A stretch of 64,000 nucleotides of DNA. Source: an uncultured Actinomycetes bacterium. Its GTDB lineage: Bacteria; Actinomycetota; Thermoleophilia; Gaiellales; JAICJC01. A program made the position numbers and the translations under genes. Positions 1 to 64,000 of the stretch are shown here, piece after piece. The stretch spans positions 24,756 to 88,755 of the forward strand of contig CAVTSO010000013.1 in NCBI GenBank assembly GCA_963737445.1. The letters run 5' to 3'. The notes under the pieces were generated by a model. That model ran no database searches. It was not told where the DNA came from and saw only the letters and a program-made list of their open reading frames with translations. Numbering within the stretch: the first letter of the stretch is position 1; each line of letters begins with the position of its first letter.

Positions 1-15
1 CGGCCCCAGTCACGC

Positions 16-708
16 TTGGCCTCTGACGCAAACCTCGACTCGGTCTGGGCCTCGCAGACCCATGAAGCAGTGTTGATCTGGAAGTCTGGCGTGTTTGAGA
101 CCATCAAACCCTGGGGCTGCCATTGCGACCCAACCGCGCTTCGCAAGATGCCTCACGGCTTTCGCTACCTCAACCTGAACGGCTGGCCCGCCACGACCGC
201 AGCATCCAACCCCGACCAGCGTACCTTTATCGGCCCCGAGTCCAAAGCACAGGAGAAGTACGGCGTCCCAGCCAGCGTCGAAGTCGTCAACAACGGCCTC
301 GACATTACCCTCTACCAGTACGGACGCAACGTGCAGCCGGGGCTACTGGCCGCCGCCGACACGCTGCCCAAACGACCGGCCACCGCACTGACGATCACCT
401 ACCAGCACAACGCATTCCAACACCACAAACTGGTGCTGCTGACTGGCAAACCGCTGTTCCTCTCCTGCGATCCGACAGGCGGAACAATCCCCGACCCAGC
501 GGGAGCCTGCCAGTCAATCCAGAAGAACACGGCCCGCTACGTCGGCAAGACAACCGGCGGTTGCATCGGCGGTGTGATCCGCTGGAACGTCACGATCACC
601 GGCGTCGTTGACGGCAACCCCGTCACGCGCAACTACGACATGTGCGCCAACCAAGCCCGCGCCTGGTCAGCACTTGGAGGCAGCACCGTGCCAGGCGTCG
701 CGGGTTAA
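16..708 (+). CDS. hypothetical (probably secreted) protein with C-terminal subtilisin-inhibitor (SSI)-like domain; possibly 5'-partial
   Basis: The frame stays open from nt 1 to the TTG at 16, so the gene may start left of the window. The C-terminal ~90 aa carry a four-Cys SSI-like pattern (LSCDPTGGTIPDPAGAC...GGC...DMC). By eye it is less GC-rich than the downstream genes. Confidence 0.45.
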   Translation: MASDANLDSVWASQTHEAVLIWKSGVFETIKPWGCHCDPTALRKMPHGFRYLNLNGWPATTAASNPDQRTFIGPESKAQEKYGVPASVEVVNNGLDITLYQYGRNVQPGLLAAADTLPKRPATALTITYQHNAFQHHKLVLLTGKPLFLSCDPTGGTIPDPAGACQSIQKNTARYVGKTTGGCIGGVIRWNVTITGVVDGNPVTRNYDMCANQARAWSALGGSTVPGVAG

Positions 709-944
709 CGCACCAGCCCGGCGGACACGGCAGCAGCCCCTCCGGGTATTGAATGGGGTTGGTGAGGTAGTCGTCGGAGGTGCGGTGACAAGGCTGCCGC
801 GTGGTCGGGATGTGGTAAGCAGCGGTGGGTAACGATGGCGAACCGGCAGCGCCCTACACCGACGAGAACCGCATGAGCTAGCCAAATCGGGCAACCACGG
901 CTAATAACCGAAAAGCGAGCGGGCCGCTTTACACGCAGGGGGTC

Positions 945-969
945 GGCGGTTCGATCCCGTCACCGCCCA
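945..969 (+). other. tRNA-like 3' fragment (T-arm plus 3' acceptor strand) with no matching 5' half
   Basis: GGCGG-TTCGATC-CCGTC forms a T-arm, followed by ACCGCCC and a discriminator A. I found no complementary GGGCGGT 5' acceptor, D-arm or anticodon arm within the preceding ~250 nt. Confidence 0.4.
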
Positions 970-1623
970 TCGCGAGGTCGAGATAGTGACCGCTCCCGGA
1001 CCGCGTAGGTCAGGTGGGTCACCCGCTGCGTCGGCTCCGCGCGGACCGGCTCAAGGGCCACGCGGCCCGCGTCCACGCCCTCGAACAGGCGGACTCCGGA
1101 GCCGAACAGCACGGGTGAGAGCGCGATCGAGAACTCGTCGATCAGGCCGGCGTTCACGTACTCCAGGATCGTCGCGCCGCCGCCCGCGATGCGGACGTCT
1201 CGGTCGCCGGCGGCCTCGCGGGCCCGGTCGAGCGCGGTCTCGATGCCGTCGTTGACGAAGTGGAAGGTGGTCCCGCCCGGCCGCTCCCAGGGGTCACGCT
1301 GCTCGTGCGTCACGACGAAGACCGGCGTGTGGAACGGCGCCTCCTCCGGCCACGCCTGCTCGCCGAGCGTCGAACATGCGCTTGCCCATCACGCTCGCGC
1401 CCGTGCGCTCGAACGTCTCCCGCGCGATGTCGTTGTCGCGCCCCTCCTCGCCGCCCTCGCCGAGCTTCAGGTTCTCCCGGAAGAACCGCTGCGGGAATAT
1501 CCACTGCTGCAGCTCCATCCACTGCGCCATCCAGCGCTGCCCATCCGGGTCGTCCGTGCGCTGCTCGGGCGCGATGAACCCGTCCAGCGACATCGTCACG
1601 CTGAAGAACACCTTGCCGGCCAT
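960..1623 (-). pseudogene. RibD_C-type dihydrofolate reductase family protein, split by an apparent 1-nt frameshift near 1366
   Basis: ORF 1294..1623 (MAGKVFFSVTMSLDGFIAPE...GKRMFD) continues in ORF 960..1313's frame (..LGEQAWPEEAPFHTPVFVVTHEQRDPWERPGGTTFHFV...IAGGGATILEYVNAGLIDEF). Together they make one typical RibD_C protein. Confidence 0.7.
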
Positions 1624-2136
1624 CAGTCCTCGACTCCCTTCCGAACGATCTCGGTGACGTAGGCGGCCAGGTTGCTCAGAGTCTGCTGGCCACCCTCGAT
1701 CGCGTGGTACTTCTCGACCGCCTCGTCGCGCAGCTGCTTGGTGGGGAACACCGTGCGCATCTCGATCCGGGTCGCCGCGCCGTCGGGCGCGAACGTGATG
1801 ACCGACTCGAAGGCGTTCGGGTCGCCGCGGGACTCACCGTGCAGCAGCGCGATCCGCTCCGGCGGGGCGATCTCGGTCCAGGAGATCCACTCCTGGTAGT
1901 CCGTCCCGTCCGGCCCGTGCATCACGAAGTCCCACTCCCCGCCGACGCGGAACTCGAACGCCCGCGTGGTGGTGGTGAACCCCTCCGGTCCCCACCATCG
2001 CGACAGGTGCCGGACCTGCGGTGAACGCCTCGAACACCAGCTCCCGCGGGGCGCCGATGACCCGGGAGATCACGATCTCGCGGTCGGCCGTCGCTGACTG
2101 CGCCGGCGCTCCCGTCCTGTCGCTTCCATCGGTCAC
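1623..2136 (-). pseudogene. SRPBCC / AHSA1 (activator of Hsp90 ATPase-like) family protein, apparent 1-nt frameshift near 2012
   Basis: The N-terminus (VTDGSD...REIVISRVIGAPRELVFEAFT) is in one frame. The remainder (HLSRWWGPEGFTTTTRAFEFRVGGEWDFVMHGPDGTDYQEW...) is in the frame of ORF 1623..1925. The GTG start at 2136 follows GGAGGA and overlaps the arsR stop (GTGA); the stop overlaps the next start (TGATG). Confidence 0.65.
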
Positions 2137-2501
2137 TCCTCCTGCCTTGCCTGCTTGAGGTCCTGCACGTACGCGTCCAGCCGGTCGAAGCTCTCGTTCC
2201 AGAACCGCTCGAACCCGCCGGTCCACTCGTGGACCGGTCGCAGCCCGCGGGCGTCCAGGCCGTACAGGCGCTGCTTGCCGGCCTTGCGGTCCCGCACCAG
2301 CCCGACCTCCCGGAGCACCCGCAGGTGTTTGGACGCCCCCGGCTGGGTCATCCCCAGCTCCCGGGCCAGCTCGGTCACCGGCCGCTCACCCGCCCGCAGC
2401 AGCACCAGGATCTCCCGGCGCTGCGGCTCGGCGATCGCGTTGAAGACGTCCGACGTCGTCGCTGCTCGTGCCATGGCGTCATCATATTCCGATATCGGCA
2501 T
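2133..2501 (-). CDS. ArsR/SmtB family transcriptional regulator
   Basis: Winged-HTH signature FNAIAEPQRREILVLLRAGERPVTELARELGMTQPGASKHLRVLREVGLV. The start is uncertain: ATG at 2501 or ATG at 2474. Confidence 0.85.
   Translation of the reverse strand: MPISEYDDAMARAATTSDVFNAIAEPQRREILVLLRAGERPVTELARELGMTQPGASKHLRVLREVGLVRDRKAGKQRLYGLDARGLRPVHEWTGGFERFWNESFDRLDAYVQDLKQARQEE
2489..2498. promoter_or_regulatory. 10-bp perfect palindrome CCGATATCGG in an AT-rich patch at the arsR 5' end (candidate operator)
   Basis: The palindrome was read directly. It lies upstream of the alternative ATG at 2474, or inside the first codons if 2501 is the true start. Confidence 0.3.
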
Positions 2502-2782
2502 ACGTCAAGCCGGAGGAATCAGGCGGGTGTTGTCAGATCGGTGTCCCTCGACGACCTGTCCCCAGCCCGTTGCACTCGAGCGGTCGCAACGGGGCCGAAC
2601 CGGTGCTGACGCGCAGCAGCCGGCCGCGTCCGCTGTGCGCGATCGCCTATCCGACCGCCCCGTTCGGGACGGTCACGAAGCGCTTCAACGACTTCCGAAG
2701 CGCGTACATGCAGAACCCTTGCCCGGCGGGCTAAGTTGACCTGACCGGCTGGAACCTGCGGCCCGATCACGCGAGGGCTAGG

Positions 2783-3190
2783 CTAAGCTGCCGGGTCGCG
2801 CCCGAAGTCGAGACGCCGCTTGATCAGTTCCCGCAGGTGCTCGGCCGTCTCCGGGGAGCGGCGTTCGATCGCCCACACGTCGCGCTTGAGCAGCGCGATC
2901 AGGCGTACGGGCGAGGTGGCGACGACCGTGGCCATGCGGATCCCGGCCGCCAGCACGGCCACCTCGCCGAAGACGTCGCCTGCACCCAGCGTGGCCAGTC
3001 GCTGGCCGTTCGCGCTCACCTCGACGGTGCCGCTCTCGATCGCGAACATCGCGTGACCGAGATCGCCCTGCGTCGCCAGCGTCTCCCCCTCGGCCGCCTC
3101 CACCTCGACCGCCGCGGCAGCGATCGTGGCCAGATCGGCCTCGTCGAGATCAGCAAACAGCGGGATCGCGGCCAGCCTGGACGTTTCCAT
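2783..3190 (-). CDS. cyclic nucleotide-binding domain protein
   Basis: cNMP-binding fold motifs are present: IPLFADLDEADL...GDLGHAMFAIESGTVEV...LGAGDVFGEVAVL. I chose the METSRL start at 3190. Confidence 0.75.
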   Translation of the reverse strand: METSRLAAIPLFADLDEADLATIAAAAVEVEAAEGETLATQGDLGHAMFAIESGTVEVSANGQRLATLGAGDVFGEVAVLAAGIRMATVVATSPVRLIALLKRDVWAIERRSPETAEHLRELIKRRLDFGRDPAA

Positions 3191-3300
3191 AGCGGACACG
3201 GTAGTGACCGGCCCCGGCCGCGAGGGTGTGCTCCGGTGAACAAGCGGTTGAGAAGTGGTGAAGGCACTCGATGGGATGAGCACCGCGGCTGGCTAGACTC

Positions 3301-3862
3301 GTGTGCATGGCCGACCCGGTTGCCCATCCCGCCACGTCCGCCGACCTGCGCCGGTCGGCCACTCGCCCCACCCGCGAGCAGTACTTCATGCTGCTGGCGG
3401 TGGCCACGCGCGAACGCGCCAACTGCCTGCGGCGGCACGTGGGCGCGGTGCTGGTGGCCGACCAGCGCATCATCGCCACCGGGTACAACGGAACACCCAC
3501 CGGCTTCCCGAACTGCGACGAGGGCGGCTGCCACCGCTGCTCGCACCCCGAGAGCTACGCCGAGGGCCGAGGCTACGACATCTGCATCTGCGTGCACGCC
3601 GAGCAGAACGCGGTGCTGCAGGCGGCGAAGCTCGGCTACTCCGTGCAGGGCGCAGCCTGCTACTCGACGCTGCGGCCCTGCTTCGGCTGCCTCAAGGAGC
3701 TGTACCAGTCCGGCGTCAGCGCCGTTCGCTACCTGAACGAGTGGACGCCGAGCGACCCGGTTGAGGCCGCGGCGTACGACTCGCTGCTGGGCGAGACTGG
3801 CGGGCCGCGGCGTGGTGGTCGCGCCGCTGGAGCTGCCGGCCGAGCTGCTCGATCTGCGCTGA
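3301..3862 (+). pseudogene. dCMP/CMP deaminase (ComEB-like) with apparent +1 frameshift near 3790
   Basis: Zinc motifs VHAEQNA and PCFGCLKEL are present. After ..AAYDSLLG the tracked ORF becomes Arg/Gly/Ala junk to 4008 and overlaps the convergent gene. The +1 frame reads ARLAGRGVVVAPLELPAELLDLR and stops at 3860-3862, just before the neighbour's stop at 3869. Confidence 0.6.
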
Positions 3863-3868
3863 CCGCGG

Positions 3869-4222
3869 TCAGGCGGTGCGGCGGAGCTTGCGCGGCTCGT
3901 CGCCCCAGTCGAACGAGAGCGCCTCGTCCGCGGGGATGGCGGGCTCCATGGGCACGATCGGCGCCACCTCTGCCGGCCTGGCCGGCTGATCCTCCAGGTC
4001 GACCGTGACGACGGCGCGCAGCGGCGTCATCCGCGGTCGGCGGCTGGGGGCGACCTCGCTCGCCCGCGGCGTGCGCTCGATCCGGGCCATGTGCAGGGTG
4101 TGCAGCGAAAAGCGCCAGGCCTGCAGCTCGAGCTCGGCCAGCGGCGGTGCCTGGCAGGCCGGGCAGGGCGTCAGCGGCCGCTTGTCCTGGTTGCACTGAT
4201 GACAGGCGATGGTGATCTGCAT
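3869..4222 (-). CDS. hypothetical protein with N-terminal CxxC...CxxC zinc-ribbon-like motif
   Basis: MQITIACHQCNQDKRPLTPCPACQ. The composition is unlike the shadow ORFs. I recognised no family. Confidence 0.45.
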   Translation of the reverse strand: MQITIACHQCNQDKRPLTPCPACQAPPLAELELQAWRFSLHTLHMARIERTPRASEVAPSRRPRMTPLRAVVTVDLEDQPARPAEVAPIVPMEPAIPADEALSFDWGDEPRKLRRTA

Positions 4223-4302
4223 CCCGATCCTTTCGGCATCCCGCGTCCCGACCTTGAGCCGCCGTCCTCAAGTTTGCGGCCGCGCGAGCCGACGTTTGAA
4301 GC

Positions 4303-5388
4303 ATGCACCGGGATGCCCTACGCCCGCTGCCGCGGTTGTTCGGGGTTGCCTGGGTCGCCATCCTGCTCGCGGTGTGCGCGGCGCTTGCCCACGCCGGCCC
4401 AGCCGCCGCCAACCCCGAGCTGGACCAGAAGAAGGCGCAGCTTGCGAAGGTCCGCCACGAGGTGCAGGCGCTCGACGGTCGCGTCGAGCTGCTGACCGAG
4501 CAGTACGACGGGGCGGTGGTGCGTCTGCACCAGCTGAAGGTGCAGATCAGGCGGGCGACCCGCCGCCTGCGGGCGGCCGAGATCCATCTCGCCTACGAGC
4601 AGAGCGTGCTCGCGAACCTGATGGTGGCCCGCTACAAGGGCCTCGACGCGACCACGCTCGACATCGTGCTGGGCGCGTCGTCGCTCGACCAGGTGACGGG
4701 GTCGCTCGACATCCAGGCGCGCTTCGACGCCGCGGTGACCGAGGCCGTCGACCAGATCCAGATCGCAAAGGACACGATCCAGGCCCAGCGCCTGCAGTTG
4801 ATCGCGACCCGCGTCCAGGTGCTCGCCGAGAAACGGATGATCGCCAAGCGGCGCGACAAGATCACGGGATTGCTCCGCCGCCGCCGGCGCCTGATGCGCT
4901 CGCTGGGCACGCAGGTGCGGATCGGCGAGGCCGCGGATTCGATCGGCCAGGCCCATGTCGCCTTGGAAGCTGCCGCGTGGGTGCGCCAGGACATGAAGCA
5001 GAACCAGGGCGATCCGGGCGCGGTGCTCCGCGATCAGGTGGTGCTGGACGGGCTCGGCCAGATCGGCGTGCCCTACGTGTGGGGCGGCGCATCGCCCCAG
5101 ACCGGGTTTGACTGCTCCGGCCTGGTGATGTGGCTGTGGGCCCGGCACGGCGTGGCGCTGCCGCACTTCGCCGCCTCCCAGTACCACCTCGGCCCGTTCG
5201 TCGCCAAGAGCGACCTTCGGATCGGCGACCTCGTGTTCTTCCACGAGCTCGGGCACGTCGGCATCTACATCGGCCACGGCTACGTGCTGCACGCACCGCA
5301 CACGGGCGCCACGGTGGAGATCGAGTCGTTCAACATCCCCTGGTTCCAGAACACGTACGTCGGCGCCACCCGCCCCGGCCCTCCCTGA
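4303..5388 (+). CDS. secreted NlpC/P60 (C40) peptidoglycan hydrolase with N-terminal coiled-coil (RipA-like architecture)
   Basis: A signal peptide is followed by a long heptad-rich region. The catalytic core reads GVPYVWGGASPQTGFDCSGLVMWLW...GHVGIYIGHGYVLHAP. Confidence 0.85.
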   Translation: MHRDALRPLPRLFGVAWVAILLAVCAALAHAGPAAANPELDQKKAQLAKVRHEVQALDGRVELLTEQYDGAVVRLHQLKVQIRRATRRLRAAEIHLAYEQSVLANLMVARYKGLDATTLDIVLGASSLDQVTGSLDIQARFDAAVTEAVDQIQIAKDTIQAQRLQLIATRVQVLAEKRMIAKRRDKITGLLRRRRRLMRSLGTQVRIGEAADSIGQAHVALEAAAWVRQDMKQNQGDPGAVLRDQVVLDGLGQIGVPYVWGGASPQTGFDCSGLVMWLWARHGVALPHFAASQYHLGPFVAKSDLRIGDLVFFHELGHVGIYIGHGYVLHAPHTGATVEIESFNIPWFQNTYVGATRPGPP

Positions 5389-5429
5389 GAGCGGCCCTCC
5401 CCGCCGCCGCGGTGACGTAGGCTTCGGCG

Positions 5430-6812
5430 GTGCTGTTTCGACAGGTGCTGCATCCCGACCTCGGTTGCGCCTCCTACGTGATCGCGGACACGGCCGCCGG
5501 GCTGGGCGCGGTGGTCGACCCCAAGCGGGATGTCGCCGAGTACCTCGAGCTGGCGAGCGCCCACGGCTTCACGATCACGCACGTGATCGAGACCCACAAC
5601 CATGCCGACCACGTGTCCGGTCGCGCGGGCCTGGTCGAGGCCACCGGCGCGCGATCCTGGGTGAGCCCGCTGGCCGGGGCCGGGTATCCGCACGACCCGT
5701 TCGCAGACGGTGCCGAGATCGAGCTGGGCGAGGTGCGGCTGCGTGCGCTGCACGTGCCCGGCCATCGTCCCGAGCACACCGCCGTGGTGGTGGTCGACGG
5801 TTCCCGGTCCAGCCTGCCGTGCGCCGTTCTGACCGGCGACAGCCTGTTCGTGAACGACGTCGCCCGCCCCGACCTGGCCGTCGAGAAGCACGAGGGAGCG
5901 GCGCAGCTCTACCACGCCATCGGCCGGCTGCTGGAGCTGGACGACGGGGTCGAGGTGTTCCCCGGGCACACCGGTGGATCGCTCTGCGGCAGCGCTCGCA
6001 TGAGCGAGACAACGTCCTCCACGATCGGGTTCGAGCGCGCCAGCAACCCGATGCTGCGGCTGGGCGAGGAGTCCCTGTTCGTGACGGAGCTGATCCACGA
6101 CCTGCCGCCCCAGCCGCCCAACTTCAAGGCCATCGCCGAGGCCAACCGGGCCGGGACACGCGGCGTCGCCTCAGAGGTCGCGCCGTTCCCGCCCGAGCGG
6201 CTGGCCGCGGCCCTCGCCGCCGGCGCGCTGGTGATCGACGGGCGCGCGGCACCGGAGTACGACGCCGCGCACATACCGGGCACGATCGGCATCGACGCCT
6301 CCGTCAACGGGTTCGGGACGAAGGCGGCCTGGATCGCGGAGCCCGGAGGCGAGCTGGTGCTCGTCGCAGACGACGAGCCGCCGGCGCTGCACATGCAGGG
6401 ATTGCTGGAGTCGGTCGGCCTGTCCGCGGACGGCATGCTGGCCGGCGGATTCGCGGCCTGGACGGCGGCCGGGCTCGGCGTCGAGCGGTTCCAGGTGATG
6501 GACGTGGACGAGCTGTACGCCGCCGGCGACCGGGTGCAGATCCTGGACGTGCGCGACCAGCACGAGTGGGACGAGCAGCGCATCACCGGATCGCAGCACG
6601 TGGTCTACCACGACGCCGGGCGGGTGATCCCGCCGCTCGATCGCGACCGGCCGGTGGCCGTGATCTGCACGACCGGGCGCCGCAGCGCGATGGCGGTGGG
6701 ACTGGTGCGCCGATCCGGCTTCGCCGAGGTGATCCACGTCACCGCCGGCGGCGTCGGCACCTGGGCGGCGCGGGGCTACCCGATCGAGCAGACGCAGCCG
6801 GCCGCGGTATGA
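5430..6812 (+). CDS. MBL-fold (ETHE1/persulfide dioxygenase-like) hydrolase fused to two rhodanese domains
   Basis: HNHADHVSG metal motif at the N-terminus. Two C-terminal rhodanese-like modules follow; the second has the active-site loop VAVICTTGRRS. Confidence 0.8.
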   Translation: MLFRQVLHPDLGCASYVIADTAAGLGAVVDPKRDVAEYLELASAHGFTITHVIETHNHADHVSGRAGLVEATGARSWVSPLAGAGYPHDPFADGAEIELGEVRLRALHVPGHRPEHTAVVVVDGSRSSLPCAVLTGDSLFVNDVARPDLAVEKHEGAAQLYHAIGRLLELDDGVEVFPGHTGGSLCGSARMSETTSSTIGFERASNPMLRLGEESLFVTELIHDLPPQPPNFKAIAEANRAGTRGVASEVAPFPPERLAAALAAGALVIDGRAAPEYDAAHIPGTIGIDASVNGFGTKAAWIAEPGGELVLVADDEPPALHMQGLLESVGLSADGMLAGGFAAWTAAGLGVERFQVMDVDELYAAGDRVQILDVRDQHEWDEQRITGSQHVVYHDAGRVIPPLDRDRPVAVICTTGRRSAMAVGLVRRSGFAEVIHVTAGGVGTWAARGYPIEQTQPAAV

Positions 6813-7135
6813 GTGCTCCCGAGCTGTCGGCAACCGACGTGGCGGCCGCGCTGGAGCGCGGCGAGCTGGCCGCCGTCGACGTGCGCGAGCCGGGCGAGTG
6901 GGACGCCGGTCACATTACCGACGCGCTCTGGATCCCGATGGGCGAGTTCGCCGACCGCGTCTCGGAGCTGCCGGAAGGGCGGCTGGCGATCGTCTGCCGC
7001 AGCGGCGCACGCAGCGGGGTGGTGGCAGACTGGCTGGAGCGGTCCGGGGTCGATGCCGTCAACCTGGCCGGTGGCATGCAGGCCTGGCACGCCGCCTCGC
7101 TGCCGATCGAACCGGTGGACGGCTGGATCGCGTGA
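6809..7135 (+). CDS. single-domain rhodanese sulfurtransferase
   Basis: DVREPGEWDAGHI...LAIVCRSGARSG active-site loop. The ATG at 6809 overlaps the upstream stop (ATGA). Confidence 0.8.
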   Translation: MSAPELSATDVAAALERGELAAVDVREPGEWDAGHITDALWIPMGEFADRVSELPEGRLAIVCRSGARSGVVADWLERSGVDAVNLAGGMQAWHAASLPIEPVDGWIA

Positions 7136-8040
7136 GCGTGCGGGTGGGCACCTGCTCCTGGGCGGACGAATCGCTCAGCAAGCTTTGGTACCCGCCCGGT
7201 GTCGGCTCGGCCGAGGCGCGCCTGCGCTGGTACGCGGAGCATTTCGACACGGTCGAGGTCAACTCCAGCTACTACGCCCTGCCCACCGAGGAGATGGCGA
7301 CCGCCTGGGCGCAACGTACGCCGCCCGGGTTCGTGTTCCACGTCAAGGCGTTCGGGATGATGACCCGCCACCCGGTGCGGGTCGAGCAGCTGCCGCCGGA
7401 CATGCGCTCGGAGGCCGAGTTCGACGAGCGGGGCCGGATCGACCGCCCCTCACGGGAGCTGCGAAGCGCGGTTTTCCGGCGCTTCCTGCGCGCCGTCGAG
7501 CCCCTGCGTGAGGCCGGGAAGCTGGGCGGCGTGCTGATGCAGCTGCCCCAATACGTGGTCTTCAAGCCGTCGTCGTTCGCCTATCTGGAGTGGGCGCGGG
7601 AGCAGCTCACCGATCATCACATGCTGGTCGAGTTTCGCCACCGCAGCTGGCTCACCGACGAGCACCGCGAGCAGACGCTGGCCTTCCTGGAGCGGCTGCC
7701 GGCCACCTACGTGATCGTCGACGCACCGCGGGTGACGTCGGACAACGTCGCTCCCACCGTCGTCGCGCGCACGTCGGACACCGCCTACCTGCGGCTGCAC
7801 GGGCGCAACGCGGCGACCTGGAACGCTCGTGGCGGCGGCGCCGCGAAGCGGTTCGACCACCTCTACTCGCAGGACGAGCTCGCGGAGTGGGTGGGGCCGC
7901 TGCGGGAGCTGGCCGGCTGCGCCCGCGAGGTGTTCGCGATGTTCAACAACAACGGCCGCAGCACCGACGTCAACGGCAATCCATTCGCCCAGGCACCGGC
8001 CAACGCCGCTCAGCTGCTGGAGCTGCTGAAGGAGTCATAG
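7132..8040 (+). CDS. DUF72 family protein
   Basis: VRVGTCSWADESL...WYAEHFDTVEVNSSYYALP is the typical DUF72 N-terminus. The GTG at 7132 overlaps the rhodanese stop (GTGA). Confidence 0.8.
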   Translation: MSVRVGTCSWADESLSKLWYPPGVGSAEARLRWYAEHFDTVEVNSSYYALPTEEMATAWAQRTPPGFVFHVKAFGMMTRHPVRVEQLPPDMRSEAEFDERGRIDRPSRELRSAVFRRFLRAVEPLREAGKLGGVLMQLPQYVVFKPSSFAYLEWAREQLTDHHMLVEFRHRSWLTDEHREQTLAFLERLPATYVIVDAPRVTSDNVAPTVVARTSDTAYLRLHGRNAATWNARGGGAAKRFDHLYSQDELAEWVGPLRELAGCAREVFAMFNNNGRSTDVNGNPFAQAPANAAQLLELLKES

Positions 8041-8289
8041 AGGCCGGTCGCGGCCGCCCGGTGAACCTGGGGAGGGCATACCGGGCGGCCGGAGGGAGAC
8101 ACGCCGGCCCGGTCAAGCCGGCGCTTGCGACTGGCGGCCACGGTTGTCTGCGTCGTGACCATTCGAGGGGTCTGATTCCTCGGTCGCAGCTACTGTCCCA
8201 CGCGTACTTTGGTGGAAGATTGGAGCGCCGGACCCGGTCCCTGACGGGCCTGAGGCACGGCCAAGACGACGGCCGTCGCCGATGTCTGC

Positions 8290-10311
8290 TTGACTGTCTC
8301 GATGACCGACCAGACGGTGCTGACCACCTGCCCGCGGGATTGCTACGATGCCTGCGGCATCCTCGTCACCGTCCGGAACGGCGCCATCCGGTCAGTGCGG
8401 GGCGACCCCGACCACCCGGTCAGCCGCGGCAAGCTCTGCCGCAAGTGCTCGATCGGCTACAACGGCGTGTACCTCGATCCGCAGGCGCGGCTGACCACAC
8501 CGCTGCGCCGGGTGGGCGCCAAGGGCGAGGGCCGGTTCACGCCGGTCAGCTGGGACGAGGCGATGGCCGAGATCGCATCGCGCTGGCGTGCGATCATCGA
8601 CGAGACCGGCCCTGACGCGATCCTGAACGCCCACTACACGGGCACCTGCTCGGTGATCGCGTTCGCCTTCGGCTCGCGGTTCTTCCGGCGGCTGGGTGCA
8701 ACCGAGGTCGACCCCGACTCGGTCTGCAACAAGGCCGGCCACGTCGCGCTCGACTACATGTACGGCAGCTCCGTGAACGGCTTCGATCCGCGCAGCGCGC
8801 GGGATGCGGAGTGCATCGTGGTGTGGGGCGCGAACCCCTCGGCATCGGCTCCGCATGCCCACGACCACTGGCTTCCGGAGGCGCCCGGCACGGTGATCGT
8901 GATCGACTCGATCCGCACGCCGACGGCGCAGCAGGCCGACCTGCACCTGCAGCCGTTCCCCGGCAGCGACGCGGCGCTGGCGTTCGCGATGCTGCACGTG
9001 ATCGTGCGCGACGGGCTGGCCGACCGGGAGCTGCTCGAGCGCCACGCGATCGGGTGGGACGAGCTGGAGCCGCAGCTCGAGGCGTGCACGCCGGAGTGGG
9101 CGGAGCCGGTGACCGGCGTGCCGGCGCAGCTGGTCGAGCGGGCGGCGGCGATCTACGGTCGCGGGCCGTCGCTGCTCTGGATCGGCCAGGGCCTGCAGCG
9201 CCAGTCCACCGGCGGGAACGTGATGCGGGCGGTGGCGCTGCTGCCGGCCGTGAGCGGCAACCTGGCCAAGCCCGGGGCCGGGTTCCTGTACCTCAACGAT
9301 CGCTTCGAGATCGACGAGGACTGGCTGGCGGCGCCGCAGCTGGGCGATTCGCCGGAGCCGATCAGCCACATGGACCTGGCCGCACGGCTCGAGCATCCGG
9401 CGCGCAGCCGCAGCCTCTTTTGCTGGAACATCAACATCGCCGCGTCCAACCCCGAGCAGACCAGGCTGCTGGCCGCGCTCGCCCGTGAGGACCTGTTCAC
9501 AGTGGTGGTCGACCTGTTCGCGACCGACACGGGCGACTACGCCGACCTGCTGCTGCCGGCCGCGAGCTTCCTGGAGTTCGACGACCTGGTCGCGTCCTAC
9601 TTCGACCTATCGTTGTCGGCACAGGTGAAGGTGGTCGACCCGGTCGGAGAGGCGCTGTCGAACCAGGAGATCTTCCGCCGGCTGGCGACCGCGATGGGCT
9701 TCACCGAGCCGGAGCTGCACGCTGGCGACCGCGAGATGATCGACGCTATGCTGGCCCAGTCCGGCGTGATCGAAAGCTTCGAGCAGCTGGCGGCGGTGGG
9801 CACGGTGCCGCTGGCGGCGGAGCCGGTGGTGCAGTTCGCCGACCTCGAGTTCGAGACGCCCAGCGGCCGCATCGAGATCGCCTCCGCCGCGGCCGAGGCG
9901 GACGGCCATCCGCGGCTGCCACAGCCTTGGAGCGATCCACGGCCGGCCGCCGGACGTCTGCGGCTGCTGTCGCCGGCCTCGCCCTGGCTGATGAACGACA
10001 GCTTCGCGAACGATCGCAAGATCACGAAGCGGATCGGCCGGCCGAGCGTGACGCTGCACCCGGCCGACGCCGCCAGCCGCGGCCTCGGCGAGGGCGACAT
10101 GGCGCGGCTGTCCAACGCATCCGGCGCGCTCGAGCTGGCGGTGACGGTGTCGGACATCGTGCCGCAGGGAGTGGCCTATTCACCCAAGGGCCGGTGGCTC
10201 AAGCGGGAGCAGCAGCAGGCGAACGTGAACGTCCTGAACGACGGCCGCAAGGCCGACTTCGGCGCCAGCACGTCGGTGCATGGGGTCGAGGTCACCGTCG
10301 AACGGGTTTAG
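8290..10311 (+). CDS. molybdopterin (bis-MGD) oxidoreductase, DMSO reductase superfamily, cytoplasmic type
   Basis: N-terminal Fe-S motif CPRDCYDACG, molybdopterin oxidoreductase core, and a C-terminal molydopterin dinucleotide-binding domain. I saw no Tat signal. The start may be TTG 8290 or ATG 8302. Confidence 0.85.
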   Translation: MTVSMTDQTVLTTCPRDCYDACGILVTVRNGAIRSVRGDPDHPVSRGKLCRKCSIGYNGVYLDPQARLTTPLRRVGAKGEGRFTPVSWDEAMAEIASRWRAIIDETGPDAILNAHYTGTCSVIAFAFGSRFFRRLGATEVDPDSVCNKAGHVALDYMYGSSVNGFDPRSARDAECIVVWGANPSASAPHAHDHWLPEAPGTVIVIDSIRTPTAQQADLHLQPFPGSDAALAFAMLHVIVRDGLADRELLERHAIGWDELEPQLEACTPEWAEPVTGVPAQLVERAAAIYGRGPSLLWIGQGLQRQSTGGNVMRAVALLPAVSGNLAKPGAGFLYLNDRFEIDEDWLAAPQLGDSPEPISHMDLAARLEHPARSRSLFCWNINIAASNPEQTRLLAALAREDLFTVVVDLFATDTGDYADLLLPAASFLEFDDLVASYFDLSLSAQVKVVDPVGEALSNQEIFRRLATAMGFTEPELHAGDREMIDAMLAQSGVIESFEQLAAVGTVPLAAEPVVQFADLEFETPSGRIEIASAAAEADGHPRLPQPWSDPRPAAGRLRLLSPASPWLMNDSFANDRKITKRIGRPSVTLHPADAASRGLGEGDMARLSNASGALELAVTVSDIVPQGVAYSPKGRWLKREQQQANVNVLNDGRKADFGASTSVHGVEVTVERV

Positions 10312-10486
10312 GTCGCAGGCGGGAAGAACCGGTCGCGTTCGCGCGTCTTGACCCTGTAGCCACCACCGGCCCGCGCACTCGCTTCTCCCAGACTGTCCAA
10401 GCGAAATGCGGCTCCTGCGGGCCGGTGGTGGATATGCCCAAGCTCGGTGGGGGTACCCCCTGGCGCGGAAGTACACCAGCCCGCAC

Positions 10487-10690
10487 GCCGCGTTCACGAC
10501 GCTGCTGATGTCGACCGGTCTCACTTTCGGGACGATGGCGTCGCCGTACGGCCTGCAGGCCGGCATCATCGATCGCACCCAGTTCTCGCTGTTGGGGACC
10601 GCGGTGGTGCTGTCGGCGATCATGCCGACGGCGATCGCCCGGCGCTTCTTCACTCCCACCGGGGCGAGCTCGCCGCCGCTGCGGATCCGG
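10487..10690 (+). pseudogene. C-terminal remnant of a cation:proton antiporter (CPA-type)
   Basis: Only ~65 aa (TTLLMSTGLTFGTMASPYGLQAGIIDRTQFSLLGTAVVLSAIMPTAIARRFF) resemble the last TM helices of Kef/NhaP-like antiporters. No upstream body of the gene is present. Confidence 0.5.
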
Positions 10691-10724
10691 CCGAGCGCGG
10701 CAGCCCCAGTCCGCCGCGAGAGGA

Positions 10725-11120
10725 TCATCGCCGTTGCAGCGCCCGGCGAAGCGCGGATCGTTGGTCGGCGAGCTCCACCACGGCGCAACGGAGCCGCTGT
10801 TCGCCTTCGGCCGTCAAGGAGAGCACGGCGGATCGCCGATCCGATGGGTCTTGCGCCTTTTCGACAAGGCCAGCATCGACGCAGCGGGACACAAGGTCTG
10901 AGAGTGTGTTGTGGGGCATCGCGAGGCGCTCGGCCATGGACGTTATTGTCGCCGATTCGCTTCCGTCGGGCGCGCCTTTGATCATCAGTAGCAGGAGGTA
11001 GCGCTGCGGCGTGAGCCGGCACCGGCGCACGACCTTGGCGGTGTCCGCGTCAAAATGGCGAAGGGCGGAGCGGAATCGGGCGACATCCAGAGCCTGCTCC
11101 AGATACGCCCGGTCAGACAT
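10725..11120 (-). CDS. MarR family transcriptional regulator
   Basis: LTPQRYLLLLMIKG...ITSMAERLAMPHNTLSDLVSRCVDAGLVEKAQDPSDRRSAVLSLTAEGE. Confidence 0.85.
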   Translation of the reverse strand: MSDRAYLEQALDVARFRSALRHFDADTAKVVRRCRLTPQRYLLLLMIKGAPDGSESATITSMAERLAMPHNTLSDLVSRCVDAGLVEKAQDPSDRRSAVLSLTAEGEQRLRCAVVELADQRSALRRALQRR

Positions 11121-11564
11121 CTTCTTCGCATTCCATGTCCGGGCAGTCTTACCGCATCACGACCTGCTGGACGCCGTATCGCGCGAGGCTCACCCCCCGC
11201 CTCGGTCCGGGCAGCTTGCCTGCGGCGTGCCTCAGAACGAGCGCGCCGCCTGAGCCAGAAGCCCGCCTGATGTCGGGCCTGAGCCAGAAACCGCCTGCAC
11301 GTCGGGCGCTATCGACGGGCGGCCCGCCAAGCGGTGGGAATGAGCGCACTCGCGGCGCGGCTCGCGCTCTCGAGTCGTCGTAGTCGACTGGTGCTCATCG
11401 CGGTGCATGGCTGTGTTCGAGCCAGACGACCAGCCACTTGAGAAGAGGGTTGCGATGGTCGCCTCGGACAACGGCAAGCATGCCACCCACGAATCCGCCA
11501 CACGGGTCAGCGCACCGGCTGCCGCCACCGCGACGATCACCGCGACTATGCAGTCTTCATTGTG

Positions 11565-11825
11565 TCACCAGCCCGGCACCCTGTCCGTCGACCCGTTGGC
11601 CCCCGAGGGTGCAGCCGCGCCCGCCCAGATCGCCTTTCGCCTGAATCGACCCTGGCTGATCATCACACTCGACCCACACCGGCCACAGCGCCAGGTTGGG
11701 ACGCCGCCAAGGTCACCTCCCGGCGCGAAATCTGCGTTCAGGTGCCCGCGAAGGCCGCACATCGGACAGGAGATCCGGACTTGACGTGCTGGGGACTTGC
11801 CGTCACGAAACAGGATCGTGTCCAC
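11565..11825 (-). CDS. hypothetical small zinc-ribbon protein (CPMC...CGRC)
   Basis: This is the only ORF with protein-like features in an otherwise gene-poor ~1 kb stretch. It has a GTG start and I recognised no family. Confidence 0.25.
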   Translation of the reverse strand: MDTILFRDGKSPARQVRISCPMCGLRGHLNADFAPGGDLGGVPTWRCGRCGSSVMISQGRFRRKAIWAGAAAPSGANGSTDRVPGW

Positions 11826-12107
11826 GCTCGCTCCGTTCCCGCCCGATCGCTACCGGTTAGCAGGGCGATCCAGCGACCTGATGTATCGGGTTACGCCGCA
11901 GTCTTCCCAGTATACTCCGTCGCATCACGACGCATCTCTTTGGTGTCAGCTCTGCTGCGAGCACCAGAGGCGGTGTCAAGATGAATCGGACGTGAACGGC
12001 TCGAAGTCTCGGGACCCCGCGCTTCAAGGGTGGCCGAGCAGCTCGCCACACAAGGGAGGCGCGCGCCAAACACCCGGGCGCTCCGAGGCGTGACGCGAGC
12101 GTCGGGT

Positions 12108-12998
12108 TCAGGCTCGTCGCCCAGCAGGCGGTTCCGACCGCGAAAGCAGTTCGCCGCTGCGACCGTATCTGACCGCCCGGGCGACCCGGTCCGCGGGTAG
12201 TCCGGCGTCGGTCAGCGCGTCGCCGATCTCGCCCTCTCGAAGCCATTTCAGGAACAGCCATGCGAACAGCACGATCGTGACGATGCTGCCCTCCGTCAGC
12301 ATGACGATGCCTGCCAGATTTTGATCCTCCAGCGGTCCGATGCCCCAGAGCCGTGGACGGATCGCCGCGTAGTAGGTGAAGAACACGGTGTGCGACCACA
12401 TGAACGCGAACGCCAGCACGGTGTCGATGAAGCGGACGCCGAGGATGTAGAGCAGCTTGATGCCCGAGCCGAACCACCGGGGCCCGGGGAGCGGTTCGAG
12501 CAAGGCTGACCACAGCAAGATGCCGCAGGCGATGAAGCAGCCGTGCTCGACCGCATGAATCGCATCGTTGCGAAGCGCGGCCTGGTAGGGGCCGGGAAGA
12601 TGCCACGCGTAGAGATCGGCGGCCCACACCGGCAAGGCAACCAGTGGGTGTGCGAGCGCACGCAGCCGTCCCGCCATGGGCAGGGCAAGCACCGGCCTCA
12701 AGAGGGCTCCGTCCAGCCCCGCGACGATTAGCAGGGGACCGATGTCGCCCAGCAGGATGTGTTGCACCATATGCACCATGAAGAGGCGGTGCTCGCCGAT
12801 CCAATCGATCGGCGACACCAAGGCGAGCAGCACAATCGCTAGGCCCGAGAGGAAGCAAGCAACTCGCCAGGTCGGCACGGGATGTCCGCGCGCACGGATC
12901 GTCGCCGCGCGCCGCAGATACAACATGGCGACAGCGACCGCAGGCACGACGTCGAGCGGCTGGAACGTCCACACCCAGACGGAACTCAAGAGCGCCAT
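12108..12998 (-). CDS. cytochrome c oxidase assembly factor CtaG-like (Caa3_CtaG family) membrane protein
   Basis: Polytopic membrane protein with the family-typical HMVQHILLGDIGPLLIVAGL and later HAVEHGCF segments. Confidence 0.7.
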   Translation of the reverse strand: MALLSSVWVWTFQPLDVVPAVAVAMLYLRRAATIRARGHPVPTWRVACFLSGLAIVLLALVSPIDWIGEHRLFMVHMVQHILLGDIGPLLIVAGLDGALLRPVLALPMAGRLRALAHPLVALPVWAADLYAWHLPGPYQAALRNDAIHAVEHGCFIACGILLWSALLEPLPGPRWFGSGIKLLYILGVRFIDTVLAFAFMWSHTVFFTYYAAIRPRLWGIGPLEDQNLAGIVMLTEGSIVTIVLFAWLFLKWLREGEIGDALTDAGLPADRVARAVRYGRSGELLSRSEPPAGRRA

Positions 12999-13267
12999 GA
13001 GCCGCCGCTACCCTCGGGTTGTGAGACGAGCTCGTTCCACCCGCCCCGCGTACTCACGTACGAGTGGCGACCGAATGGCCGCCAGACCTCGATACGGCGA
13101 TTCCAATGGCGTCTCATACCGGTTGGGTTCAACCCATCGCGATCAAGCCCACCCAAAGCTGGCGAACACTGATGAGCCTCACCGCGTCGGGGAGATCTTT
13201 CGCCGATACCGGTGGTCGGCCATCTCATGGCACAAGCACAGACGGGCGTGCGCTCACGTTGGCCAAG

Positions 13268-13286
13268 TATACCGTAATACGGTATA
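13268..13286. promoter_or_regulatory. AT-rich 19-bp palindrome TATACCGTA-a-TACGGTATA upstream of the CtaG-like gene
   Basis: Perfect 9-bp arms, read directly. It lies in the 330-bp gap between two same-strand genes, ~270 bp upstream of the CtaG-like start. Confidence 0.35.
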
Positions 13287-13328
13287 AATCGTCAGCTTCT
13301 CCAAGCCGGGTTGCAGATGCGATCATCA

Positions 13329-14372
13329 TCAGTGCGTCGGCTGCTCGCGGGGCGCGCGCTTGCGTGCCGCAAGATGCCGCGGGTTGACGCGCTGCTGGGG
13401 GGCAACGGCGAGGACGAAGCAGAGCATCGCGCCGATGCCGCAGGCTAGCGACACCGAGGCGGCCGACCGTTCCACCGGGGCCGGCATGGCGGCCATGACG
13501 TATCCGTGTGTGAGCGTGGGTAACAGCACCAGACCCTGGTACAGGCCGAATGCGCCGACCATGAAGCTGGTGAACGGGCGTACGTTTGACCGGACGAATG
13601 CCACCAGGGCGAGCAGCGCCAGTACCACGGTCAAGGCGAGATCCACGCGCTGCCAGGCCGATACGTCCGGATGGCCGTACAGCTCGCGACCGATCCTGCC
13701 GGCCGCCACCGCCGCCACGGTCAGCAGAGCCAGGAGCGCCCCTAGCCTCTGGATGATGCGTTGGTCGCGCGCGCGGATCAGCGCGGCCAGGCAGACCAGG
13801 CAGACCACGGTCGGCCAGAACCACAGCAGCGACGGATCGGCCGCCCGCCAGAGCTGCCCGCTGATTACGTGCTTGGCCCCATTAATCGTGAGCGGTACCG
13901 TCCATGGCCCCACGTCGCCTGCGGCGGCGTTTGGCGACGAGAGGGCCAGCGTGTGCAACCGGTCCTCGTGCCACATGTAGCTGTGTGAGTCGGTCATGTG
14001 CTTCCATGAGGGAGGCGCCGTGGCGTCGGTGCCCTTAGGCGCCGCAATTGGCGTCGCCCGGTTCAGGTAGGTAGTGGGCGAGCGGATGTTTTCGTCAACG
14101 CCGGCCTGGTTAAAGCGCAGGTACGGCTCGCCGAACCGGCCCACCACGATCACGCTCAGCACCGGGTTCACGCTCATCCACAATCGTTGATCGCCGTCGA
14201 CCACGCGCACGGCGATGCCTGGAGGAACCGCGTCGACCTTCGCGAGAAAGCTCGTGGCGACGGGATCGGTGTGTCCCGCGTGGGCGGATGCGGCCGCCGG
14301 CTCTAGCGCCGGCGCGGCGAGGATGCCCGCCACGACCGCGCAACGCAGGGTCCAGCGGGCGGCCAGACTCAA
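13329..14372 (-). CDS. membrane protein: signal peptide, periplasmic domain and 4-5 C-terminal TM helices (function unknown)
   Basis: The TTG start at 14372 overlaps the upstream stop (TTGA). Signal peptide LSLAARWTLRCAVVAGILAAPALEPAAASAHA. The tracked 472-aa ORF's N-terminal extension overlaps the upstream gene and was discarded. Confidence 0.6.
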   Translation of the reverse strand: MSLAARWTLRCAVVAGILAAPALEPAAASAHAGHTDPVATSFLAKVDAVPPGIAVRVVDGDQRLWMSVNPVLSVIVVGRFGEPYLRFNQAGVDENIRSPTTYLNRATPIAAPKGTDATAPPSWKHMTDSHSYMWHEDRLHTLALSSPNAAAGDVGPWTVPLTINGAKHVISGQLWRAADPSLLWFWPTVVCLVCLAALIRARDQRIIQRLGALLALLTVAAVAAGRIGRELYGHPDVSAWQRVDLALTVVLALLALVAFVRSNVRPFTSFMVGAFGLYQGLVLLPTLTHGYVMAAMPAPVERSAASVSLACGIGAMLCFVLAVAPQQRVNPRHLAARKRAPREQPTH

Positions 14373-15769
14373 GCTGGCTCCAGTCGTCGCACGCCGCGGA
14401 TCAAGGAGCCGACCGTGAAGGGGTAGGGGATCACCTGGCGTTCGTCCCCGTTGCGGTCGATCAGATACACCAACTCGGTGTGGGAGATCTCGTGCACCAC
14501 CTGCCCCTCCAGCGTCATCCGTTTCACCTGCACGCCGATCTTGTAGGCGCGCCACACTTGCGCCAGTTGCGCGTGCGACCCGACCGCCCAGCGCCACTGG
14601 TCGCCGACCTGCCAGTTGCGGACGTCTTGAATGAGGTGGGACTGTGCATTGCCCCAGGGATTCACGCTCACCGCCACAACGGCCGGTTTGCTTCGGGCCG
14701 GCAGTCGCCGCTCCATGTCGCCGATCAGGCTGGCTTCCAGCGGACACAGGTTTCGGCAGACGGGATCGACGAACGCCAGGATGACGACGCGGCCGCGGAG
14801 GGCGCGAAGAGAGACCGGCCGGCCTAGCTGGTCACGGAGTGTGAACGGCGGCGCTGGACGCGTTCCGGCCGGCCACGTAAACCCATCGATGCTGGAGGAT
14901 GAGGTGAGCGATCGTGACGCGCCGGTAGACATGTGCGCGGGCAAGAACACCGCTGCGGCGCCACCTGCGATCACGGCGACTGGCACCCCCACCATAAGAA
15001 AGGTCGCAAGTGGAGTCGGACGCCTCAGCTGTGCGGTGAGCCGGCTCGCGGCACGCGCCAGCCGCGCCGCCCGGGCCCGGGGCAACCAGGGCGGTGGTCG
15101 CAGGCGCAGACTGACCGTCCACGCCGCCACGATCAGGATGATGCCGACGCCGAGCACGGCGTCACGAAGCAGATTGAACCCGCCCGCCGGATTCGGCCGG
15201 CTCCGCGCCGTGTCCATTGGCGCAGCCCCGCCGGCCGGTAGCGGATGCCCAGCCGCCGAGGCCAGGGCGCGGACCGCGTTGCCCGCTGCCTTCACCAAAC
15301 CCCCCACGCCCCTGGGGATCGCGATGCCTTGCAGGGCCGCCTGCTTGCTCGTCACCGGCCGCTTTCCGTCGTAGACGCCGAACCCGTTCGGCATCACCAC
15401 CAGCAACGGACCGTGGTAGACGTATGACAACTCGGCCCCTAGGAACCGGGCATACGGCTGTGGCTTTCGCCACAGCGGTGTAATGGAGCCCAGGTCGTAG
15501 GCTGAGCTGATGACGGCGACCTTGATCGGGGCGCCAGCGCGGGTGGACATGGCCACTAGCTGGGCTAGCTGCGCACGCTCGGCCGCCGGCGCGCTGGGCG
15601 TCAGGAACACAGACTGCGAGAACAAGTAGTCGCTGGCCGGGTCGCCGTCGGCGCGTGCGACGGCAGGCGACCAAACGGCCGAAGCGGCGAGCGCGATCAC
15701 AGCGGTCACCAGCGCAAGCCCACTGGCGGCGGCGCGACGGTGCCGTCTCGATGCCGCGGCGTGGCTCAT
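14369..15769 (-). CDS. fusion protein: N-terminal exported domain of unknown function, TM segments, and a C-terminal SCO1/SenC-type thioredoxin-like domain
   Basis: I chose the start MSHAAASRRHRR at 15769. The C-terminal domain has the SCO-type motif ILAFVDPVCRNLCPLE (CxxxC) and a downstream conserved His (HTELVYLID). Confidence 0.7.
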   Translation of the reverse strand: MSHAAASRRHRRAAASGLALVTAVIALAASAVWSPAVARADGDPASDYLFSQSVFLTPSAPAAERAQLAQLVAMSTRAGAPIKVAVISSAYDLGSITPLWRKPQPYARFLGAELSYVYHGPLLVVMPNGFGVYDGKRPVTSKQAALQGIAIPRGVGGLVKAAGNAVRALASAAGHPLPAGGAAPMDTARSRPNPAGGFNLLRDAVLGVGIILIVAAWTVSLRLRPPPWLPRARAARLARAASRLTAQLRRPTPLATFLMVGVPVAVIAGGAAAVFLPAHMSTGASRSLTSSSSIDGFTWPAGTRPAPPFTLRDQLGRPVSLRALRGRVVILAFVDPVCRNLCPLEASLIGDMERRLPARSKPAVVAVSVNPWGNAQSHLIQDVRNWQVGDQWRWAVGSHAQLAQVWRAYKIGVQVKRMTLEGQVVHEISHTELVYLIDRNGDERQVIPYPFTVGSLIRGVRRLEPA

Positions 15770-15948
15770 CCGTGCCTCGGGAAGCCGTAGTTGTCGTGCG
15801 GAGGCACGAACCTGGCCACTTCGATCACGATCTCTTCGTGCTCGAACAAAACCGATGCGGGCCGGCAGCGCCACGCCGAGCCGTTCACGAAGACCCGTAC
15901 GCGGCGACGGAAACCGAGCACGCGGCGTGCCGTGAGCGCATTCCACAC
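15766..15948 (-). CDS. possible small ORF (60 aa), or the true C-terminus of the upstream DyP gene in another frame
   Basis: Its stop overlaps the ATG of the SCO-like gene (ATGA), and GC at third codon positions looks coding-like. I recognised no family. It overlaps the tail of ORF 15885..17288. Confidence 0.25.
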   Translation of the reverse strand: MWNALTARRVLGFRRRVRVFVNGSAWRCRPASVLFEHEEIVIEVARFVPPHDNYGFPRHG

Positions 15949-17219
15949 GGCGAAGAGCCGCCGCCGGCATGGGCCGGGGACCTTGAGGCATCGCTTCCCC
16001 CCACCAGAGGGAACGCCCTGTCTCTTCGCGGCGGCACCGCATAGTTTCCTCGCCGCTCCACGAAGATGAAATCATTGATGCCATTGTTGACCGTCTCGGT
16101 GATGGCCGGGTTCATGTACGGTGCCCTGGCCGCGTTCATGGCACGGCGCGTGGCCACGAAGTCGTCGATCGTCCGCTGCAGCGACACGAAGTGCAGGCCG
16201 GCCTGTCCGCCGTCAACGGTGTTGAAGTCGCGGCGCAGGATACGCGGGCGGCCATTGACTCGGGCGCGCGCCGACGCCTGGGCATGGCCGACCACGCCCA
16301 ACCGGCGCGCGGCCTCGGCCAAGCGATGGGGGTGTGAGGGGGCGTCAACGGTGAACGCGCGGGCCCGCGCCAGCGTGACCTGAGGAGCATACATGCGCGC
16401 CACCCGCCCCGGCTCGTCCAGGAGCCGGTACCAGTCGTCAAGCTGCAGCCGCATATAGCTCACGTGCATCGTGGTGCCCCCGGCCATCACGCCCTCGCGG
16501 ATCGTCACGCCAGGCTCGGTCGCCTGGTTGCGACGCAGCCCGGATCGGAAGCCCATGAACAGCGGCGCGGCCGCGGGCACGACGTTTCCGGCCGGAACGC
16601 CGGCCACTCCCTGGTGCGACGCGGGCAGTCCCGGCCCCACGAACCCGGTACGCGTCTCTCGCCAGTGCAGCACGCCACGCAGGTCGAGCTCGTCGGCCAC
16701 GCCGGCAATCGGCTCGCCCCTCACCAGTGCGGCTTCGACGGCGTCCAGTCGGCCCGGCTCGTCGCAGGCAAGGTGCAGGCAAACGTCGTACTCGTCCAGG
16801 ATGGGCAGCTCGAAGCTCGACAGCGACTCCGCCGGTGGTACTGGAGAGGGCACCCCGAGCCATGAGCGGAAGTAGTGATGCCCCCACGCGACCGCGAATA
16901 GCAGGCCCGACGGCGACCACCGGTAGCGGCGCTCGAGCGCCCGCAGCGCCTGCTCGAGGCGATCGGCTGCCGACCCTGACGGCGGGCCGGCAAGGTCGAA
17001 GAACAGGAGCCGGGCGTGGCTTGGTGGCACGACGTTCCCGTCCACGTCGCGGCGCAGCGGCGCCTCCCACGCGTGCTGTGCGGCGGGCAGGCCGTGCGGC
17101 TGGGGGCCCAACCGCACGGCCTGGCGGCGACGGCCGACGACGTCGGCGACGCCGGCACCGGCGGTCGGCGCCATAGCGGACGCGGCCGCACTCGCCAACA
17201 GCCGTCTGCGCGTCAGCAC
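15885..17219 (-). CDS. Tat-exported DyP-type (EfeB-like) haem peroxidase
   Basis: Twin-arginine signal LTRRRLLASAAAS. DyP-like C-terminal region GLHFVSLQRTIDDFV...NDFIFVERRGNYAVPP. I chose the GTG start at 17219, 4 nt after the upstream stop. The last ~45 aa look low-complexity. Confidence 0.75.
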   Translation of the reverse strand: MLTRRRLLASAAASAMAPTAGAGVADVVGRRRQAVRLGPQPHGLPAAQHAWEAPLRRDVDGNVVPPSHARLLFFDLAGPPSGSAADRLEQALRALERRYRWSPSGLLFAVAWGHHYFRSWLGVPSPVPPAESLSSFELPILDEYDVCLHLACDEPGRLDAVEAALVRGEPIAGVADELDLRGVLHWRETRTGFVGPGLPASHQGVAGVPAGNVVPAAAPLFMGFRSGLRRNQATEPGVTIREGVMAGGTTMHVSYMRLQLDDWYRLLDEPGRVARMYAPQVTLARARAFTVDAPSHPHRLAEAARRLGVVGHAQASARARVNGRPRILRRDFNTVDGGQAGLHFVSLQRTIDDFVATRRAMNAARAPYMNPAITETVNNGINDFIFVERRGNYAVPPRRDRAFPLVGGSDASRSPAHAGGGSSPCGMRSRHAACSVSVAAYGSS

Positions 17220-17223
17220 GCCG

Positions 17224-17841
17224 TCACATCCCCGGCTTCCAGTGGAAGGTGAGCCTGACACGGTGGGGATGCAGCCACACATGCGCATACTCGAGGTGCC
17301 GCGCCGATTCCGGCGGTCCTATAAGCAGGTCAAGCACGTAGCGACCGGCTCCCGGCAAGGCGACGTTGTTCCCGTAATGGACACCCATGCTACGCGACAG
17401 CATCGGCCACTGGCGTGCGTCGTAGACGATCCGGTCATCCTGGCGGATGGTCGCCCACACGGTCGCGTAGGGAATCGGCATGCCGGTTCGCGCGTCGGTC
17501 AGCATAACCATCAGGTGCATGCTGGCCTTCGCGGCGGGGTGGATCGTCCGCTCCGACGTCCCGGTCACGACCACGAACGTCGCCGGCGCGGTCGCCCGCG
17601 CCTGGATGCGCATGCCCTGCCATACCGCCTGGCCAAGCGGGACGATCGGCATGGCCGACATCCCATTCGAGCCGCCGGCGCTCGACCCGACACCGGACAT
17701 GCCGGACATGCCGGACATGCCAGCGTTGCCGGATGAGCCCAGCGACGTGTTCCCGGCCGCCGCGCCGCTGCTGCCACATCCTGCGGACAGCGCAAACAGC
17801 ACCGCCACGCACACTTCCCACCGCACGTCATTCCACCGCAT
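17224..17841 (-). CDS. lipoprotein of the P19/FetP/Tp34 periplasmic Fe/Cu-binding family, with a Met/Gly/Ser-rich linker
   Basis: Lipobox LFALSAGC. The core MHLMVMLTDARTGMPIPYATVWATI...MLSRSMGVHYGNNVALPGAGRYVLDLLIGPP resembles the PF10634-type iron transport proteins. Confidence 0.65.
   Translation of the reverse strand: MRWNDVRWEVCVAVLFALSAGCGSSGAAAGNTSLGSSGNAGMSGMSGMSGVGSSAGGSNGMSAMPIVPLGQAVWQGMRIQARATAPATFVVVTGTSERTIHPAAKASMHLMVMLTDARTGMPIPYATVWATIRQDDRIVYDARQWPMLSRSMGVHYGNNVALPGAGRYVLDLLIGPPESARHLEYAHVWLHPHRVRLTFHWKPGM
17693..17719. repeat. perfect 9-bp tandem repeat CCGGACATG x3, encoding (GMS)3 in the P19-like linker
   Basis: Read directly from the sequence. Confidence 0.9.
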
Positions 17842-17943
17842 CGCTCGACCTTTCGCTCGGCCTGGTGTCGATCACGTGGCGCGAATCGCCCAACTCCGGA
17901 CACGACCGTGTATCCGGCCGGCCGTCGCAGGGAAACGCGTGAC

Positions 17944-18522
17944 CTACAAGGAGGGCAGTGGCACCGGCGGGGCACGGCTGCGCGGCCCCCCAGCGGGTGG
18001 TCGCAGCCGGGGCTCGTGAAGACAGGGTGCGCGGCGCGCCGCGCGGGCGCCTAGGAGCAGCGCCAGGGCGCGGGCGACGGCCTGCGCGACCGCATCTGCA
18101 GCCCCGCCCACGATCCGTCCGACCAGCGCGACGACAAGCGCACCGGCGATCGCCAGCAGCAGGTGAAGCGCGAGGCTGCCCGACGACCCGGTGTGCGCCG
18201 ACACCCCCGCCGATAGCAACGCTACGTGCGCACAGGCCTGGCAGGCCAGCATGACCCCGACCAGCGCCGAGAACCGGATCTCCTCTGCGACATCCGCCGG
18301 GCCGGCCGAGAGCGCCCGCTCGACGTCCACGACGCTTCGCCACAAAGTGACCGCAAACCACAGCGCGACCATGAGTGCTGCCAGTGCGAGTACCGCGCCG
18401 ACCGCCGCCGCCGCCAGCCATCTGCGGTCGACGATACCGGCCGGCCCAGCATGAGCGAACACAGCCCCGACCGCCGACAGCCCCACGATCGCGCCCGCCT
18501 GAACGACCCTTATAAGTCGCAT
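17944..18522 (-). CDS. hypothetical integral membrane protein
   Basis: I chose the MRLIRVVQAG start at 18522, because the longer ORF would run into the tRNA-Glu gene. Several hydrophobic helices are present. No family recognised. Confidence 0.4.
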   Translation of the reverse strand: MRLIRVVQAGAIVGLSAVGAVFAHAGPAGIVDRRWLAAAAVGAVLALAALMVALWFAVTLWRSVVDVERALSAGPADVAEEIRFSALVGVMLACQACAHVALLSAGVSAHTGSSGSLALHLLLAIAGALVVALVGRIVGGAADAVAQAVARALALLLGARAARRAPCLHEPRLRPPAGGPRSRAPPVPLPSL

Positions 18523-18690
18523 CACGACGCAGTATGCCACGGGTTCACAGGCCCTCCAAGGTGGGAGCAGAGGCATGGCCGGTCGGTCGCCGGCTCCGGT
18601 AACCGCGCTGAGCGCGGCACCGCCCATCGTCAACTCGTTTACTTTCCATGCGTTCACGACTGAAGGGTTCGTGCGTGTCGTCCGGGGAAG

Positions 18691-18763
18691 TACCCCCAAC
18701 GGGATTCGAACCCGTGTTGCCGCCTTGAAAGGGCGGAGGCCTAGGCCGCTAGCCGATGGGGGC
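18691..18763 (-). tRNA. tRNA-Glu (anticodon UUC)
   Basis: The reverse complement is GCCCCCATCGGCTAGCGGCCTAGGCCTCCGCCCTTTCAAGGCGGCAACACGGGTTCGAATCCCGTTGGGGGTA. It folds into a cloverleaf with a CTTTCAA anticodon loop. CCA is not encoded. Confidence 0.9.
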
Positions 18764-18804
18764 GCGGCTCGCAGGATACGCCAGCCTGGGATCGCCGCGG
18801 ATGG

Positions 18805-18990
18805 TCAGGCCGCGGGGACGGAGCCCGACGCGGCGCGGGCCAGCATCGCTTGGAGCTGGTCCCAGGCGGCCTCTTCGACCGCGGAGTACTCCTCCGGGCC
18901 GGCATGTCGGATCGTGTCGAGGTATCGCTGCCAGGCCGCCTCGGGAGCGACCGGGAAATACCTCAGCGTGTCGAGTGTCTTCTGGTTCAT
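18805..18990 (-). CDS. small hypothetical protein (61 aa)
   Basis: The ATG at 18990 is preceded by GGAGG at proper spacing. It lies between the two tRNA genes. Confidence 0.45.
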   Translation of the reverse strand: MNQKTLDTLRYFPVAPEAAWQRYLDTIRHAGPEEYSAVEEAAWDQLQAMLARAASGSVPAA

Positions 18991-19087
18991 GGTTGCCTCC
19001 ACTCGATACTACGGACGCGAGCGGCCGTCGGTTCGGTTCCCGCCGCCGCGGCACGGCCGTCGCCGGCCGGGCCGTACAATCGCCGTG

Positions 19088-19160
19088 GGGCCGTTAGCTC
19101 AGCTGGTAGAGCAGGGGACTTTTAATCCCAAGGTCGCAGGTTCGATCCCTGCACGGCCCA
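19088..19160 (+). tRNA. tRNA-Lys (anticodon UUU)
   Basis: GGGCCGTTAGCTCAGCTGGTAGAGCAGGGGACTTTTAATCCCAAGGTCGCAGGTTCGATCCCTGCACGGCCCA. Canonical arms are present. CCA is not encoded. Confidence 0.9.
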
Positions 19161-19254
19161 TTTCCCCGCCCGATCAGGTCGAGGCGTAGAGTCCGCGGCA
19201 CCGCGCGGGTCCGGCGCGGAGGCCACCACGGCCGACCCTCCCATACGAACCGGG

Positions 19255-20691
19255 TTGAACAGCTTGAGTGACGACCCTTTCCTCCGGTCATCTTTCCCGC
19301 GTAGTCCGAGCGCCGGTGGGCTGCGACCCGGACGATTGGTCTGGGTTCCTGTGCTCGTCGCGATGCTCGCGCAGGTGCTGTCCGCGGCTGCTGCCGCTGG
19401 GCCCGACCCTGCCGCTACACCGCCGGTGAGTCCGATCCGACACATCGTCGTCATCCTGCAGGAGAACCACAGCTTCGACAATCTTCTCGGCGGCTGGTGT
19501 CACCGGCACCACCGCTGTGATGGCGTTGTGCGAGGGGAGCTCTCGAACGGGAAGCTGATTCCGTTGCGTGAGCCGGCGGATCGGGTCAGCCTCGTGAATC
19601 ACGGTAACCGGGCGCATCGGCGCTCCTGGGACAAGGGGGCGATGGACGGGTTCGATCGAGTGCCGGGTTGCGGTGCAGCGCAACGCTTCCGCTGCTACGT
19701 CCAGTATCTCCCGCGCGACATTCCGAACTTCGCCCGCCTGGCTCGGCATTTTGTGGTGGCCGACCGTGTCTTCGAGTCGGACGGCATCCCGAGCTGGGGG
19801 TCGCATCTCGAGCTCGCCACGGGCGGGGACCTGGACGGTTTCACCGGGCGAAATCCGGTGCACGTTCCCGGCATACCGCGCAACGGGTGGGGCTGCGATT
19901 CGCTGTTGGACGCGCGTTGGCGACCCGCACCGGGGGCCCCCATACAGTCGGAACCATCCTGCATCCCCGATCGAGCAGGCAATGGGCCATACCGCCCGAG
20001 TCCCGTGCAGTGGGTCCCGACGATCATGGATCGGCTCGCCGCTGCCTCGGACAGTTGGAAGCTGTACACGGTGCTGCCGAGCATGGCATCGCAGGGCCTC
20101 CCGATCGGCGGGTACGGCTGGGCGATCTGTCCGACGTTCGCTGATTGTTTGTACACCGGCCAGGCTGCGAACGACGTGCCACTGTTCGACGTCCTCCAGG
20201 ATGCGTCGGCCGGCACCTTGCCGAACTTCGCCATTGTCACCCCGACGTCCAAGCTCTCTCAACACAACGGCTACTCGATGCTCAATGGCGACAACTACGT
20301 CGGCCAGATCATGTCCGCACTCATGGACGGCCCTGAATGGGACTCCACCGCCGTCATCATCACCTACGACGACTACGGCGGCTTCTACGACCATGTGCCA
20401 TCTCCAGATGGAACCGACGCGATCAGGCTGCCGTTCATCATCGTCTCGCCCTGGGCAAAGCCCGGGTACACCGATCACTCATACGGATCACTGGACAGCA
20501 TTGATGCCTTCGTCGAGCACACGTTCGGCCTTCAGCCGCTGACTGCGCGCGATGCCACCGCCTACAACCTCCACCACGCCTTCGACTTCGCACAATCGCC
20601 ACAGCCGGCCGTGCCGATGACACGGACGCCCGTCCCGAGAGCTGAACTCCGCGCCATCCGGCGCCACCCGCCGCCGGCAGACGTCACCTAA
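19255..20691 (+). CDS. secreted phosphoesterase family protein (phospholipase C / AcpA-type acid phosphatase family)
   Basis: Family signature IRHIVVILQENHSFDNLLG and a C-terminal ITYDDYGGFYDHV. A signal-like N-terminus is present. The exact start is uncertain. Confidence 0.8.
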   Translation: MNSLSDDPFLRSSFPRSPSAGGLRPGRLVWVPVLVAMLAQVLSAAAAAGPDPAATPPVSPIRHIVVILQENHSFDNLLGGWCHRHHRCDGVVRGELSNGKLIPLREPADRVSLVNHGNRAHRRSWDKGAMDGFDRVPGCGAAQRFRCYVQYLPRDIPNFARLARHFVVADRVFESDGIPSWGSHLELATGGDLDGFTGRNPVHVPGIPRNGWGCDSLLDARWRPAPGAPIQSEPSCIPDRAGNGPYRPSPVQWVPTIMDRLAAASDSWKLYTVLPSMASQGLPIGGYGWAICPTFADCLYTGQAANDVPLFDVLQDASAGTLPNFAIVTPTSKLSQHNGYSMLNGDNYVGQIMSALMDGPEWDSTAVIITYDDYGGFYDHVPSPDGTDAIRLPFIIVSPWAKPGYTDHSYGSLDSIDAFVEHTFGLQPLTARDATAYNLHHAFDFAQSPQPAVPMTRTPVPRAELRAIRRHPPPADVT

Positions 20692-21002
20692 GGCGGGCAC
20701 GACCGGCCCGCGGGCTGGGGACTGTCGGTGCCCGCCGCCAGCTTGAGCGTCGACGGCGTGGTCGTGGTAAGCCGCAGCGGCTGCGGAACGCACCCAGAGG
20801 ATCGAGCAGGTGCGCCTCGGCCCCACCAGCGGCCTCGTCGGCGGCTCGGCCGGTGTTCTGTACTTCGACGACTTCGTCTCCACCCGCACCGCCACCATCG
20901 GACCCTGACCGCAGCGATCGGGAGAACCGATCCCGCCCCGCTTCCGAATGGGCACGCAAACCGGCGGCAGATGCCGCCCGCAGCCCTCAGAAAGGGGTCA
21001 CG

Positions 21003-21791
21003 ATGACAGACATGATGGATCGGACGCTGACGCGAGCGTCACTAATCCGAGGCGGCGCCGCCGCGGGTGTCGGGCTCGCGGTGGGTGGCCTCACGGGTGT
21101 GGCGCCGTCGTTTGCGTCGGGAGCCACCCAGGGCGACGTCGACATCCTGATCGCCGCCGAGATCGCCGAGGCACTGGCGGTCACGACGTACTCCAACATC
21201 ATCTTCAACGCGCCATTCTTCACGCGCCTTGCGGACGACGATCAGGGGTATCTGCGGGCGGCACGCCAGGAGGAAATGTCGCATTACCTGCTGGAGAAGT
21301 CGGCAACCGGCAAGGACTCGCCGTACACCGCGTTCTTCTATCCGCACCACATGTTCCACAACGCCCGCGTGACGCTCAACACGCTGGTCTCGCTGGAGGA
21401 CGCCTTCATCGCCGCCTACCTGGTCGGCGTCCGTGACTTCTCGAGTGCCGACCTGCGCGTGACCGCCGCTCGCATCATGGGGATCGAGAGCGACCATCGC
21501 ACGCTGGCACGCGTCGTCGCACCCGGCGTCGCGCCCAGGGACCGGGGCCCGATCGAGCGTGTGAAGGGCATCCAGGGCGTCCGCGAGTCCGTCGACCCGC
21601 CCAACAACAACGGCTACGAGCGCACGCTCGGCCTCACCAACATCAGCCAGGCCGTCCACGCGCTGCTCCCGTTCGTCGATGCCTCGGCCGCGGCCAAGGC
21701 CGGGTTCAACACCCGGACGGCGTTCAAGTTCCATCCGTTCACGCCCCACCTGCCCACCCAGCTGGGCGCGTTCCACAGCTTCGCCGGTTGA
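21003..21791 (+). CDS. exported ferritin-like domain protein
   Basis: The ATG at 21003 follows GAAAGGGG. An N-terminal signal-like region is followed by DVDILIAAEIAEALAVTTY...EEMSHYLLEK (Ferritin_2-like di-iron helices). Confidence 0.7.
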   Translation: MTDMMDRTLTRASLIRGGAAAGVGLAVGGLTGVAPSFASGATQGDVDILIAAEIAEALAVTTYSNIIFNAPFFTRLADDDQGYLRAARQEEMSHYLLEKSATGKDSPYTAFFYPHHMFHNARVTLNTLVSLEDAFIAAYLVGVRDFSSADLRVTAARIMGIESDHRTLARVVAPGVAPRDRGPIERVKGIQGVRESVDPPNNNGYERTLGLTNISQAVHALLPFVDASAAAKAGFNTRTAFKFHPFTPHLPTQLGAFHSFAG

Positions 21792-21852
21792 CCCCAGACG
21801 GTGCCGCGGCACGGAGCCTGACACCGTTCCGTGCCGCGGCCCGTCGTTTCGG

Positions 21853-23106
21853 TCAGGGCATCGGCGGCCGGTAGTTCGTCCGGCCCCAGGCGCGGGCTAC
21901 CGTCTTGGGATCGCTCACGCGCACGTAAGACGGGATCGCGTTCAGGATCCGCCGGTAGTCGTTCCAGCAGTACCGCTCCGCATCATCCGTCCAGTGATCC
22001 TTCCAGTGACGCGCGTTGCAGCGCCACTGCCCCTTGCGGTCGCCGGTCACGAACACGTAGCTCTGCAGCGTCAGCCACTGGTTCGGTGCCAGCCGTTGCA
22101 GCGTCTGGATCAGCGCGACCGGCGAATGGTAGGTGGTCGCGGTTTGCAGCTTCGAGCACGGCAGAGCCGGGTCGTTGCAGCGGCCGCCGCCAACCCCGGT
22201 GGTTCGTTGCCAGTGGGGAAATACCATCGCCTGTGCTCGCGTCGTGGGGCCGCCCGCGTAGCGCCTGCCGAACGCGAAGCACTTGGAGACGACGTCGGTC
22301 TCGACCTCTCCGCTCCACTTGTTGTCCGGGTAGGCGAACAACCCGTCCCCGCTCCAATGCCCGTGGCGCTCGAGATCGAGGAGGCTGCCGCAGGTCTCCG
22401 ACCACCGCTGCTTCGGCGTCATCGAAGCAAGATTGGTTGCGAACGAACGGCCGTGCGACACGAACTTCCAGCCGTAGCGGTCGCGCAGCCGTGCCAGATC
22501 GGCCCACGACCCCGTCAGTGTCCGTTTGTAGTGCACGCAGGCGCGGGTCGCGGCGCGTGTGATGCCGGTCTCGACCGAGCCGGTGGCGGCAATGCCGCGG
22601 CGCGCCAGCGCGGGTGCCACCTGCGTGATCAGGTTGACGGAGCCGGTGCGGTCGGGCCGGCAGTCCGAGGCGTTCATGATCTCCGACCGTGAGAACAGCA
22701 GGGTCAGAAACGGCGTCGCTGGGGACGGACGCTGGACGGCGTCGGCGTCGAACACCAGGCGAAACCGTGAGTGCCCGGTCGCCGCGCGCACCCGCAGCCG
22801 GTAGCGGCCGGGCCGGGCCGAGCGCAGCATCAGGTGCTTGGGGTGGGCACGGCTGACGGCCCGCGCCACCGGCACCCACGTGCCGCTGCGGGTGTGCCTG
22901 GCCAGGTACAGCCGCAGGTTGGCGTCTGCGTTCAGCCAGTGCAGCGTGGCCGTGATGTCTCGCGTGCGCTGTGTATGGAACACGGTGTCGGCCCGGCGCG
23001 GTGCGAGCACGGCGGTCGAGTCCACGCGGCCCGTAATCGTCTGCGCCTGGGCGATGCCGGTCCACGCACAGAACAGAACGAGCGCCGCGGCCAACGTGCG
23101 TCTCAT
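21853..23106 (-). CDS. secreted hypothetical protein (N-terminal PPC-like beta domain plus Cys/Trp-rich C-terminal domain)
   Basis: The ATG at 23106 follows GGAGAAGG. Signal peptide MRRTLAAALVLFCAWTGIAQA. I could not assign a family. Confidence 0.65.
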   Translation of the reverse strand: MRRTLAAALVLFCAWTGIAQAQTITGRVDSTAVLAPRRADTVFHTQRTRDITATLHWLNADANLRLYLARHTRSGTWVPVARAVSRAHPKHLMLRSARPGRYRLRVRAATGHSRFRLVFDADAVQRPSPATPFLTLLFSRSEIMNASDCRPDRTGSVNLITQVAPALARRGIAATGSVETGITRAATRACVHYKRTLTGSWADLARLRDRYGWKFVSHGRSFATNLASMTPKQRWSETCGSLLDLERHGHWSGDGLFAYPDNKWSGEVETDVVSKCFAFGRRYAGGPTTRAQAMVFPHWQRTTGVGGGRCNDPALPCSKLQTATTYHSPVALIQTLQRLAPNQWLTLQSYVFVTGDRKGQWRCNARHWKDHWTDDAERYCWNDYRRILNAIPSYVRVSDPKTVARAWGRTNYRPPMP

Positions 23107-23211
23107 GCCTTCTCCTGGGTTCAGCTGTTCGAGCGGGGACACGGAGCGGCCCGCCACGGATGTCCACCCGACGCTAGCAAGACCGCGCGCGCCAGTAAAC
23201 GGTAAAGATCG

Positions 23212-23955
23212 CTATTTCCGGGAATCGCGTTCGCCGACCATCAGCTGCTCGAGCCGCCTGGCCATCCGCGGCCCCGCGGCCGAGTCCTCGTGCTTGAAGT
23301 AGCAGTAGACGTCGCTGCCGTCGTCCAGCGCAGCCTGGATCCGCCCGGCCCACACGTCGAGCTCGGAGTCGCTGTAGGCAGCGCGTCGCAGTCGCAGGTA
23401 TCCGAACGGCTGCCACACCAGCTCGTCCCCGCGGGCAGCGGCGTCGTCTGTGTCGGCAACACAGCGTGCTATCTGCCGCTCGGCCAGGAATGGCCAGGCT
23501 GCACGCCAGCTGGGGTGGCGGAACTCCATCACCGCCCCGATCCCCGGCGGCAGCCCGTCGGCGAGCGCCGCCAGCAGCGGCTCGTCGTACTCCACGGTCG
23601 GCGGGCACTGGAACAGGACCGGTCCCAGCCGGTCTCCGAGCACGGCCGCCTCGTTCATGAACGCGCGCACCTCCCCGGCCACGCCGCGCAGCCGTCGCAC
23701 GTGCGTGATCCGCTGATTGGCCTTGAGGGTGAACCGAAACCCTTCCGGCGTCTGCTGGAGCCACGAGGTGAGCACCTTCTGCGACGGAAACTTGCGGAAC
23801 GTGTAGTTGATCTCGACCGACCGAAAGATCGTTGCATAGTACGACAACATGCGCGAGGCGGGCAGACCCTCCGGGTAGAAGACGCCGTGGCGCCACTCGT
23901 CGTACCCGAACCCGGAGGTGCCGAGGTAGAGCGTTCCGGCCATGGCTGGCATCAT
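23212..23955 (-). CDS. DUF72 family protein (second paralog)
   Basis: GTLYLGTSGFGYDEWRHGVFYPEGL...YYATIFRSVEINYTFRKFP is the typical DUF72 N-terminus. Confidence 0.8.
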   Translation of the reverse strand: MMPAMAGTLYLGTSGFGYDEWRHGVFYPEGLPASRMLSYYATIFRSVEINYTFRKFPSQKVLTSWLQQTPEGFRFTLKANQRITHVRRLRGVAGEVRAFMNEAAVLGDRLGPVLFQCPPTVEYDEPLLAALADGLPPGIGAVMEFRHPSWRAAWPFLAERQIARCVADTDDAAARGDELVWQPFGYLRLRRAAYSDSELDVWAGRIQAALDDGSDVYCYFKHEDSAAGPRMARRLEQLMVGERDSRK

Positions 23956-23963
23956 CCCACCCC

Positions 23964-24608
23964 GTGGCCGCCGATCACGATCATGAGCTGACGCTGCACC
24001 CGGCCGGAGCGACGGCGATGCTGGTGCTCGGGCACGGCGCCGGATCGTCGATGACGTCGCCGTTCCTGACCGGGTTCAGCGAGCAGATCGCCGAGCTGGG
24101 CGTGGCCACGCACCGCTTCGACTTCCCCTACATGCGGGCCGGTCGCCGGGCGCCCGACCGCGCGCCGGTGCTGATCGAGGCCTACCGGGAGGCGTGGTCG
24201 CGGGCGGTCGAGCTGGCGGCGGGGCTGCCGGTGTTCGCGGGCGGGCGCTCGATGGGCGGTCGCATCGCGTCGATGGCGGCAGCCGAGGGCATGCCTGCCG
24301 CAGGGCTCGTGTTCCTGGCCTACCCGCTGCATCCGCCCGGCCGGCCCGAGAAGATCCGCGATGAGCACCTGTACGGCCTGCGGATGCCGATGCTGTTCCT
24401 CCAGGGCACCCGCGACAGCTTCGCGCAGCCGGCCTTGCTGACCGAGGTGCTGGAGCGCCTGGGCTCGCGTGCCGAGCTCGTCTCGATAGAGGGCGGCGAC
24501 CACTCGTTCGCCCGGGCCGGCGCCAGCCGCGACGGGCGCCGCATCGGAGCGTCGCTGGCGCTGCTCGCCGCCGCCTTCGTGGAGCGCGTGGTGGCCGGCT
24601 CGGGCTGA
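23964..24608 (+). CDS. alpha/beta hydrolase (KANL3/Tex30-type, dienelactone-hydrolase-like)
   Basis: LVLGHGAGSSMTSPFL...FAGGRSMGGRIAS (nucleophile elbow)...FLQGTRDSF...GGDHSF. The GTG start at 23964 is tentative. Confidence 0.75.
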   Translation: MAADHDHELTLHPAGATAMLVLGHGAGSSMTSPFLTGFSEQIAELGVATHRFDFPYMRAGRRAPDRAPVLIEAYREAWSRAVELAAGLPVFAGGRSMGGRIASMAAAEGMPAAGLVFLAYPLHPPGRPEKIRDEHLYGLRMPMLFLQGTRDSFAQPALLTEVLERLGSRAELVSIEGGDHSFARAGASRDGRRIGASLALLAAAFVERVVAGSG

Positions 24609-24652
24609 CGGCTACCGGCGGGCGTTCGCCAGGGCTGCGGTACAGTCGGCCG

Positions 24653-26098
24653 ATGTTCAGCCTTGACACCGGCCGCGACGTGCTCACTCCCGACCAGCTC
24701 GACCAGGTGCACGAGCGGGCGATGACGGTGCTTGAGGAGATCGGCACGGACGTGCGCCACCCGGCGGCGCTCGAGATGCTGGCCGGGCTCGGCCAGAAGA
24801 TCGACGGCGAGCGTGTCCACTGGGATCGCGAGTTCGTGATGGAGATGCTGGCCCAGGCGCCGCATGCGTTCACGCTGCGGGGTCGCAACCCCGAGCGGGC
24901 GGTGCGGCTGGGCGACTCGAAGCCGGTGCTGACGCCGGTGGGCGGCTCGCCCTTCTGCTCCGACCTCGAGCGCGGACGCCGGGACGGCACGTACGCCGAC
25001 CACGTCGAGCTGATCAAGATGGCGCAGGCCGCCGACCTGATCACCTGCAACCAGAGCGGCACCGTCGAGGCCGGCGATCTCGATGAGAACAGCCGCCACA
25101 TGGACATGGACTACTCGGTGCTGCGGTACTCCGACAAGCCGCACGTCTGTTACGGCACCTCCGGGCCGAAGGCGCGGGACGCCGTCGCCCTGGCGGCGAT
25201 CGCGTGCGGCGGTCGCGAGGCGATCGAGCAGACGCCGGCGCTGATGGGGATCGTCAATCCCAACAGCCCGCTGGTCTGGGACTTCCTGATGGTGGATGCG
25301 TTGTCGGAATGGGCATCGGCAGGACAGCCCGTGGTGATCACGCCGTTCCTGCTGGCCGGGGCGACAGCGCCGATCACGATCGCCTCCGGGCTGGTGCTGA
25401 AGGTGGCGGAGGCGTTGTCTGGCGTGGCACTGGTGCAGGCGATCCGGCCCGGTACGCCCGCCCTGTTCGGATCGTTCTTCACCGCCGTGGACATGCGCAC
25501 CGGCGGTCCCGCCTTCGGCACGCCTGAGTCGGTGCTGGGGACGCTGGCCGGGGGCCAGCTGGCACGGCGGTACGGCCTGCCCTACCGGGGCGGCGGCGGC
25601 CTCTGCTCGTCGAACTCGCTGGACATGGCGTCGGCGGCGGAGACGGCCATGACGCTGTGGGCGACGATGCTGTCCGGCTCGCACCTGGTGATGCACGCCG
25701 CCGGCTGGCTCGAGGGCGGCCTGACGGCGTCGTACGAGAAGTTCGCGATCGACCTCGAGATGCTGCGGATGTTCGCGATGATCGACGAGGGCATCGACAC
25801 CAGCGAGGAGCGGTTCGCGATCGACGCGATGCGGGAGGAAGGGCCGGGCGGGATGTTCCTGGCCGCCGACCACACGCTCGCGCACTTCCGGGAGTGGATG
25901 TTCATGAGCCCGCTGTTCCGCTCGCAGGCCTACGTGACCTGGCAGAAGCAGGGCTCGGCCACCACCGCCACGCTGGCCACCGCCGAGTGGAAGAAGCTGC
26001 TCGAGAGCTACGTGGATCCCGGCATCGACCCGGCCGTCGACGAGGAGCTGCAGGAGTACATGCAGCGGCGCAGGGCCGAGATTGAGGCGGCCCTCTGA
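24653..26098 (+). CDS. MttB-superfamily methyltransferase, non-pyrrolysine type (paralog 1; glycine betaine/quaternary amine:corrinoid methyltransferase-like)
   Basis: Full-length 481-aa MttB-like sequence with no in-frame stop (...NPNSPLVWDFLMVDAL...GQPVVITPFLLAGATAPIT...FGTPES...). Confidence 0.85.
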   Translation: MFSLDTGRDVLTPDQLDQVHERAMTVLEEIGTDVRHPAALEMLAGLGQKIDGERVHWDREFVMEMLAQAPHAFTLRGRNPERAVRLGDSKPVLTPVGGSPFCSDLERGRRDGTYADHVELIKMAQAADLITCNQSGTVEAGDLDENSRHMDMDYSVLRYSDKPHVCYGTSGPKARDAVALAAIACGGREAIEQTPALMGIVNPNSPLVWDFLMVDALSEWASAGQPVVITPFLLAGATAPITIASGLVLKVAEALSGVALVQAIRPGTPALFGSFFTAVDMRTGGPAFGTPESVLGTLAGGQLARRYGLPYRGGGGLCSSNSLDMASAAETAMTLWATMLSGSHLVMHAAGWLEGGLTASYEKFAIDLEMLRMFAMIDEGIDTSEERFAIDAMREEGPGGMFLAADHTLAHFREWMFMSPLFRSQAYVTWQKQGSATTATLATAEWKKLLESYVDPGIDPAVDEELQEYMQRRRAEIEAAL

Positions 26099-28194
26099 TG
26101 GGCCGGGAGCACCGTCACGACATCCTGTTCGAGCCGGTGCGGATCGGGCCGAAGACGCTGCGCAACCGGTTCTACCAGGTGCCTCACTGCACCGGCTTCG
26201 GGGTCGAGAAGCCGTGGACGCAGGCGGCGTTCCGAGGGATGAAGGCGGAGGGCGGCTGGGCGGCGGTGTGCACCGAGTACTGCTCGATCAGCCCCGAGTC
26301 CGACGAGACGCCCTACGTGTCGGCGCGGCTGTGGGATGACGAGGACATGCGGGCGCTGCAGATGATGACCGACTGCGCGCACTCCCACGGCGCGCTGGCC
26401 GGGGTCGAGCTGTGGCACGGCGGCGTCTACGCCGAGGGCCGCGAGTCGCGGCTGCCGCAGCTGGCGCCGTCGCAGATCAGCAGCGACCTGGACAGCGTTG
26501 TGGTGCCAAAGACGATGGAGCCGGCCGACATCCGGCGCGCGCAGGGGGAGTGGGTCGCGGCCGCGAAGCGGGCACGCGGCGCCGGGTTCGACATCATCTA
26601 CGTGTACGGGTCACATACCTACCTGCCCACGCAGTTCCTGTCGCCGGTGTACAACCGGCGCACCGACGCATACGGCGGCAGCTTCGAGAACCGCGCGCGC
26701 TTCTGGTTGGAGGCGATCGAGCTGGTCAAGGAGGCGGTCGGCGACGACGTCGCGATCGCCGTGCGGATCGCCGCCGATTCCCTGGAGCTGTCCGGGGTCC
26801 CGATCGAGGAGGGGCTCGAGTTCATCCGCGCGGCCGACCCGATGGTCGACCTATGGGACGTGGTGATCGGCTCGATGTGGGGGGCGGGACGGCTCGACTC
26901 GGGCCCCTCGCGGTTCTTCGACCAGGGCTACCAGATGACCTGGTCGGGCCGGGCCCGCGAGGCGACCGAGAAGCCGATCGTGGTGGTGGGCAGGTTCACC
27001 GACCCCGACCGGATGGCGAACCTGGTGCGTGGCGGCACAGTCGACCTGATCGGCGCGGCGCGGCCGTCGATCTCGGACCCGTTCCTGCCGGAGAAGATCG
27101 AGCAGGGACGCTACGACGAGATCCGCGAGTGCATCGGCTGCAACGCCTGCTACTCGCGGTCGATCTGGGGCCGGCATCTGGGCTGCACGCAGAACGCCAC
27201 CGCAGGCGAGGAGTACCGGCGCGGGTGGCATCCGGAGCGGTTCGATCACGCCGAGAACGCCGACCGGTCGGTGCTGGTGGTGGGCGCCGGCCCGGCCGGC
27301 ATGGAGTGCACCACGGTGCTGGGCAAGCGCGGCATGGAGCTGGTGCACCTGGTGGACGGGGCCGACGACATCGGTGGCTGCATGAGCTGGATCACGCGCA
27401 TGCCGGGACTCGGGACGTGGGGCCACGTGATTGACTACCGGCGTGCACAGATGGACCGGCTGGACAACGTCTCGCTGGGGCTCGGCACGCGGCTGTCGGC
27501 GGCCGACGTGCTCGACTACGGCGCCCAGATCGTGATCGTGGCGACTGGTTCGCACTGGGCCGGAGACGGCATCAGCGGTGTCACGCGGCTGCCGATTCCC
27601 GGCGCGGATGCCACGCTGCCCCACGTGCTGACGCCGGAGCAGGTGATGGTCGAGGGCAAGCGCCCGCCCGGCAGCCGGGTGGCGGTCGTCGACTACGAGG
27701 GCTACTTCGTCGGTTCGGCGCTGGCCGAGCAGCTGCGCAGCGACGGTTACGAGGTCGAGTTCGTGACAAGCCACGAGGCGGTCGCGCCCTACTGCGATCA
27801 GACGCTCGAGGGCCGGCCGGTGCGGGAGCGGCTGAACGCGATCCGGGTGCCGGTGCACCGGGCGGTGGTGGTCGACCGGATCGACGAGGGCGGGATCGAC
27901 CTGGTGGGCGAGTTCCAGGCCACGTCGCGGCTGGCGGTGGACGGCGTGGTGCTGGTCACGCAGCGGCTCTCGGACGAGGCCCTGTACCGCGAGCTGGCGG
28001 GCGACCCGGCCGCCCTCGAGGCGGCCGGGATCGAGGCGGTCTACCGGATCGGCGACTGCGTCGCACCGCGCCTGATCGCGGACGCGATCTTCGACGGCCA
28101 CCGCCTGGCTCGCGAGATCGACTCGCCCGACCCGGAGCGTCCGTTGCCCTACCTACGCGAGCGGCCGCTGATGGCGGGAACGCCGGCCGGCTGA
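26098..28194 (+). CDS. trimethylamine/dimethylamine dehydrogenase-family (DgcA-like) FMN/4Fe-4S/ADP-binding flavoprotein
   Basis: N-terminal OYE-like TIM barrel with YQVPHC, which aligns with the Cys of 6-S-cysteinyl-FMN in TMADH. Cys cluster CIGCNACYSR...C followed by VLVVGAGPAG. The ATG overlaps the MttB1 stop (TGATG). Confidence 0.85.
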   Translation: MGREHRHDILFEPVRIGPKTLRNRFYQVPHCTGFGVEKPWTQAAFRGMKAEGGWAAVCTEYCSISPESDETPYVSARLWDDEDMRALQMMTDCAHSHGALAGVELWHGGVYAEGRESRLPQLAPSQISSDLDSVVVPKTMEPADIRRAQGEWVAAAKRARGAGFDIIYVYGSHTYLPTQFLSPVYNRRTDAYGGSFENRARFWLEAIELVKEAVGDDVAIAVRIAADSLELSGVPIEEGLEFIRAADPMVDLWDVVIGSMWGAGRLDSGPSRFFDQGYQMTWSGRAREATEKPIVVVGRFTDPDRMANLVRGGTVDLIGAARPSISDPFLPEKIEQGRYDEIRECIGCNACYSRSIWGRHLGCTQNATAGEEYRRGWHPERFDHAENADRSVLVVGAGPAGMECTTVLGKRGMELVHLVDGADDIGGCMSWITRMPGLGTWGHVIDYRRAQMDRLDNVSLGLGTRLSAADVLDYGAQIVIVATGSHWAGDGISGVTRLPIPGADATLPHVLTPEQVMVEGKRPPGSRVAVVDYEGYFVGSALAEQLRSDGYEVEFVTSHEAVAPYCDQTLEGRPVRERLNAIRVPVHRAVVVDRIDEGGIDLVGEFQATSRLAVDGVVLVTQRLSDEALYRELAGDPAALEAAGIEAVYRIGDCVAPRLIADAIFDGHRLAREIDSPDPERPLPYLRERPLMAGTPAG

Positions 28195-28438
28195 CCCGTC
28201 ACGGTTCCGTCACGATCTCGCAACGCCGCGGCCAGCCGGGGAGGTGTCAAACACCGAAACGGCGGCCGTTGCAGAGGCGGGGGGTTGCCGTTGCGAAGGT
28301 CACGGGTCTGTGACTGGTGCGCCGGTGGTTGTCACGGGCGGCGTGACCTGGCCGCGATGGTGGCGTGGTGGTTCCTGTGCCCCGGCGTTGCGAAGCGGGG
28401 CATTTCGTGCGCAACGGATCGGTCGCGGCGGCGTGACG

Positions 28439-29254
28439 TCAGCTGGGCGTGATGCCGAGCCGGATCGTGTAGCCGATCAGCATCGGCCGCGGCTCGGGCA
28501 GCCGTTCCCGGGCGATGCGCATGAGCGCGTCCATCGTCTCCTCCAGCTCGGGCGCGCGGCCGTCGAAGATCGCGGTGGGGCCGCCCAGCGAGTGGGCGAG
28601 GTCGATCACCGCTTCCGCGTGGGCCGTCGTCTTGGCGTGGCAGTGCACCTCGCGTGCGAAGGCGAACAGCCCGCTCTCGCGCAGGCGGGCCACGTGCTCG
28701 CACTTCGGCCACTGCGACGCCCCGGCGTGGATGCCCAGCCGCTCCCGCGCCGCCCAGCGCACGTCGATCACCGCCGCGAAAGCCGCGTCGACCTGCGGCT
28801 CGATCACCGGCACGACGTCGTAGTCGTACGCGCCGAACACGCCGCCGGGACGGAGCACCCGCGCAACCTCCGGCAGCACCGCGCCCGGGTCCATCCAGTG
28901 AAACGACTGCGCGCAGGTGACGATGTCGGCCGAGCCGGCCTCGAGGCCGGTCGCGTCGGCGTAGGCCTCCGCGAACGTGACGTTGGCGTCGGCGGTCGTC
29001 GATCGCGCCCGGGCCAGCATCGCCGGGTTCGCCTCCACGCCGACCACCCTCTCGGCGCGGGCTGCCCAGGCTCGGCTCGAGAGCCCCGTTCCGCTGCCCA
29101 GGTCGACAACGAGCCTCGGCCGGCCACCCGCGCAGCGTGTCAGCACGTCGAGCACGACCGCCGGAGGACTGGGACGGGCGCCGTCGTAATGGTCGGCGAA
29201 CCCCTCGTTCGCGTACCCCGACCGCCCTATCAGATCGCGCGAGAAGGTGCTCAC
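28439..29254 (-). CDS. class I SAM-dependent methyltransferase
   Basis: Motif I VVDLGSGTGLSS and post-I/II motifs (..IVTCAQSFHWMD...LRPGGVF). Confidence 0.8.
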   Translation of the reverse strand: MSTFSRDLIGRSGYANEGFADHYDGARPSPPAVVLDVLTRCAGGRPRLVVDLGSGTGLSSRAWAARAERVVGVEANPAMLARARSTTADANVTFAEAYADATGLEAGSADIVTCAQSFHWMDPGAVLPEVARVLRPGGVFGAYDYDVVPVIEPQVDAAFAAVIDVRWAARERLGIHAGASQWPKCEHVARLRESGLFAFAREVHCHAKTTAHAEAVIDLAHSLGGPTAIFDGRAPELEETMDALMRIARERLPEPRPMLIGYTIRLGITPS

Positions 29255-29284
29255 ACAGTAATGCTAGACGGCCACTAGGATCCG

Positions 29285-29572
29285 GTGATGGCGGAGTACC
29301 GGATCACCTACTGGCGCGAGATCCCCTCGATGGTGACCGCCCGCGACGGTGCGGCCACGTCCAAGGCGGCGCTGCCCGGCCGCTTCCAGGAGGCCATCGA
29401 TGAGGCCGCCATGCGCCAGGGCATGGTCGGCTCCGACGCCTACCTGGAGCAGTGGCATCATGGAGAATGGGAGCGGGCGGACGGAACGCCCGACGAGCTG
29501 GTCGCCACTCTGTCGGAGCGGCTCGACAACGACTACGACGCGGCGCGCCTGGAATCGCTGCTGGAGGTGTGA
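29285..29572 (+). CDS. small protein, probably of the 'virulence factor' (PF13769-like) family that accompanies methyltransferase operons
   Basis: YRITYWREIPSMVTARDG...FQEAIDEAAM. Its stop overlaps the next start (TGATG). The family assignment is from memory and is tentative. Confidence 0.5.
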   Translation: MMAEYRITYWREIPSMVTARDGAATSKAALPGRFQEAIDEAAMRQGMVGSDAYLEQWHHGEWERADGTPDELVATLSERLDNDYDAARLESLLEV

Positions 29573-30465
29573 TGGGACAGATCGCGACACTGCTGGGAGA
29601 CACCCGGCCGGCGCTCAGCGACGGCGCCATCGGCACCATGCTGCAGGCGGCCGGTCTCATGCCCGGCGCCTCGCCCGAGATCTGGAACGTCGAGCGCGCC
29701 GATGCCATGCGCGTGATCCACACCGCCTACGCCGATGCCGGGGCGCGTCTGCTCACCACGAACACCTTCGGCGGCACCCGCCCCCGCCTCGCCCTGCACG
29801 GCCACGAGGATCGCGTGCACGAGCTGAACGAGGCCGGAGCCCGCATCGCCCGCGACGTGGCCGACGCCTGCGGTGCGCTGGTGCTCGGCAGCATCGGCCC
29901 TACCGGCGACCTGATGGAGCCGCTGGGGCTGCTCGGCCACAACGACGCCGTCGACCTGTTCGCCGAGCAGGCCGGCGGCCTGGCCGCCGGCGGCGCCCAC
30001 ATCCTGCTGTTCGAGACGTTCAGCGATCTGGGCGAGGTGCGGGCCGGCGTCGAGGGTGCGCGCCGTGCCGCACCCGACGTGCCCGTGGCCGTGACCATGA
30101 CCTTCGACCTGAAGGGCCATACGATGATGGGCGTCAGCCCGTCGCAGGCGCTGGCCGAGATATCCGCGCTCGATGTCGAGCTGATCGGCGGGAACTGCGG
30201 CAGCGGGCCCGACGAGATCGAGGCGGTGATGGTGACCATGTCCGCCGAGCGTCCGGACGGCGTGCTGCTGCTCGCCCAGAGCAACGCCGGCCTGCCGCAG
30301 CTGGTCGGCGACGAGTTCCGCTACGGCGGCACGCCCGAGGTGATGGCCGACTACGCCCTGCGCATGCAGGAGCTGGGTGTCGATGTGATCGGCTCATGCT
30401 GCGGCAGCACGCCGTCGCACACGGCAGCGATGCGCGAGGCGCTCGGCCTGCACGTGCAGACCTAG
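29572..30465 (+). CDS. homocysteine S-methyltransferase domain protein (stand-alone MetH N-terminal-like module)
   Basis: DGAIGTMLQ...TNTFGG...ETFSDL...GGNCGSGP...GSCCGSTP. The Zn-binding Cys, Cys-Cys pattern of the Hcy-binding barrel is present. Confidence 0.8.
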   Translation: MGQIATLLGDTRPALSDGAIGTMLQAAGLMPGASPEIWNVERADAMRVIHTAYADAGARLLTTNTFGGTRPRLALHGHEDRVHELNEAGARIARDVADACGALVLGSIGPTGDLMEPLGLLGHNDAVDLFAEQAGGLAAGGAHILLFETFSDLGEVRAGVEGARRAAPDVPVAVTMTFDLKGHTMMGVSPSQALAEISALDVELIGGNCGSGPDEIEAVMVTMSAERPDGVLLLAQSNAGLPQLVGDEFRYGGTPEVMADYALRMQELGVDVIGSCCGSTPSHTAAMREALGLHVQT

Positions 30466-30481
30466 CCTGATCAACCATCTA
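30466..30481. repeat. solo copy of the GATGGTTGATC terminal motif, on the minus strand directly after the ferredoxin stop
   Basis: CCTGATCAACCATCTA matches 13 of 15 positions of the right terminus of the element at 41250-41264. Confidence 0.4.
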
Positions 30482-30667
30482 GCCCTCGATCGTGATCGAC
30501 ATGGTCGGGCACGCGTCCGCGGCCGCCTCCACGTCGTCGCGCAGCGCCTCGTCCACGTCCGCCTGATAGCGCAGTAGCTGCGGCGACACCAGCTGGAACA
30601 CCTCCGGGCACTCGATCATGCACTGCCCGTGGTGTTGGCAGGTCTGCTCGTCGACCACCACCCTCAT
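30479..30667 (-). CDS. small ferredoxin (P450-associated type)
   Basis: 62 aa, MRVVVDEQTCQHHGQCMIECPEVF...ADACP. The ATG overlaps the P450 stop (ATGA). Confidence 0.75.
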   Translation of the reverse strand: MRVVVDEQTCQHHGQCMIECPEVFQLVSPQLLRYQADVDEALRDDVEAAADACPTMSITIEG

Positions 30668-31881
30668 CCCACGACCTCCCGGTCGAACGCGATCGGCAGC
30701 TCCACCGGCCCCGTCAGCCCGCTCACCGGCCGCACCACCGGCTCCGCGGTGTAGCGCGGGTTCGGCATCCGGCGCGCGATCAGCGGCAGCGCCTCGCGCA
30801 TGTCGATCCGCGCCAGCCAGTGCCCGATGCAGTGGTGCGCGCCACCGCCGAACCCGAAGTGCGGCGGCCGCTCGGCCGTGATGTCGAACCGCCCGCCCTC
30901 GCCCACCGCCAGCGGGTCGGTGTTGGCGGGGTACGACAGCAGGTGCAGCGTCGTGCCCTCCGGCAGCGCCAGCCCGCCGAACTCCATGTCCTCCGTGGTG
31001 CGACGCGTCGCCCACATCACCGTCGGGTTCCAGCGGATCAGCTCCTCGACCGCGTTCGGCGCCAGCTCCGGCCGCTCGGCCAGAAGCGCGCACTGGTCGG
31101 GGTGCTCGACGAACAGCTGCATCGCCAGCCCCAGCTGGTTCTTGGTCGTGTCCATCCCCCCGAACACGATCAGCGACACCATCGCCAGCAGTTCGATGTC
31201 CGACAGCGACCCCTCCTCGGCGTCGTGCGCCTGCACCAAACTCGAGACCACGTCGTCGCGCGGCCGCACCCGCCGGTCGGCGATCAGCTGCTCCGACACC
31301 GCGTACAGGTTCTGCAGCGCATCCTCGATTCGTCCCTGGTCTTCGCGGATCGTGACGCCGAACGACAGCCCCAGATCGGTCGACCATCGCGACAGGTCGT
31401 GCCAGCGCGCCTCGTCCATGCCGATCAGCTTGCACAGCACCCGCGCCGCGTAGGGCTCAGCGAACTGCGAGACGAACTCGCAGCCGCCCTCGGCCGCGTA
31501 CGCGTCGATCAGCTCGTCGGCCAGCGCCCGGAACTCCGGGCTCATCCGCTCGATCAGCGTCCGCGAGAAGGCCGGGTTGGCCAGCTTGCGCAGCCGCCGG
31601 TGGTCGTCGCCCTCCTTGCTGAGCATGATCTCGGCCCACCACTCCGATAGCAGCCCGTCTTCGATGCCGTTCTGGGCCGGCCAGGCGAAGCTGCCCTGCC
31701 GCAGCCGCCGGTCCTTCAGAAGCGCGCTCACCTCGTCGTAGCGGAGCACGGCCAGGCCGAAGTTGGTGCGCGCCCACCAGCTCTGCTCGCGCGCCGCCGC
31801 CACGGCCGCGGACGAGGCGGAGAAGAAGGGATCCGAGATGTCGAACGACGGGACGTCGGCGGTGTCGATCGAGAGCGTCAT
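30664..31881 (-). CDS. cytochrome P450
   Basis: Haem-thiolate loop FGFGGGAHHCIGHWLA, an EELIRW (ExxR) motif and an I-helix-like FGGMDTT. Confidence 0.9.
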   Translation of the reverse strand: MTLSIDTADVPSFDISDPFFSASSAAVAAAREQSWWARTNFGLAVLRYDEVSALLKDRRLRQGSFAWPAQNGIEDGLLSEWWAEIMLSKEGDDHRRLRKLANPAFSRTLIERMSPEFRALADELIDAYAAEGGCEFVSQFAEPYAARVLCKLIGMDEARWHDLSRWSTDLGLSFGVTIREDQGRIEDALQNLYAVSEQLIADRRVRPRDDVVSSLVQAHDAEEGSLSDIELLAMVSLIVFGGMDTTKNQLGLAMQLFVEHPDQCALLAERPELAPNAVEELIRWNPTVMWATRRTTEDMEFGGLALPEGTTLHLLSYPANTDPLAVGEGGRFDITAERPPHFGFGGGAHHCIGHWLARIDMREALPLIARRMPNPRYTAEPVVRPVSGLTGPVELPIAFDREVVG

Positions 31882-31897
31882 GCCCCGGGATTCTGCC

Positions 31898-33337
31898 TCA
31901 GTCGCCGAGCTCTTTCCGGCGCCGGGTGACGAAGTCGGTAAGCTCCTGGCGCAGCTCCGGGTCGATCGCGGGCGGCTCGTACTGCTCCAGCCGCTCGCGC
32001 CAGATCTCGCCGGCCCGCTCCGTCGCGTCCCGCTCGCCCAGCCGCTTCCAGCGCTCGAAGTTCTCTGTCGACGACAGCAGCGGCCGGTAGAAGCAGTCGC
32101 GGAACCGCTCCAGCGTGTGCGCCGCGCCCAGGAAGTGCCCGCCCGGGCCCACCTCCTCGTGCGCCCCGAATGCGAGCGAGGCCTCGTCCACCTCGAGCGG
32201 GGTGAACTCGACCTTCAGCATCCGCAGCACCTCGATGTCGACGATGAACTTCTCGTAGCACGAGACCAGGCCGGACTCCAGCCAGCCGGCCGAGTGCATG
32301 ACCCAGTTGGTGCCGGCCAGGAAGGTCGGGATCATGGTCATGCAGGCCTCGTAGGCCGACTGCGCGTCCACGGTCTGGCTGGACGTGAAGCCGCCGCCGG
32401 ACCGCCACGGCAGGCCGAAGTGGCGGGCGATCTGGCCGGTGCAGAACAGGCCTGTCGCCGACTCCGGGGTGCCGAAGCTGGGCGACCCCGACTGCATGTC
32501 GGTGTTCGAGAGGAACGACCCGAAGATCACCGGCGCGCCCGGCCGCAGCAGCTGCGCCAGCGCGATCCCCGCCAGCGCCTCGGCCATCTGCTGGACGAGC
32601 GTCGCCGGGATCGTTACCGGCGACATCGCGCCCATCAGCAGGAACGGCGTGATCACGACCGGCTGGCCGGCGCGCACGTACTCGAACATGGCCGCCAGCA
32701 TGCGGTCGTCGTAGCGCAGCGGCGAGTTGACGTTGATCAGCCCGATCACGCCCGGCGTGCGCTCGATCGACTCGCGTCCGCCGAGCAGCATCTCGGTCAT
32801 GCGCACCGAGTCGGCCGCGTTGGGCCCGGAGGTGACGGAGCCCATGTAGGGCTTGTCGGTCAGCGTCTGCAGCGCGAACACCATGTCCAGGTGGCGGGAG
32901 TCGAGCGGCCGGTCGTTGGGCTCGCAGATGGTGCCGCCGGCCGAGTCGAGCTCGTCGAACGACTGGGACAGCATGGTCAGCCGCTCGAAGTCCTGCATCG
33001 TGGCGTCGCGGCGGATGTCGCCCTCGCGCACGAACGGCGGCCCGTAGACCGACGCGAACGCCATGTGATCGCCGCCGATGTGGATGTTGTGCTCGGGGTT
33101 GCGGGCCTGCACGTCGAACTCGTGCGGCGCCTTCGCCACCTGTTCGAGCACGAAGTCGGGGTCGAGGAAGACCTTATCGCCGTCGGTCTTCTGGCCGGCC
33201 TTGGCGAACACCTCGACCGCCTCCGGCAGGATGAACTCGACGCCGATCTCCGAGACGATGCGCCGCCAGCCCCCGTCCAGGGTGGCGATCGCCTGCTCTG
33301 ACAGAATCTCGTAGCGCGGCATCCGGTTGACGAACAT
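31898..33337 (-). CDS. MttB-superfamily methyltransferase, non-pyrrolysine type (paralog 2)
   Basis: Full-length MttB-like sequence (..NVNSPLRYDDRMLAAMFEYVRAGQPVVITPFLLMGAMSPVT..FGTPES..) with no in-frame stop. I chose the ATG at 33337, which follows GGGAGAGGG. Confidence 0.85.
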   Translation of the reverse strand: MFVNRMPRYEILSEQAIATLDGGWRRIVSEIGVEFILPEAVEVFAKAGQKTDGDKVFLDPDFVLEQVAKAPHEFDVQARNPEHNIHIGGDHMAFASVYGPPFVREGDIRRDATMQDFERLTMLSQSFDELDSAGGTICEPNDRPLDSRHLDMVFALQTLTDKPYMGSVTSGPNAADSVRMTEMLLGGRESIERTPGVIGLINVNSPLRYDDRMLAAMFEYVRAGQPVVITPFLLMGAMSPVTIPATLVQQMAEALAGIALAQLLRPGAPVIFGSFLSNTDMQSGSPSFGTPESATGLFCTGQIARHFGLPWRSGGGFTSSQTVDAQSAYEACMTMIPTFLAGTNWVMHSAGWLESGLVSCYEKFIVDIEVLRMLKVEFTPLEVDEASLAFGAHEEVGPGGHFLGAAHTLERFRDCFYRPLLSSTENFERWKRLGERDATERAGEIWRERLEQYEPPAIDPELRQELTDFVTRRRKELGD

Positions 33338-33362
33338 TCGCCCTCTCCCTAAGATCTTGGTA

Positions 33363-33382
33363 TGTGGAACAATCGTTCCACA
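33363..33382. promoter_or_regulatory. palindrome TGTGGAAC-aatc-GTTCCACA in the 45-bp divergent region between MttB2 and the IclR gene (candidate IclR operator)
   Basis: Perfect 8-bp arms, read directly. It abuts or overlaps the IclR ATG (33382) and lies 26-45 bp upstream of the MttB2 ATG. Confidence 0.5.
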
Positions 33383-34164
33383 TGATGAGTCGAAAAGCAA
33401 TGACCGGAACCCAGGCGATAGATCGTGCCGCCCAGCTGCTCGTCCTCGTCGTCGAGAACGAGTCGTCGAGCAGCGTCGGCGAGCTGGCCGAGGCCGCCGG
33501 ACTCCCCAAGAGCACCGTGTCGCGCGCCGTGTCGGCGCTCGAGCGGCAGGGCCTGGTGCAGCGGAGCAGCGCCCGCGGCAGCATCCGCCCGGGGCCGGTG
33601 CTGCTGGGCCTGGCCCGGCGGGGCGTCGGCGAGGAGGACATCGCCGAGCTGTGCCGCGAGGCGCTCGACAACCTGGCCGACGCCACCGGCGAGACCATCG
33701 ACCTGGCGGTCGCCGTGCCGGGCGGCTCCGAGCAGTACATCGCCCAGGTCGACAGCCGCCACATCCTGGGCACCACCAACTGGGTGGGACGGCGCCTGCC
33801 CCACCACTGCACCGCGGTCGGCAAGGTGCTGGTCGCGTTCGGCGCGGCGGGCCTCCAGCGGGGCGCGCTGGAGCGGCTCACCCCCGACACCATCACCGAT
33901 CGCGACGCGCTGTCGGCAGAGCTGGATACGGTGCGGGTATGCGGATATGCGACCGCCGTGGGCGAGCTGGAGCCGGGCCTGGTGGCCGTTGCGGCGCCGG
34001 TGCTTGATGCCGATGGCCGGGCCGTGGCTGCGATCAGCATCTCGGGGCCGCAGTTCCGGATACCGAGCGATCGGCTGGACGGGTTTGGCAAACTCCTGAC
34101 GAAGGAGACGGAAACGCTTTCGGCGCGCCTGGGATTCCGGCCGGCCGGGGAGGGAGCAGCATGA
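33382..34164 (+). CDS. IclR family transcriptional regulator
   Basis: N-terminal HTH (VGELAEAAGLPKSTVSRAVSALERQGLV) and a C-terminal IclR effector domain (..GELEPGLVAVAAPVLDADGRAVAAISISGP). Confidence 0.85.
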   Translation: MMSRKAMTGTQAIDRAAQLLVLVVENESSSSVGELAEAAGLPKSTVSRAVSALERQGLVQRSSARGSIRPGPVLLGLARRGVGEEDIAELCREALDNLADATGETIDLAVAVPGGSEQYIAQVDSRHILGTTNWVGRRLPHHCTAVGKVLVAFGAAGLQRGALERLTPDTITDRDALSAELDTVRVCGYATAVGELEPGLVAVAAPVLDADGRAVAAISISGPQFRIPSDRLDGFGKLLTKETETLSARLGFRPAGEGAA

Positions 34165-34829
34165 CCACCGACGAGATCCTGCAAGGGCTGTTCGACAACA
34201 CGCTGATCGGAAACGCGCCGGCCGTCAAGGACCTCACCAACGAGGGGCTGGCCATGGGCATGGATCCCGAGACGCTGCTCTATGACGCCCTGATCCCGTC
34301 GCTGGAGGAGGTGGGCGCCCGCTTCGAGCGCGGCGACTTCTTCGTCCCGGAGATGCTGATTGCCGCGCGGGCAATGCAGGGCGCCCTGGACATCCTGCGC
34401 CCATTGCTGGCCGAGACCGGCGCCAAGCCGATCGGCACGTTCGTGATGGGCACCGTCAAGGGCGACGTGCACGACATCGGCAAGAACCTCGTCAATATCA
34501 TGCTCGAGGGCGCCGGCTTCACCGTATACGACCTGGGCGTGAACGTGGCGCCCGAGAAGTTCGTGGAGCAGGTGCAGGAGCACGAGCCCGACATCGTCGG
34601 CTTCTCGGCCTTCCTGACAACAACCATGCCGATGTTCAAGGCCAACATCAACGCGCTCGAGAAGTCGGGCCTGCGCGACCGCGTGATCGTGATGGTGGGC
34701 GGCGCGCCGGTGACCCAGGAGTACGCCGACGCGGTCGGCGCCGACGGCTACGCCGCCGACGCGTCCACCGCGGTGCGCCTCGCCAAGACCCTGATCGAGA
34801 ACCGCCGATCGGCGGCGACGCCGGCATGA
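34161..34829 (+). CDS. cobalamin (corrinoid)-binding protein, cap plus Rossmann B12 domain
   Basis: B12 lower-ligand motif GDVHDIGKN plus ..SAFLTTTM.. and ..VGGAP.. The ATG overlaps the IclR stop (ATGA). Confidence 0.9.
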   Translation: MTTDEILQGLFDNTLIGNAPAVKDLTNEGLAMGMDPETLLYDALIPSLEEVGARFERGDFFVPEMLIAARAMQGALDILRPLLAETGAKPIGTFVMGTVKGDVHDIGKNLVNIMLEGAGFTVYDLGVNVAPEKFVEQVQEHEPDIVGFSAFLTTTMPMFKANINALEKSGLRDRVIVMVGGAPVTQEYADAVGADGYAADASTAVRLAKTLIENRRSAATPA

Positions 34830-35707
34830 CCCAGGCCGTCTCCGAACGGTTGCGGTCGCTGGCCGCCACGGCCAGCATCGAGGTGACGCCGCGCCACGTG
34901 GCCGCCGTGACCGAGCTCGACGGCGTGTTGCCCGCCGGGACATCGGTCTACATCACAGCGCTTCCGGGAGCCGACCCATGCGACCTGGTGACGGCCGCCG
35001 AGACCATCCGCGCCGCCGGCCACGTGCCGGTGCCGCACCTGACGGCGCGCGCTATCGCCGGCGACGAGGCGCTGGATGCGCTGCTCTCGCAACTCCGCGA
35101 GCGCGCCGCGGTCGACGACGTGCTCGTGATCGCGGGCGGAGGGGCGACGGTCGCCGGCGACTACTACAGCTCTATGGACGTGCTGCGGTCGGGCCTGCTG
35201 GAGCGACACGGCATCTTTCGCGCCGGCGTCGCCGGGCACCCCGAGGGCAGCCCCGACATCTCACCCGAGGCGATCCTCGAGGCCCTCGCCGAGAAGAACG
35301 CCTTCGCCGCCGCATCGGCGATCGAGCTGCGCATCGTCAGCCAGTTCGCGCTGGCGCCCGAGCCGTACGTGACCTGGGAGCGCGGGCTGCGTGAGGCGGG
35401 AAACCGGCTGCCGGTGGTGGCAGGCATCCCCGGCGTGACCTCGCCCCCCTCGCTGCTCAAGTTCGCGCTGGCCTGTGGCATCGGCCCCTCCGTGGAGGTG
35501 CTCCGCAAGCAGTCGGGCGGGTTGCTGAAGCTGGCAACGACCCGGCTGTGGCGGCCCGACCAGCTGGCCGAGGACATCGCGCAATCGACTGTCCACGATC
35601 CCGGCAGCCTGATCGAGGGCCTGCATCTGTTCCCCTTCGGCGGGGTCGAGCGATCGGCCCGATGGCTGGCCGAGATGCGCACCGCGCCGGCTGCGGTGCC
35701 GGGATGA
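34826..35707 (+). CDS. methylenetetrahydrofolate reductase (MetF)-like protein
   Basis: MTHFR-like barrel segments (SIEVTPR...VPHLTAR...VLVIAGG...GVAGHPEG...IVSQFA...IPGV). The ATG overlaps the upstream stop (ATGA). Confidence 0.7.
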   Translation: MTQAVSERLRSLAATASIEVTPRHVAAVTELDGVLPAGTSVYITALPGADPCDLVTAAETIRAAGHVPVPHLTARAIAGDEALDALLSQLRERAAVDDVLVIAGGGATVAGDYYSSMDVLRSGLLERHGIFRAGVAGHPEGSPDISPEAILEALAEKNAFAAASAIELRIVSQFALAPEPYVTWERGLREAGNRLPVVAGIPGVTSPPSLLKFALACGIGPSVEVLRKQSGGLLKLATTRLWRPDQLAEDIAQSTVHDPGSLIEGLHLFPFGGVERSARWLAEMRTAPAAVPG

Positions 35708-35725
35708 GAGCTGAAAGGATGCTGA

Positions 35726-36589
35726 ATGCAGACCACCATTGAGTCGCGGTCGCGCACGGTCGTGATCGGGGACGGCGCGCCGTTCTGCGTGATCGGCGAG
35801 CGCATCAACCCCACCGGCCGCAAGGCCTTCCAGGCGCAGCTGCAGGCCGGCGACCTGTCGCAGCTCGAGATCGACGTGGCCGAGCAGGTGGCCGGCGGCG
35901 CCGACGTGCTCGACGTCAACGTGGGCGATCCGCTGGCCGACGAGATCGAGCTGATGCGGGCTGCCGTGCCGATGGTGCAGGGCCTGACCGACCTGCCGCT
36001 GTGCATCGACTCCTCCATCATCGAGGCGCTCGAGGCCGGCCTCGGGGCGTACGAGGGCAAGGCGCTCGTCAACTCGGTCACCGGTGAGGACGAGCGGCTG
36101 AACCTGATCCTGCCGATCGTGGCCCGCCACGGCGCGGCGGTGATCGGCCTCGCCAACGACGACGAGATCCCGATGGAGCCGGAGCGCCGGCTGGAGGTGG
36201 CCCGCAAGATCGTCTCGGCCGCCGGCGACCACGGCATCCCGCCGCAGGACGTCGTGATCGACCCGCTGGCGATGCCGGTCGGCGCCGAGCCGCGCGCGGT
36301 CACGCTGTTCCTGGAGACGGTGCGGCTGATCCGCGACGACCTGGGCGTGAACATGACCTGCGGCGCCAGCAATACCTCGTTCGGGCTGCCCGGCCGCCAC
36401 ACCCTGGGCGCCGCCTTCCTGGCGGTCTCACAGAGCCACGGGTTGACCAGCGCCATCATGGACGCGCGCGCTCGCGAGTGCGTCGAGTCGGTGCGAGCCA
36501 CCGACTTCCTGCTCGGCCAGGACGAGTGGGGCGCGCGCTGGATCGCCGCGCACCGGGCCAAGCTGGCGGCGCAGGCCGCGACAAGCTAG
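35726..36589 (+). CDS. pterin-binding methyltransferase (methyl-corrinoid:tetrahydrofolate methyltransferase; MetH pterin domain/AcsE-like)
   Basis: VIGERINPTGRK...DVLDVNVG...LCIDSS...ALVNSV...GASNTSFGLP are typical DHPS-like pterin barrel motifs. Confidence 0.8.
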   Translation: MQTTIESRSRTVVIGDGAPFCVIGERINPTGRKAFQAQLQAGDLSQLEIDVAEQVAGGADVLDVNVGDPLADEIELMRAAVPMVQGLTDLPLCIDSSIIEALEAGLGAYEGKALVNSVTGEDERLNLILPIVARHGAAVIGLANDDEIPMEPERRLEVARKIVSAAGDHGIPPQDVVIDPLAMPVGAEPRAVTLFLETVRLIRDDLGVNMTCGASNTSFGLPGRHTLGAAFLAVSQSHGLTSAIMDARARECVESVRATDFLLGQDEWGARWIAAHRAKLAAQAATS

Positions 36590-36591
36590 CG

Positions 36592-38451
36592 GTGTCGGTG
36601 GACGCCGAGACGATCGAGCCAGGAACCGGACGCGTCCGGCTGACGTTCGCGCCCGACGGCGGCGAGGTGCGCGTCCCGGCCGGCACCACCGTGTTCGACG
36701 GGGCCAGCTGGAACGGCATCGCCATCGACTCGACCTGCGGCGGCCACGGCACCTGCAAGAAGTGCAAGGTGCGGATCACCGACGGCGAGGTGCCGGTCGA
36801 CACGCTGGATCCGCGCGCGTTCAGCCCCGACGAGCTGCGCGGCGGCTGGCGGCTGGCCTGCCGCGCGATCGCCACCCACGACCTCGCCGTCGAGGTGCCG
36901 CCGCTGCAGACCCGCCCCAAGGCGGCGCTGGTCGGCGTCGGCCGCCACGTGATCCTGCGCCCGTCCGTGCAGAAACGCTTCCTGGAGCTGGAGGAGCCGT
37001 CGCTCGAGGACCAAGCGGCCGACATGGAGCGCGTGGTGGATGCGGTCGAGGACTTCGAGCTGCGGGTTGAGCTGGGCGCCGCGCGCGGCATCGGCCGCAC
37101 CCTGCGGTCATCCAACTTCAAGGTCACCGCCGTCATCTGCGACGACGTGCTGATCGACGTCGAGCCCGGTGACACCACCGAGCGGCGCCACGCGATCGCC
37201 TTCGACCTGGGCACGACCACGGTGGTGGCGACGCTGCTCGACCTCGCCACGGGCCAGCCGCTGGCCGTGCGCTCGATGCTGAACCGCCAGCAGCCGTTCG
37301 GCGCGGACGTGATCTCGCGCGTCTCGGCCACGATGATGGACCCGGACGCGCTGGAGATGCTCCAGCAGCGGGCGCATGAGACGATGAACGGCCTCGCCGG
37401 CGAGGTCTGCGAGGAGGCCGGCCTGTCCCCGACGGAGGTGTACGAGATCGTGGTCTGCGGCAACGTCACGATGATGCAGCTGGCGCTGGGCATCGACCCC
37501 GAGCCGCTGGGCATGTCACCCTTCATCATCACCGCCCGGCGGCTGCCGCCGGCGGTTGCCTCCGACTTCGGCGTGCGCGTGCACCCGCGCGCGCCGGCCG
37601 CCGTGTTCCCGGCGCTGGGCGCCTACGTGGGCGGAGACATCGTCGCCGGCATGCTCGCCACCGGCCTCACCCGCGACCGCCGCGTGCGCCTGTTCATCGA
37701 CGTCGGCACCAACTCCGAGATCGCGCTCGGCTCGAGCGAGCGGGTGGTCGCAACTGCAGCGCCGGCCGGGCCCGCATTCGAGGCCGCCCAGATCCGCTGC
37801 GGCATGCGTGCCGCCGAGGGCGCGATCGAGGGCGTCGCGATCAGCGGCGAGGAGATGTCCCTTGAGGTGATCGGCGACGCCACGCCGGTCGGCATGTGCG
37901 GCTCCGGCCTGGTGGATGCCGTCGCCCAGCTGGTGGCGGCCGGCCTGCTCGACCACTCCGGCCGCTTCATCCCCGACGCCGCCGCCGCCGAGCTGCACCC
38001 GCAGCTGAGCACGCGTCTGGTGAAGGTGGGCGAGGAGCGGGTGTTCGTGCTGGCATGGCGCGGAGACGACCCCGCGAACTCGATCTACCTGTCGCAGCGC
38101 GACGTGCGCGAGCTGCAGTTCGCCAAGGCCTCGATCGCGACCGGCTGGCGGATCCTGATCAAGGAGCTCGGCCTCGGCGAGGACGAGATCACCCAGGTGC
38201 TGCTGGCGGGCAGCTTCGGCAGCTACCTGTCGCCTGCCAGCGCCGTGCGCATCGGCCTGGTGCCGAAGCTGGCGCTGCCGCGCATCATCTCGGCCGGGAA
38301 CGTGGCCGGTGAGGGCGCCAAGATGGCGGCGCTGTCGCTGCGGGAGCGGGCGGCGGCCGACGCGATTCTGGATGAGGTCGAGTACGTGGAGCTGTCCGGG
38401 CGGGCAGACTTCAACGACATGTTCATGGACGAGCTGGCGTTCCCGGGATGA
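36592..38451 (+). CDS. corrinoid reductive activase (RACo/RamA-like): 2Fe-2S ferredoxin domain plus ASKHA ATPase domain
   Basis: N-terminal [12 protein letters not shown] plant-type ferredoxin motif. ASKHA-like [11 protein letters not shown]...[12 protein letters not shown]...MCGSGL follows. The GTG start is 2 nt after the upstream stop. Confidence 0.8.
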
Positions 38452-39026
38452 CGACGGCCGTGATCGCATGCGGCGCGCTCGCCTTGCACGTGAACGCCAT
38501 CGCCGAGCGGCGCGGCTGGGAGATCGATGTGCACCCGCTGCCGCCGGAGCTGCACAACCGCCCGGAGCAGATCGCACCTGCCGTCGGCCGTCTGGTGGAC
38601 GAGCTGGCCGGCCGCTACCAGCGCGTGGCGGTCGCCTACGCCGACTGCGGCAGCTACGGAGCGCTCGACCACGAGCTCCGTCGCCGCGGCATCGAGCGGC
38701 TGGAGGGCGACCACTGCTACGACGTGTTCGGGAGGCCGGAGGTGGCCGAGGCGCTGGCCGAGCAGCCCGGCACCTACTTCCTGACCGATTTCCTGGCGCG
38801 CACCTTCGACCGCACGGTCTGGCGGTCGCTGGGCCTCGACCGGCATCCCGAGCTGCGCGACGACTACTTCCACTCCTACACCCGGGTGATCTGGCTGGCG
38901 CAGCGGCGAACGCCCGACCTGCTGGAGCTGGCCGAGCGGGCGGCCGCCATGCTGGGGCTGCCGCTGGAGGTGCGCGACGTGGGCGAGTCGGGGCTGGAGG
39001 CACAGCTGGAGCGCCTCGCGGCATGA
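38448..39026 (+). CDS. DUF1638 domain protein
   Basis: [11 protein letters not shown]...[11 protein letters not shown]...GDHCYDVF...YFLTDFLAR. Start and stop both overlap the neighbours (ATGA on both sides). Confidence 0.75.
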
Positions 39027-40153
39027 GCGACGCGACCTCGATGCGCGCGGCACTGCTGCCCGCTCCGGGCACGCCGCTGCGGGTGGTCGAGCTCGAGCTG
39101 GCCGCGCCCGGCCCCGGTGAGGTGCTGGTGCGTCTGCGCTCCAGCGGCGTCTGCCAGGACGACCTGAACCTGCTCGACGGCACGGTCGACGTGCCCGCCC
39201 CGGTCGTGCCCGGCCACGAGGGAGCCGGCGTCGTCGAGGCTCTGGGCGAGGGCGTGCAGGGGCTTGCGCCCGGCGATCACGTGGCGCTGTCCTGGGCCCC
39301 CTACTGCGGCAGGTGCGAGGAGTGCCTGCGCGATCTGCCGCACCTGTGCGGCACGGCCTGGCCGCTGATGCTGGGCGGCGGTCTGCTCGACGGCACCACC
39401 CGCCTCCGCTTCGGCGGGGCGGAGGTGCACCACTACTGCTTCCTGTCCACCTTCGCGGAGCGTGCGGTCGTGCCCGCCCGGTCGTGCGTCCAGATCCCCG
39501 CCGACGTGCCGTTCGAGGTGGCGGCGCTGCTCGGCTGTGCGGTGACGAGCGGCGTCGGCGCCGTCTGGCGCACCGCCGGCGTGCGGCCGGGCGAGCGGGT
39601 GGCGGTGATCGGTACCGGCGGCACCGGGCTCTCGGCTGTGATGGGCGCGGTCGCCTCGGGTGCGTCGCAGGTGATCGCCGTCGACCGCCGGCACGAGCGC
39701 CTCGAGCGCGCCCAGCAGCTCGGGGCCAGCGCCGTCGTGCAGTGGCAGGGTGAGCCGGAGCGGGTCGCCGAGGCGGTGGTGTCGGCCAGCGGCGGCGGCG
39801 TCGACTACGCCATCGACTGCACCGGACGGCCCGGTCCGATGCGGGCCGCGTTCCTGTCCACGCGCAAGCGGGGAGCCGCCGTGATGGCCGGCATCCCGCG
39901 CGCCGAGGCCGAGCTGACGGTGCCCGCGCGGTCGATCCCGCGGATGGAGCGACGGGTGCTGGGATCGATCTACGGGTCGGCCCGGCCCGACCGCGACTTC
40001 CCGCTGATCCTCGACGCCTACCGGCGCGGACGGCTGCCGCTCGACCGGCTGATCTCACACCGGCTGACCCTGGACGAAGTCGGCGCCGGCATCGACGCGG
40101 TGCGCTCGGGCGATGCCACGCGGGTGGTGCTCGACCTGGGAGGCGACGCGTGA
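39023..40153 (+). CDS. zinc-dependent alcohol dehydrogenase family (class III / formaldehyde dehydrogenase-like)
   Basis: GVCQDDL...[16 protein letters not shown]...CGRCEECL (structural Zn Cys cluster)...[12 protein letters not shown] (NAD fold). Confidence 0.8.
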
Positions 40154-40593
40154 GCGAGCCCGCGACCGGCGGCTGCCTGTGCGGCGCAGTGCGTTACGAG
40201 GTGCGGGGGCCGCTGCGCGACATCCTGATCTGCCACTGCGTCGAATGCCGGCGCTGGCACGGCAACGTTGCGGCCAGCACCGCGGCTGCCCGCGGCGATC
40301 TGGTCCTGACCGGGCAGCGCGGGCTGCGCTGGATCGCCGGCCCCGAGAGCGACGCGCACGCACGCCGGGGCTTCTGTGGCGAGTGTGGTTCCAGCCTGTT
40401 CTGGGACGCGCCTGGGCGTGACTACGTCGCGATCGCGGCCGGGTCGCTGGACGGCGAGACCGGGCTGCGCATCGCCGGCCACTGGTTCACCTCCCAGAAA
40501 GGCGACTGGTACGAGCTGCCCGACGATGGCCTGCCACACCACGAGCGCTCGGCCGCGGTCGAGGGCGGCTCGCCGAGTGGTAAAGTGATTTGA
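40150..40593 (+). CDS. GFA (glutathione-dependent formaldehyde-activating enzyme/CENP-V) family protein
   Basis: GGCLCGAVRYEV...CHCVECRRWHG...FCGECGSSLFW. The GTG overlaps the ADH stop (GTGA). Confidence 0.8.
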   Translation: MSEPATGGCLCGAVRYEVRGPLRDILICHCVECRRWHGNVAASTAAARGDLVLTGQRGLRWIAGPESDAHARRGFCGECGSSLFWDAPGRDYVAIAAGSLDGETGLRIAGHWFTSQKGDWYELPDDGLPHHERSAAVEGGSPSGKVI

Positions 40594-40599
40594 CGATAT

Positions 40600-41076
40600 A
40601 TGGAACAGGAGACGTCACAAGGGCGCTTCGCCGATGGCCTTGCAGAGCGCGAGCCGCTGGGCCCGCCGCTGATCGGGGCGCTGCTGCGCATGCCGGTCGA
40701 TGCCGTGCGGCGGCAGATGATCGAGCGGCTGCACGAGCACGGCTTCGCTGACATCGATCCGGCCCACCTGATCGTGCTGCGCTATCCCGGCCCGCAGGGT
40801 GAGCGCCCGTCCGATCTGGCCGCGCAGCTGGGCATGAGCAAGCAGGCGCTCAACTACCAGCTGGGGCAGCTCGAGCGGCGCGGCTACCTCGAGCGGCGTC
40901 CCGATCCTGAGGACATGCGTTCCCGGCGGATCGTGCTGACGCGGCGCGGCGTTGCCGCGGCCCACGTGATCCGTGACGCCGTGGCCGAGCTGGAGACCCT
41001 GTGGGAGCGGGAGCTGGGGGAGAAGCGCTACGCGCAGCTGCGCGGCCTGCTGGTCGAGCTGAATCGCGTGATCTAG
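40600..41076 (+). CDS. MarR family transcriptional regulator
   Basis: PSDLAAQLGMSKQALNYQLGQLERRGYLERRPDPEDMRSRRIVLTRRG. Confidence 0.85.
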   Translation: MEQETSQGRFADGLAEREPLGPPLIGALLRMPVDAVRRQMIERLHEHGFADIDPAHLIVLRYPGPQGERPSDLAAQLGMSKQALNYQLGQLERRGYLERRPDPEDMRSRRIVLTRRGVAAAHVIRDAVAELETLWERELGEKRYAQLRGLLVELNRVI

Positions 41077-41078
41077 CT

Positions 41079-41264
41079 GAGATGGTTGATCGGTTGTTCG
41101 CGAGCCTGGCCGCTGCGAACGGCTTGAAGTCGGAGGAGGCTGGGGTAGCTACGGCTGCGAACCGTCGTCTCCGTCCGCGATCTGCGTGATCGCAGATCGC
41201 TCATGACCGGCGCAAGGCGATGCCTTGCGCCTTGGACACCACGGAGATACCGATCAACCATCTC
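41079..41264. mobile_element. MITE-like 186-bp element, copy A: perfect 15-bp terminal inverted repeats and two internal 10-bp-stem hairpins
   Basis: The TIRs are GAGATGGTTGATCGG (41079-41093) and CCGATCAACCATCTC (41250-41264). The hairpins are GCGATCTGCG-tgat-CGCAGATCGC (41177-41200) and GGCGCAAGGC-gat-GCCTTGCGCC (41209-31). It carries no ORF. Confidence 0.6.
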
Positions 41265-43200
41265 GGTCGATCGACTCGGCCAGCAGTGTGGCCACGTCCG
41301 CCACCCGCAGCGTGCTGCCGCTGGTGCGGACGCCGTCGTCGAGCATCACGGTGCAGAACGGGCAGGCCACCGCCAGCGTCCCGGCGCCGGTCTCATCGGC
41401 CTGCCGCACCCGCTCCTCGTTGATGGCGCTGCCGCGCTCCTCCATCCACATGTGCGCGCCGCCGGCGCCGCAGCAGAACGTGCGCTTGCCGCTGCGCTCC
41501 ATCTCGACCGGCGTGCCCACCGCCGCCACCAGCTGCCGCGGATCCGCCGTCACGTCGTTGTGGCGCGCGAGGTAGCAGGAGTCGTGGTAGGTGATCTGGG
41601 TGTCCCCCGCCTTCGGCTCGATCCGGCCGTCGCGGACCAGCTCGGCCAGCAGCTCGGTGTGGTGCATCACCTCGTAGCGGCCGCCGAAGTCCGGGTACTC
41701 GTTGGCCAGCGTGTTGAAGCAGTGCGGGCAGCTGGCCACGATCTTCGTCACCCCTGAGCCGTTCAGCGTCTCGACGTTCTGCTCCGCGAAGGCCTGGAAC
41801 ACGTACTCGTTTCCCATCCGCCGGGCCGGGTCGCCGGTGCACGACTCGCGCGGGCCCAGGATCGCGAAGTCGACCCCGGCCGCCTGCAAGAGCTTTGCCG
41901 TCGACACCGCCGTCTGCCGGGCGCGCTCGTCGAACGAGGCGGCGCAGCCGACCCAGTAGAGCACCTCGGGCGCCGGGTCGCCCGGCTCGAGCACCGTCAC
42001 GCCCAGCCCCTGCGTCCAGTCGCCGCGCTCCTGCTGGGCCTTGCCCCAGGGGTTGGACGATCGCTCGACGTCCCGCAGCATCGGCTCGGCCTCCGCCGGG
42101 AACCGCGCCTCGGCCATCACCAGGTGGCGGCGCAGGTCGACGATGTGGTCGATGTGCTCGATCGAGACCGGGCACTCGTGGACGCAGGCGCCGCACGTGA
42201 CGCAGTCCCAGACCACGTCGTCGGTGACCGCGTTTGGCACCAGCGGCGGCGGATCGGCTCCCTCGGCACCGGAGAGCAGCTTCGGGCCCTGGTCGAGCAG
42301 GTGATCGCGCAGTCCCATGATCAGCAGCTTGGGCGACAGCTCCTTGCCGGTCGCATAGGCCGGGCAGACGTCCTGGCAGCGACCGCACTCGGTGCAGGTT
42401 GCGGTGTCCACCATCTGCTTCCAGGTCATGTCGGTGAGCGTGCCGGAGCCGAGCCGGATCTCGTCCTCCGGCACCTCCGGGTCGTCGAACACGAGCGGCT
42501 CGAGACGGCCGCGTGCGCGCGTTCGCCCGAAGAACACATTGACCACGGCGGTAATGATGTGCAGGTGCTTCGAGTAGGGCAGGTACGCCAGGAAGCTCAG
42601 GATCAGCAGCACGTGCGTCCACACGAACACGCGCTCGAGCACCTTCGTGCCATCGCCGCCGCCGAACAGGTTGGAGAGCGCGTTTGCGACCGGAGACCAC
42701 GACGCCGGCCACTCGTTCAGCCCCAGCGCGATCCGCGTGGCGTGCCACAGGAGCAGGGTGGTGACGATGCCCGCGATCAGGGCCAGGATGAAGTCGGCCT
42801 CGCCCATGTGGCTGCCCTCGAACCGCGCCGGCCGCTGCACCTTGCGGATGAAGAACGCCGCGCACACGCTCAGCAGCACCAGCAGCGCGAACAGGTCGAC
42901 CAGGAACGCGAACCAGCCCTGGTGGCCGAGCCAGGGCAACGTCGCGTCGCGATCGACGGCCGCGATCATCGCCATGATGATGGTCGGGAACAGCACGATG
43001 AATCCCCAGAAGATCAGCGCGTGCATCACCCCCGGGCCCAGCCGCTGCAGCAGCTTGCGCTGGCCGATCGCGACCACCGCCTCCTGGCGCAGGCGCTGCG
43101 GCACATCGTCGAACCTGGGCGCGGGCCTGCCGAGGCGCATGATCCGGACGAGCAGCCGGGCGCGACGGGCGAAGATGCCGCCGGCCACCGCCAGCGCCAC
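41254..43200 (-). CDS. membrane-anchored Fe-S oxidoreductase (EtfD/DgcB-like; heterodisulfide-reductase-related with CCG domains)
   Basis: N-terminal TM helices, two ferredoxin motifs (CTECGRCQDVCP, CVTCGACVHECP) and two CCG-type Cys-rich domains (..WVGCAAS.., ..TFCCGAGG..). The start is uncertain; I took GTG 43200. The tracked ORF's extension to 43500 overlaps etfA. Confidence 0.8.
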   Translation of the reverse strand: MALAVAGGIFARRARLLVRIMRLGRPAPRFDDVPQRLRQEAVVAIGQRKLLQRLGPGVMHALIFWGFIVLFPTIIMAMIAAVDRDATLPWLGHQGWFAFLVDLFALLVLLSVCAAFFIRKVQRPARFEGSHMGEADFILALIAGIVTTLLLWHATRIALGLNEWPASWSPVANALSNLFGGGDGTKVLERVFVWTHVLLILSFLAYLPYSKHLHIITAVVNVFFGRTRARGRLEPLVFDDPEVPEDEIRLGSGTLTDMTWKQMVDTATCTECGRCQDVCPAYATGKELSPKLLIMGLRDHLLDQGPKLLSGAEGADPPPLVPNAVTDDVVWDCVTCGACVHECPVSIEHIDHIVDLRRHLVMAEARFPAEAEPMLRDVERSSNPWGKAQQERGDWTQGLGVTVLEPGDPAPEVLYWVGCAASFDERARQTAVSTAKLLQAAGVDFAILGPRESCTGDPARRMGNEYVFQAFAEQNVETLNGSGVTKIVASCPHCFNTLANEYPDFGGRYEVMHHTELLAELVRDGRIEPKAGDTQITYHDSCYLARHNDVTADPRQLVAAVGTPVEMERSGKRTFCCGAGGAHMWMEERGSAINEERVRQADETGAGTLAVACPFCTVMLDDGVRTSGSTLRVADVATLLAESIDRDG

Positions 43201-43226
43201 CAGCAGCGCGATCAGGGCGACGGGCT

Positions 43227-44195
43227 CTATCCGGCGCCCGCCTTGCGCAGTTCGGCCGTGATCGCCGGGATCACCTCGTGCAGGTCGCCGATCACGGCGT
43301 AGTCGGCGTTGGCGATGATCGGCGCCTCCGGATCGACGTTGACCGCGATGATCCGCTTGGCGCCCTTGCAGCCGGCCATGTGCTGGGTGGCGCCGCTGAT
43401 GCCGCAGGCCAGGTACACCTCCGGCGCGATCTTGGTGCCGGTCTGACCGACCTGGTCGGTGTGCGACCGCCAGCCGGCGATAGTGACGGCCCGCGAGCAC
43501 CCGACGGCTCCGCCCAGCAGCGCCGCCAGCTCCTCGGCCGGTGCGAAGCCCTCCGGAGAGCCGGCGCCGCGCCCGCAGCTGACCACGAACTTGGCGTCCG
43601 CCAGGTTGACCCCGCCCTCGCTGCTCTGCTGCACGGTCTCGACCACCCGCACCACCAGGTCGGCTTCGCCCAGCGACGGCGAGAAGCGCTCGACGGCCGC
43701 CGGCGCACCGCCCACCTCGGCCGCCTCGACCGTGTGCGGCGCCACCGTCAGCAGCTTGACGGGGCCGTGCAGGCGCGCGTCCTCGAGCAGGCTGCCGCCC
43801 CAGCGGATGCGGGTCACGGTCAACGGGTCGCCCGCCTCTGCGGCGATGCAGTTCGCGGCCAGCGGCAGGTCGCCGATCGCCGCCGCGTGCGCCAGCACCT
43901 CGTTTCCGCGCTCGCTGCCGGCGGCCGCCACGGCCGACGGGGACAGCCGCTCGATCAGCTCGCCGATGCAGCGTGCCAATGCCACGGGCGCATGGGTGGC
44001 GAGCACCTCGTGGTCGGCGATGTGCGCGGTCGCCACCCCGTGGGCGCCCAGCGCGGCGGCGGCGTGCTCGGCGCCGGGACCGGCCAGCAGCGCGTGCAGC
44101 GGTGCGCCGCCGGCGATCTCACGGGTCAGTGCGATCGCCTGCAACGAGGCGTCGTCGGGCCGGCCGTCCTGATGCTCGACGTAGACCAGCGTCAT
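43227..44195 (-). CDS. etfA: electron transfer flavoprotein alpha subunit
   Basis: C-terminal FAD-binding signature ..VVSCGRGAG...GCSRAV...DQVGQTGTKIAPEVYLACGISGATQHMAG... The ATG overlaps the etfB stop (ATGA). Confidence 0.9.
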   Translation of the reverse strand: MTLVYVEHQDGRPDDASLQAIALTREIAGGAPLHALLAGPGAEHAAAALGAHGVATAHIADHEVLATHAPVALARCIGELIERLSPSAVAAAGSERGNEVLAHAAAIGDLPLAANCIAAEAGDPLTVTRIRWGGSLLEDARLHGPVKLLTVAPHTVEAAEVGGAPAAVERFSPSLGEADLVVRVVETVQQSSEGGVNLADAKFVVSCGRGAGSPEGFAPAEELAALLGGAVGCSRAVTIAGWRSHTDQVGQTGTKIAPEVYLACGISGATQHMAGCKGAKRIIAVNVDPEAPIIANADYAVIGDLHEVIPAITAELRKAGAG

Positions 44196-44956
44196 GCCAC
44201 CAGCCCCGCACGGCGCAGCACCTCGACGACCGCCGGCGCAGCTTCGGGCCCGTGGCCCAGGATCTCCGCCTGCTTGCCCTGCCCGGGTGGCAGCCGCAGC
44301 CGCAGCTTCTCGACGCCGGGCTCGCGGCCCGCCGGAGCGATCGTGGCCAGGGGCTTGCGCTTGGCCCGCAGCCGGCCGGGCACCGACGGATAGCGGGGCA
44401 GGTTGAGGCCCTCCTTGACGGTGACCACCGCCGGCAGCGGCACGTCGTAGACGTCGCGGCCGGAGGCCGTCTCCTGCTCGCAGCGGGCGCGGCCGTCCTG
44501 CACCGTGATGCCCTTGACGCCGGTCACGCAGGGCTGCCCCAGGGCGTGGGCGACGCGGATGCCGATCTGGTAGTTGCCGGAGTCGGCCGACTCGTTGCCG
44601 AAGAAGATCAGGTCGAACTCGACGCCGGCGGCCCGCTCGGCCTCGATCGCGGCGACGATCGCCGCGGCCGTGGCCTGGCCATCGAACTCGTCGGCCGTCT
44701 CGAGCAGGCTCGCGCGGTCGATGCCGAGCGCCATCGCGTCGCGGAGCTGCTCCTCGGCCTCGGACGGGCCCAGCGCCAGCACCACGGACTCGCCGCCGTT
44801 CGCCTCGATCAGCCGAACCGCCTCCTCGACGCCGCACTCCTCATGAGGGCTGATGGTGAAGCCGAGGTGGCGCGTCTGGATCGATTGCTCGTCGTCGGTC
44901 AGCACGATCGTGCCGCCGGTCATCGGCACCCGCTTGGCGCAGACGAGGATGTTCAC
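44192..44956 (-). CDS. etfB: electron transfer flavoprotein beta subunit
   Basis: VNILVCAKRVP...ISPHEECGVEEAVRL...DLIFFGNESADSGNYQIG...LNLPRYPS. The GTG overlaps the upstream stop (GTGA). Confidence 0.9.
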   Translation of the reverse strand: MNILVCAKRVPMTGGTIVLTDDEQSIQTRHLGFTISPHEECGVEEAVRLIEANGGESVVLALGPSEAEEQLRDAMALGIDRASLLETADEFDGQATAAAIVAAIEAERAAGVEFDLIFFGNESADSGNYQIGIRVAHALGQPCVTGVKGITVQDGRARCEQETASGRDVYDVPLPAVVTVKEGLNLPRYPSVPGRLRAKRKPLATIAPAGREPGVEKLRLRLPPGQGKQAEILGHGPEAAPAVVEVLRRAGLVA

Positions 44957-47472
44957 GACCGGATCCGCTCGTTCTCGGGGTCGAAGATCGGCGTCGAGCC
45001 TGCCACCGCGACCGTCACCGGGTAGCGCTCGTTCAGGTACTCCACGGCCAGCTCGGTGCCGACCTGCGCCTGCTCCGGCGGCAGGTAGGCCATCAGCAGG
45101 TGCTTGCCGACCGACGGCCCGGCGCCGGCGCTGGTCACGTACGACCGCCGGCCCCTGCTGTCGGTGAGCGGCTGTCCGTCGCGGGTCTGGATCGGCTCGC
45201 GGCCCAGCATGTACCGCTGCACCCCAGAGGTCGATGTGTGGTTGTCGACGGTCAGCGTGGACATGATCGTGGCCGGCTCCTGGTCGCGGTGCCGCAGGTG
45301 GGCCTGCTTGCCGACGAAGTCCTCGTCCTTCACCTTCGGCCCGGCCATGCCGGCCTCGCACACGTTGTATTCGCTCTCCAGCTCGAAGCCGTAGGCGCGA
45401 TAGCACTTCTCGAGCCGCCCGGTGGTGCCGTAGACGCCGATCCCGACCGGCGCGATGCCGTGCGGCCGGCCGGCCTCCGCGATCACGTCCCACAGCTTCT
45501 GGCCCTGCTCGATCGGCACGTACAGCTCCCAGCCGAGGTCGCCCACGTAGGAGATGCGCGAGGCCAGCACCCGCAGCGTGTCGATCTCGATCGTCCGGCA
45601 GCTGCCGAAGCGAAAGCCCTCGTGGGAGACGTCGTCGCGGGTCACCGAGCTCAGGATGTCACGCGCACGCGGCCCCCAGAGGCCGAGCGTCGTCCACGCC
45701 GAAGTAAGGTCGGCGATCTGGGCGGTACCGTCCTGCGGCAGGCGGTCGGCGAACCACTTGCGGTCGGCGGGCCCGTGGGCGCCGCCGGTGACGACCCGGA
45801 ACAGCTCGTCGTCCAGCCGCATGATCGTGAGGTCGGCCTTGAAGCCGCCGCCCGGCGTCAGCACCGGCGTGTAGACGACCCGGCCGATCGGCACGTCCAT
45901 CTGCCGCACCGCCACGCCCTGCACCGCCTCGAGCGCGCCCGGGCCGGCGACGTCGAAGATGGTGAATGCGGACAGGTCGACCATGCCGGCGCGGTCGCGC
46001 ATCGCCAGGTGCTCGGCGTTGATGATCGGAGACCACCAGCGCGCGTCCCACTCGGCCTCGCGCGGGTTGATGCGGTCGGCGTACTCCTCGAGCAGCGGCG
46101 CGTTCGACTCGTACCAGTGCGGCCGTTCCCAGCCTGCGGCCTCGAAGAAGACGGCGTCCAGCTCCTTCTGGCGGGCGTGGAAGGGCGGCAGGCGGACGTC
46201 GCGGTTGGAGGCCCACTGCTCCGACGGGTGGATGATGCCGTAGGTCTTGTTGAAGCCCTCCGAGGTGCGGGCGCGGACGTGGGCGCGGGTCTTCTGGTGG
46301 TCCCAGAAGCGGGCGATATCCGACGAGTGCAGGTCGATCTCCGACTCGCCGTGCGTCATCCACTCGGCCACCGCCTTGGCGATGCCCGGCCCCTCCTTCA
46401 CCCACACGGCCGCGCACGACCAGAGGCCGCGCACCTCGTGCGTCTCGCCCAGGAGCGGCATCCCGTCCGGCGTCAGCGACAGCAGGCCGTTGATCGCGTA
46501 CTTCACGCCCACGCTCTCGTCGCCGACGATCTCGGGCATCAGCTCCAGCGCGTCCTCCATCTGCTTGTCGAAGTCGGCCTGCGTGAAGGGCAGCTCGGTG
46601 GGCGACAGGGCGGCCTGCTCGATGGACGGGATCTCCTCCGGATCGTGCAGGATCGGCCGGTGCGCGTATGAGCCGATCTCGAGGCCGATGCCGTCCTGGC
46701 GCTCGTACATGAAGGTGTCCATGTCGCGCACGATCGGGTACTCGATGTGGCGCGTGGAGCGGGCGAAGCGCGGCACCGGCCCGATGTCGATCATCTGGTG
46801 GACGGCCGGGGTGAGCGGGATCAAGGCGCCGGCCATGTGCGCGATCGCCGGGCTCCAGACGCCGCAGGCGACGACCACGACCTCGGTCTCGATGTCGCCG
46901 CGGGTGGTGCGCACCCGGCGCACACGGCCGCGCTCGACGTCGATGCCGAGCAGCTCGGTGTTGGCCGAGATCGTGAGCGCGCCCGCAGCGACGGCCCGCT
47001 CGCGCATGATCGTACCTGCCCGCAGCGAGTCGACCACGCCCACGCCCGGCGAGCAGAACCCGCCCAGCAGGATCGTCTCGTCGATGAACGGCACCATCTC
47101 CTTGATCTCGGCCGGCGTCACCATCGAGACGCGGTCGATCCCCCAGGCGTGGGCCGACGACATGCGCCGGTGCAGCTCCTGCATGCGCTCCTCCGTGCGG
47201 GCCACCTCGATGCCGCCGCTCTCGGTGAACACGTCGAGGTCCTGATACTGGCGCACGCTGTCGAGCGTCAGCGCCGTCATCTCCTTGGAGTGGTCGACCG
47301 GGAAGATGAAGTTGGATGCGTGGCCGGTTGAGCCGCCGGGGTTGGGGAACGGGCCCTTGTCGAGCAGCACCAGGTCGCGCCAGCCCAGCTCGGACAGGTG
47401 GTAGGAGATGCTGTTTCCGACGATGCCGGCGCCGATCACGACGGCGCGGGCAGATGTGGGCAGATCGCTCAT
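44953..47472 (-). CDS. dimethylglycine/sarcosine dehydrogenase family protein (DAO FAD domain plus GcvT folate-binding aminomethyltransferase domain)
   Basis: 839 aa. VVIGAGIVGNSISYHL dinucleotide fold, GSTGHASNF (the position of the covalent-FAD His in this family) and a C-terminal GcvT-like domain. Confidence 0.9.
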   Translation of the reverse strand: MSDLPTSARAVVIGAGIVGNSISYHLSELGWRDLVLLDKGPFPNPGGSTGHASNFIFPVDHSKEMTALTLDSVRQYQDLDVFTESGGIEVARTEERMQELHRRMSSAHAWGIDRVSMVTPAEIKEMVPFIDETILLGGFCSPGVGVVDSLRAGTIMRERAVAAGALTISANTELLGIDVERGRVRRVRTTRGDIETEVVVVACGVWSPAIAHMAGALIPLTPAVHQMIDIGPVPRFARSTRHIEYPIVRDMDTFMYERQDGIGLEIGSYAHRPILHDPEEIPSIEQAALSPTELPFTQADFDKQMEDALELMPEIVGDESVGVKYAINGLLSLTPDGMPLLGETHEVRGLWSCAAVWVKEGPGIAKAVAEWMTHGESEIDLHSSDIARFWDHQKTRAHVRARTSEGFNKTYGIIHPSEQWASNRDVRLPPFHARQKELDAVFFEAAGWERPHWYESNAPLLEEYADRINPREAEWDARWWSPIINAEHLAMRDRAGMVDLSAFTIFDVAGPGALEAVQGVAVRQMDVPIGRVVYTPVLTPGGGFKADLTIMRLDDELFRVVTGGAHGPADRKWFADRLPQDGTAQIADLTSAWTTLGLWGPRARDILSSVTRDDVSHEGFRFGSCRTIEIDTLRVLASRISYVGDLGWELYVPIEQGQKLWDVIAEAGRPHGIAPVGIGVYGTTGRLEKCYRAYGFELESEYNVCEAGMAGPKVKDEDFVGKQAHLRHRDQEPATIMSTLTVDNHTSTSGVQRYMLGREPIQTRDGQPLTDSRGRRSYVTSAGAGPSVGKHLLMAYLPPEQAQVGTELAVEYLNERYPVTVAVAGSTPIFDPENERIRS

Positions 47473-47520
47473 GTGGTCTCTCCCGCGCAGGTGCGCGTGG
47501 GGGGTTGCCGGGAGGGCTCC

Positions 47521-47549
47521 GGTCTGGTAGACAACTCATATATCAGACC
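47521..47549. promoter_or_regulatory. nested palindromes GGTCTG...CAGACC and GTCT-ggt-AGAC immediately upstream of the GntR gene (candidate GntR operator)
   Basis: Read directly. It lies in the 78-bp divergent region between the DMGDH-family gene and the GntR gene and contains a GT-N-AC type core. Confidence 0.4.
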
Positions 47550-47550
47550 C

Positions 47551-48195
47551 ATGCAGACCCTGCAACTTCCCACTGAGCTGCTCTCCGAACGCGCCTATGC
47601 GGCCCTGCGCGACCGGCTGGTGTCGCTCGAGATCCCGCCCGGCGCGCCGATCGACGAGGAGGCACTGACCGGGCAGCTGGGCGTCGGGCGCACGCCCGTC
47701 CGTGAGGCGATCCGGCGCCTCGCGCTGGAGCGGCTGGTGGTCGTCTACCCGCGCCGCGGCACCTTCGCCGCGACCATCAACATCACCAGCCTGACCGACA
47801 TCACCGACGTGCGCGTGCAGCTCGAGGCGCGCGCCGCCGAGCGCGCCGCGACGCTGGCCGACGCCGACGACCGCCGCGAGGCCGGCGACCTGATCGCAAA
47901 GCTGGACGCGGCCGAGTCCGGCCAGCGGCGGCTGATCGAGCTGGACGCGGAGGTGCACCGGTTCGTCTACCGCTGCTCCCGCAACCCGTACCTGGAGCAG
48001 GATCTCGATCGCTACCTGAACATGTCGCTGCGGATCTGGCACCTCACCTGGGACCGGCTGCCGCCGTTGGAGCAGCGGATGCGGGAGCACGGCGAGCTGC
48101 TGGAAGCGATCCGGCAGGGCGACCCAGAGCGGGCGCGCGAGATCGCAGCGGCGCACGTGCTGGCGTTCGCCGAGGAGATGCGGGCGGCGCTGTGA
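47551..48195 (+). CDS. GntR family (FadR/FCD subfamily) transcriptional regulator
   Basis: N-terminal wHTH (LTGQLGVGRTPVREAIRRLALERLV) and an all-helical FCD-like C-terminal domain. Confidence 0.85.
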   Translation: MQTLQLPTELLSERAYAALRDRLVSLEIPPGAPIDEEALTGQLGVGRTPVREAIRRLALERLVVVYPRRGTFAATINITSLTDITDVRVQLEARAAERAATLADADDRREAGDLIAKLDAAESGQRRLIELDAEVHRFVYRCSRNPYLEQDLDRYLNMSLRIWHLTWDRLPPLEQRMREHGELLEAIRQGDPERAREIAAAHVLAFAEEMRAAL

Positions 48196-49088
48196 CGCTG
48201 CAGGCGGCACCGGACAGCTGGCTTCCCGGCCGCACGCTGTTCCTCAAGCGCGAGGACGGCCACGAGCTGGGCGCGTTCAAGTGGCGGGGTGCGCTGCCGG
48301 CCGTCGAGCAGTACCGCGAGCAGGGCCACGCATCCGTGGTCACCGCCTCGACCGGCAACCACGGCGCCGCCACCGCCTGGGCCGCTGCCCGGAACGGCAT
48401 GACCGCCGTGGTGTTCGTGCCCGAGCAGGCGAGCGCCGCGAAGCTGGAGCTGCTGCGCGGCCTCGGCGCCGAGCTGGTGGTGTGCGGCGCCGACCTGGAC
48501 GAGGCCAAGGCGGCGGGGATCGAACACGCCGGGGCGCAGAAGCTGCCGTTCTTCCAGGACGGCGCGGAGCCCGCCCAGTACGAAGGCTACGGCGACATCG
48601 CGGACGAGATCCTGGCCGAGGTGACGCCGGGTGCGGTGCTGGTGCCTGTGGGAAACGGCGCGCTGCTGGCTGGGATCGGCCTGCGACTGGGCGCGCGGTC
48701 GCCGGCCACGCGGCGGATCGGGGTGGTTGCCGCCGGTGCGCCGGTGATGGCGCGCAGCTTCGACGCAGGCCACGTGGTGGAGTCGTCGCACAGCGACACG
48801 TTTGCGGACGGCATGGCCGTGCGGGTGGCGATCCCCGTCGCCGTGGACGCGCTGGCGACGGCCGCCGACGAGATGGCCGAGGTCACCGATCGCGAAATCG
48901 CCGAGGCGGTGGGAGCGTTCGCGGAGGCCGGCATGCGCGTCGAGGGCTCCGCGGCGGCCGCCCTGGCGGGCGCGCGCCGGCTGGATGGTCGGCTGGAGGG
49001 CGTCGTCGTCCTGATCGTGACCGGGCGCAACATCGACGACCACCTGTGGCAGCGCGCGGTCGAGCGGCCCGAGAGCTTTCCCGGCTGA
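48192..49088 (+). CDS. PLP-dependent enzyme of the tryptophan-synthase-beta fold (serine/threonine dehydratase-like)
   Basis: PLP-lysine motif GAFKWRGA, followed by TASTGNHG. The GTG overlaps the GntR stop (GTGA). Confidence 0.8.
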   Translation: MTLQAAPDSWLPGRTLFLKREDGHELGAFKWRGALPAVEQYREQGHASVVTASTGNHGAATAWAAARNGMTAVVFVPEQASAAKLELLRGLGAELVVCGADLDEAKAAGIEHAGAQKLPFFQDGAEPAQYEGYGDIADEILAEVTPGAVLVPVGNGALLAGIGLRLGARSPATRRIGVVAAGAPVMARSFDAGHVVESSHSDTFADGMAVRVAIPVAVDALATAADEMAEVTDREIAEAVGAFAEAGMRVEGSAAAALAGARRLDGRLEGVVVLIVTGRNIDDHLWQRAVERPESFPG

Positions 49089-49117
49089 TCGTCCCCGGGC
49101 CCTGCTAGCGTCGCCGC

Positions 49118-49777
49118 ATGAGAGTCGGTTCGGCAGGCGTGGTCGTGGTGCTGCTGGCTCTCCTGAGCGCGTGCGGTGGTGGGTCGTCGGCCGGCGACCG
49201 CGTGGCCGCCTGCCAGCAACGGTATCGGGGCGGCCTGACCGACACCCCGGCCGCCCACCACGCCGTGTCCGAACTGTGCACGCAGGCCGAGCAGGCCGGC
49301 CTGCTGGACGACCACGGCGCGACGACGGCCGACCAGCTGCGCACGCTGTTGAAGTCCCATCCGGATGCGCTGTCCCCGCTCTGCCAGCTGAGCCTGCAGG
49401 CGAGCCTCGGCGCCGACACGGCGGCGGCTGCGCGCTACCTGCCGCCGGGCGGCGTCCACGCCCTCACGGCGAAGGCTTGCCAGAACCTCGGCCCCTTCCT
49501 GACCGACGACGGGCTCGACCAGCACGCGCTGTTCCGCGCCCGCGGGCGAGGGGTGCTGGTGCCGGTGTGCGTGGCCGGCTCGCTGGCGTCGCCCCACAAC
49601 CAATCGCTGCCCTACAGCGAGGCCGACACGCGCAAGCTGCTGACGCGCATCTGCCGGCAGGCCTGGTCGCACGGGTTGCTGCACGCCGACGGGTCGGTCG
49701 ACTCGGCCGCACTGGCCGCGCTGGGCACGAAGATCAGCCGCCAGATGCTGGCGTCCGGCCAGATCACCCCTCAGTAG
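49118..49777 (+). CDS. hypothetical lipoprotein
   Basis: Signal peptide with lipobox VVLLALLSAC. No family recognised. Confidence 0.55.
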   Translation: MRVGSAGVVVVLLALLSACGGGSSAGDRVAACQQRYRGGLTDTPAAHHAVSELCTQAEQAGLLDDHGATTADQLRTLLKSHPDALSPLCQLSLQASLGADTAAAARYLPPGGVHALTAKACQNLGPFLTDDGLDQHALFRARGRGVLVPVCVAGSLASPHNQSLPYSEADTRKLLTRICRQAWSHGLLHADGSVDSAALAALGTKISRQMLASGQITPQ

Positions 49778-49786
49778 GAGAGGTGC

Positions 49787-50044
49787 CTAACGAACCAGCT
49801 CAGGCTGGAACTTGCTGACCTCGACCACCTGGTCGACCGGCACGTTGGCGCGCTTGGCTGCGGCGATGATCTGATCCGGCGACGGCGCCTCGTACAGGCA
49901 GTATGACCTGCGGCGGTCGGCGCTCAGGAACGAGAACAGCCAGTTGACACCCTCGTCAGCGTTGATGTCCTCGATCACGCGTACGTCCTCGCCGGTCAGG
50001 TCGAGCTGCTCCGCGAAGCTCCGTTCGATCAAAAAGAGTGCCAT
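49787..50044 (-). CDS. DUF4242 family small protein
   Basis: MALFLIERSF...GVNWLFSFLSADRRRSYCLYEAPSPDQI is typical of DUF4242. Confidence 0.7.
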   Translation of the reverse strand: MALFLIERSFAEQLDLTGEDVRVIEDINADEGVNWLFSFLSADRRRSYCLYEAPSPDQIIAAAKRANVPVDQVVEVSKFQPELVR

Positions 50045-50066
50045 CCGCCCCCGCTTCTGGTTGGAC

Positions 50067-53051
50067 TCACCCGCGCTCCGTCAGGCCGCGCGTGTGCGCA
50101 TAGCTTGCCGCTTCAGTGCGGTTCGCGCAACCGGTCTTACGCAGAATGCTGCGGATGTGGTTTGCAGCCGTGTGCTCGCTGATGTGCAGCGTGCGGCCGA
50201 TCTCCCTGTTCGACCGGCCCTGCGCGACCAGGCGCAGGATCTCCGCTTCGCGCCCGGACAGGCCGTCGGGCAGCCGCGACACCGCCGGTCCGGCCGGCAG
50301 CAGCCCGCGGATGCGGCCCAGCAGGGCCGGCATACCGATCCGCTCGGCCAGGTCGGACGCCTCCGCCAGCGCGGCCTGCGCGGCCGCGTCGCCGGCCCGG
50401 CCCTGCGCGCCCAGCGTGCGCGCGTACTCGTAGTCGGAGTGCGCCAGCCAGGTGATCGCGCCCATGTCGCGGTTGTAGTCGATCGCGCGCTGCAGGTGCA
50501 GCTCCGCCAGCTCCAGCTCACCGTAGGCTGCCGCCAGGGTGCCCAGGTATCGCTCGGACGATCCGTAGCAGGCCACGCCGTGCCCGATCATCACGTTCCG
50601 CTCCGCGATCGACAGCAGCTCCCGGTAGACCTGCTCCGACAGATCGGCGTCGCCCACGGCGACGCAGGCGTCGGCGATGTAGGTCAGCGACCCCACCCAC
50701 AGCGCGTGCCGGTAGACATCGAGGCCGTCGCTCTGGATCAGCGCCAGCTGGGCGCGCGCCTCATCCAGCATCCCCAGCTCGGCCGTGAGCGCCGCCAACC
50801 CGGGGCGCCACGACCCGCCGCGCCGGTCGCCGCCGGCGAGCACCCGCACCACCGGCGCCAGCTCGGCCAGCCGTCCCTGCTCGCGGCGGATGCTGAACAT
50901 CTGCACGCCGTAGACCCCGGATGCGTCGCGCCCCGTCAGCAGCCGGCTCCACTCGCGTGAGCGCTCGGCTGCCTCCTCCGCCTCGGCCAGACGTCCTTCG
51001 CAGAGCGCGATCGCCGAGCGGTAGTGCTCGGCCACGTGGATGATGAACGGCTGGTGCATGCGCCGCGAGATCTCCAGCACCTCGGCCAGCTCGCGGCCGG
51101 CGGTGCGCAGGTCGCCCTTGCCGATCAGCGCCGTGATCCGCCACTCGGACGCCTCCGCCTGCGACTCGATGTCGCCCAGCTCCTCGGCGATGGTGCGGGC
51201 CTCGGCCAGCATCTCCAGCACCTCGTCGTGGGTGTTTGAGCCGCGTGCCCAGTAGCTGCGCATCAGCACCACGGACAGGCCGGGCCGGTAGTCCATGCGC
51301 CGCGCGATTGCGATCGCCTCGTCCCGCAGCTCGGCGCTGCGCTCGGACTCCCCCACGAGCGCGCGCGCCCGGGCCAACCCTGACAGCAGCAGCACGCGCA
51401 TCGTTGAGTCGCCGAGATCGAGCGCCGCCAGCGCCTCCTCCAGCAGCTCGATCGCGCCCTCGTCGAGCATCGCCACCCGCCAGCAGGCGGTCTCCACCCC
51501 GATCGCGGCGCGCGCCAGGAGATCCGGGTTGTGGAGCCGCCTCGCCGTCTCCGCGGCCGCCTGGAACGCCTCCAGCGAGTCGCCGGACTGGCCGGCCCGG
51601 TAATGGGCCGCCCCCAGCTCCAGCTCGATCTCGGCGTGCGCGGTCTCGTTGTCGACGCCCAGCTCGAGCGCAGTCTGCAGCGGGCCGACCGCCTCGCCGA
51701 ACGCCAGCGCGGCGTTGGCGGCGTCGGCCGCCCGCAGGTTGTACTCGACCGCCCGCTGGGGACCGTCGATGGGCGCGGCGGCGGCGAAGTGGTGGGCGAG
51801 GTCGGCCAGTCCGCGCGCCGTGTCGGCGGCGCCGGACGCCTCCATCGACTCCGCCACCTGCAGGTGCAGCTGCGCCCGCCGCAGGCCCGCCAGCCGGTCG
51901 TACAGGGCGCGGCGCACGAGCTCGTGGGAGAACCGGTAGCGCAGCTGCCTGGCCGGGATCTCCTCGATCATGCCGCTGCGCAGCGACTGCTCCAGCGCGG
52001 CCGACAGCGTGGCGTCGGTGAACCCGCCGCCGCGCAGCACGGACAGGTCGAACTCGGGCCCGGTCACCGCGGCCAGCTCCAGCACCAGTGCCGTCTCCGG
52101 CTGCAGCCGCGCCAGCCGCTGGTTGACCACCTCGCGCACGCTCTCGGGAGTGCCCAGGGCGCTCAGCGGCCGGGTCAGGATGGCGACGCCGTCCACGATC
52201 TCGAGCGCTCCCGTCTCCACCAGCTCCCGCCACAGCTCCGTGACCAGGAACACGTTGCCCTGGGTGAGGCTGGTGATGGCGCCCGCCAGCTCCGGTAGCG
52301 CAGGGCCCAGCGGCGCTCCGGCCGCGCGCTCGACGAACTCCGAGACCTGCTCGCCCGTGAGCGCGCCCACGCGCACCCGTACCACCCCCTCCGAGCGACG
52401 CATGTCGATCAGCGCCTCCGACAGCTCGGCCGGCACATCCGCCTCGGTGTCGCGGAACGTGGCGACCAGCAGCATGCGCGCCTCGGTGGCTCCGCCCGCG
52501 AGGTGCCGCAGCAGCAGCAGCGTCGGGGTGTCCGCCCAGTGCCCGTCCTCGAACACCAGCAGCAGCGGTCGCCGGCGACCGGCCGCCACCAGCAGGTCGC
52601 TGACGGCCGCGTTCAGGCGATGCCGCTCGGTGTCCTGGTCGGCCACGACCGGCTCCGGCAGGTCGCCGACGTGGCTGCGCAGGTCCGGCAGCAGCCGGGT
52701 CAGCTCGCCCCCGGCCGGCCCCAGGTCGTCGCGCAGCTCGGCCGGATCGCTGGCCCGCACCAGCTGGTCGAGCGCCTCCACGAACGGCCGGTAGGGGGTG
52801 CGCACCACGGCGTCGCAGGCGCCGTACAGCACCAGCGCGCCGTCCTTCGCAGCCTGGTGGGCGATCTCGCGCACCAGCCGGCTTTTGCCCGACCCGGGCT
52901 CGCCGCCGACCAGGGCGATGCGGCGGCCCTCGCTCTGCGCGCGCGGCAGCAGCGACCGCAGCGTGGCCATCTCCCTGGGACGGTCCACGAACGGGAAGGA
53001 CGGCTGCAGACGCAGCGGCCCGGGCAGCGCGGAGTGGGCGATGACGTCCAT
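50067..53051 (-). CDS. large ATP-binding LuxR-family regulator (LAL/MalT-like: AAA ATPase plus TPR-like repeats plus C-terminal LuxR HTH)
   Basis: Walker A GEPGSGKS. The C-terminal sequence LSGREAEILRLVAQGRSNREIGRTLHISEHTAANHIRSILRK. Confidence 0.85.
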   Translation of the reverse strand: MDVIAHSALPGPLRLQPSFPFVDRPREMATLRSLLPRAQSEGRRIALVGGEPGSGKSRLVREIAHQAAKDGALVLYGACDAVVRTPYRPFVEALDQLVRASDPAELRDDLGPAGGELTRLLPDLRSHVGDLPEPVVADQDTERHRLNAAVSDLLVAAGRRRPLLLVFEDGHWADTPTLLLLRHLAGGATEARMLLVATFRDTEADVPAELSEALIDMRRSEGVVRVRVGALTGEQVSEFVERAAGAPLGPALPELAGAITSLTQGNVFLVTELWRELVETGALEIVDGVAILTRPLSALGTPESVREVVNQRLARLQPETALVLELAAVTGPEFDLSVLRGGGFTDATLSAALEQSLRSGMIEEIPARQLRYRFSHELVRRALYDRLAGLRRAQLHLQVAESMEASGAADTARGLADLAHHFAAAAPIDGPQRAVEYNLRAADAANAALAFGEAVGPLQTALELGVDNETAHAEIELELGAAHYRAGQSGDSLEAFQAAAETARRLHNPDLLARAAIGVETACWRVAMLDEGAIELLEEALAALDLGDSTMRVLLLSGLARARALVGESERSAELRDEAIAIARRMDYRPGLSVVLMRSYWARGSNTHDEVLEMLAEARTIAEELGDIESQAEASEWRITALIGKGDLRTAGRELAEVLEISRRMHQPFIIHVAEHYRSAIALCEGRLAEAEEAAERSREWSRLLTGRDASGVYGVQMFSIRREQGRLAELAPVVRVLAGGDRRGGSWRPGLAALTAELGMLDEARAQLALIQSDGLDVYRHALWVGSLTYIADACVAVGDADLSEQVYRELLSIAERNVMIGHGVACYGSSERYLGTLAAAYGELELAELHLQRAIDYNRDMGAITWLAHSDYEYARTLGAQGRAGDAAAQAALAEASDLAERIGMPALLGRIRGLLPAGPAVSRLPDGLSGREAEILRLVAQGRSNREIGRTLHISEHTAANHIRSILRKTGCANRTEAASYAHTRGLTERG

Positions 53052-53182
53052 AGTCAGGATTGATCATTGCACCCGGCGATCACAGGCGCACGAAGTGGAT
53101 CAATCCCGGTCATGCGATCCCCTACCGCCTTCGATACCGTCAGCCTCCATAGGCACAAGCGATACAGACCATCGGAGGTCAC

Positions 53183-54577
53183 ATGAGCACGATCGCAACA
53201 CTCGCCGCGGAAGCTCGCTCGGCTCTTGCCGGCAGCTTCAACGGCACCCTGACGGGACCGGACGACGCCGGATACGACGAGGCGCGCTCGGTCTACAACG
53301 CGATGATCGACCGGCGGCCGGCCCTGGTGGCCCGCTGCACCTCGGCCGCCGATGTGGCGGCGGTGATCGGCTTCGCCCGCTCGCAGAATGCGCTGATCGC
53401 AGTCCGCGGCGGCGGCCACAACGGCGGCGGCCTGGGCGTCGTCGATGACGGCGTCGTCATCGACCTGGCCGGGATCAACAGCATCGACGTCGATGCCGCC
53501 GCCCGCACGGTGCGGGTCGGCGGCGGCTGCGTCTGGAAGGATGTCGACGCCGCCACGCACGAGGTGGGCGGCACCGTTCCCTGCGGCATCATCGGCACCA
53601 CCGGCGTCGGCGGGCTGACCCTGGGCGGCGGGATCGGGCACATCGCCCGCTCCGGCGGCCTGACGGTCGACAACCTGCTCGAGGCCGAGGTCGTTCTGGC
53701 AGACGGTTCGATCGTGCGCGCATCGGCCGACGAGAACCCGGAGCTGTTCTGGGCGCTCCGCGGCGGCGGCGGCAACTTCGGCGTGGTCACGGCGTTCACG
53801 TTCAAGATGCAGCCGGTGAGCATGGTCGTGGCCGGTCCCACCTTCTGGTCGCTGGACGACGCGGCTGAGGTGATGCGGGCCTACCGGGAGTTCCTCCCGG
53901 CGGCTCCGCGCGAGCTGAACGGCTGGTTCGCGTTCGTGACCGTGCCGCCCGTTCCGGTGTTCCCCGAGGAGCTGCACGGCCGCAAGATGGCGGCCATCGT
54001 GTGGTGCCACACGGGCAGCGAGGAGGAGGCCGCTGCGGCGATGGCGCCGATGCTGGAGGCGGTCGAGCCGGTGCTGCACGCGGCCGGCCCGATGCCGTTC
54101 CCGGTGCTGAACGGGTTCTTCGACGCGCTCTACCCGAAGGGCGACCAGTGGTACTGGAGGGCCGACTTCGTGCGCGAGCTGCCTGACGCCGCCATCGAGC
54201 AGCACGTCAGGTTCGCGAACGAGATGCGCCCCGGCCAGTCGACCATGCATATGTACCCGATCGATGGGGCCGTGCATGACGTCGGCGCGGGTGACACCGC
54301 GTTCAGCTACCGCGACGTGACCTGGGCGCAGGTGATCGTGGGCGTCGACCCCGACCCGGCCAACGCCGAGGCGATCAAGCAGTGGACGATCGACTACTGG
54401 GATGCCACGCACCCCTACTCGGCCGGCGGCGCCTACGTCAACTTCATGATGGACGAAGGCCAGGAGCGGGTGAAGGCCACGTACCGGGACAACTACGACC
54501 GGCTGGCCCGGGCCAAGGCGCAGTACGACCCGCACAACGTCTTCCGCGTCAACCAGAACATCAAGCCCGCAAGCTGA
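53183..54577 (+). CDS. FAD-linked oxidase (FAD_binding_4 plus BBE domain)
   Basis: ..AVRGGGHN..GGGCVW..LTLGGGIGH.. and the C-terminal ..YVNFM...YDPHNVFRVNQNI BBE tail. Confidence 0.85.
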   Translation: MSTIATLAAEARSALAGSFNGTLTGPDDAGYDEARSVYNAMIDRRPALVARCTSAADVAAVIGFARSQNALIAVRGGGHNGGGLGVVDDGVVIDLAGINSIDVDAAARTVRVGGGCVWKDVDAATHEVGGTVPCGIIGTTGVGGLTLGGGIGHIARSGGLTVDNLLEAEVVLADGSIVRASADENPELFWALRGGGGNFGVVTAFTFKMQPVSMVVAGPTFWSLDDAAEVMRAYREFLPAAPRELNGWFAFVTVPPVPVFPEELHGRKMAAIVWCHTGSEEEAAAAMAPMLEAVEPVLHAAGPMPFPVLNGFFDALYPKGDQWYWRADFVRELPDAAIEQHVRFANEMRPGQSTMHMYPIDGAVHDVGAGDTAFSYRDVTWAQVIVGVDPDPANAEAIKQWTIDYWDATHPYSAGGAYVNFMMDEGQERVKATYRDNYDRLARAKAQYDPHNVFRVNQNIKPAS

Positions 54578-54645
54578 GGCAGGCCGTGGCCGGGGGGTGC
54601 GTCGGGCACCCCCCGGCCCTTGGCCATGCGGCGTAGGCTTCCATC

Positions 54646-55716
54646 ATGGATCCCCAGCCAGCCGGCATCAGCCGCGAGGAGCTGCAGCTCGCCGCCCGCA
54701 ACCACGGCATGCTGCTGGAGGCGCTGCGGCACGAGATCACACCGGTGGGACTGCACTACCTGCTGGTGCACTACGACATCCCGGCGGTGGGCGAGGAGTG
54801 GAGGCTGCGGGTGGACGGCCGCGTGCGTCGTCCCCTGGAGCTGGATCTGGACGCCATCCGCGCCCTCCCGTCCGTGACCCTGCCGGTCACGATGGAGTGC
54901 GCCGGCAACGGCCGCGCGACGATGGAGCCGCACGTGACCAGCCAGCCGTGGATCCTGGAGGCGGTGGGCACCGGTCAGTGGACGGGTACGCCGCTGGCGC
55001 CGCTGCTGGAGCAGGCCGCCCTGCTGGACGACGCCGTCGAGATCGTCTTCGAGGGCCTCGATCGCGGCCTGGAGGGCGGCGATGAGCAGACCTACGGGCG
55101 CAGCCTCACGATCGAGCAGGCGGTCAACGACGGCGCGATCCTGGCCTACGAGCTGAACGGCGCCCCATTGCCGTCGCAGCACGGCTACCCGCTGCGGCTG
55201 TTGGTGCCCGGCTGGTACGGCATGACCAACGTCAAGTGGCTGTCATCGATCAGGGCCGTCAGCGAGCCGTTCGCGGGCTACCAGCAGGCGCAGTCCTACC
55301 GCTGGCGCCGGGAAGAGCACGAGGCCGGAAGGCCGGTCACGCGCATGATGCCGCGGGCGCTGATGGCGCCGCCCGGCATCCCCGACTTCATGAGCCGCGA
55401 GCGCACCGTTTCGGCCGCAGAGCCGGTTTCGGTGCAGGGGCGGGCCTGGTCAGGTTGGGGGCCGATCGAGCTGGTGGAGTTCTCGGCCGACGGAGGCGAG
55501 AGCTGGCGGGCGGCGGAACTGGGCGACCAGGGCAGCCCGCACGTCTGGCGGGGCTGGTCGGTCAGCTGGCACCCCGCTGGGGCGGGTCGCTACGAGCTCT
55601 GCTGCCGCGCCACCGACGCGACCGGCGCCACCCAGCCGCTGCACCCGGAGTGGAACCTGGGCGGCTACGAGAACAACGCCGTCCAGCGCGTCCCGGTCAC
55701 TGTTAAGGATGGTTGA
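54646..55716 (+). CDS. sulfite-oxidase-family molybdopterin oxidoreductase (Oxidored_molyb plus Moco dimerisation domain)
   Basis: Moco-Cys motif TMECAGNGR and ..GYPLRLLVPGWYGMTNVKWL.. The stop TGA lies inside the repeat terminus GATGGTTGAT. Confidence 0.85.
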   Translation: MDPQPAGISREELQLAARNHGMLLEALRHEITPVGLHYLLVHYDIPAVGEEWRLRVDGRVRRPLELDLDAIRALPSVTLPVTMECAGNGRATMEPHVTSQPWILEAVGTGQWTGTPLAPLLEQAALLDDAVEIVFEGLDRGLEGGDEQTYGRSLTIEQAVNDGAILAYELNGAPLPSQHGYPLRLLVPGWYGMTNVKWLSSIRAVSEPFAGYQQAQSYRWRREEHEAGRPVTRMMPRALMAPPGIPDFMSRERTVSAAEPVSVQGRAWSGWGPIELVEFSADGGESWRAAELGDQGSPHVWRGWSVSWHPAGAGRYELCCRATDATGATQPLHPEWNLGGYENNAVQRVPVTVKDG

Positions 55717-55933
55717 TTCCACGAGCTACGCGCGGCGCGCCGTCCGCGATCTGCGTCATCGCAGATCGCTCCCGACCGGCGCAAGCCATGGCTTGCGCCC
55801 AGGGGTCTGGGACACGCTGGACGCCACGATCGTCCTTGGCCAGGACATGCCCAGCCTGCCCTGCGGACGCTCTCGACGTCCAGCGCGGCCCATCCTGCGC
55901 CCCGCATCCACGCATCCCGTGGAACCAACCATC
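55706..55933. mobile_element. MITE-like element, copy B (~228 bp): imperfect termini and the same two hairpins as copy A
   Basis: The termini are GGATGGTTGATTCC (55707-55720) and GGAACCAACCATC (55921-55933). The hairpins are GCGATCTGCG-tcat-CGCAGATCGC (55746-69) and GGCGCAAGCC-at-GGCTTGCGCC (55778-99). The shared core is CCGTCCGCGATCTGCGT.ATCGCAGATCGCTC..GACCGGCGCAAG. Confidence 0.55.
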
Positions 55934-55938
55934 GATAG

Positions 55939-57126
55939 TCAGATCGCCTCGCCGGTATCCCGGTCGAAGAAGTGCAACCGGCGGTTGTCCACCTGCAGGG
56001 TGATCGGCTGTCCCCGCTGAGCTGACGTGCGGGGGTTCAGCCGCGCCACGAACGAGGTCTGCGCGCCGCCGTCGACCTCGGGCAACAGCGCGGCGTCTGC
56101 GGCCAGGTCGATCGTGTCGTCGGTGATCACCGGCGGTGCGTCCACGCCGAAGTGCACGTAGACCTCCGAGCCCATCGCCTCACGAATGTCGACGACCACC
56201 CGGATGTCCGACCCTTCCAGGCGGTCGTTGATGAACTGCGGATCCTCGATGTCTTCCGGCCGGATGCCCAGCACCACCTTGCTGCCGTCCCGGGCGGCAA
56301 GCGCCGGCCGCTGCTGGAACGTCTCCTCGGGCACGCGCAGGCTGATGCCTGCGAACTCGACCGCGCCGCCGCTCTCGGAGCGGCGCACCACAGCGTCGAC
56401 CATATTCATGGCCGGCGAGCCGATGAACCCGGCCACGAACAGGTTGGCGGGACGGTCGTACATGTCCTGGGGGGCGTCCACCTGCTGCAGGACGCCGCGG
56501 TTCATCACGGCCACCCTGTCGCCCATCGTCATCGCCTCGGTCTGGTCGTGGGTGACGTAGATCATGGTCGTGCCCAGGTCGCGCTGGATCCGCGAGATCT
56601 CGGTGCGCATCTGGACGCGCAGCTTGGCATCCAGGTTCGACAGCGGCTCGTCCATCAGGAACGCCTGCGGTTCGCGCACGATCGCGCGGCCCATCGCCAC
56701 CCGCTGCCGCTGGCCCCCCGAGAGAGCCCGTGGCTTCTTCTTGAGCTGATCCTCGAGCCCGAGCGTCCTCGCCGTCTCGCGCACGCGGCGGTCGATCTCC
56801 TTGCGCGGCACCTTGCGCAGCTTCAGGCCGAAGGCCATGTTGTCGAAGCAGGTCATGTGCGGGTAGAGGGCGTAGTTCTGGAACACCATCGCCAGGTCGC
56901 GGTTTTTGGCCTCCACGTCGTTGATGACGGCGTCGCCGAGGCGGATGCTGCCGCCGGTGATCTCCTCCAGCCCGGCCACCATCCGCAGCAGCGTGGTCTT
57001 GCCGCAGCCGGACGGGCCGACCAGCACCATCAGCGTGCCGTCCTCGATCGTGAGGTCGACGGAGCGCACGGCCTCCGTGCCGTCCTCGTAGACCTTGGTC
57101 ACCTCGTCGAAGCCGATCTGCGCCAT
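55939..57126 (-). CDS. orphan ABC transporter ATP-binding protein of the MalK/UgpC/MsiK sugar-importer type
   Basis: Walker A GPSGCGKTT, signature LSGGQRQR, Walker B FLMDEPLS and a C-terminal TOBE-like domain. No permease or binding-protein gene is adjacent. Confidence 0.9.
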   Translation of the reverse strand: MAQIGFDEVTKVYEDGTEAVRSVDLTIEDGTLMVLVGPSGCGKTTLLRMVAGLEEITGGSIRLGDAVINDVEAKNRDLAMVFQNYALYPHMTCFDNMAFGLKLRKVPRKEIDRRVRETARTLGLEDQLKKKPRALSGGQRQRVAMGRAIVREPQAFLMDEPLSNLDAKLRVQMRTEISRIQRDLGTTMIYVTHDQTEAMTMGDRVAVMNRGVLQQVDAPQDMYDRPANLFVAGFIGSPAMNMVDAVVRRSESGGAVEFAGISLRVPEETFQQRPALAARDGSKVVLGIRPEDIEDPQFINDRLEGSDIRVVVDIREAMGSEVYVHFGVDAPPVITDDTIDLAADAALLPEVDGGAQTSFVARLNPRTSAQRGQPITLQVDNRRLHFFDRDTGEAI

Positions 57127-57173
57127 TGCGCCCCCATAATACGGTCGCACCGAGTCCACGAGGAGGAGCAGCG

Positions 57174-58340
57174 ATGAGCGCACAGCCGGCCGCCGACGTG
57201 GCCGTTGTCGGATTGGGCGGCCTGGGCAGCGCCGCGGCATGCTGGGCGGCGCGGATGGGCGCGCGGGTGGTCGGCCTCGAGCAGTTCCCGCTCGGCCACG
57301 ATCGGGGCGGGTCGCACGACCATTCGCGGTTGATCCGGCTGGCCTACCACCACCCGGACTACGTGCGGCTGGCGGCCACCGCGTACGACGTGTGGGACGA
57401 GGTCGAGCGCGCCGCCGGCGAGCAGCTGGTGCACCTGACGGGAGGCATCGACATATTCGGCTCGGACGCGCCGCTGGGCCGCGACGTATACGCGGCCGGC
57501 ATGATCGAGGGCGGCGCCGAGGTGGAGCTGCTGACCGGTGCGGACGTGTCGGCCCGCTGGCCGCAGCTGGCGCCGCCCGGCGACGTGCCTGCTCTTGCCC
57601 ACGCGCGGGCCGGGTTCGTCGCCAGCGAGCGCGCCACCGCCGCCCACCAGCGGATGGCGCGGGCGGCCGGCGCGGAGCTGCTGGACGGGTGTGCCGTCAC
57701 CGCCGTGCGACCCTCCGGCCGCGACCTGCTGGTGGAGGCGGACGGGCGCACGATTCGCTGCCGGTCGGTGATTCTCTCGGCGGGAGCGTGGCTGAACGAG
57801 CTCCTGGAGCCGCTGGGCGCGAGCCTGCCGCTCACGATCAGCCAGGAGCAGATCTCCTACCTGGCCGCCGACGACCTCGATCGCTTCCGTCCCGCCCGGT
57901 TCCCGGTCTGGATCTGGCACGGCGCCCGCACGTACTACGGGTTCCCGGCATTCGGTGAGCGGGCGGTCAAGGCGGCGGAGGACCAGGGCGGTGCCGAGGT
58001 GACCGCGCGCACGCGCAGCTTCGACCCCGACCCGGACGCGACCGAGCGCCTGCACCGCTTCGTCTCGGGATTGATTCCCGGGCTGGGGCCGCCGGTGCTG
58101 ACCAAGACCTGCCTGTACACGATGACCCCCGACCGCGACTTCGTGATCTCGGCGCTGCCGCAGCACCCCGGCATCGTGGCGGCGGTGGCCGACGGCCACG
58201 GCTTCAAGTTCGCCTCGCTGCTGGGCAGGATGCTGGGCGAGATCGCCCTGGGCCGCACTCCCTCGCCGGACCTGGAGCGGTTCCGTGCCGACCGGCCGGC
58301 GCTGGCGCCCGGCCGCGACCCCAGTCCCGCCCGCGTGTAG
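57174..58340 (+). CDS. monomeric sarcosine oxidase / N-methyltryptophan oxidase-like FAD oxidoreductase
   Basis: VAVVGLGGLGSAAA dinucleotide fold. TKTCLYTMTPDRDF resembles the covalent-FAD Cys region of the MSOX/SolA family. The ATG follows GAGGAGGAG. Confidence 0.8.
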   Translation: MSAQPAADVAVVGLGGLGSAAACWAARMGARVVGLEQFPLGHDRGGSHDHSRLIRLAYHHPDYVRLAATAYDVWDEVERAAGEQLVHLTGGIDIFGSDAPLGRDVYAAGMIEGGAEVELLTGADVSARWPQLAPPGDVPALAHARAGFVASERATAAHQRMARAAGAELLDGCAVTAVRPSGRDLLVEADGRTIRCRSVILSAGAWLNELLEPLGASLPLTISQEQISYLAADDLDRFRPARFPVWIWHGARTYYGFPAFGERAVKAAEDQGGAEVTARTRSFDPDPDATERLHRFVSGLIPGLGPPVLTKTCLYTMTPDRDFVISALPQHPGIVAAVADGHGFKFASLLGRMLGEIALGRTPSPDLERFRADRPALAPGRDPSPARV

Positions 58341-58349
58341 GAGCTCGCC

Positions 58350-58748
58350 GTGCCACCACTCTTCCGCTCGCTCGACTTCCTCTACGTTCCCGCCGCCGAC
58401 GTGGACGACGCCGCCCGCCGCTACGTCGACCAGCTCGGCGCCGAGCTGGTCTGGAAGGTGCGCGGCATGGGCACCGTCGTCGCCTGCCTGCGCGTTTCGG
58501 GGTCAGGCCCGGCGATCCTGCTCAGCGGCCATCTCGAGGGATCGGCGCCGATCCTCGTCTACCGGGTCGAGAGCTACGGCCAGGCGGTGCGCGAGCTCGA
58601 GCGGCGCGGTGTGGGAGCGCTGCACCGGCTCGAGATCCCGCACGGCCCCTGCGCCAGCTTCACGGCCGCGGGCGGGCAGCGGATCGCGGTGTACGAGCTG
58701 GTGCGCCCCGGTGCGGCCGCGCACTTTGACGGCCGTATGGACGACTAG
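58350..58748 (+). CDS. VOC (glyoxalase/bleomycin-resistance fold) family protein
   Basis: 132 aa with a beta-alpha-beta-beta-beta-like pattern (LDFLYVPAADVDDAARRYVDQLGAELVW...). GTG start. The family call is tentative. Confidence 0.55.
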   Translation: MPPLFRSLDFLYVPAADVDDAARRYVDQLGAELVWKVRGMGTVVACLRVSGSGPAILLSGHLEGSAPILVYRVESYGQAVRELERRGVGALHRLEIPHGPCASFTAAGGQRIAVYELVRPGAAAHFDGRMDD

Positions 58749-60802
58749 CGCTGCCGCGCGAACGCCGCCCAGTCGCCGTACCGGAACACCTCGCGCAGGC
58801 CGGGATCGGCGGACAGCGCCGCAACCGCCCGCGGCGTCGTCTTCGTGTTCACCAACAGGTAGCGGACGTGGAAACGGTCGAGGATGGCCGCGCGCGCGGA
58901 CGGCGACGTGCCCGGCTCAAGCGCGATGTTGACCGCCCGCTTGCGCGCCACCGGCATGTTGCGCGGCTCGCCCCGTGCCCGCTCCAGCGGCAGCGCCATC
59001 GGGTCGACCGTGGCCTCGCCCGCCAGCTGGTAGCCGATGTACGCCTCCGCCAGCACCACGGGGAACGGCGCACCGTCGTGCTGGCGGAAGAACCCGATTA
59101 CCGGCTCGGGCAGCCGCGGCTGCGCCTCGCTGACGCCCGGCCCGTGCCGCAGGTCGGAACCCACTTCGGTCCGCTGCGCCCGCACGGACCCCGCGATCAG
59201 GGCGGCCGCGAGCAGGACAACAGCGCCCAGCGCGGCCGGTGCGGCGGCGTTCATCCGGGCGTTGCGCCCGCGCATCGCCGGCCAGGCCGACACCGCGACC
59301 CCCGCCACCGTCAGCGCGGCGATCGCGAAGGTGAGCGGATCGCCCTCGGGCACGTACGCCTGGTAGCCGAGTGAGGCCACCGCCACGGCCAGCGCGACCG
59401 GGACGGCCATTCTGCCGCCCGTCACGGCTGCCACCTCCACCACCACGATGGCCGCGGTCAGCCCCCAGGGCAGCCCGCTGCGCGGGAACCGCTTGACCTG
59501 GCCGTAGCCGAGCACCGAGGTGAGCAGCGCCGGCACCCACGGGAACGAACAGAGCACCAGCGCGGCGCCCATGATCGCGGCCGGCACCGCGTGGCGCCGC
59601 CGGAACAGCAGCATCAGGGGCACGACGGACAGCACCCCAAAGGCGACTTCGGGCCGGTCGTCGAGCATCCAGCCGGCCCGGGCTATGACCGGGTTCCCGT
59701 GCACCACCACGTACACGGTGTCCAGCACCGGTGGCCGCGGCAGCCTCGTCCCGCCGCGCAGTGCGACCGCCCAGATCACACCGTAGATGACGCCGGTCAG
59801 CGCGACCGACGCACCCAGCAGGCGCCAGCCCCGCAGCATCACGATCACGACCCCCGCGAGGCAGGCCAGCACCAGCACCGTGTAGCTGGCGTGGATCAGC
59901 GTGACGGCAAGCACACCGAGCAGCACCGCCCGGTTCAGCCGCCGGTCGAACCCGCCGCGGGCGCCGGCGGCGAGCAGGGCCAGAAGGGCGGGGATGAGGA
60001 CGTAGAACGTGAACTCGGGCGGCTGCTGCAACACCTCCAGCGACCCCCGCGCGAGCGCATCCCAGCAGGCCAGGAACGCGGCGGCGGCGCCGACCGGGCG
60101 GCCCGCCGCGGCCGAGCCCAGGGCGTAGGCGGCCAAGGGCAGCAGCAGCGCGCACCCGGGCGCCAGGCTGGAGTAGGCCGCCGATGGCTCCGACCCAGTG
60201 ATCCGGATCGCGACCGCCTCGATCGCGTGCAGCACCGGCACCACGTAGCCGGCGTGGGGTGAGCCGTGCCATACCGAGGACAGGCCGCTGAGCGTCAGGT
60301 GCGGCAGGTCGAGCAGCTTGCGCACGCGCCCGGCATGGAACAGCGCGTCGCCGTGCAGGACGGTCTCGTAACGCGATGCCAGCACCGCCATCAGCGCACC
60401 GGCCGCGGCCACGCCTGCCAACTGCACGCCGCTGCCGGACGTGTGGATGCGCGGGGTCGACGCGGCCAGCGCGACGGGGCAGGCCACTCCCACGAGCAGC
60501 GCCAGCGCAGTCAGCGGCAGGCCCACGATCAGCGCCGCCATCAGCGCCAGTGACCAAACGGCGCAGCCCAGCGGGATCGCCGCCGCCAGCAGCACCGGCG
60601 CCTCCAGCTGCTCGTCCACGCCCAGGACGCGCGCGCAGGCAAGGCCGGGCACCAGCAGCACACCCAGCAGGGCGACGGCCAGCGGCAGGCCCAGCGGCAG
60701 CACCTGTGCGGCGCCACGAAGCACCAAGAGGGCGGCCGCCAGCGCCGCCACCAGCAGGGCCGCTCGGATCAGGAACCCGCGGTCGGGCAGCGCCGGCCTC
60801 AT
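58745..60802 (-). CDS. large polytopic membrane protein with C-terminal extracytoplasmic domain (function unknown; glycosyltransferase-C-like architecture)
   Basis: More than 12 hydrophobic segments over ~520 aa, then a ~150-aa soluble tail. I could not assign a family. Confidence 0.65.
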   Translation of the reverse strand: MRPALPDRGFLIRAALLVAALAAALLVLRGAAQVLPLGLPLAVALLGVLLVPGLACARVLGVDEQLEAPVLLAAAIPLGCAVWSLALMAALIVGLPLTALALLVGVACPVALAASTPRIHTSGSGVQLAGVAAAGALMAVLASRYETVLHGDALFHAGRVRKLLDLPHLTLSGLSSVWHGSPHAGYVVPVLHAIEAVAIRITGSEPSAAYSSLAPGCALLLPLAAYALGSAAAGRPVGAAAAFLACWDALARGSLEVLQQPPEFTFYVLIPALLALLAAGARGGFDRRLNRAVLLGVLAVTLIHASYTVLVLACLAGVVIVMLRGWRLLGASVALTGVIYGVIWAVALRGGTRLPRPPVLDTVYVVVHGNPVIARAGWMLDDRPEVAFGVLSVVPLMLLFRRRHAVPAAIMGAALVLCSFPWVPALLTSVLGYGQVKRFPRSGLPWGLTAAIVVVEVAAVTGGRMAVPVALAVAVASLGYQAYVPEGDPLTFAIAALTVAGVAVSAWPAMRGRNARMNAAAPAALGAVVLLAAALIAGSVRAQRTEVGSDLRHGPGVSEAQPRLPEPVIGFFRQHDGAPFPVVLAEAYIGYQLAGEATVDPMALPLERARGEPRNMPVARKRAVNIALEPGTSPSARAAILDRFHVRYLLVNTKTTPRAVAALSADPGLREVFRYGDWAAFARQR

Positions 60803-61004
60803 GTCCGCGCCGGCCCCGCGCCCGGCAGGCAGATCAGCGCGGGGAGCCAGAGCAGATCAGAGGCCACGCCGCGTGACGATACAGCCACACCCGCGGGTCA
60901 GCCGAACGTGAAGGAGTAGAGCGTCGTGCCCCGCCGCCGCGACCCGCGGCCGGGCCCGGCGGCGGCGCGGCCACGAGGGCACGCCACCGCCGAGCCCGGC
61001 CTGC

Positions 61005-61388
61005 TCAGGATTCGCTTCCGATCGTGAGCCCGTAGATCACGAGACCATTGATGATCACAGCGATCATGGCTCCCAGGGGAGCGGTGAAGAGGAAGAAGAA
61101 CCACATGAACATGGCGAACGATGCGACCAGCACGCCGAGCATGTAGCCGCTCGGGTTCCCGCTGAACACCATGAATCCGGCGAACAGCTGCACGATCGCA
61201 ACGATCAGCAGCACCCAGCCCCAGAACTTCAGGTTCTGGAACAGGAATGCGGAGCTGATGTTGTTGGACTGGTGGATGGACGTGAGCCCCTCGACCAGGT
61301 TGAAGGCACCGGCAACGACCAGCCAGATCGCGGAGAACATCGACCAGCCGGTAAGTCCATTGGATCGGTCATAGGTGCTTGACGACAC
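61005..61388 (-). CDS. small 4-TM membrane protein (DUF-type, actinobacterial)
   Basis: 127 aa with four clear hydrophobic helices. The codon usage is noticeably less GC-rich than the neighbours. GTG start. Confidence 0.65.
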   Translation of the reverse strand: MSSSTYDRSNGLTGWSMFSAIWLVVAGAFNLVEGLTSIHQSNNISSAFLFQNLKFWGWVLLIVAIVQLFAGFMVFSGNPSGYMLGVLVASFAMFMWFFFLFTAPLGAMIAVIINGLVIYGLTIGSES

Positions 61389-61513
61389 GTGACACCTCCT
61401 TCCTGTCGACGTCAGCTAGGGGCCGGTTCTCCGGGCGGTGGTGAATTCCTGCGACGCCGGACATGCGATGTCACCGGGGCTCAGCCGTGTGGCAGAGTGT
61501 GGCGGTGGCAACG

Positions 61514-61912
61514 ATGGCCGACCTCGACCAGCTGGCGATGGCGATGCCGCAGACCATCAGGGAGGAGGCCGATGGCCGTCCCCGGTACCTAGTGCACGGC
61601 AAGCTCTACTGCTGCCACCGCGGCCGCCGTCCCGACGCGGTCGACCCGGAGACCGGCGAGTGCATGGACGACGTGCTGATGTTCCGCGTCGCCGACGTCG
61701 GCGTCAAGGAGCTGTTGCTGGCCGACGATCGCGGCGTGTTCTTCACAACGCCCCACTTCGACGGCTACCCGGCCGTGCTGATGCGGATCCCCGACCTCGC
61801 CCGCATCGACCGCGAGGAGCTGGCCGACACCATCGCCGAGGCCTGGCTGACGCGGGCGCAGAAGCGTGTGGCCAGGGCCTGGCTCGAGAAGCAGATGCCC
61901 GCAGACGAGTAG
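61514..61912 (+). CDS. MmcQ/YjbR-like family protein
   Basis: MADLDQL start chosen. ..FRVADVGVKELLLADDRGVFFTTPHFDGYPAVLMRIPDL...ELADTIAEAW resembles the YjbR family. Confidence 0.5.
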   Translation: MADLDQLAMAMPQTIREEADGRPRYLVHGKLYCCHRGRRPDAVDPETGECMDDVLMFRVADVGVKELLLADDRGVFFTTPHFDGYPAVLMRIPDLARIDREELADTIAEAWLTRAQKRVARAWLEKQMPADE

Positions 61913-61978
61913 CCAGCGATGAATTCGCGCGTCCCGGCGGATCTCTGTTGGTGACGAGGATCAACAGGAGGTGCTGAT

Positions 61979-62299
61979 ATGAGACGCGTGATGGTTCGCT
62001 ACACGGTCAGGCCCGACCAGGCCGAGGCCAACGAGGCGCTGGTGCGCGAGGTCTACGACGAGCTGGATCGCACGCGCCCCGACGGGCTGCGCTACGCGAC
62101 CTTCCGGCTTGACGACGGCATCAGCTTCGTACACGTCGCGTCGGTCGAGACGCAGGACGGCCAAAACCCGCTGTCGAATGTGCAGGCATTTCAGCGGTTC
62201 ACGGAGACGATCGGCGAGCGCCGCGACGAGCGCCCGGTGACCGCCGTGCTGCACGAGGTCGGCTCCTACCGCTTCCTTGACGGAGCGGGTGCCGCCTGA
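61979..62299 (+). CDS. small ABM/Dabb-like (ferredoxin-fold) protein
   Basis: 106 aa, MVRYTVRPDQAEANEALVREVYDEL...FVHVASVE. The family call is tentative. Confidence 0.5.
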   Translation: MRRVMVRYTVRPDQAEANEALVREVYDELDRTRPDGLRYATFRLDDGISFVHVASVETQDGQNPLSNVQAFQRFTETIGERRDERPVTAVLHEVGSYRFLDGAGAA

Positions 62300-62300
62300 G

Positions 62301-62666
62301 ATGGAGTCGCAGCGCCATCCGGTCGTACATCTGGAGCTTCACACCGGCGACCTCGCGGGCGCGGCCGGGTACTACTCGCAGCTCCTGTGCTGGCGCCCGA
62401 CCACGGTCGAGGCCGGCTCCGCCTGCTACACGGCCATGGAGCTGGGCGGGCGGCTGGGCGGAGGCATCGTCGAGTGCGGCACCGAGCGCCCGATGTGGCT
62501 GCCCTACGTCCAGGTCGAGAGCGTCGAGCGGGTGACCTCCTGCGCATGGGGGATGGGGGCGACCGTGCTGCTCGAGCCGCGCGAGGGGCCGGCCGGCTGG
62601 CGCAGCGTGGTGTCGGTGCCCGGTGGCGGGGAGCTGGCGCTGTGGCAGCCGAAGGGGGCGAGATGA
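62301..62666 (+). CDS. VOC family protein
   Basis: VVHLELHTGDLAGAAGYYSQLLCW...WLPYVQVESVERV...GGELALWQPK. Confidence 0.6.
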   Translation: MESQRHPVVHLELHTGDLAGAAGYYSQLLCWRPTTVEAGSACYTAMELGGRLGGGIVECGTERPMWLPYVQVESVERVTSCAWGMGATVLLEPREGPAGWRSVVSVPGGGELALWQPKGAR

Positions 62667-63694
62667 GCCTCGCGGGCGCCGAGCTGGAGCTGCTGGAGGC
62701 CGCCCGCCGCGGCGACGAGGATGCCTATGCACGGCTGATCGGGCCCCACCGCGCCCAGCTGCACGCGCACTGCTATCGCATGCTGGCGTCGGCGCCGGAT
62801 GCCGAGGACGCCCTGCAGGAGGCACTGCTGGGGGCGTGGCGGGGGCTGCCCCGGTTCGAAGGGCGGAGCTCGCTGCGATCCTGGCTCTACACGATCGCCA
62901 CCAACGCCTGCCTGAAAGCGATCGAGCGGCGGCCCAAGCGGGTGCTGCCGGTCGACTACGGGCCGGCCGCCGATCCTCACGACGGCCCGGGGACGCCGCT
63001 GGTCGAGTCGGTCTGGGTCAGCCCCTATCTCGACCGTGAGCTCGTGTCCGCCGATCCCTGGGTCGCGCCGGAGGCGCGCTACGAGCAGCGCGAGAGCATC
63101 GAGCTGGCGTTCATCGCGGCGCTGCAGCAGCTGCCGCCGCGCCAGCGCGCGACGCTGATCCTGCGCGACGTGCTGGGATTCTCGGCCCGCGAGGTGGCCG
63201 CGGCGCTCGACACCACTACCGCCTCGGTCAACAGCGCGCTGCAGCGGGCCCACCGGCTGGTCGACGAGCGCCTGCCCGAGCAGAGCCAGCAGGCGGCACT
63301 GCGGGCACTGGGCGATGATGCGCTGAGCGAGATCGTCAACGGCTACGTCGACGCCTGGGAGCGGGGTGACCTGGACGCGGTGGTGGCGATGCTGGCAGAG
63401 GACGTCAGCCTGACGATGCCGCCGATGCCGACCTGGTTCGCCGGGCGGGCGGCTGTCGCGGGCTTCTTCGGCCGTCTGCCGCTGCGGGCCGGCCGCCGCT
63501 GGCGCCTGCTGCCCGTGGGCGCCAACGGCCAGGTCGCGTTTGCCCACTACGGCTGGGACGAGCGCGCCGGCTGCTTCCTGCCGCACGGCGTGAACGTCCT
63601 GGCCCTGAGCGGATCGCGGGTCAGCGAGATCAACGCGTTCCTGTACCCGGAGGACTTCGCGTGGTTCGGCCTGCTTGACCGCCTGCCGGCTTAG
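62663..63694 (+). CDS. ECF-type sigma-70 factor with C-terminal SnoaL/NTF2-like extension (SigJ/ECF41-like architecture)
   Basis: Region 2 (DAEDALQEALLGAWRGLPRFEGRSSLRSWLYTIATNACL), region 4 (LPPRQRATLILRDVLGFSAREVAAALDTTTASVNSALQRA) and a ~140-aa C-terminal domain. The ATG overlaps the upstream stop (ATGA). Confidence 0.85.
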   Translation: MSLAGAELELLEAARRGDEDAYARLIGPHRAQLHAHCYRMLASAPDAEDALQEALLGAWRGLPRFEGRSSLRSWLYTIATNACLKAIERRPKRVLPVDYGPAADPHDGPGTPLVESVWVSPYLDRELVSADPWVAPEARYEQRESIELAFIAALQQLPPRQRATLILRDVLGFSAREVAAALDTTTASVNSALQRAHRLVDERLPEQSQQAALRALGDDALSEIVNGYVDAWERGDLDAVVAMLAEDVSLTMPPMPTWFAGRAAVAGFFGRLPLRAGRRWRLLPVGANGQVAFAHYGWDERAGCFLPHGVNVLALSGSRVSEINAFLYPEDFAWFGLLDRLPA

Positions 63695-64000
63695 AGCAGT
63701 TGCTCGTAGGTGCGCCCGCTGCGGACGCTGGCGGGCTGCTCGGCGGTGATGTCGGAGCCGGGCCGGGCCTGCTCGTCTCTGGCCTTGACCAGGATCCATC
63801 GCCGCTCACCTGTACGGGTCAGTGCAAACCCACCCGCGAGCTTGTGGCCGTGCAGCACGAACGAGAGGTGCCCGGGTTCGTTTCGCACCAGGTCGACCGT
63901 GCCCTCGTCCCAGACGATCACCGCGCCGCTGCCGCGCGCGCTCCCCTCGTGCACGCCCTCGAACTCGCCCGCGGCCATCGAGTGGTCCTCGACCGGCACC
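63691..64000 (-). CDS. LigD 3'-phosphoesterase (PE) domain protein, 5' end outside the window
   Basis: ..VEDHSMAAGEFEGVHEGSARGSGAVIVWDEGT...LSFVLHGHKLAGGFALTRTGERRWILVKARDE matches the PE-domain C-terminal half. The ORF runs off the right edge. Confidence 0.7.
   Translation of the reverse strand, partial: VPVEDHSMAAGEFEGVHEGSARGSGAVIVWDEGTVDLVRNEPGHLSFVLHGHKLAGGFALTRTGERRWILVKARDEQARPGSDITAEQPASVRSGRTYEQLL

Follow-up and report, generated by a model that had tools for sequence, protein, structure and literature searches.

A conserved actinobacterial gene cluster combining relatives of iron-uptake proteins with Sco and CtaG-family proteins: a probable extracytoplasmic copper-trafficking operon

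Results

Gene content of the cluster

The window (the whole 64-kb stretch of DNA that was analysed) carries five minus-strand open reading frames, g1–g5, at the coordinates given by an earlier sequence-only reading (Table 1), and a public collection holds the exact g1–g5 protein sequences with identical starts. They lie in a conserved cluster spanning ~18522 to 12108 on the minus strand of a Thermoleophilia-type actinobacterium.

Table 1 Features of the cluster and its surroundings, in order of transcription of the cluster
Feature	Position	Strand	Basis
tRNA-Glu	18690-18763		
Small membrane protein, ~192 aa, first gene of conserved cluster	17944..~18522	-	L001 homologue
g1, P19/FetP/FtrA-like lipoprotein with Met-rich Gly/Ser linker	17224..17841	-	Pfam Iron_transport + DUF7350
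g2, Tat-signal DUF7405 protein, putative haem protein	15885..17219	-	DUF7405 2.8e-103
c5-family lipoprotein gene relic, C-terminal ~55 codons	15766..15948	-	c5 profile match
g3, membrane protein with SCO1/SenC domain	14369..15769	-	Pfam SCO1-SenC 4e-13
g4, uncharacterised family, signal peptide + ectodomain + membrane domain	13329..14372	-	121 homologues
Perfect palindrome 9+1+9, TATACCGTA-T-TACGGTATA	13268..13286	.	inside 330-bp g4-g5 spacer
g5, integral membrane protein of the Caa3_CtaG family (cytochrome oxidase assembly factor of the Gram-positive type)	12108..12998	-	PF09678 2.2e-51

Upstream of g1, the small membrane protein gene, which the earlier gene list did not include, belongs to the cluster. 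Its start was placed at Met60 of a 251-aa reading frame because the longer frame would enter the tRNA-Glu gene. The product has ~4 hydrophobic segments, a C-terminal R-A-P-P motif and no Pfam match; in L001, the closest related locus, a homologue (phmmer 4e-29) is encoded upstream of the P19-like gene. In other loci the same slot is held by a c3/c10 family that has the C-terminal GRAPP-type motif in common with this product, c3 and c10 being related to each other (97% probability, hhalign).

The P19-like lipoprotein and its DyP-related partner

g1 carries a lipobox-like LSAGC motif and, as the sequence-only reading had proposed, falls in the P19/FetP family: it scores above the cut-offs of both Pfam Iron_transport/P19 (PF10634; 35 bits, cut-off 21) and DUF7350 (30.8 bits, cut-off 27), with sequence matches in the PDB to FtrA (8vv5, 2.4e-6) and FetP (3nrp, 1.8e-4). 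Across 72 homologues, H109, M147 and H155, which align with the FetP copper-site residues H44, M90 and H97, are invariant, and H182 and H193 show little or no variation. The Mn/Fe-site residues of P19 are E44, D46 and D92 (PMC9174327), which align with M111, M113 and M152 of g1; in FetP the same methionines fall at E46, D48 and D94, respectively. Methionine is kept at these iron-site positions in most of the family (M111 in 71/72, M113 in 56/72 and M152 in 70/72 homologues), and the linker is enriched four-fold in methionine (6.3% vs a 1.5% background) and carries MxM/MxxM repeats. We propose from these residues that g1 is an extracytoplasmic copper-binding protein.

The GTG start of g2 lies 4 nt past the g1 stop, the spacing reported previously. 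Its earlier label of “Tat-signal DyP” holds for the twin-arginine signal (TRRRLL) and for the superfamily, whereas the family is DUF7405 and the catalytic Asp is absent. g2 itself is sub-threshold against Dyp_perox_C (17.6 bits vs 20), a model matched by 31 of 35 g2 homologues; a diverse g2 profile matched DyP structures at 9.4e-6 to 7e-3, and hhalign against E. coli EfeB returned 80% probability (E 1.4e-5) over 331 columns. g2 belongs to a remote, EfeB/DtpA-like branch of the DyP superfamily, a membership visible only at the profile level. Column counts among homologues show the proximal His312 and distal Arg329 to be invariant, and the protein would be expected to bind haem. Ser226 stands at the place of the DyP catalytic Asp (GXXDG motif; Asp235 in EfeB), so that g2 could prove not to be a peroxidase at all.

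At 444 aa, g2 is longer than its homologues (414–426 aa), and an extension of ~30 residues at its C-terminus runs into the adjacent relic of a sixth gene family, c5. This relic occupies the 115-nt gap between g2 and g3, overlapping the 3′ end of g2 and ending 4 nt within g3, and matches positions 153–212 of the 214-position c5 profile (E 1.3e-17); it is probably a pseudogene fragment. Intact c5 genes encode ~210 aa with a lipobox and no Pfam domain, and adjoin g4 in 18 of 79 related loci.

Sco fusion, g4 and the CtaG-family protein

g3 begins with a cleavable signal (mature N-terminus DGDPASD) and a novel alpha/beta ectodomain (~residues 41–180), for which no Pfam or PDB sequence match was found. 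Two membrane helices then form a hairpin whose cytoplasmic loop is rich in Arg, and the SCO1/SenC copper-chaperone domain (residues 307–441, CRNLC) is extracytoplasmic. The C-terminal SCO1/SenC fold recognised earlier was borne out by the Pfam match, by the CRNLC motif and by an AF2 model (pLDDT 83) whose best Foldseek matches were ScoI (4wbj, 2.6e-12) and human SCO1; C338-x3-C342 and H430 are invariant across 56 homologues.

g4 begins at a TTG within a TTGA overlap with g3 and has the signal peptide and membrane domain of 4–5 helices described previously. Cleavage between A-x-A and H exposes a conserved N-terminal His31, and the ectodomain is a beta-sandwich in which W134 and R138 are invariant and H135 near-invariant. 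HMM searches and Foldseek, which the sequence-only reading had recommended for this protein, leave the family unannotated: g4 has no Pfam or NCBIfam match, a Pfam domain occurs in 0/121 homologues, and the AF2 model (pLDDT 90, pTM 0.80) has no PDB match at E<=0.001. Distant homologues lie in CopCD-YcnI-Sco operons of Blastococcus and in CopCD-YcnI or DsbA-like operons of Micromonospora; in these cultured actinobacteria the g4-like gene shares an operon with Sco or a DsbA-like protein and adjoins CopCD and YcnI. We propose that g4 binds Cu(II) as a partner of Sco in the membrane, and, by analogy, the histidine at its mature N-terminus may point to a histidine-brace-type Cu(II) site.

g5 scores only 56 bits against the NCBIfam equivalog TIGR02737 (cut-off 279), and its position and order are identical in L001. 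The 330-bp gap before g5 and the palindrome within it, both noted earlier, are real; the spacer is unique to this locus, g4 and g5 overlapping without one in L001. The palindrome overlaps the -10 of a promoter-like site directed towards g5, none was expected by chance (100 shuffles), and it was not found in 84 fetched loci, making it a candidate operator. Because CtaG lies within 6 kb in only 7/79 loci and the spacer carries its own promoter-like site, membership of g5 in the unit is weaker than that of the other genes.

Gene linkage among relatives

Conservation of synteny, a check proposed in the sequence-only reading, was assessed in 79 non-redundant Thermoleophilia loci, the closest relatives (56–73% identity), and since this set is phylogenetically narrow, its counts partly mirror shared ancestry. 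g1 lies directly upstream of g2 in 63 of these loci. Within 6 kb, SCO is found in 45 (57%), the g3 N-domain in 49 and g4 in 34, and 50 loci carry one or more of the established copper families SCO, CtaG, CopC-CopD and YcnI. L001 (73% g2 identity) keeps the same six-gene order with overlapping stops and starts; L002 has YcnI and CopC-CopD-YtkA downstream of g2 in place of g3-g4-g5, with a Sco fusion upstream; and L003 holds CopC, SCO and two CtaG genes. Gene order around g1-g2 otherwise varies widely, the most frequent immediate partners being uncharacterised membrane proteins (c0 in 30 loci, c3 in 27), either of which might transport some other substrate without having been recognised as a transporter.

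The reported absence of an FTR1/EfeU permease extends beyond the cluster: no protein with two REXXE motifs and at least five hydrophobic segments was found in any related locus or in the window, none of the called genes of the window combines REXXE with at least four hydrophobic segments, and its other large membrane proteins are not FTR1. An iron/copper hybrid lacking its iron permease is made improbable by the Met-replaced iron site, the copper neighbours and the absence of FTR1 throughout the 79 loci.

Discussion

The cluster brings P19/FetP-like and EfeB/DyP-like proteins, both related to iron-uptake components, together with Sco and a protein of the CtaG family, and its genomic setting is copper throughout. 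The analysis establishes which families the proteins belong to, which ligands are substituted in g1 and g2, how the genes are linked in relatives and that FTR1 is absent; residue identities point to copper as the metal handled. We consider the cluster to be, with reasonable though incomplete confidence, an extracytoplasmic copper-trafficking operon. Its earlier description as a hybrid Fe/Cu cluster was apt in that iron-uptake relatives do stand beside Sco and CtaG, and fails in that the neighbours are copper genes throughout and g1 has no acidic iron site. Likewise, g4 and the g3 N-domain, put forward as candidates for missing functions, are indeed unannotated and recur with the system, but no iron permease is awaited.

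Met-rich motifs are typical of copper-resistance proteins (PcoC, CusF, CueO), and those of g1 are the starting point for a reading as copper-stress defence rather than cuproenzyme supply, which we regard as distinctly less probable. Here g1 and g2 would oxidise extracytoplasmic Cu(I) to detoxify it, as a haem-dependent counterpart of CueO with its Met-rich insert, while Sco, g4 and the CtaG-like protein or CopCD would sequester or relocate the metal. ECF sigma/anti-sigma pairs bordering several related loci, as well as the g4-like operons of Micromonospora and Blastococcus, fit such a role, as does CopC-CopD in some loci. Against it, Sco and Caa3_CtaG serve in assembly rather than in resistance (PMC13344008, PMC4736821), and neither the recurrent neighbours that were labelled nor the loci annotated with Pfam include a P-type ATPase, CopZ, CsoR or a multicopper oxidase.

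The reading favoured originally, EfeUOB/FetMP-type ferrous-iron uptake in which an unrecognised membrane protein (g4, or c0 elsewhere) replaces FTR1 and Sco/CtaG serve Fe/Cu cross-talk, now seems improbable. It draws on the P19/Iron_transport score of g1, the relationship of g2 to EfeB, the conservation of uncharacterised polytopic membrane proteins beside the g1-g2 pair, and the copper site of P19 and FetP, which is reportedly needed for iron transport (Chan et al. 2020). Yet methionines replace the acidic Fe/Mn site across the g1 family, an FTR1-like protein occurs in 0/80 loci, no Fur-type or iron-related neighbour was seen, the neighbours are SCO, CopCD, YcnI and CtaG, and g4 relatives stand in copper operons where neither P19 nor DyP is encoded within the region covered. 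Least credible of all is that the genes form no functional unit, being chance or rearranged neighbours with g1-g2 acting on a non-metal substrate, such as a cell-envelope peroxidase substrate. The g2-g3 gene relic and the unique spacer before g5 do show a rearranged locus, and gene order among relatives is variable, but the six-gene order with overlapping stops and starts persists in L001, g1 and g2 are adjacent in most loci, and the 57% frequency of SCO within 6 kb compares with ~1% expected (a rough estimate that assumes a few copies of the gene in each genome).

The closest characterised analogue of the proposed copper-trafficking operon is the Streptomyces lividans sco operon, comprising sco (SLI_4214), ecuc (SLI_4213), SLI_4212 (a putative Cu transporter) and dtpA (SLI_4211, a Tat-exported DyP). 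In the study of that operon, oxidation of Cu(I) on the chaperone was proposed as the role of the DyP, and its authors themselves drew the parallel to efeUOB (PMC4736821). That operon already joins a Tat-exported DyP, Sco and a copper transporter (PMC4736821), so that ferrous-iron/copper uptake and CuA/CuB metallation, which the earlier reading took to be normally separate, are not always so. Both systems have Sco, a second extracytoplasmic copper-binding lipoprotein, a copper-transport-type membrane protein and a Tat-exported DyP-superfamily haem protein, if our assignments are right. They differ in that the lipoprotein is the ECuC chaperone there and P19/DUF7350-like here, and in that the present cluster has a divergent DUF7405 branch without the catalytic Asp, a Sco with an extra N-terminal ectodomain and membrane hairpin, g4 plus a CtaG-family protein where S. 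lividans has SLI_4212, and an added small RAPP-motif membrane protein. With P19-cFtr1, FetMP and FtrABCD the cluster shares a g1 homologue (PF10634; FtrA and FetP in the PDB) that keeps the His/Met/His copper-site positions, whereas the acidic iron (Mn) site has become methionines, no FTR1-family permease, FtrB cupredoxin, FtrD polyferredoxin or FetA-F genes are present, and the partner is DyP-like. As in EfeUOB/FepABC, a Tat-exported DyP-superfamily protein is encoded beside a metal-binding lipoprotein and plausibly oxidises its partner's metal; unlike there, EfeU and EfeO/M75 proteins are missing, g2 is only remotely related to EfeB and lacks Asp235, and the metal is probably copper.

Functionally, the cluster appears analogous to the Bacillus ycnJ/ycnI/sco/ctaG set (PMC8424229, PMC13344008), with which it shares Sco and a Caa3_CtaG-family protein, and sister loci hold YcnI and a YcnJ-like CopC-CopD-YtkA directly downstream of g2; Gram-positive CtaG has been linked to CopD (PMC13344008). 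g4 resembles YcnI in its membrane-tethered beta-sandwich ectodomain with a cleavage-exposed, conserved N-terminal His, but has no detectable homology to YcnI or CopC and differs in its 4–5 helix membrane domain. Also in contrast to B. subtilis, g5 is not a CtaG equivalog by NCBIfam score, and no YcnK-type regulator was seen.

Under the proposed mechanism, g1 would capture copper, its Met-rich linker and the Met site replacing the P19 iron site taking Cu(I) and the retained His/Met/His/His site holding copper. Tat-exported g2 would then shift the bound metal from Cu(I) to Cu(II), a step parallel to the oxidation of Fe(II) by EfeB for EfeO and to the role proposed for DtpA on Sco-bound copper. 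The next recipients would be g4 and the Sco domain that g3 tethers to the membrane, and the last, with CtaG-family g5, a haem-copper oxidase or other cuproenzymes; we infer both the direction of transfer and the target enzymes. Most likely, then, this soil-actinobacterial cluster supplies copper enzymes with their metal outside the cell by means of relatives of two iron-uptake proteins, in which copper-type residues take the place of the iron-binding ones, together with several uncharacterised membrane proteins.

Organisation of the cluster

The five co-directional minus-strand genes read from the sequence alone (g1–g5) were recovered at the positions proposed for them, and identical protein sequences with the same starts are present in a public collection. 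The window has a G+C content of ~70%, and the nearest homologues belong to metagenome-assembled genomes of Solirubrobacterales and Gaiellales, which makes an actinobacterium of the Thermoleophilia the likeliest source. The 4 nt between g1 and g2 and the TTGA at which g3 and g4 overlap were both confirmed, as were, by Pfam, the SCO domain at the C-terminus of g3 and the CtaG-family membership of g5. A 115-nt interval does separate g2 from g3, but it is not empty: it holds a remnant of a gene of c5, an unannotated lipoprotein family, which we term a relic because the first ~150 c5 codons are missing. This relic accounts both for the apparent gap and for a ~30-residue C-terminal extension of g2 (444 aa vs 414–426 aa in homologues).

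Upstream of g1 lies a sixth cluster gene, whose start was placed at Met60 (18522) because a longer form overlaps tRNA-Glu. The C-terminus of its product bears a RAPP-type motif that is also found in the unannotated small membrane proteins c3/c10, which occupy the sixth-gene position in other loci. The two tRNAs directly upstream of the cluster were the only features found by an Rfam search. The region is bracketed by two DUF72 paralogues, one ~5–10 kb away on each side, and a molybdopterin oxidoreductase and a ferritin-like protein lie nearby.

Features of the cluster and its surroundings, in window coordinates
Feature	Position	Strand	Assignment
g1	17224-17841	-	P19-like lipoprotein; Pfam Iron_transport/P19 (PF10634) 35 bits, cut-off 21; also above the DUF7350 threshold
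g2	15885-17219	-	Pfam DUF7405, 2.8e-103; Dyp_perox_C sub-threshold
g3	14369-15769	-	Sco fusion; Pfam SCO1/SenC in C-terminal third
g4	13329-14372	-	Membrane protein; no Pfam match
g5	12108-12998	-	Pfam Caa3_CtaG, 2e-51
c5 relic	15766-15948	-	~55 C-terminal residues of the ~210-aa c5 family, E 1.3e-17
Sixth gene	17944-18522	-	Homologue at same position in L001 (closest related locus), 4e-29
tRNA-Glu(TTC)	18690-18763	-	
tRNA-Lys(TTT)	19088-19160	+	
Spacer before g5	12999-13328		
Palindrome in spacer	13268-13286		Perfect 9+1+9, TATACCGTA-T-TACGGTATA; whole, TATACCGTATTACGGTATA
MarR-family gene	10725-11120		~1 kb past the end of g5
Putative 86-aa ORF	11565-11825	-	CPMCG...CGRCG zinc-ribbon-like motif
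DUF72 paralogue	6898-8040	+	
DUF72 paralogue	23212-23955	-	
Molybdopterin oxidoreductase	8290-10311		Tat-less
Ferritin-like protein	20853-21791		Tat-like signal

Metal-site residues of the P19-like lipoprotein

The description of g1 as a P19-like lipoprotein stood: the protein carries an LSAGC lipobox-like motif and falls within the P19/FetP family on HMM search, and sequence searches against solved structures returned FtrA (8vv5, 2.4e-6) and FetP (3nrp, 1.8e-4). Residues H109, M147 and H155 of g1 align to His44, Met90 and His97 of FetP, which, together with a His contributed by the C-terminus of the partner subunit, we take to be the copper ligands; these FetP/P19 identities reportedly go back to Koch in 2011 and Chan in 2010. 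All three residues are invariant in 70–72 of 72 g1 homologues from related loci, and the C-terminal H182 and H193, candidate equivalents of the partner-subunit His, are also invariant across this set.

P19 additionally has an acidic site (Glu3, Glu44, Asp46 and Asp92), where Mn²⁺ binds as a stand-in for iron (PMC9174327). This Fe/Mn site is absent from the g1 family, in which the three of its four residues that could be aligned, E44, D46 and D92, are replaced by M111, M113 and M152 (present in 71, 56 and 70 of the 72 homologues, respectively). Furthermore, the Gly/Ser linker following the lipobox Cys carries repeats of the MSGMSGMSG, MAGMNM or MEGMEGME type, with a Met content of 6.3% vs a background of 1.5%. 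Judged from these alignments, the g1 family retains the copper site of P19, and thioether ligands have taken the place of the iron site, the pattern expected for Cu(I) and not for Fe(III).

A divergent branch of the DyP superfamily

The gene following g1 had been read as a Tat-signal DyP. A TRRRLL twin-arginine motif and homology to the superfamily sustain part of that reading, but the family is DUF7405 (345.9 bits), Dyp_perox_C stays under its gathering cut-off (17.6 bits vs 20) and the catalytic Asp is a Ser. No DyP appeared among the PDB matches of the g2 single sequence or of its close-homologue profile; 31 of 35 close homologues match Dyp_perox_C (best 3.5e-6). An exhaustive profile search yielded 596 clusters at 50% identity, from which 32 diverse representatives were taken to build a profile (A5) that matched TyrA (2hag, 9.4e-6), 6qzo (1.4e-5), 7pkx (6.5e-5), EfeB (6kmm, 1.5e-3) and DtpA (5map, 7e-3) in the PDB. 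Alignment of the diverse profile to E. coli EfeB with hhalign (80% probability, E 1.4e-5, 331 columns) superseded a non-significant one obtained with the close-homologue profile (E 0.14).

In the close-profile alignment R329 of g2 coincides with the distal Arg347 of EfeB, and H312 falls within a 4-residue gap shift of EfeB His329; in the match of the diverse profile to TyrA, H312 coincides with the proximal His. G311-H312 and R329 are invariant, H312 and R329 in both the 32 diverse and the 35 close homologues. The Asp of the GXXDG motif (EfeB Asp235) corresponds to Ser226 in g2; Ser occupies this position in 27 of 32 diverse homologues (otherwise Ala, Thr or Met) and in 35/35 close ones, and Asp or Glu in none of either set. 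By profile homology, DUF7405 is a real but divergent DyP-superfamily branch, and the label "DyP peroxidase" would exceed the evidence for this putative haem protein. Literature searches on DUF7405 and DUF7350 found no papers. Several DUF7405 representatives (P0425, P0435, P0476, P0503, P0508 and others) are 600–830 aa long with several matched stretches, which points to fusions or tandem DyP-like domains.

The Sco fusion and the membrane protein g4

The SCO1/SenC domain of g3 scores 49.9 bits (cut-off 22.8), and C338 and C342 of its CxxxC motif, together with H430, are invariant in 56 homologues. A Foldseek search with the g3 model (pLDDT 83) matched ScoI (4wbj, 2.6e-12, target TM-score 0.83) and human SCO1 as well. 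The N-terminal domain, which the sequence-only reading called novel, gained no Pfam or PDB identity from profile and structure searches: its profile matched no Pfam family and no PDB sequence, and Foldseek with the full model returned Sco/thioredoxin-fold matches only, none of them to this domain. Rv1476, considered as a relative, was rejected as a chance-level match (2/20 members), and a TPM-like identity would be a guess. The DGDPASD mature N-terminus and the ~140-residue alpha/beta domain are strongly conserved among more than 500 g3 homologues of similar length. By predicted topology, a two-helix hairpin whose cytoplasmic loop is rich in Arg links the two domains of g3, both of them extracytoplasmic. 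Standalone forms of the N-domain, 230–270 aa long and lacking Sco, are encoded in many related loci. In several of these (L017, L022, L029, L047, L050, L053 and others) a partly divergent module adjoins g2 and comprises a standalone N-domain protein and g4, in many cases with c5; in the window, by comparison, the N-domain is fused to Sco and c5 has decayed.

The designation of g4 as an uncharacterised membrane protein likewise survived Pfam and structure searches. None of its 121 homologues has a Pfam domain, and the g4 model (pLDDT 90), a beta-sandwich ectodomain with a bundle of 4–5 helices, found no PDB match in Foldseek at E ≤ 0.001. Among 52 homologues, at least 90% keep an A-x-A signal-peptidase motif immediately before H31, W134 and R138 are invariant, and H135 is at least 90% conserved; cleavage would make His31 the first mature residue. 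YcnI and CopC bind Cu(II) through an N-terminal His that becomes free once the signal peptide is removed (PMC8424229). Against YcnI/DUF1775, g4 has no Pfam match, and hhalign of its ectodomain with YcnI sequences from sister loci aligns 7 columns only. By analogy, the presumed exposed N-terminal His and the conserved Trp support a mode of action like that of YcnI, not family membership.

Distant homologues of g4 also occur in copper operons of cultured actinobacteria, in each case beside an ECF sigma/anti-sigma pair. The order in Blastococcus (L086) is ECF sigma, anti-sigma, CopC-CopD, YcnI, Sco and g4-like, and in two Micromonospora genomes (L085, L088) YcnI and CopC-CopD diverge from sigma, MauE/DoxX, DsbA-like and g4-like genes. 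In all three, the g4-like gene shows translational coupling to Sco or a DsbA-like thioredoxin, which suggests a general role for g4 in the copper operons of actinobacteria, as a partner to proteins of the thioredoxin fold. The most distant g4 match (P0246) has no copper context and may lie outside the family.

The CtaG-family gene and its spacer

Product g5 scores 175 bits against PF09678 (cut-off 27.7) and 56 bits against TIGR02737, the Bacillus CtaG equivalog (cut-off 279). The 330-bp spacer before g5 was found as described, with a palindrome that proved perfect. This spacer is unique to the window genome, g4 and g5 overlapping in L001, and the palindrome is absent from the 84 related loci searched. 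The palindrome overlaps the -10 element of the sole promoter-like site in 7.5 kb, which reads towards g5, so that g5 may have its own regulated promoter. We regard the palindrome as a possible operator; naming it a CsoR- or MarR-type operator would be a guess. The gene-poor ~1 kb between g5 and the MarR-family gene contains the putative 86-aa ORF.

Conservation of the gene neighbourhood

A genome scan yielded 80 loci, 79 of them non-redundant beyond the window, in which ORFs were labelled with profiles built for this analysis. In L001 all six genes follow the order of the window, with stop and start codons overlapping, and across the 79 loci, which are close relatives so that counts do not represent independent events, g1 lies directly upstream of g2 on the same strand in 63. 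Within 6 kb are found the g3 N-domain (49/79), SCO (45/79) and g4 (34/79); c0, a ~335-aa polytopic protein with no Pfam match, occurs in 30 loci, c3 in 27, c5 in 18 (the intact gene adjoining g4), CtaG in 7, CopC-CopD in 6 and YcnI in 3. Of the 79 loci, 50 contain one or more established copper families, and the SCO linkage (57%) is far above chance for a gene with a few copies per genome. In L002, YcnI and CopC-CopD-YtkA replace g3-g4-g5 downstream of g2, and the Sco fusion lies upstream of g1-g2.

The noted absence of an FTR1/EfeU permease extends from the 64-kb window to the related loci. No ORF with REXXE and at least four hydrophobic segments was found in the window, and none with two REXXE motifs and at least five hydrophobic segments within 9 kb on either side in the related loci; the other large membrane proteins of the window (an Fe-S/CCG protein, a DUF6541-like protein and DUF7144) are not FTR1.

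In L010, L016, L033, L036, L044, L058 and ~25 others, c3 (~205 aa, with the motif GRAPP at its C-terminus) and c0 lie directly upstream of g1-g2, forming c3-c0-g1-g2 units. Family c0 is very highly conserved (motifs WWFGEAFGM and GQGFGGIFxGGATDPNAG), has no Pfam match and is missing from the window. It could be a transporter; hhalign found no match of c0 to CtaG, c3 or g4.

Discussion

The best-supported reading of the cluster is a copper-trafficking operon. The earlier proposal of a hybrid of iron and copper systems is borne out in its parts list (P19-like, DyP-superfamily, Sco and CtaG components without FTR1) and fails on iron uptake, the iron site being replaced by Met. An iron-uptake role, to which the P19-like and DyP-superfamily components had pointed, is unlikely because that site is lost across the g1 family and FTR1 is consistently absent. 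The main rival is copper detoxification. Under the copper-trafficking reading, the methionine motifs in g1 would capture Cu(I), which g2 would oxidise; the resulting Cu(II) would go to Sco and to His-type sites in g1 and g4, for delivery with g5 to the oxidase or other cuproenzymes.

The closest characterised analogue is the sco-ecuc-SLI_4212-dtpA operon of S. lividans, in which a Tat-exported DyP and Sco are needed for maturing the cuproenzyme GlxA and for full cytochrome oxidase activity, with the defect rescued by added copper; DtpA was proposed to oxidise Sco-bound Cu(I), and the authors likened the arrangement to efeUOB (PMC4736821). Like that operon, the window has a co-directional cluster with Sco, a second putative copper-binding lipoprotein, a membrane protein of the copper-transport type and a Tat-exported DyP-type protein. 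Unlike it, the window employs non-orthologous parts: a P19-like protein for ECuC, DUF7405 for DtpA, and g4 with a CtaG-family protein for SLI_4212 (a CopCD/YcnI-type transporter). The roles of CtaG, YcnI and CopD are actively debated (PMC13344008).

More tentatively, and with the odds against it, the DUF7350 lipoprotein and DUF7405 haem protein might together be the equivalent of EfeO/EfeB for copper, so far unrecognised, coupling a Met-site receptor for Cu(I) to a haem-dependent cuprous oxidase, handing Cu(II) to g4, as a new N-terminal-histidine membrane class, and to Sco, and constituting with the g3 N-domain, c5, c0 and c3 a new actinobacterial cuproenzyme-loading pathway.

Copper acquisition and oxidase loading in Gram-positive bacteria are still poorly resolved, and the cluster offers an apparent natural switch of metal specificity, in which a P19 scaffold with Met for iron carboxylates is paired with an Asp-less DyP relative. 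DUF7405 and DUF7350, both families of unknown function, acquire a testable role, and up to five unannotated families tied repeatedly to copper genes (g4, the Sco N-domain, c5, c0 and c3/c10) become candidate components of copper homeostasis, with g4 reaching the genetically tractable Micromonospora and Blastococcus. Should the proposed oxidation of Cu(I) to Cu(II) indeed take place, the hypothesis formulated for Streptomyces DtpA would extend to a different and widespread protein pair.

Follow-up and report, generated by a model that had tools for sequence, protein, structure and literature searches.

An MttB-family methyltransferase gene overlaps a trimethylamine dehydrogenase-like gene in Gaiellales: a proposed module for stepwise demethylation of one quaternary amine

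The MttB enzymes without pyrrolysine that have been characterised all act on acidic quaternary amines (PMC13080624). In one of them, MtgB, R312 and H348 bind the carboxylate, and a Y97A mutation raises the Km several hundred-fold (PMC13080624). In the aerobic MtgBCD systems, metF2 lies between mtgC and mtgD, MtgE forms the homocysteine-binding part of a split methionine synthase and DUF1638 accompanies the genes of corrinoid reactivation; in Ruegeria pomeroyi, one MtgC/MtgD core is presumed to serve several pfam06253 paralogues (PMC12478193). A text search of that paper returned no mention of DgcA or of trimethylamine dehydrogenase (TMADH). We analysed a stretch of 64,000 nucleotides, hereafter the window, from a Gaiellales soil actinobacterium known only from metagenomes. 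In the window, the gene of an MttB paralogue, MttB1, overlaps that of a TMADH-like flavoprotein (Table 1). Both kinds of enzyme are already known; their pairing is undescribed so far.

Table 1. Features of the gene pair and of the corrinoid and electron-transfer genes in the window
Feature	Coordinates	Strand	Basis
Alpha/beta hydrolase (Abhydrolase_11)	24015..24608, start approximate	+	Pfam 171 bits
MttB1, non-pyrrolysine MttB-superfamily corrinoid-dependent methyltransferase, 'Gly97' type	24653..26098	+	Pfam MTTB 555 bits
Gene junction	26084..26100	+	GAGG Shine-Dalgarno-like tetramer within MttB1 3' end, then overlapping TGA/ATG
TMADH-family FMN/4Fe-4S amine dehydrogenase, MttB-linked clade	26098..28194	+	Pfam, alignment, tree
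Homocysteine S-methyltransferase domain protein, MtgE/BHMT-like	29452..30465, start approximate	+	Pfam S-methyl_trans 207 bits
MttB2, second MttB paralogue, Tyr97 type, MtgB/4yyc-like	31898..33400	-	Pfam, alignment
IclR-family regulator, head of corrinoid operon	33364..34164	+	Pfam IclR_C, HTH_IclR
Corrinoid (B12-binding) protein, MtgC-like	34161..34829	+	Pfam B12-binding, B12-binding_2
MetF2-like, weak methylenetetrahydrofolate-reductase homologue	34826..35707	+	Pfam MTHFR 24.1 bits, at cut-off
Pterin-binding methyl-corrinoid:tetrahydrofolate methyltransferase, MtgD/MtgA-like	35726..36589	+	Pfam Pterin_bind 89 bits
RACo/RamA-type reductive activase (2Fe-2S + ASKHA ATPase)	36586..38451, start approximate	+	Fer2, RACo_linker, Raco_middle, RACo_C_ter
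DUF1638 protein	38448..39026	+	Pfam DUF1638 86 bits
Class-III-like Zn alcohol/formaldehyde dehydrogenase	39059-40153	+	Mycothiol-/glutathione-dependent FDH models 254-257 bits, under cut-offs
GFA-family protein	40150-40593	+	70 bits
DgcB/EtfD-like iron-sulfur protein, two CCG domains	41254..43230, start approximate	-	Pfam CCG, 4Fe-4S dicluster
etfA	43227-44189	-	tblastn, NCBIfam ETF alpha model
etfB	about 44192-44950	-	tblastn, NCBIfam ETF beta model
Dimethylglycine/sarcosine-dehydrogenase-family enzyme (DAO-FAO_M-GCV_T), first gene of etf operon	44953..47472	-	Pfam

The MttB1 reading frame (481 aa) starts with ATG and ends with a TGA at 26096-26098, and that of the flavoprotein (698 aa) opens with the ATG at 26098-26100. 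The two codons have one base in common (TGATG; CTCTGATGG), as the initial annotation had noted, and GAGG stands at 26084-26087, 10 nt 5' of the second ATG. A 1-nt overlap alone is frequent in operons, and the stoichiometric production of both enzymes, also claimed there, is not readable from a stop/start overlap. In the pair and its surroundings we found no promoter-like site, no terminator-like site and no Rfam match. The Abhydrolase_11 gene ends 44 nt upstream of MttB1 and may lie on the same transcript. A member of this hydrolase family adjoins DUF72 in another locus of the survey described below (L085).

The flavoprotein matched the Pfam families Oxidored_FMN (275 bits), Pyr_redox_2 and OYE-like_second_a-b. 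Grouping with 2,4-dienoyl-CoA reductases or other non-amine OYE fusions had been named beforehand as the outcome that would count against an amine dehydrogenase. The scores were 729 bits against TMADH (51% identity over ~690 residues), 544 against histamine dehydrogenase and 148 against the dienoyl-CoA reductase FadH, and thus place the protein on the amine-dehydrogenase branch and not among the dienoyl-CoA or enoate reductases; judged by sequence, TMADH is its nearest characterised relative. The motifs first read from the sequence are all present. YQVPHC occupies residues 26-31, with Cys31 aligned with the FMN-linking Cys30 of TMADH; C345-x2-C348-x2-C351...C363 aligns with the 4Fe-4S cysteines 345/348/351/364; and VVGAGPAG (residues 394-401) contains the GxGxxG at 396-401. 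Tyr61, a Tyr-His-Asp triad, Arg223 and a clade-specific Arg265 are also found. In TMADH numbering, the catalytic set of the amine dehydrogenases is intact (C30, Y60, Y169, H172, Y174, R222, D267 and the four Cys), and Y60, S74 and W105 match TMADH, not DMADH. Missing is Trp264 of the aromatic bowl that binds TMA; the W355 loop has lost one residue and its Trp is displaced, and V344 and Y442, which are linked to ETF docking, are replaced by Glu and His.

MttB1 contains no in-frame TAG or other stop within its reading frame. Its PDB matches were 4yyc (381 bits) and Desulfitobacterium hafniense MtgB (348 bits). R312 and H348 of MtgB are retained; R312, however, is nearly invariant throughout the whole MttB family and so discriminates little between substrates. 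Y97 and F356 are both replaced by Gly, the former in MttB1 and all its orthologues, and Trp is found where MtgB has Ile352. MttB2, which is 43% identical to MttB1, keeps Tyr97; its gene is divergent from the corrinoid operon and lies beside the mtgC-like gene.

We scanned for the gene pair elsewhere, each scan taking in the best 80 of ~600 candidate loci. Within this scope, at least 16 other loci from Gaiellales/Thermoleophilia carried the same pair; their junctions ranged from -14 to +3 nt, flavoprotein identity was 63-89% and the flanking genes were unrelated. Since the junctions of these 16 loci are tight while their flanks differ, the adjacency is more than chance. Where the MttB was at least 73% identical to MttB1 and downstream sequence was available, the flavoprotein gene came next (4 of 4 metagenome loci). 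MttB1-like genes of ~65% identity occur without it, followed by a GcvT-like gene (L089, L090) or alone (L092, L093), and a Gly97 MttB clade of 56-63% identity has no second demethylase adjacent. On the flavoprotein side, the MttB-linked proteins form one clade (98 of 100 bootstraps), sister to TMADH/DMADH. An invariant Arg before D267, together with the loss of W264, marked 17 of 17 linked proteins and was absent from the unlinked ones examined; of the seven positions that are invariant and specific to the clade, five, these two features among them, map to the R222 strand and to the loops of W264 and W355. An AF2 model was of too low a quality (pLDDT 57.5) to place Arg265 relative to FMN. A related actinobacterial flavoprotein clade without MttB has polyamine-type transporters and aminotransferases as neighbours. 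In six soil loci (L118, L133, L135-L137 and L139), a Tyr97-type MttB gene is followed ~10 nt on by a gene of the DMGDH family; we found no publication describing such pairs.

The window carries the full aerobic MtgC/MtgD/MtgE/MetF2/RACo/DUF1638 set. The B12-binding gene at 34161 is where the initial annotation had placed it, and the proposed use of its product by MttB1 fits the published aerobic model (PMC12478193); this protein, whose top NCBIfam match is MtgC (209 bits, under cut-off), presumably accepts methyl groups from MttB1 and MttB2 alike. The MetF2-like gene sits between the mtgC-like and mtgD-like genes. Among the NCBIfam matches, the MtgD-like protein exceeded its cut-off (PRK07535, 295 bits against 259), the MtgE-like protein remained under its own (betaine-homocysteine MT, 294 against 338) and the activase was AcsV-like (413 bits). 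The order of an IclR gene and then a corrinoid gene is also seen in L085. On the minus strand, the etfB and etfA genes expected at 43-45 kb are present. ETF would be the electron acceptor of the flavoprotein, and the DgcB/EtfD-like protein, which is 31% identical to the DgcB-like proteins encoded downstream of TMADH-clade genes elsewhere, presumably links its oxidation to the quinone pool. In other loci, the pair adjoins ETF genes (L002) or precedes cobU-cobT-cobS (L091), which agrees with the module proposed next.

We infer that MttB1 and the flavoprotein form a module which removes the first two N-methyl groups of one quaternary amine by two chemistries, and we put the probability of this reading at roughly 0.6. 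The conserved, clade-specific pairing backs the earlier proposal of sequential demethylation of one compound. Because a quaternary nitrogen lacks a lone pair, a flavin amine dehydrogenase cannot attack it, and the methyl transfer must precede. In the first step, MttB1 would move a methyl group from the quaternary nitrogen onto Co(I) of the MtgC-like protein; the MtgD-like enzyme would hand it to tetrahydrofolate, where the MetF2-like enzyme would oxidise it, or it may pass to homocysteine via the MtgE-like protein, with RACo and DUF1638 holding the cobalt reduced. In the second, the TMADH-like enzyme would oxidise the resulting tertiary amine to formaldehyde and a secondary amine, electrons probably flowing from 6-S-cysteinyl-FMN through the 4Fe-4S cluster to ETF, the DgcB/EtfD-like protein and quinone. 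A likely sink for the formaldehyde is provided by the neighbouring GFA and Zn-dehydrogenase genes, whose products could remove it. Through the overlapping stop and start codons the two enzymes would be co-expressed, so that the product of the first step would be cleared at once. As for the substrate, we tentatively favour an acidic betaine other than glycine betaine, at somewhat short of even odds; proline or hydroxyproline betaine, gamma-butyrobetaine, carnitine or a related compound are candidates.

The pair could instead act specifically on glycine betaine, with MttB1 as a second MtgB and the flavoprotein as a functional analogue of DgcA that converts dimethylglycine to sarcosine with ETF. 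The window does resemble a glycine-betaine-type island, with its MtgC/D/E-like proteins, DMGDH-family gene and ETF (it also encodes a PALP dehydratase); in L002 the pair directly adjoins ETF genes and lies beside a creatinase-like gene and a heterotetrameric sarcosine-oxidase-like cluster able to take sarcosine onward; a GMC oxidoreductase of the choline-dehydrogenase type is close by in L085 and L086; and the clade-specific Arg would fit a substrate carboxylate, as in dimethylglycine. However, Tyr97, whose mutation is so costly to MtgB (PMC13080624), is Gly in MttB1 and its orthologues, while MttB2 retains it and adjoins mtgC, DMGDH-family genes elsewhere follow Tyr97-type paralogues, and the etf operon of the window already has an enzyme of that family. 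The betaine to dimethylglycine example of the initial annotation is therefore possible but weakened, and we regard this assignment as unlikely. The other example of that annotation, TMA to DMA, is unlikely because MttB1 lacks pyrrolysine, the residue used by TMA methyltransferases, and because the flavoprotein has lost Trp264 and shifted Trp355. The same features make it highly improbable that the flavoprotein is a genuine dehydrogenase of tri- or dimethylamine and that MttB1 handles simple methylamines, as in a route from tetramethylammonium to TMA and DMA. Such a route would agree with TMADH as nearest characterised relative, with the TMADH-type Y60, S74 and W105, with automated JGI annotations that name homologues dimethylamine/trimethylamine dehydrogenase, and with the glutamate-synthase-like and DAO genes near the MttB1-like gene of L092, which could be part of an N-methylglutamate pathway. 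Yet one would not expect the invariant loop Arg if the substrate were small and cationic, the non-pyrrolysine MttB enzymes characterised so far all use acidic quaternary amines (PMC13080624), and, in Methanococcoides, tetramethylammonium is reported to be demethylated by an MtmB homologue and not by MttB (PMC13044021).

Two further readings dispense with a common substrate. The two genes could be co-transcribed solely for co-regulation with methyl-group catabolism, the flavoprotein being a general amine dehydrogenase that feeds ETF: related flavoprotein clades function without an MttB neighbour, some MttB1-like genes lack the flavoprotein, and none of the best 150 representatives of the family is a fusion of the two. 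This seems quite improbable to us, given that, among the proteins examined, the linkage follows phylogeny exactly, down to the Arg signature, that the pair travels as a unit between unrelated neighbourhoods, and that its two-step logic is paralleled by the MttB-DMGDH pairs. Alternatively, the flavoprotein might demethylate no amine and instead support the corrinoid system, for instance as a source of electrons that keep cobalt reduced. Its FMN, 4Fe-4S cluster and nucleotide-binding domain, its tight linkage to a corrinoid-dependent enzyme and the cobU-cobT-cobS genes downstream of the pair in L091 would suit such a role. Against it, the window already encodes a dedicated RACo-type activase and a DUF1638 protein, the TMADH cluster, unless coupled to ATP, has far too high a potential to reduce Co(II) to Co(I), and the amine-dehydrogenase catalytic residues are conserved, the FMN-linking Cys included; we consider it scarcely credible.

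Compared with known systems, the proposed module for two successive demethylations combines familiar parts in a different way. The window shares with the R. pomeroyi MtgBCD(E) system (PMC12478193) the pfam06253 methyltransferase, MtgC, MtgD, MtgE, MetF2, RamA/RACo and DUF1638, as well as multiple MttB paralogues per genome with one presumed common core; here, however, the host is a Gaiellales actinobacterium, and the gene of MttB1 stands apart from the core, translationally coupled to that of a TMADH-family dehydrogenase. With D. hafniense MtgB (PDB 2qne/9yce; PMC13080624), MttB1 has in common the MttB-superfamily TIM barrel, a full-length alignment and the R312/H348 pair, but both cation-pi residues, Y97 and F356, are Gly and Ile352 is Trp; by its substrate motif, MttB1 is thus not strictly an MtgB. 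The flavoprotein resembles the TMADH of Methylophilus methylotrophus W3A1 (PDB 1djn/2tmd) in its three-domain layout, catalytic and cluster residues and ADP-site GxGxxG, and in having ETF genes in the genome region. It differs in its separate, well-supported clade, the lost W264, the shorter W355 loop, the extra Arg and the Glu and His at V344 and Y442, and its gene is preceded by one for MttB and not followed by a DgcB-like gene. The likeness to DgcAB-FixAB of Pseudomonas aeruginosa and Vibrio natriegens (PMC12093977) is drawn from the description of that system: an OYE-type flavoprotein acts, or here would act, on a betaine-derived tertiary amine, and a DgcB-type Fe-S protein and ETF take part. 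There, however, the first step is taken by the Rieske oxygenase GbcAB and not by a corrinoid-dependent enzyme, and dgcA is directly followed by dgcB and the etf genes, which here lie 13 kb off in the DMGDH-family operon. The MttB-DMGDH pairs of soil loci show an equal two-step operon logic, an MttB paralogue followed by an oxidative N-demethylase, but the MttB in them belongs to the Tyr97 (glycine betaine) type and the partner is a DAO-FAO_M-GcvT enzyme that catches the methyl group as methylene-tetrahydrofolate. They are an independent analogue of the corrinoid-then-oxidative logic.

In the 70% G+C of the window, a third-position G+C filter recovered two abutting plus-strand genes, encoding an MttB paralogue (MttB1) and a flavoprotein (table). 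At their junction, which reads GCCCTCTGATGGGC, the MttB1 stop codon (TGA, 26096-26098) and the flavoprotein start codon (ATG, 26098-26100) have one base in common, as the initial annotation had described, and a GAGG lies 10 nt upstream of the ATG. A promoter and terminator scan of 23-29.5 kb returned no site, and an Rfam scan of 20-48 kb no match. The gene after the flavoprotein encodes a SAM-methyltransferase on the opposite strand; it and a cytochrome P450 gene lie between the pair and the second MttB paralogue (MttB2), in a place where an 86%-identical relative (locus L085) has a GMC (choline-dehydrogenase-type) oxidoreductase. One of the two DUF72 genes of the window lies divergently beside the hydrolase/MttB1 region, an arrangement conserved in L085 and in L094, a soil metagenome contig (JGI Ga0164306_10003043). 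The MttB1 of L094 is 99% identical to that of the window, and the two probably come from one population.

Coordinates of the features discussed, in the window or in the compared loci (L numbers)
Feature	Sequence	Position	Strand
DUF72 genes (two)	window	6898-8040; 23212-23955	
MttB1 (481 aa)	window	24653-26098	+
Flavoprotein (698 aa)	window	26098-28194	+
SAM-dependent methyltransferase and cytochrome P450	window	28439-31881	-
MtgBCDE-like gene set	window	29452-39026	
MttB2	window	31898-33400	-
MtgC-like corrinoid protein	window	34161-34829	+
Zn dehydrogenase and GFA-family protein	window	39059-40593	
DgcB-like and etf genes	window	41-45 kb	-
etfBA	window	43.2-44.95 kb	-
Pair followed by cobU, cobT, cobS	L091	8001-13860	
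MttB-DMGDH-type pair	L118	4001-7900	
MttB-DMGDH-type pair	L133, L135, L136, L137, L139		
MttB1-like and GcvT-like genes	L089, L090	8001-10855	
Corrinoid operon with Gly97-type MttB	L102, L103, L105	~70-6400	
MttB-less flavoprotein and DDAH-family gene	L087	52-3185	
TMADH/DMADH-clade locus	L045	8001-12380	
TMADH/DMADH-clade locus	L056	8001-12427	
TMADH/DMADH-clade locus	L049	8001-12446	

Metagenome-assembled genomes of Gaiellales (Thermoleophilia) encode the closest proteins, with identities of up to 94%. We looked for the pair elsewhere in scans that each covered the best 80 of about 600 candidate loci. Linkage was called from tblastn coordinates and from contigs with precomputed Pfam labels; a greedy GC3-based gene caller gave some shadow ORFs in the loci and was for that reason not used for these calls. 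Among the best 80 GTDB loci with flavoprotein relatives (one genome per species), an MttB1-type gene lay directly upstream of the flavoprotein in L003-L007 and L019. The pair was also present in five contigs reached via homologues (L001, L002, L085, L086 and L091) and, in a metagenome scan with an MttB1-clade alignment, in all four loci of at least 73% identity that had downstream sequence (L095, L097, L098 and L109). Some MttB1-like genes of about 65% identity had no flavoprotein beside them. In all 16 additional loci the distance from MttB stop to flavoprotein start was -14 to +3 nt. The flanks were not the same in different loci, being variously an MMPL transporter, ETF, a GMC oxidoreductase, an amino-acid permease or cobU-cobT-cobS, which means that the two genes travel as a unit. 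The cob genes, which in L091 follow the pair directly (cobT as DBI_PRT), are those of cobalamin nucleotide-loop assembly. Of the 150 best-ranked MttB1-family representatives none was a fusion of MttB with the flavoprotein, and no publication on an operon of MttB with a TMADH-like gene was found in the literature on MttB and TMADH (trimethylamine dehydrogenase), Actinobacteriota, Gaiellales and aerobic MtgB. Both partners are of known kinds, MttB and TMADH-type, and it is their pairing in an operon that appears to be new.

MttB1 matches the MTTB profile (Pfam PF06253) with 555 bits over residues 9-477 of 481, and is 43% identical to MttB2. Its frame is open from 24653 to 26095 with no in-frame UAG; having no internal stop, it has no pyrrolysine, and a pyrrolysine MttB is thus ruled out. 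Against the pyrrolysine-type model TIGR02369 it scores 284 bits, the cut-off being 525. In Desulfitobacterium hafniense MtgB, a structure-function study of 2026 assigned the cation-pi contacts with the trimethylammonium group to Tyr97 and Phe356, and the binding of the carboxylate to Arg312 and His348; according to the same study, every non-pyrrolysine member characterised so far has Arg312 and acts on acidic quaternary amines (PMC13080624). MttB1 and all its orthologues keep Arg312 and His348, and throughout this clade both cation-pi positions are occupied by glycine (Gly97, in the motif GGSPF, and Gly356). Tyr97 is present in MttB2 and in the S. meliloti protein 4yyc, as in MtgB. Since position 97 is highly variable and Arg312 almost invariant among 50%-identity representatives of the MttB family, position 97 looks like a specificity position, and Arg312 would say little beyond typical membership of the family. 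MttB1 thus falls in the non-pyrrolysine branch, and by its substrate motif is not an MtgB. One MttB-family protein of the representative library (P0256, 744 aa) is longer by about 260 residues at the C-terminus, which may reflect fusion to a further module.

The flavoprotein consists, by Pfam, of an N-terminal OYE-type FMN barrel and, at the C-terminus, pyridine-nucleotide-disulfide-type nucleotide-binding domains. The three motifs reported in the initial annotation were located as YQVPHC at residues 26-31, C345xxC348xxC351...C363 and G396xG398xxG401. Against all PDB sequences the best match, aligned end to end, was TMADH of Methylophilus methylotrophus (1djn; 729 bits, 50.8% identity), followed by histamine dehydrogenases (544 and 517 bits) and 6l6j (511 bits). 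The 2,4-dienoyl-CoA reductase FadH reached 148 bits, far below the 729 of TMADH, which rules out assignment as a dienoyl-CoA or enoate reductase; a grouping with these enzymes was what the initial annotation had named as speaking against its reading. In the alignment the flavoprotein retains Cys30, the conserved residue predicted to attach the 6-S-cysteinyl-FMN, together with Tyr60, Ser74, Trp105, Arg222, Tyr174, the complete Tyr169-His172-Asp267 triad and the four cysteines of the 4Fe-4S cluster that marks the TMADH-type amine-dehydrogenase branch. It is nevertheless not TMADH proper: of the aromatic bowl Y60/W264/W355 only Y60 is unchanged, the W264 position being occupied in the flavoprotein and its linked clade by small, variable residues, and the W355 loop being one residue shorter with its aromatic residue moved two positions. 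Moreover, at only 51% identity to TMADH, it falls into a separate clade (98 of 100 bootstraps). Dimethylamine dehydrogenase (DMADH) is excluded by the absence of Q60/T74/F105, in whose place the flavoprotein has Y/S/W. As an internal control, the alignment divides a Y60/S74/W105 group, which includes the crystallised TMADH, from a Q/T/F group of Hyphomicrobium and Methylotenera loci; this Q/T/F pattern, which is that of the Hyphomicrobium DMADH, is confined to a distinct proteobacterial group. The residues thus point to a member of the TMADH-type branch that is neither TMADH proper nor DMADH.

The position of the flavoprotein was determined in a neighbour-joining tree of 95 sequences, DgcA not among them (100 bootstraps), in which the reference sequences were transcriptions of aligned PDB regions. 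All MttB-linked flavoproteins formed one clade (98/100). Their nearest relatives, grouped with them at 56/100, were actinobacterial homologues without MttB, which adjoin polyamine-type ABC transporters, class-III aminotransferases or a DDAH-like gene; the TMADH/DMADH clade fell outside both. The outgroup of histamine dehydrogenases, 6l6j and an S. meliloti pSymA homologue was set apart in 100/100 replicates. One of the actinobacterial homologues (L087) has a WSKD loop, no MttB upstream, and a DDAH/arginine-deiminase-family gene beside it; a DDAH would release dimethylamine from dimethylarginine. At seven positions the linked clade has one unvarying residue that is rare in the other sequences, and five of these positions lay in the three segments that bear known TMADH active-site residues: A226 by Arg222, G262 and R265 in the Trp264-Asp267 loop, and A350 and Y352 by Trp355. 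The arginine two residues before Asp267 was present in 17/17 linked proteins and in no unlinked one, where the site is Glu (TMADH/DMADH), Lys (the actinobacterial relatives) or Gln. These changes suggest an uncharacterised TMADH-family clade whose pocket is remodelled, possibly to suit an amine with an anionic group. We keep this as an inference because the AF2 model (9-sequence alignment; mean pLDDT 57.5, active-site loops <50) is too poor for a check of the geometry.

Members of another MttB clade, 46-50% identical to MttB1 in the metagenome set, carry Tyr97 in the motif PVYGPPF. In six soil loci such a gene is followed after about 10 nt by one for an 823-aa DAO-FAO_M-GcvT enzyme of the dimethylglycine/sarcosine dehydrogenase (DMGDH) family. 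Two further loci of identical gene order (L089 and L090) have a Gly97-type gene 66% identical to MttB1 and, 200 nt beyond it, one for a stand-alone GcvT-like aminomethyltransferase (399 aa) in place of the flavoprotein. To judge from these gene orders, a corrinoid methyltransferase followed at once by a different N-demethylase is a recurring design, in which the Tyr97 (glycine-betaine-like) type is paired with DMGDH and the Gly97 type with the TMADH-like enzyme. This division is our main reason for expecting MttB1 to have a substrate other than glycine betaine. Three other loci (L102, L103 and L105) have an operon of corrinoid protein, MtgD-like protein, RACo, DUF1638 and a Gly97-type MttB (57-59% identical to MttB1), then a convergent MerR plus B12-binding (CarH-like) regulator, and no second demethylase.

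The window also encodes accessory proteins on which such a pair could draw. MttB2, a pfam06253 gene, lies together with genes for a homocysteine-binding MtgE-like protein, an MtgC-like corrinoid protein, a pterin-binding MtgD-like methyltransferase, a MetF2-like protein (a weak match of 24.1 bits), a RACo/RamA-type activase, DUF1638 and an IclR regulator. Directly after DUF1638 come two overlapping genes, one for a class-III-like Zn alcohol/formaldehyde dehydrogenase and one of the GFA family; neither protein reaches the curated cut-offs of the models for mycothiol- and glutathione-dependent formaldehyde dehydrogenases, and a role in formaldehyde handling is plausible. A minus-strand operon comprises a DMGDH-family gene, etfB, etfA and a gene for a DgcB-like CCG iron-sulfur protein, and is followed by a GntR regulator and a PALP-dependent enzyme. 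Both the corrinoid protein and the etfBA genes that the initial annotation had invoked are present. Its suggestion that MttB1 borrows this corrinoid protein is supported by the published proposal that several pfam06253 paralogues, of which there are up to seven per genome, feed different methylated compounds into one core, made in 2025 for the aerobic MtgBCDE system of Ruegeria pomeroyi (PMC12478193).

Quaternary amines (betaines, carnitine, choline derivatives) are major osmolytes and nitrogen and carbon sources in soil. A quaternary nitrogen has no lone pair, which makes oxidation by a flavin amine dehydrogenase impossible; aerobically, the first methyl is removed by Rieske oxygenases, homocysteine methyltransferases or corrinoid methyltransferases, and the tertiary amine, once formed, is open to flavoenzymes. 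For this reason we propose that MttB1 acts first and the flavoprotein second. What we observed for the pair is how its genes are arranged, which families they belong to, how they are conserved and which residues they carry; the order of the steps, the electron path and the kind of substrate we infer. MttB1 would pass a methyl group from a quaternary amine to the Co(I) corrinoid protein and thence to tetrahydrofolate; the flavoprotein would convert the tertiary product to a secondary amine and formaldehyde, its electrons leaving by way of the 4Fe-4S cluster for ETF and then for the DgcB-like protein. With translation coupled, the flavoprotein would be there whenever MttB1 is made, so that the MttB1 product is removed. 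The two enzymes might also associate physically, the tertiary amine then being handed over directly, the methyls being split between tetrahydrofolate and formaldehyde/ETF.

As to the compound, trimethylamine, which the initial annotation gave as one example (to dimethylamine), is unlikely, MttB1 being no pyrrolysine enzyme and the flavoprotein lacking the full TMADH bowl. Its other example, betaine to dimethylglycine, is weakened by the Gly97 of MttB1, set against the Tyr97 types that pair with DMGDH. Overall, its family branch and functional coupling hold, as do the sharing of the corrinoid protein and the link to ETF, and its "stoichiometric" production of the two enzymes has to be dropped. 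The most far-reaching reading, which we give a probability of about 40%, is that through this pair soil Gaiellales have an aerobic route, so far unrecognised, for some betaine that is not glycine betaine. If this tentative reading is true, two well-studied enzyme families, MttB and TMADH, each include a new substrate specificity.

Gaiellales are abundant and largely uncultured in soil, and aerobic quaternary-amine demethylators and their routes are only now emerging. The results suggest that soil Actinomycetota use, with extra substrate-specific paralogues, the same B12-dependent core as the aerobic MtgBCD route described in 2025 in marine bacteria (PMC12478193). They also suggest that the hand-over from methyl transfer to flavin oxidation became established in operon form on at least two occasions, with a TMADH-like and with a DMGDH-like partner, and predict that abundant soil bacteria follow a recurring operon logic in the aerobic catabolism of quaternary amines. 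Current pipelines label these genes 'trimethylamine methyltransferase' and 'dimethylamine/trimethylamine dehydrogenase', names to be read with caution.

TMADH/DMADH-clade genes (L030-L079) are present in Methylophilaceae, Methylophaga, Paraburkholderia, Cupriavidus, Zoogloea, Steroidobacteraceae and Solirubrobacterales. Most of them have a DgcB-like membrane Fe-S/CCG gene within 0.3-2 kb downstream, in many cases along with ETF beta/alpha. Since this layout is that of dgcAB-fixAB, DgcB-type proteins may be a general ETF outlet for the TMADH-type family. Plasmid homologues of the flavoprotein occur in S. meliloti (pSymA), Ralstonia, Paracoccus and others; that of Ralstonia sits among trp/pdx genes with no DgcB-like neighbour. 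In the window the dgcA-dgcB-etfBA order is absent, the DgcB-like and etf genes lying in another operon. The gene set around MttB2 is the component set of the R. pomeroyi aerobic MtgBCDE system (PMC12478193), of which the MttB1-flavoprotein module would be an extension. The module resembles the first two steps of betaine catabolism in Pseudomonas and Vibrio, GbcAB and then DgcAB with ETF (PMC12093977); unlike in that pathway, its first step would be B12-dependent.

Follow-up and report, generated by a model that had tools for sequence, protein, structure and literature searches.

In the MtgBCDE system of Ruegeria pomeroyi DSS-3 and S. meliloti (Mausz et al., PNAS 2025, PMC12478193), MtgB, MtgC, MtgD, MtgE, a RamA-like protein and a DUF1638 protein are separate polypeptides, as they are at the locus described here, and R. 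pomeroyi mutants in mtgC and mtgD can neither make methionine nor grow on betaine. The single B12 carrier of that system is shared between the demethylation of glycine betaine and the synthesis of methionine. The split MetH of Phaeobacter inhibens (Price et al., PLoS Genet 2018, PMC5764234) likewise keeps its homocysteine (Hcy; PF02574), pterin (PF00809) and B12 (PF02607 and PF02310) modules apart, and is reactivated by a ferredoxin plus DUF4445/RACo protein together with DUF1638 rather than by PF02965, a set that is also present here. Mutation of the P. inhibens genes for the Hcy, pterin, B12, RamA-like or DUF1638 proteins results in methionine auxotrophy (PMC5764234). That species has these genes scattered over several sites; at the present locus a single 10-kb region holds them together with MttB genes. 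An anaerobic counterpart is the MtgB/MtgC/MtgA system of Desulfitobacterium hafniense, in which, as outlined in PMC12478193, a non-pyrrolysine MttB, a dedicated corrinoid protein and a pterin enzyme pass the methyl group to tetrahydrofolate (THF), with RamA-type activation. That outline describes no Hcy module for the anaerobic system, whereas DUF1638 and PF13769 occur in aerobic lineages, and Mausz et al. place aerobic MtgC in a separate clade (PMC12478193).

Canonical MetH (E. coli, Thermus, T. maritima; PDB 8ssc, 1q7m) is built from the same module types and performs the chemistry predicted here, and its Hcy barrel aligns over the full length with the Hcy protein found here, with the zinc cysteine triad and the TNTF and ETF motifs common to both. 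However, MetH is a single polypeptide with an AdoMet-dependent reactivation domain, while here we find separate polypeptides, a RACo-type activase and putative MttB-supplied methyl donors. BHMT (mammals, SAR11) and Bmt also share the PF02574 zinc barrel, with homocysteine as the acceptor and betaine as the ultimate methyl source.

We analysed a window of 64,000 nucleotides from an uncultured actinobacterium and, judging from its sequence, consider it likely that it carries a Gaiellales-like actinobacterial version of the aerobic cobalamin-dependent MtgBCDE system. The domain content, the sequence similarity to the S. meliloti cluster (taken as probable orthology) and the conserved gene order are directly supported at the locus; all functional statements draw on homology and gene context, from which we infer every catalytic step. 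It should be noted that the arrangement is a matter of gene content and not a statistical pattern, so that no chance model is applicable. The proteins are 32-46% identical to those of S. meliloti, the phylum here being Actinomycetota (Gaiellales-like), and both systems have MetF2 beside mtgD and dimethylglycine/sarcosine genes nearby (PMC12478193). The locus differs from MtgBCDE of R. pomeroyi and S. meliloti in its IclR regulator and its terminal alcohol dehydrogenase (ADH) and formaldehyde-activating enzyme (GFA) genes. Furthermore, mtgE is part of the cluster, unlike in marine bacteria, where it is reported to lie elsewhere as a rule (PMC12478193), and it is translationally coupled to a gene for a small PF13769 protein, a family that is not mentioned in PMC12478193. 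No canonical MetH is encoded in the window, where tblastn with Hcy, B12 and pterin queries matched only these single sites.

The mtgE candidate (29572-30465, forward strand) encodes a stand-alone homocysteine-binding zinc methyltransferase of the MtgE/Bmt type, 297 aa long, with S-methyl_trans (PF02574) as its sole Pfam domain (residues 15-291, E = 4.7e-61); the reference members of this type (PGA1_c13370, SPO1884, SMc04325) are likewise bare PF02574 barrels of about 300-340 aa. The motifs GGNCGSGP and GSCCGSTP start at residues 206 and 274, and the zinc cysteines C209, C276 and C277 are invariant when the protein is aligned with the MetH and MmuM proteins of E. coli, S. meliloti Bmt and human BHMT. 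The initial annotation had described the protein as an Hcy barrel only, complete with zinc cysteines, and the single PF02574 match and invariant triad agree with this. A longer open reading frame starting at GTG 29452 lacks support, since homologues start MGQIATLL.

The identity of this protein is central to the interpretation of the locus. Its top NCBIfam model, NF005718, is named 'betaine--homocysteine S-methyltransferase', although the score of 294 bits falls below the equivalog cutoff of 338, and it is 43% identical to S. meliloti Bmt over the full length (E = 7e-74). It could be a self-sufficient BHMT/Bmt-like methyltransferase that uses betaine (or DMSP) independently of any corrinoid, its location merely reflecting betaine catabolism. 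In vitro, purified Bmt of P. inhibens does produce methionine with betaine or DMSP as the direct methyl donor (preprint 10.1101/2024.06.19.599700), and dimethylglycine-degrading genes, which would suit a reaction of betaine and Hcy to dimethylglycine and Met, are found near the Hcy gene. In acI-type loci, moreover, no corrinoid-system genes occur within 10 kb of the PF13769-Hcy pair, and some of these loci have dimethylglycine-dehydrogenase-like or CCG-domain genes within ~10 kb. However, the likeness to BHMT is far below that to MetH, the PDB matches reaching E = 4e-47 for MetH Hcy domains and 7e-16 for BHMT, and both the pocket residues and the C-terminal arm of BHMT are missing. In the alignment, the human BHMT positions W44, Y77 and Y160 are occupied by A, G and T, as in MetH; Trp44 and Tyr160 are betaine-contact residues in BHMT structures. 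Tyr77 of mammalian BHMT contacts betaine (PMC3871600). The aligned protein lacks both the loops specific to BHMT and its C-terminal oligomerisation arm, and the chain stops directly past the barrel. Mausz et al. argued that the S. meliloti 'Bhmt' is in fact MtgE and dispensable for betaine demethylation (PMC12478193), and the P. inhibens assay took 200 uM enzyme and 2 h (preprint 10.1101/2024.06.19.599700), which suggests a weak side activity. We consider a corrinoid-independent betaine methyltransferase unlikely.

MmuM is also a stand-alone PF02574 protein of ~300 aa, and an enzyme of the MmuM/YagD type would recycle S-methylmethionine (SMM) or (S,S/R,S)-AdoMet onto homocysteine without any relation to the corrinoid genes. 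This is very improbable, given a score of 68 bits on the MmuM model NF007020 (cutoff 215), 24% identity to E. coli MmuM, and a match to the MmuM structure 5dml (E = 6e-8) that is far exceeded by the one to MetH; in addition, no mmuP-type or SMM permease adjoins the gene. By sequence, the protein falls with MetH and Bmt and apart from BHMT and MmuM, and we predict that it serves a split methionine synthase as its Hcy module.

The remaining modules are encoded 3' of the Hcy gene on the same strand, with the corrinoid, pterin and activase genes at distances of 3.7, 5.3 and 6.1 kb and all of them, including DUF1638, within 3.7-8.6 kb, which confirms that separate B12-binding, pterin and RACo genes lie nearby, as had been noted earlier. 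They belong to an operon (33364-40593) in which successive genes, namely iclR, mtgC, metF2, mtgD, RACo, DUF1638, ADH and GFA, either overlap by 4 nt at stop and start or are barely separated. Its first gene (33364-34164, forward) encodes an IclR-family regulator (HTH_IclR and IclR_C), overlaps the mtgC start by ATGA, and occupies a syntenic position in the related locus L001 and in many GTDB loci. The MtgC-like methyl carrier that follows (34161-34829, forward; 222 aa; B12-binding_2 and B12-binding) shares 46% identity with its counterpart in the S. meliloti cluster, and among NCBIfam models it scores best on 'glycine betaine-specific corrinoid protein MtgC', at 209 bits and below the cutoff of 370. 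In the MetF2 position there is a divergent methylenetetrahydrofolate-reductase-like protein of 293 aa (34826-35707, forward), which has a weak PF02219 match (E = 2.8e-5) and is 34% identical (tblastn) to the product of a Pseudorhodobacter gene located between PF13769 and mtgD; in other loci this slot is filled by MTHFR_C plus MTHFR.

The MtgD-like pterin-binding methyltransferase (35726-36589, forward; 287 aa; Pterin_bind E = 5e-25), a putative reversible methyl-corrinoid:THF enzyme, scores 295 bits on NF005719, above its cutoff of 259, and is 46% identical to its S. meliloti counterpart. The RACo/RamA-type ATP-dependent reductive activase (36592-38451, forward; ~619 aa) has all four RACo Pfam domains in order, Fer2 (2Fe-2S ferredoxin), RACo_linker, Raco_middle and RACo_C_ter (the ASKHA ATPase), and is 32% identical to the RACo protein of S. 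meliloti. Its true start is likely the GTG at 36592, 3 nt past the mtgD stop, and not the listed start of the open reading frame at 36478, consistent with the 617 aa of its homologue in L001. A DUF1638 protein of 192 aa (38448-39026, forward; PF07796, E = 3.7e-24) is 41% identical to its S. meliloti counterpart; this component was missing from the list in the initial annotation. The operon ends with a Zn-dependent alcohol/formaldehyde-type dehydrogenase gene (39023-40153, forward; ADH_N and ADH_zinc_N), joined to DUF1638 by an ATGA overlap, and, coupled to it, a gene for a protein of the glutathione-dependent formaldehyde-activating enzyme family (40150-40593, forward; GFA). No SAM or cobalamin riboswitch was found in the window or 5' of seven PF13769-Hcy pairs.

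Two MttB-family paralogues, 43% identical to each other and 41-43% identical to the S. meliloti counterpart, lie around the Hcy gene and this operon. The candidate MtgB, a non-pyrrolysine MttB-family methyltransferase of 500 aa that would act as a quaternary amine:corrinoid enzyme (31898-33400, reverse; PF06253, E = 7e-185), is syntenic with the corrinoid operon, and its position is occupied likewise in L001 and L008. The second paralogue has 481 aa (24653-26098, forward; PF06253, E = 1.4e-166). The nearest PDB relatives of both are non-pyrrolysine MttB structures, including the glycine betaine methyltransferase 9yce: 4yyc (3e-127 and 8e-113, for the first and second paralogue, respectively), 2qne (8e-122 and 5e-103) and 9yce (2.5e-121 and 4e-103), with the trimethylamine methyltransferase 7xcl reaching 4e-34 for the first. 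The PDB labels 4yyc 'Putative trimethylamine methyltransferase' and 2qne 'Putative methyltransferase'; we take the latter to be D. hafniense MtgB. Gene context makes glycine betaine a candidate MttB substrate: the window has dimethylglycine-dehydrogenase-like genes, and relatives have GMC (choline-dehydrogenase-like) oxidoreductases.

The surrounding genes are compatible with further breakdown of a demethylated product. Through a TGATG junction, the second mttB gene runs into one for a DgcA/amine-dehydrogenase-like FMN (OYE-type) plus FAD/NAD(P) flavoprotein of 698 aa (26098-28194, forward; Oxidored_FMN E = 1.3e-81, Pyr_redox_2 and an OYE-like second domain), which probably acts on a demethylation product; the MttB-OYE gene pair is seen again in L007 and L008. 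Beyond the operon, on the reverse strand, are genes for an Fe-S/CCG-domain protein of 748 aa (41254-43500; two CCG and 4Fe-4S dicluster domains), resembling the electron-transfer partner DgcB, and for a dimethylglycine/sarcosine dehydrogenase-type protein of 839 aa (44953-47472; DAO, FAO_M, GCV_T and GCV_T_C, that is, an FAD oxidase with a folate-binding GcvT part), a type that adjoins mtg clusters in L001 and metagenome loci. A ferredoxin (30479-30682, reverse; Fer4_13/Fer4_15) and a cytochrome P450 (30664-31881, reverse; p450) between the Hcy gene and mttB are probably outside the core system, and no gene is called at this position in L001.

Based on these components, we propose that an MttB-family enzyme (31898-33400, perhaps also 24653-26098) would methylate Co(I) MtgC from glycine betaine or a related quaternary amine. 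The methyl group could then leave MtgC by two routes, either to tetrahydrofolate through MtgD, followed by oxidation by the MetF2-like reductase, or to homocysteine through the zinc enzyme MtgE, yielding methionine. Without betaine, MtgD may run in reverse, so that methyl-THF loads MtgC and MtgC, MtgD and MtgE together act as a split MetH. The ATP-dependent RACo/RamA activase, with DUF1638, would bring corrinoid oxidised to Co(II) back to Co(I), in place of the AdoMet/flavodoxin domain of MetH, and the dimethylglycine product would be broken down by the neighbouring flavoproteins. The initial annotation had suggested such a MetH-like reaction in trans, with RACo replacing the AdoMet domain, and this suggestion gains support from the 32-46% identity to S. 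meliloti proteins, the scores of the Hcy protein and the genetics of the homologues. Direct transfer from the MttB-loaded corrinoid to homocysteine is a model in the literature too, and the split-MetH/betaine interpretation, while sound, has already been published (Price 2018, Mausz 2025).

The conservation of this arrangement bears on whether the Hcy module works with the neighbouring corrinoid protein at all. The cluster, including the PF13769-Hcy pair, was found again in L001, L008, L009, L010, L027 and L056, all loci of related genomes. However, a corrinoid cluster lies within 10 kb of the pair in only 9 of 20 long loci, and for the other 11 no such association was seen; in acI-type Actinomycetota the pair resides among housekeeping (translation) genes, and two Hcy homologues, 60-62% identical to the protein here, stand alone with no PF13769 gene called alongside. 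These loci raise the alternative that the pair is a housekeeping methionine-synthase module with its partner elsewhere (for example of the MetH2 type, with pterin, B12 and reactivation parts), the 34161 corrinoid protein being unused and the vicinity of MttB incidental. A MetH1/MetH2 split has been reported, with the MetH2 type described for some Rhodobacterales (preprint 10.64898/2025.12.19.695462). We regard this alternative as quite unlikely, as the window and several Thermoleophilia species have the pair inside the cluster in conserved order, and PF13769 holds a fixed slot in proteobacterial loci, in the order mtgC-DUF1638-PF13769-metF-mtgD-RACo, which ties the pair to exactly such corrinoid systems.

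This protein of 95 aa (29285-29572, forward) belongs to PF13769 ('Virulence_fact'; Pfam E = 2.3e-19, 70 bits against a cutoff of 25), and would have 94 aa if started at ATG 29288, the start type of its homologues. Its junction with the Hcy gene reads ...ctggaggtgTGATGgga, where the TGA stop (29570-29572) and the ATG start (29572-29574) have one base in common and GGAGG lies upstream; the TGATG coupling of the two genes claimed earlier is indeed a stop/start overlap of one base. The Hcy methyltransferase gene is directly 3' of the PF13769 gene in 54 of 76 Actinomycetota/Chloroflexota loci (GTDB). Natural PF13769-RACo fusions were found as well, along with rarer PF13769-S-methyl_trans fusions (e.g., P0373). 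Fusions with Ald_Xan_dh_C, Aldedh or ABM were set aside, as they resemble fragments or read-through calls. The protein is 46% identical to its counterpart in the S. meliloti mtg cluster, a gene annotated 'virulence factor' that sits immediately 5' of the MTHFR genes. Its AF2 model is confident (pLDDT 94.8), and a Foldseek search of the PDB returned no relative (best E = 0.77).

PF13769 has escaped the published accounts. A literature search for the family returned no paper, the word 'virulence' is absent from the main text of PMC12478193, PMC5764234 and the preprints 10.1101/2024.06.19.599700 and 10.64898/2025.12.19.695462, and PF13769 is not among the five genes identified by Price et al. (PMC5764234). 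We conclude that it is a conserved yet unreported member of the MtgBCDE-type system, the one new point to emerge here, and that it belongs to the whole corrinoid system and is not specific to the Hcy module. That it is moreover an unrecognised, near-universal subunit of the aerobic corrinoid methyltransferase/split MetH, touching both the Hcy module and the RACo/RamA activase, we see as evenly balanced; this reading builds on the coupling to mtgE in Actinomycetota and Chloroflexota, the fixed proteobacterial slot, the fusions with RACo and Hcy domains, and the confident fold without a PDB match. We speculate that such an extra conserved subunit would most likely be an adaptor physically tied to MtgE and the activase. 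It could recruit the activase, along with DUF1638, to the MtgE-MtgC complex, or, alternatively, take the part of the covalent linkers of MetH by keeping the individual barrels in contact.

Overall, the locus is a new, fully clustered member of the published MtgBCDE system, and its main idea opens no new question. It extends this system to soil and freshwater Actinomycetota (Gaiellales/Thermoleophilia) and Chloroflexota, and as an unusually complete single locus that includes mtgE it is a handy source for heterologous reconstitution. A 95-aa PF13769 protein that is absent from published models travels with the system across phyla. Should activity or reactivation depend on it, any reconstitution of the MtgBCDE system in vitro would have to include PF13769, and corrections would be due for hundreds of 'virulence factor' annotations.

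The homocysteine (Hcy) methyltransferase of the locus is a protein of 297 amino acids (29572-30465, +) whose sole Pfam match is PF02574 (S-methyl_trans, residues 15-291, E 4.7e-61). Both cysteine motifs are present (GGNCGSGP from residue 206 and GSCCGSTP from residue 274), confirming the stand-alone Hcy barrel recognised in the initial annotation, and an alignment that also includes MetH and MmuM of E. coli, S. meliloti Bmt and human BHMT shows no variation at Cys209, Cys276 or Cys277. The preceding gene encodes a PF13769 ('Virulence_fact') protein of 95 amino acids (29285-29572, +; Pfam E 2.3e-19), or of 94 with a start at ATG 29288, which is the start used by homologues. The two genes are translationally coupled, as had been proposed: at their junction (gtgTGATGgg) the TGA stop and the ATG of the Hcy gene share one base, and GGAGG lies just 5' of it. 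The G+C content of the window is ~70% and its closest protein matches are from Gaiellales or Thermoleophilia MAGs. A class I SAM-dependent methyltransferase gene lies directly upstream of the PF13769 gene and divergent from it (28439-29254, -); one is also found upstream in another PF13769 locus, L018, on the same strand (9231-9974).

Among PDB structures, the Hcy protein matches MetH Hcy domains (8ssc, 1q7m; E 4e-47), BHMT (E 7e-16) and MmuM (5dml; E 6e-8), and it aligns over its full length with the S. meliloti bmt product (43% identity, E 7e-74). Its NCBIfam scores are 294 bits for NF005718, 'betaine--homocysteine S-methyltransferase' (cutoff 338), 236 for the YitJ type (cutoff 453), 148 for MetH (TIGR02082; cutoff 1010.85) and 68 for MmuM (NF007020; cutoff 215); an MmuM-like role is highly improbable. 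In the alignment, the protein carries the MetH-type TNTFG and ETF motifs. It lacks the loops and the C-terminal arm of BHMT. Trp44 and Tyr160, residues of the betaine pocket of BHMT, are replaced by Ala and Thr. Tyr77, which has a role in betaine binding (PMC3871600), is replaced by Gly. Direct BHMT-like activity, a rival reading that is likewise in print, is therefore unlikely, even though purified P. inhibens Bmt (200 uM enzyme, 2 h) used betaine and DMSP directly to make methionine (10.1101/2024.06.19.599700).

The other modules of a split methionine synthase lie nearby as separate ORFs identified by domain, as the initial annotation had noted for the B12-binding, pterin-binding and RACo genes. 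On the forward strand, iclR (33364-34164) is followed by genes for a corrinoid protein (34161-34829; B12-binding_2 and B12-binding), a divergent MTHFR-like protein in the MetF2 slot (34826-35707; PF02219, a bare match at E 2.8e-5), a pterin protein (35726-36589; Pterin_bind), a RACo activase with Fer2 and RACo domains (probable start GTG 36592, end 38451), a DUF1638 protein (38448-39026), a zinc dehydrogenase (39023-40153) and a GFA-family, glutathione-dependent formaldehyde-activating protein (40150-40593), consecutive genes either overlapping by 4 nt at stop and start or lying 3-18 nt apart. The MTHFR-like protein is 34% identical (tblastn) to a Pseudorhodobacter gene between PF13769 and mtgD, its counterpart in the related locus L001 has no Pfam match on record, and in other lineages MTHFR_C and MTHFR fill this slot; it appears to belong to a divergent MTHFR subfamily particular to these operons. 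The dehydrogenase and GFA genes (39023-40593) are translationally coupled to the 3' end of the mtgC-DUF1638 operon, which suggests that formaldehyde handling is tied to oxidative demethylation steps.

One MttB-family gene lies on the reverse strand (31898-33400). A second (24653-26098, +) overlaps at a TGATG with the gene of a 698-amino-acid FMN and FAD flavoprotein resembling OYE, DgcA and amine dehydrogenases (26098-28194, +), a pair also found in L007 and L008. Further downstream are genes for a CCG/Fe-S protein (41254-43500, -) and for a protein of the dimethylglycine dehydrogenase type (44953-47472, -). Between the Hcy gene and mttB lie genes for a cytochrome P450 and a small 4Fe-4S ferredoxin (30479-31881, -), which could be another demethylase and are possibly an insertion, since L001 has no called gene at that position. 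Two DUF72 paralogues (6898-8040 and 23212-23955) and a divergent tRNA-Glu/tRNA-Lys pair (18690-19160) are unrelated to the finding.

Each member of the mtg cluster in S. meliloti strain Ak57 (CP090106.1, labelled pSymB, 3.7 Mb) has a counterpart in the window at 32-46% identity: PF13769, the corrinoid protein and the pterin protein 46%, the Hcy module 43%, MttB 41-43%, DUF1638 41% and RACo 32%. In the PDB, both MttB paralogues match 4yyc, 2qne and 9yce best (E 1e-103 to 1e-127), the last being a glycine betaine methyltransferase, and trimethylamine methyltransferase (7xcl) only at ~1e-33. Other MAGs of Thermoleophilia and Actinomycetes (e.g., L001, L008, L009, L010, L027, L056) share the full arrangement, in the order PF13769-Hcy, mttB on the opposite strand, iclR-mtgC-metF-mtgD-RACo-DUF1638.

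[quoted passage not shown] 2018, PMC5764234). Mausz et al. (2025, PMC12478193) showed that the corrinoid protein MtgC and the pterin protein MtgD of R. pomeroyi are each required for methionine synthesis and for growth on glycine betaine, introduced the names MtgB for the MttB-family protein and MtgE for the Hcy module, reinterpreted the S. meliloti 'Bhmt' as MtgE, reported that MetF2, RamA and DUF1638 are induced on N-osmolytes, and assigned 5% of oceanic mtgC reads to Actinomycetota. A 2025 preprint describes MtgBCD and MtgECD as competing complexes with MtgC and MtgD in common (10.64898/2025.12.19.695462). The MetH-like reaction in trans proposed in the initial annotation is thus the published model; the observation behind it is confirmed and the interpretation supported. 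As the idea has been in print since 2018 and 2025, we regard the locus as a further, well-organised member of a known system, from Actinomycetota, and from domain content, orthology and synteny it probably follows the MtgBCDE model.

The published split-MetH and MtgBCDE accounts that we text-searched do not mention the PF13769 gene. Its family comprises 1096 clusters, mostly of 90-110 amino acids (profile search of 1.84 billion representatives, E <= 1e-3), and an AlphaFold2 model is a confident alpha/beta fold (pLDDT 94.8) for which Foldseek finds no match in the PDB. Of 80 GTDB species loci of Actinomycetota and Chloroflexota, 76 have room for a neighbour, and in 54 of these the next gene downstream is a PF02574 gene in the same orientation; by estimated spacing, stop and start overlap in 29 of 56 such pairs, and 1-30 nt separate the two genes in another 24. 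The order in Chloroflexota is RACo-PF13769-Hcy-DUF1638. In one Thermoleophilia subgroup (L018 10001-12030; L015 1865-3869; L016), PF13769 is followed not by the Hcy gene but by a GMC (choline-dehydrogenase-like) oxidoreductase gene, and the adjoining mtg cluster has no Hcy module within 10 kb; L001 carries a GMC gene upstream of PF13769.

Proteobacterial-type loci (L004 14001-14303; L005 12001-12336; L093 15001-15288; L095-L174) place PF13769 away from mtgE, in a fixed slot, mtgC-DUF1638-PF13769-(MTHFR_C-MTHFR or MTHFR-like)-mtgD-RACo, found in S. meliloti, Shinella, Azoarcus and Pseudorhodobacter. Of 80 metagenome loci, 73 have room downstream, and in 70 of these a gene of this set directly follows PF13769; DUF1638 lies directly upstream of it in 32. 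In acI/Nanopelagicales, the PF13769-Hcy pair (L061 10001-11189; L036 10004-11208) is found amid housekeeping genes (a SpoU methylase in both; L036 also has an EF-G-like GTPase and ThrRS), with corrinoid genes absent within 10 kb. These loci would fit a housekeeping module whose partner is encoded elsewhere, a reading that we consider quite improbable for the pair in the window.

PF13769 also occurs fused to its partners. In Terrarubrum flagellatum (L006 11001-13283) it is the N-terminal domain of a 760-amino-acid RACo protein, a fusion shared by the proteins P0241, P0242 and P0293; the last, at L089 (10001-12405), is 41% identical and adjoins mttB and dimethylglycine-dehydrogenase/ETF genes, and its RACo part is called as three genes, probably because of frameshifts in the assembly. 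A PF13769-linker-S-methyl_trans fusion is seen in P0373 (444 amino acids), the only full-length example, on a 2-kb contig, and partially in P0389. The fusions indicate that PF13769 is physically linked to the Hcy module as well as to the activase. Because of these fusions and its neighbours across lineages, we assign PF13769 to the whole system, and hypothesise a role as adaptor or reactivation accessory. It may be an overlooked subunit of the aerobic corrinoid methyltransferase/split methionine synthase system, a proposal that we regard as evenly balanced, and it would represent a part of that system that the literature does not cover.
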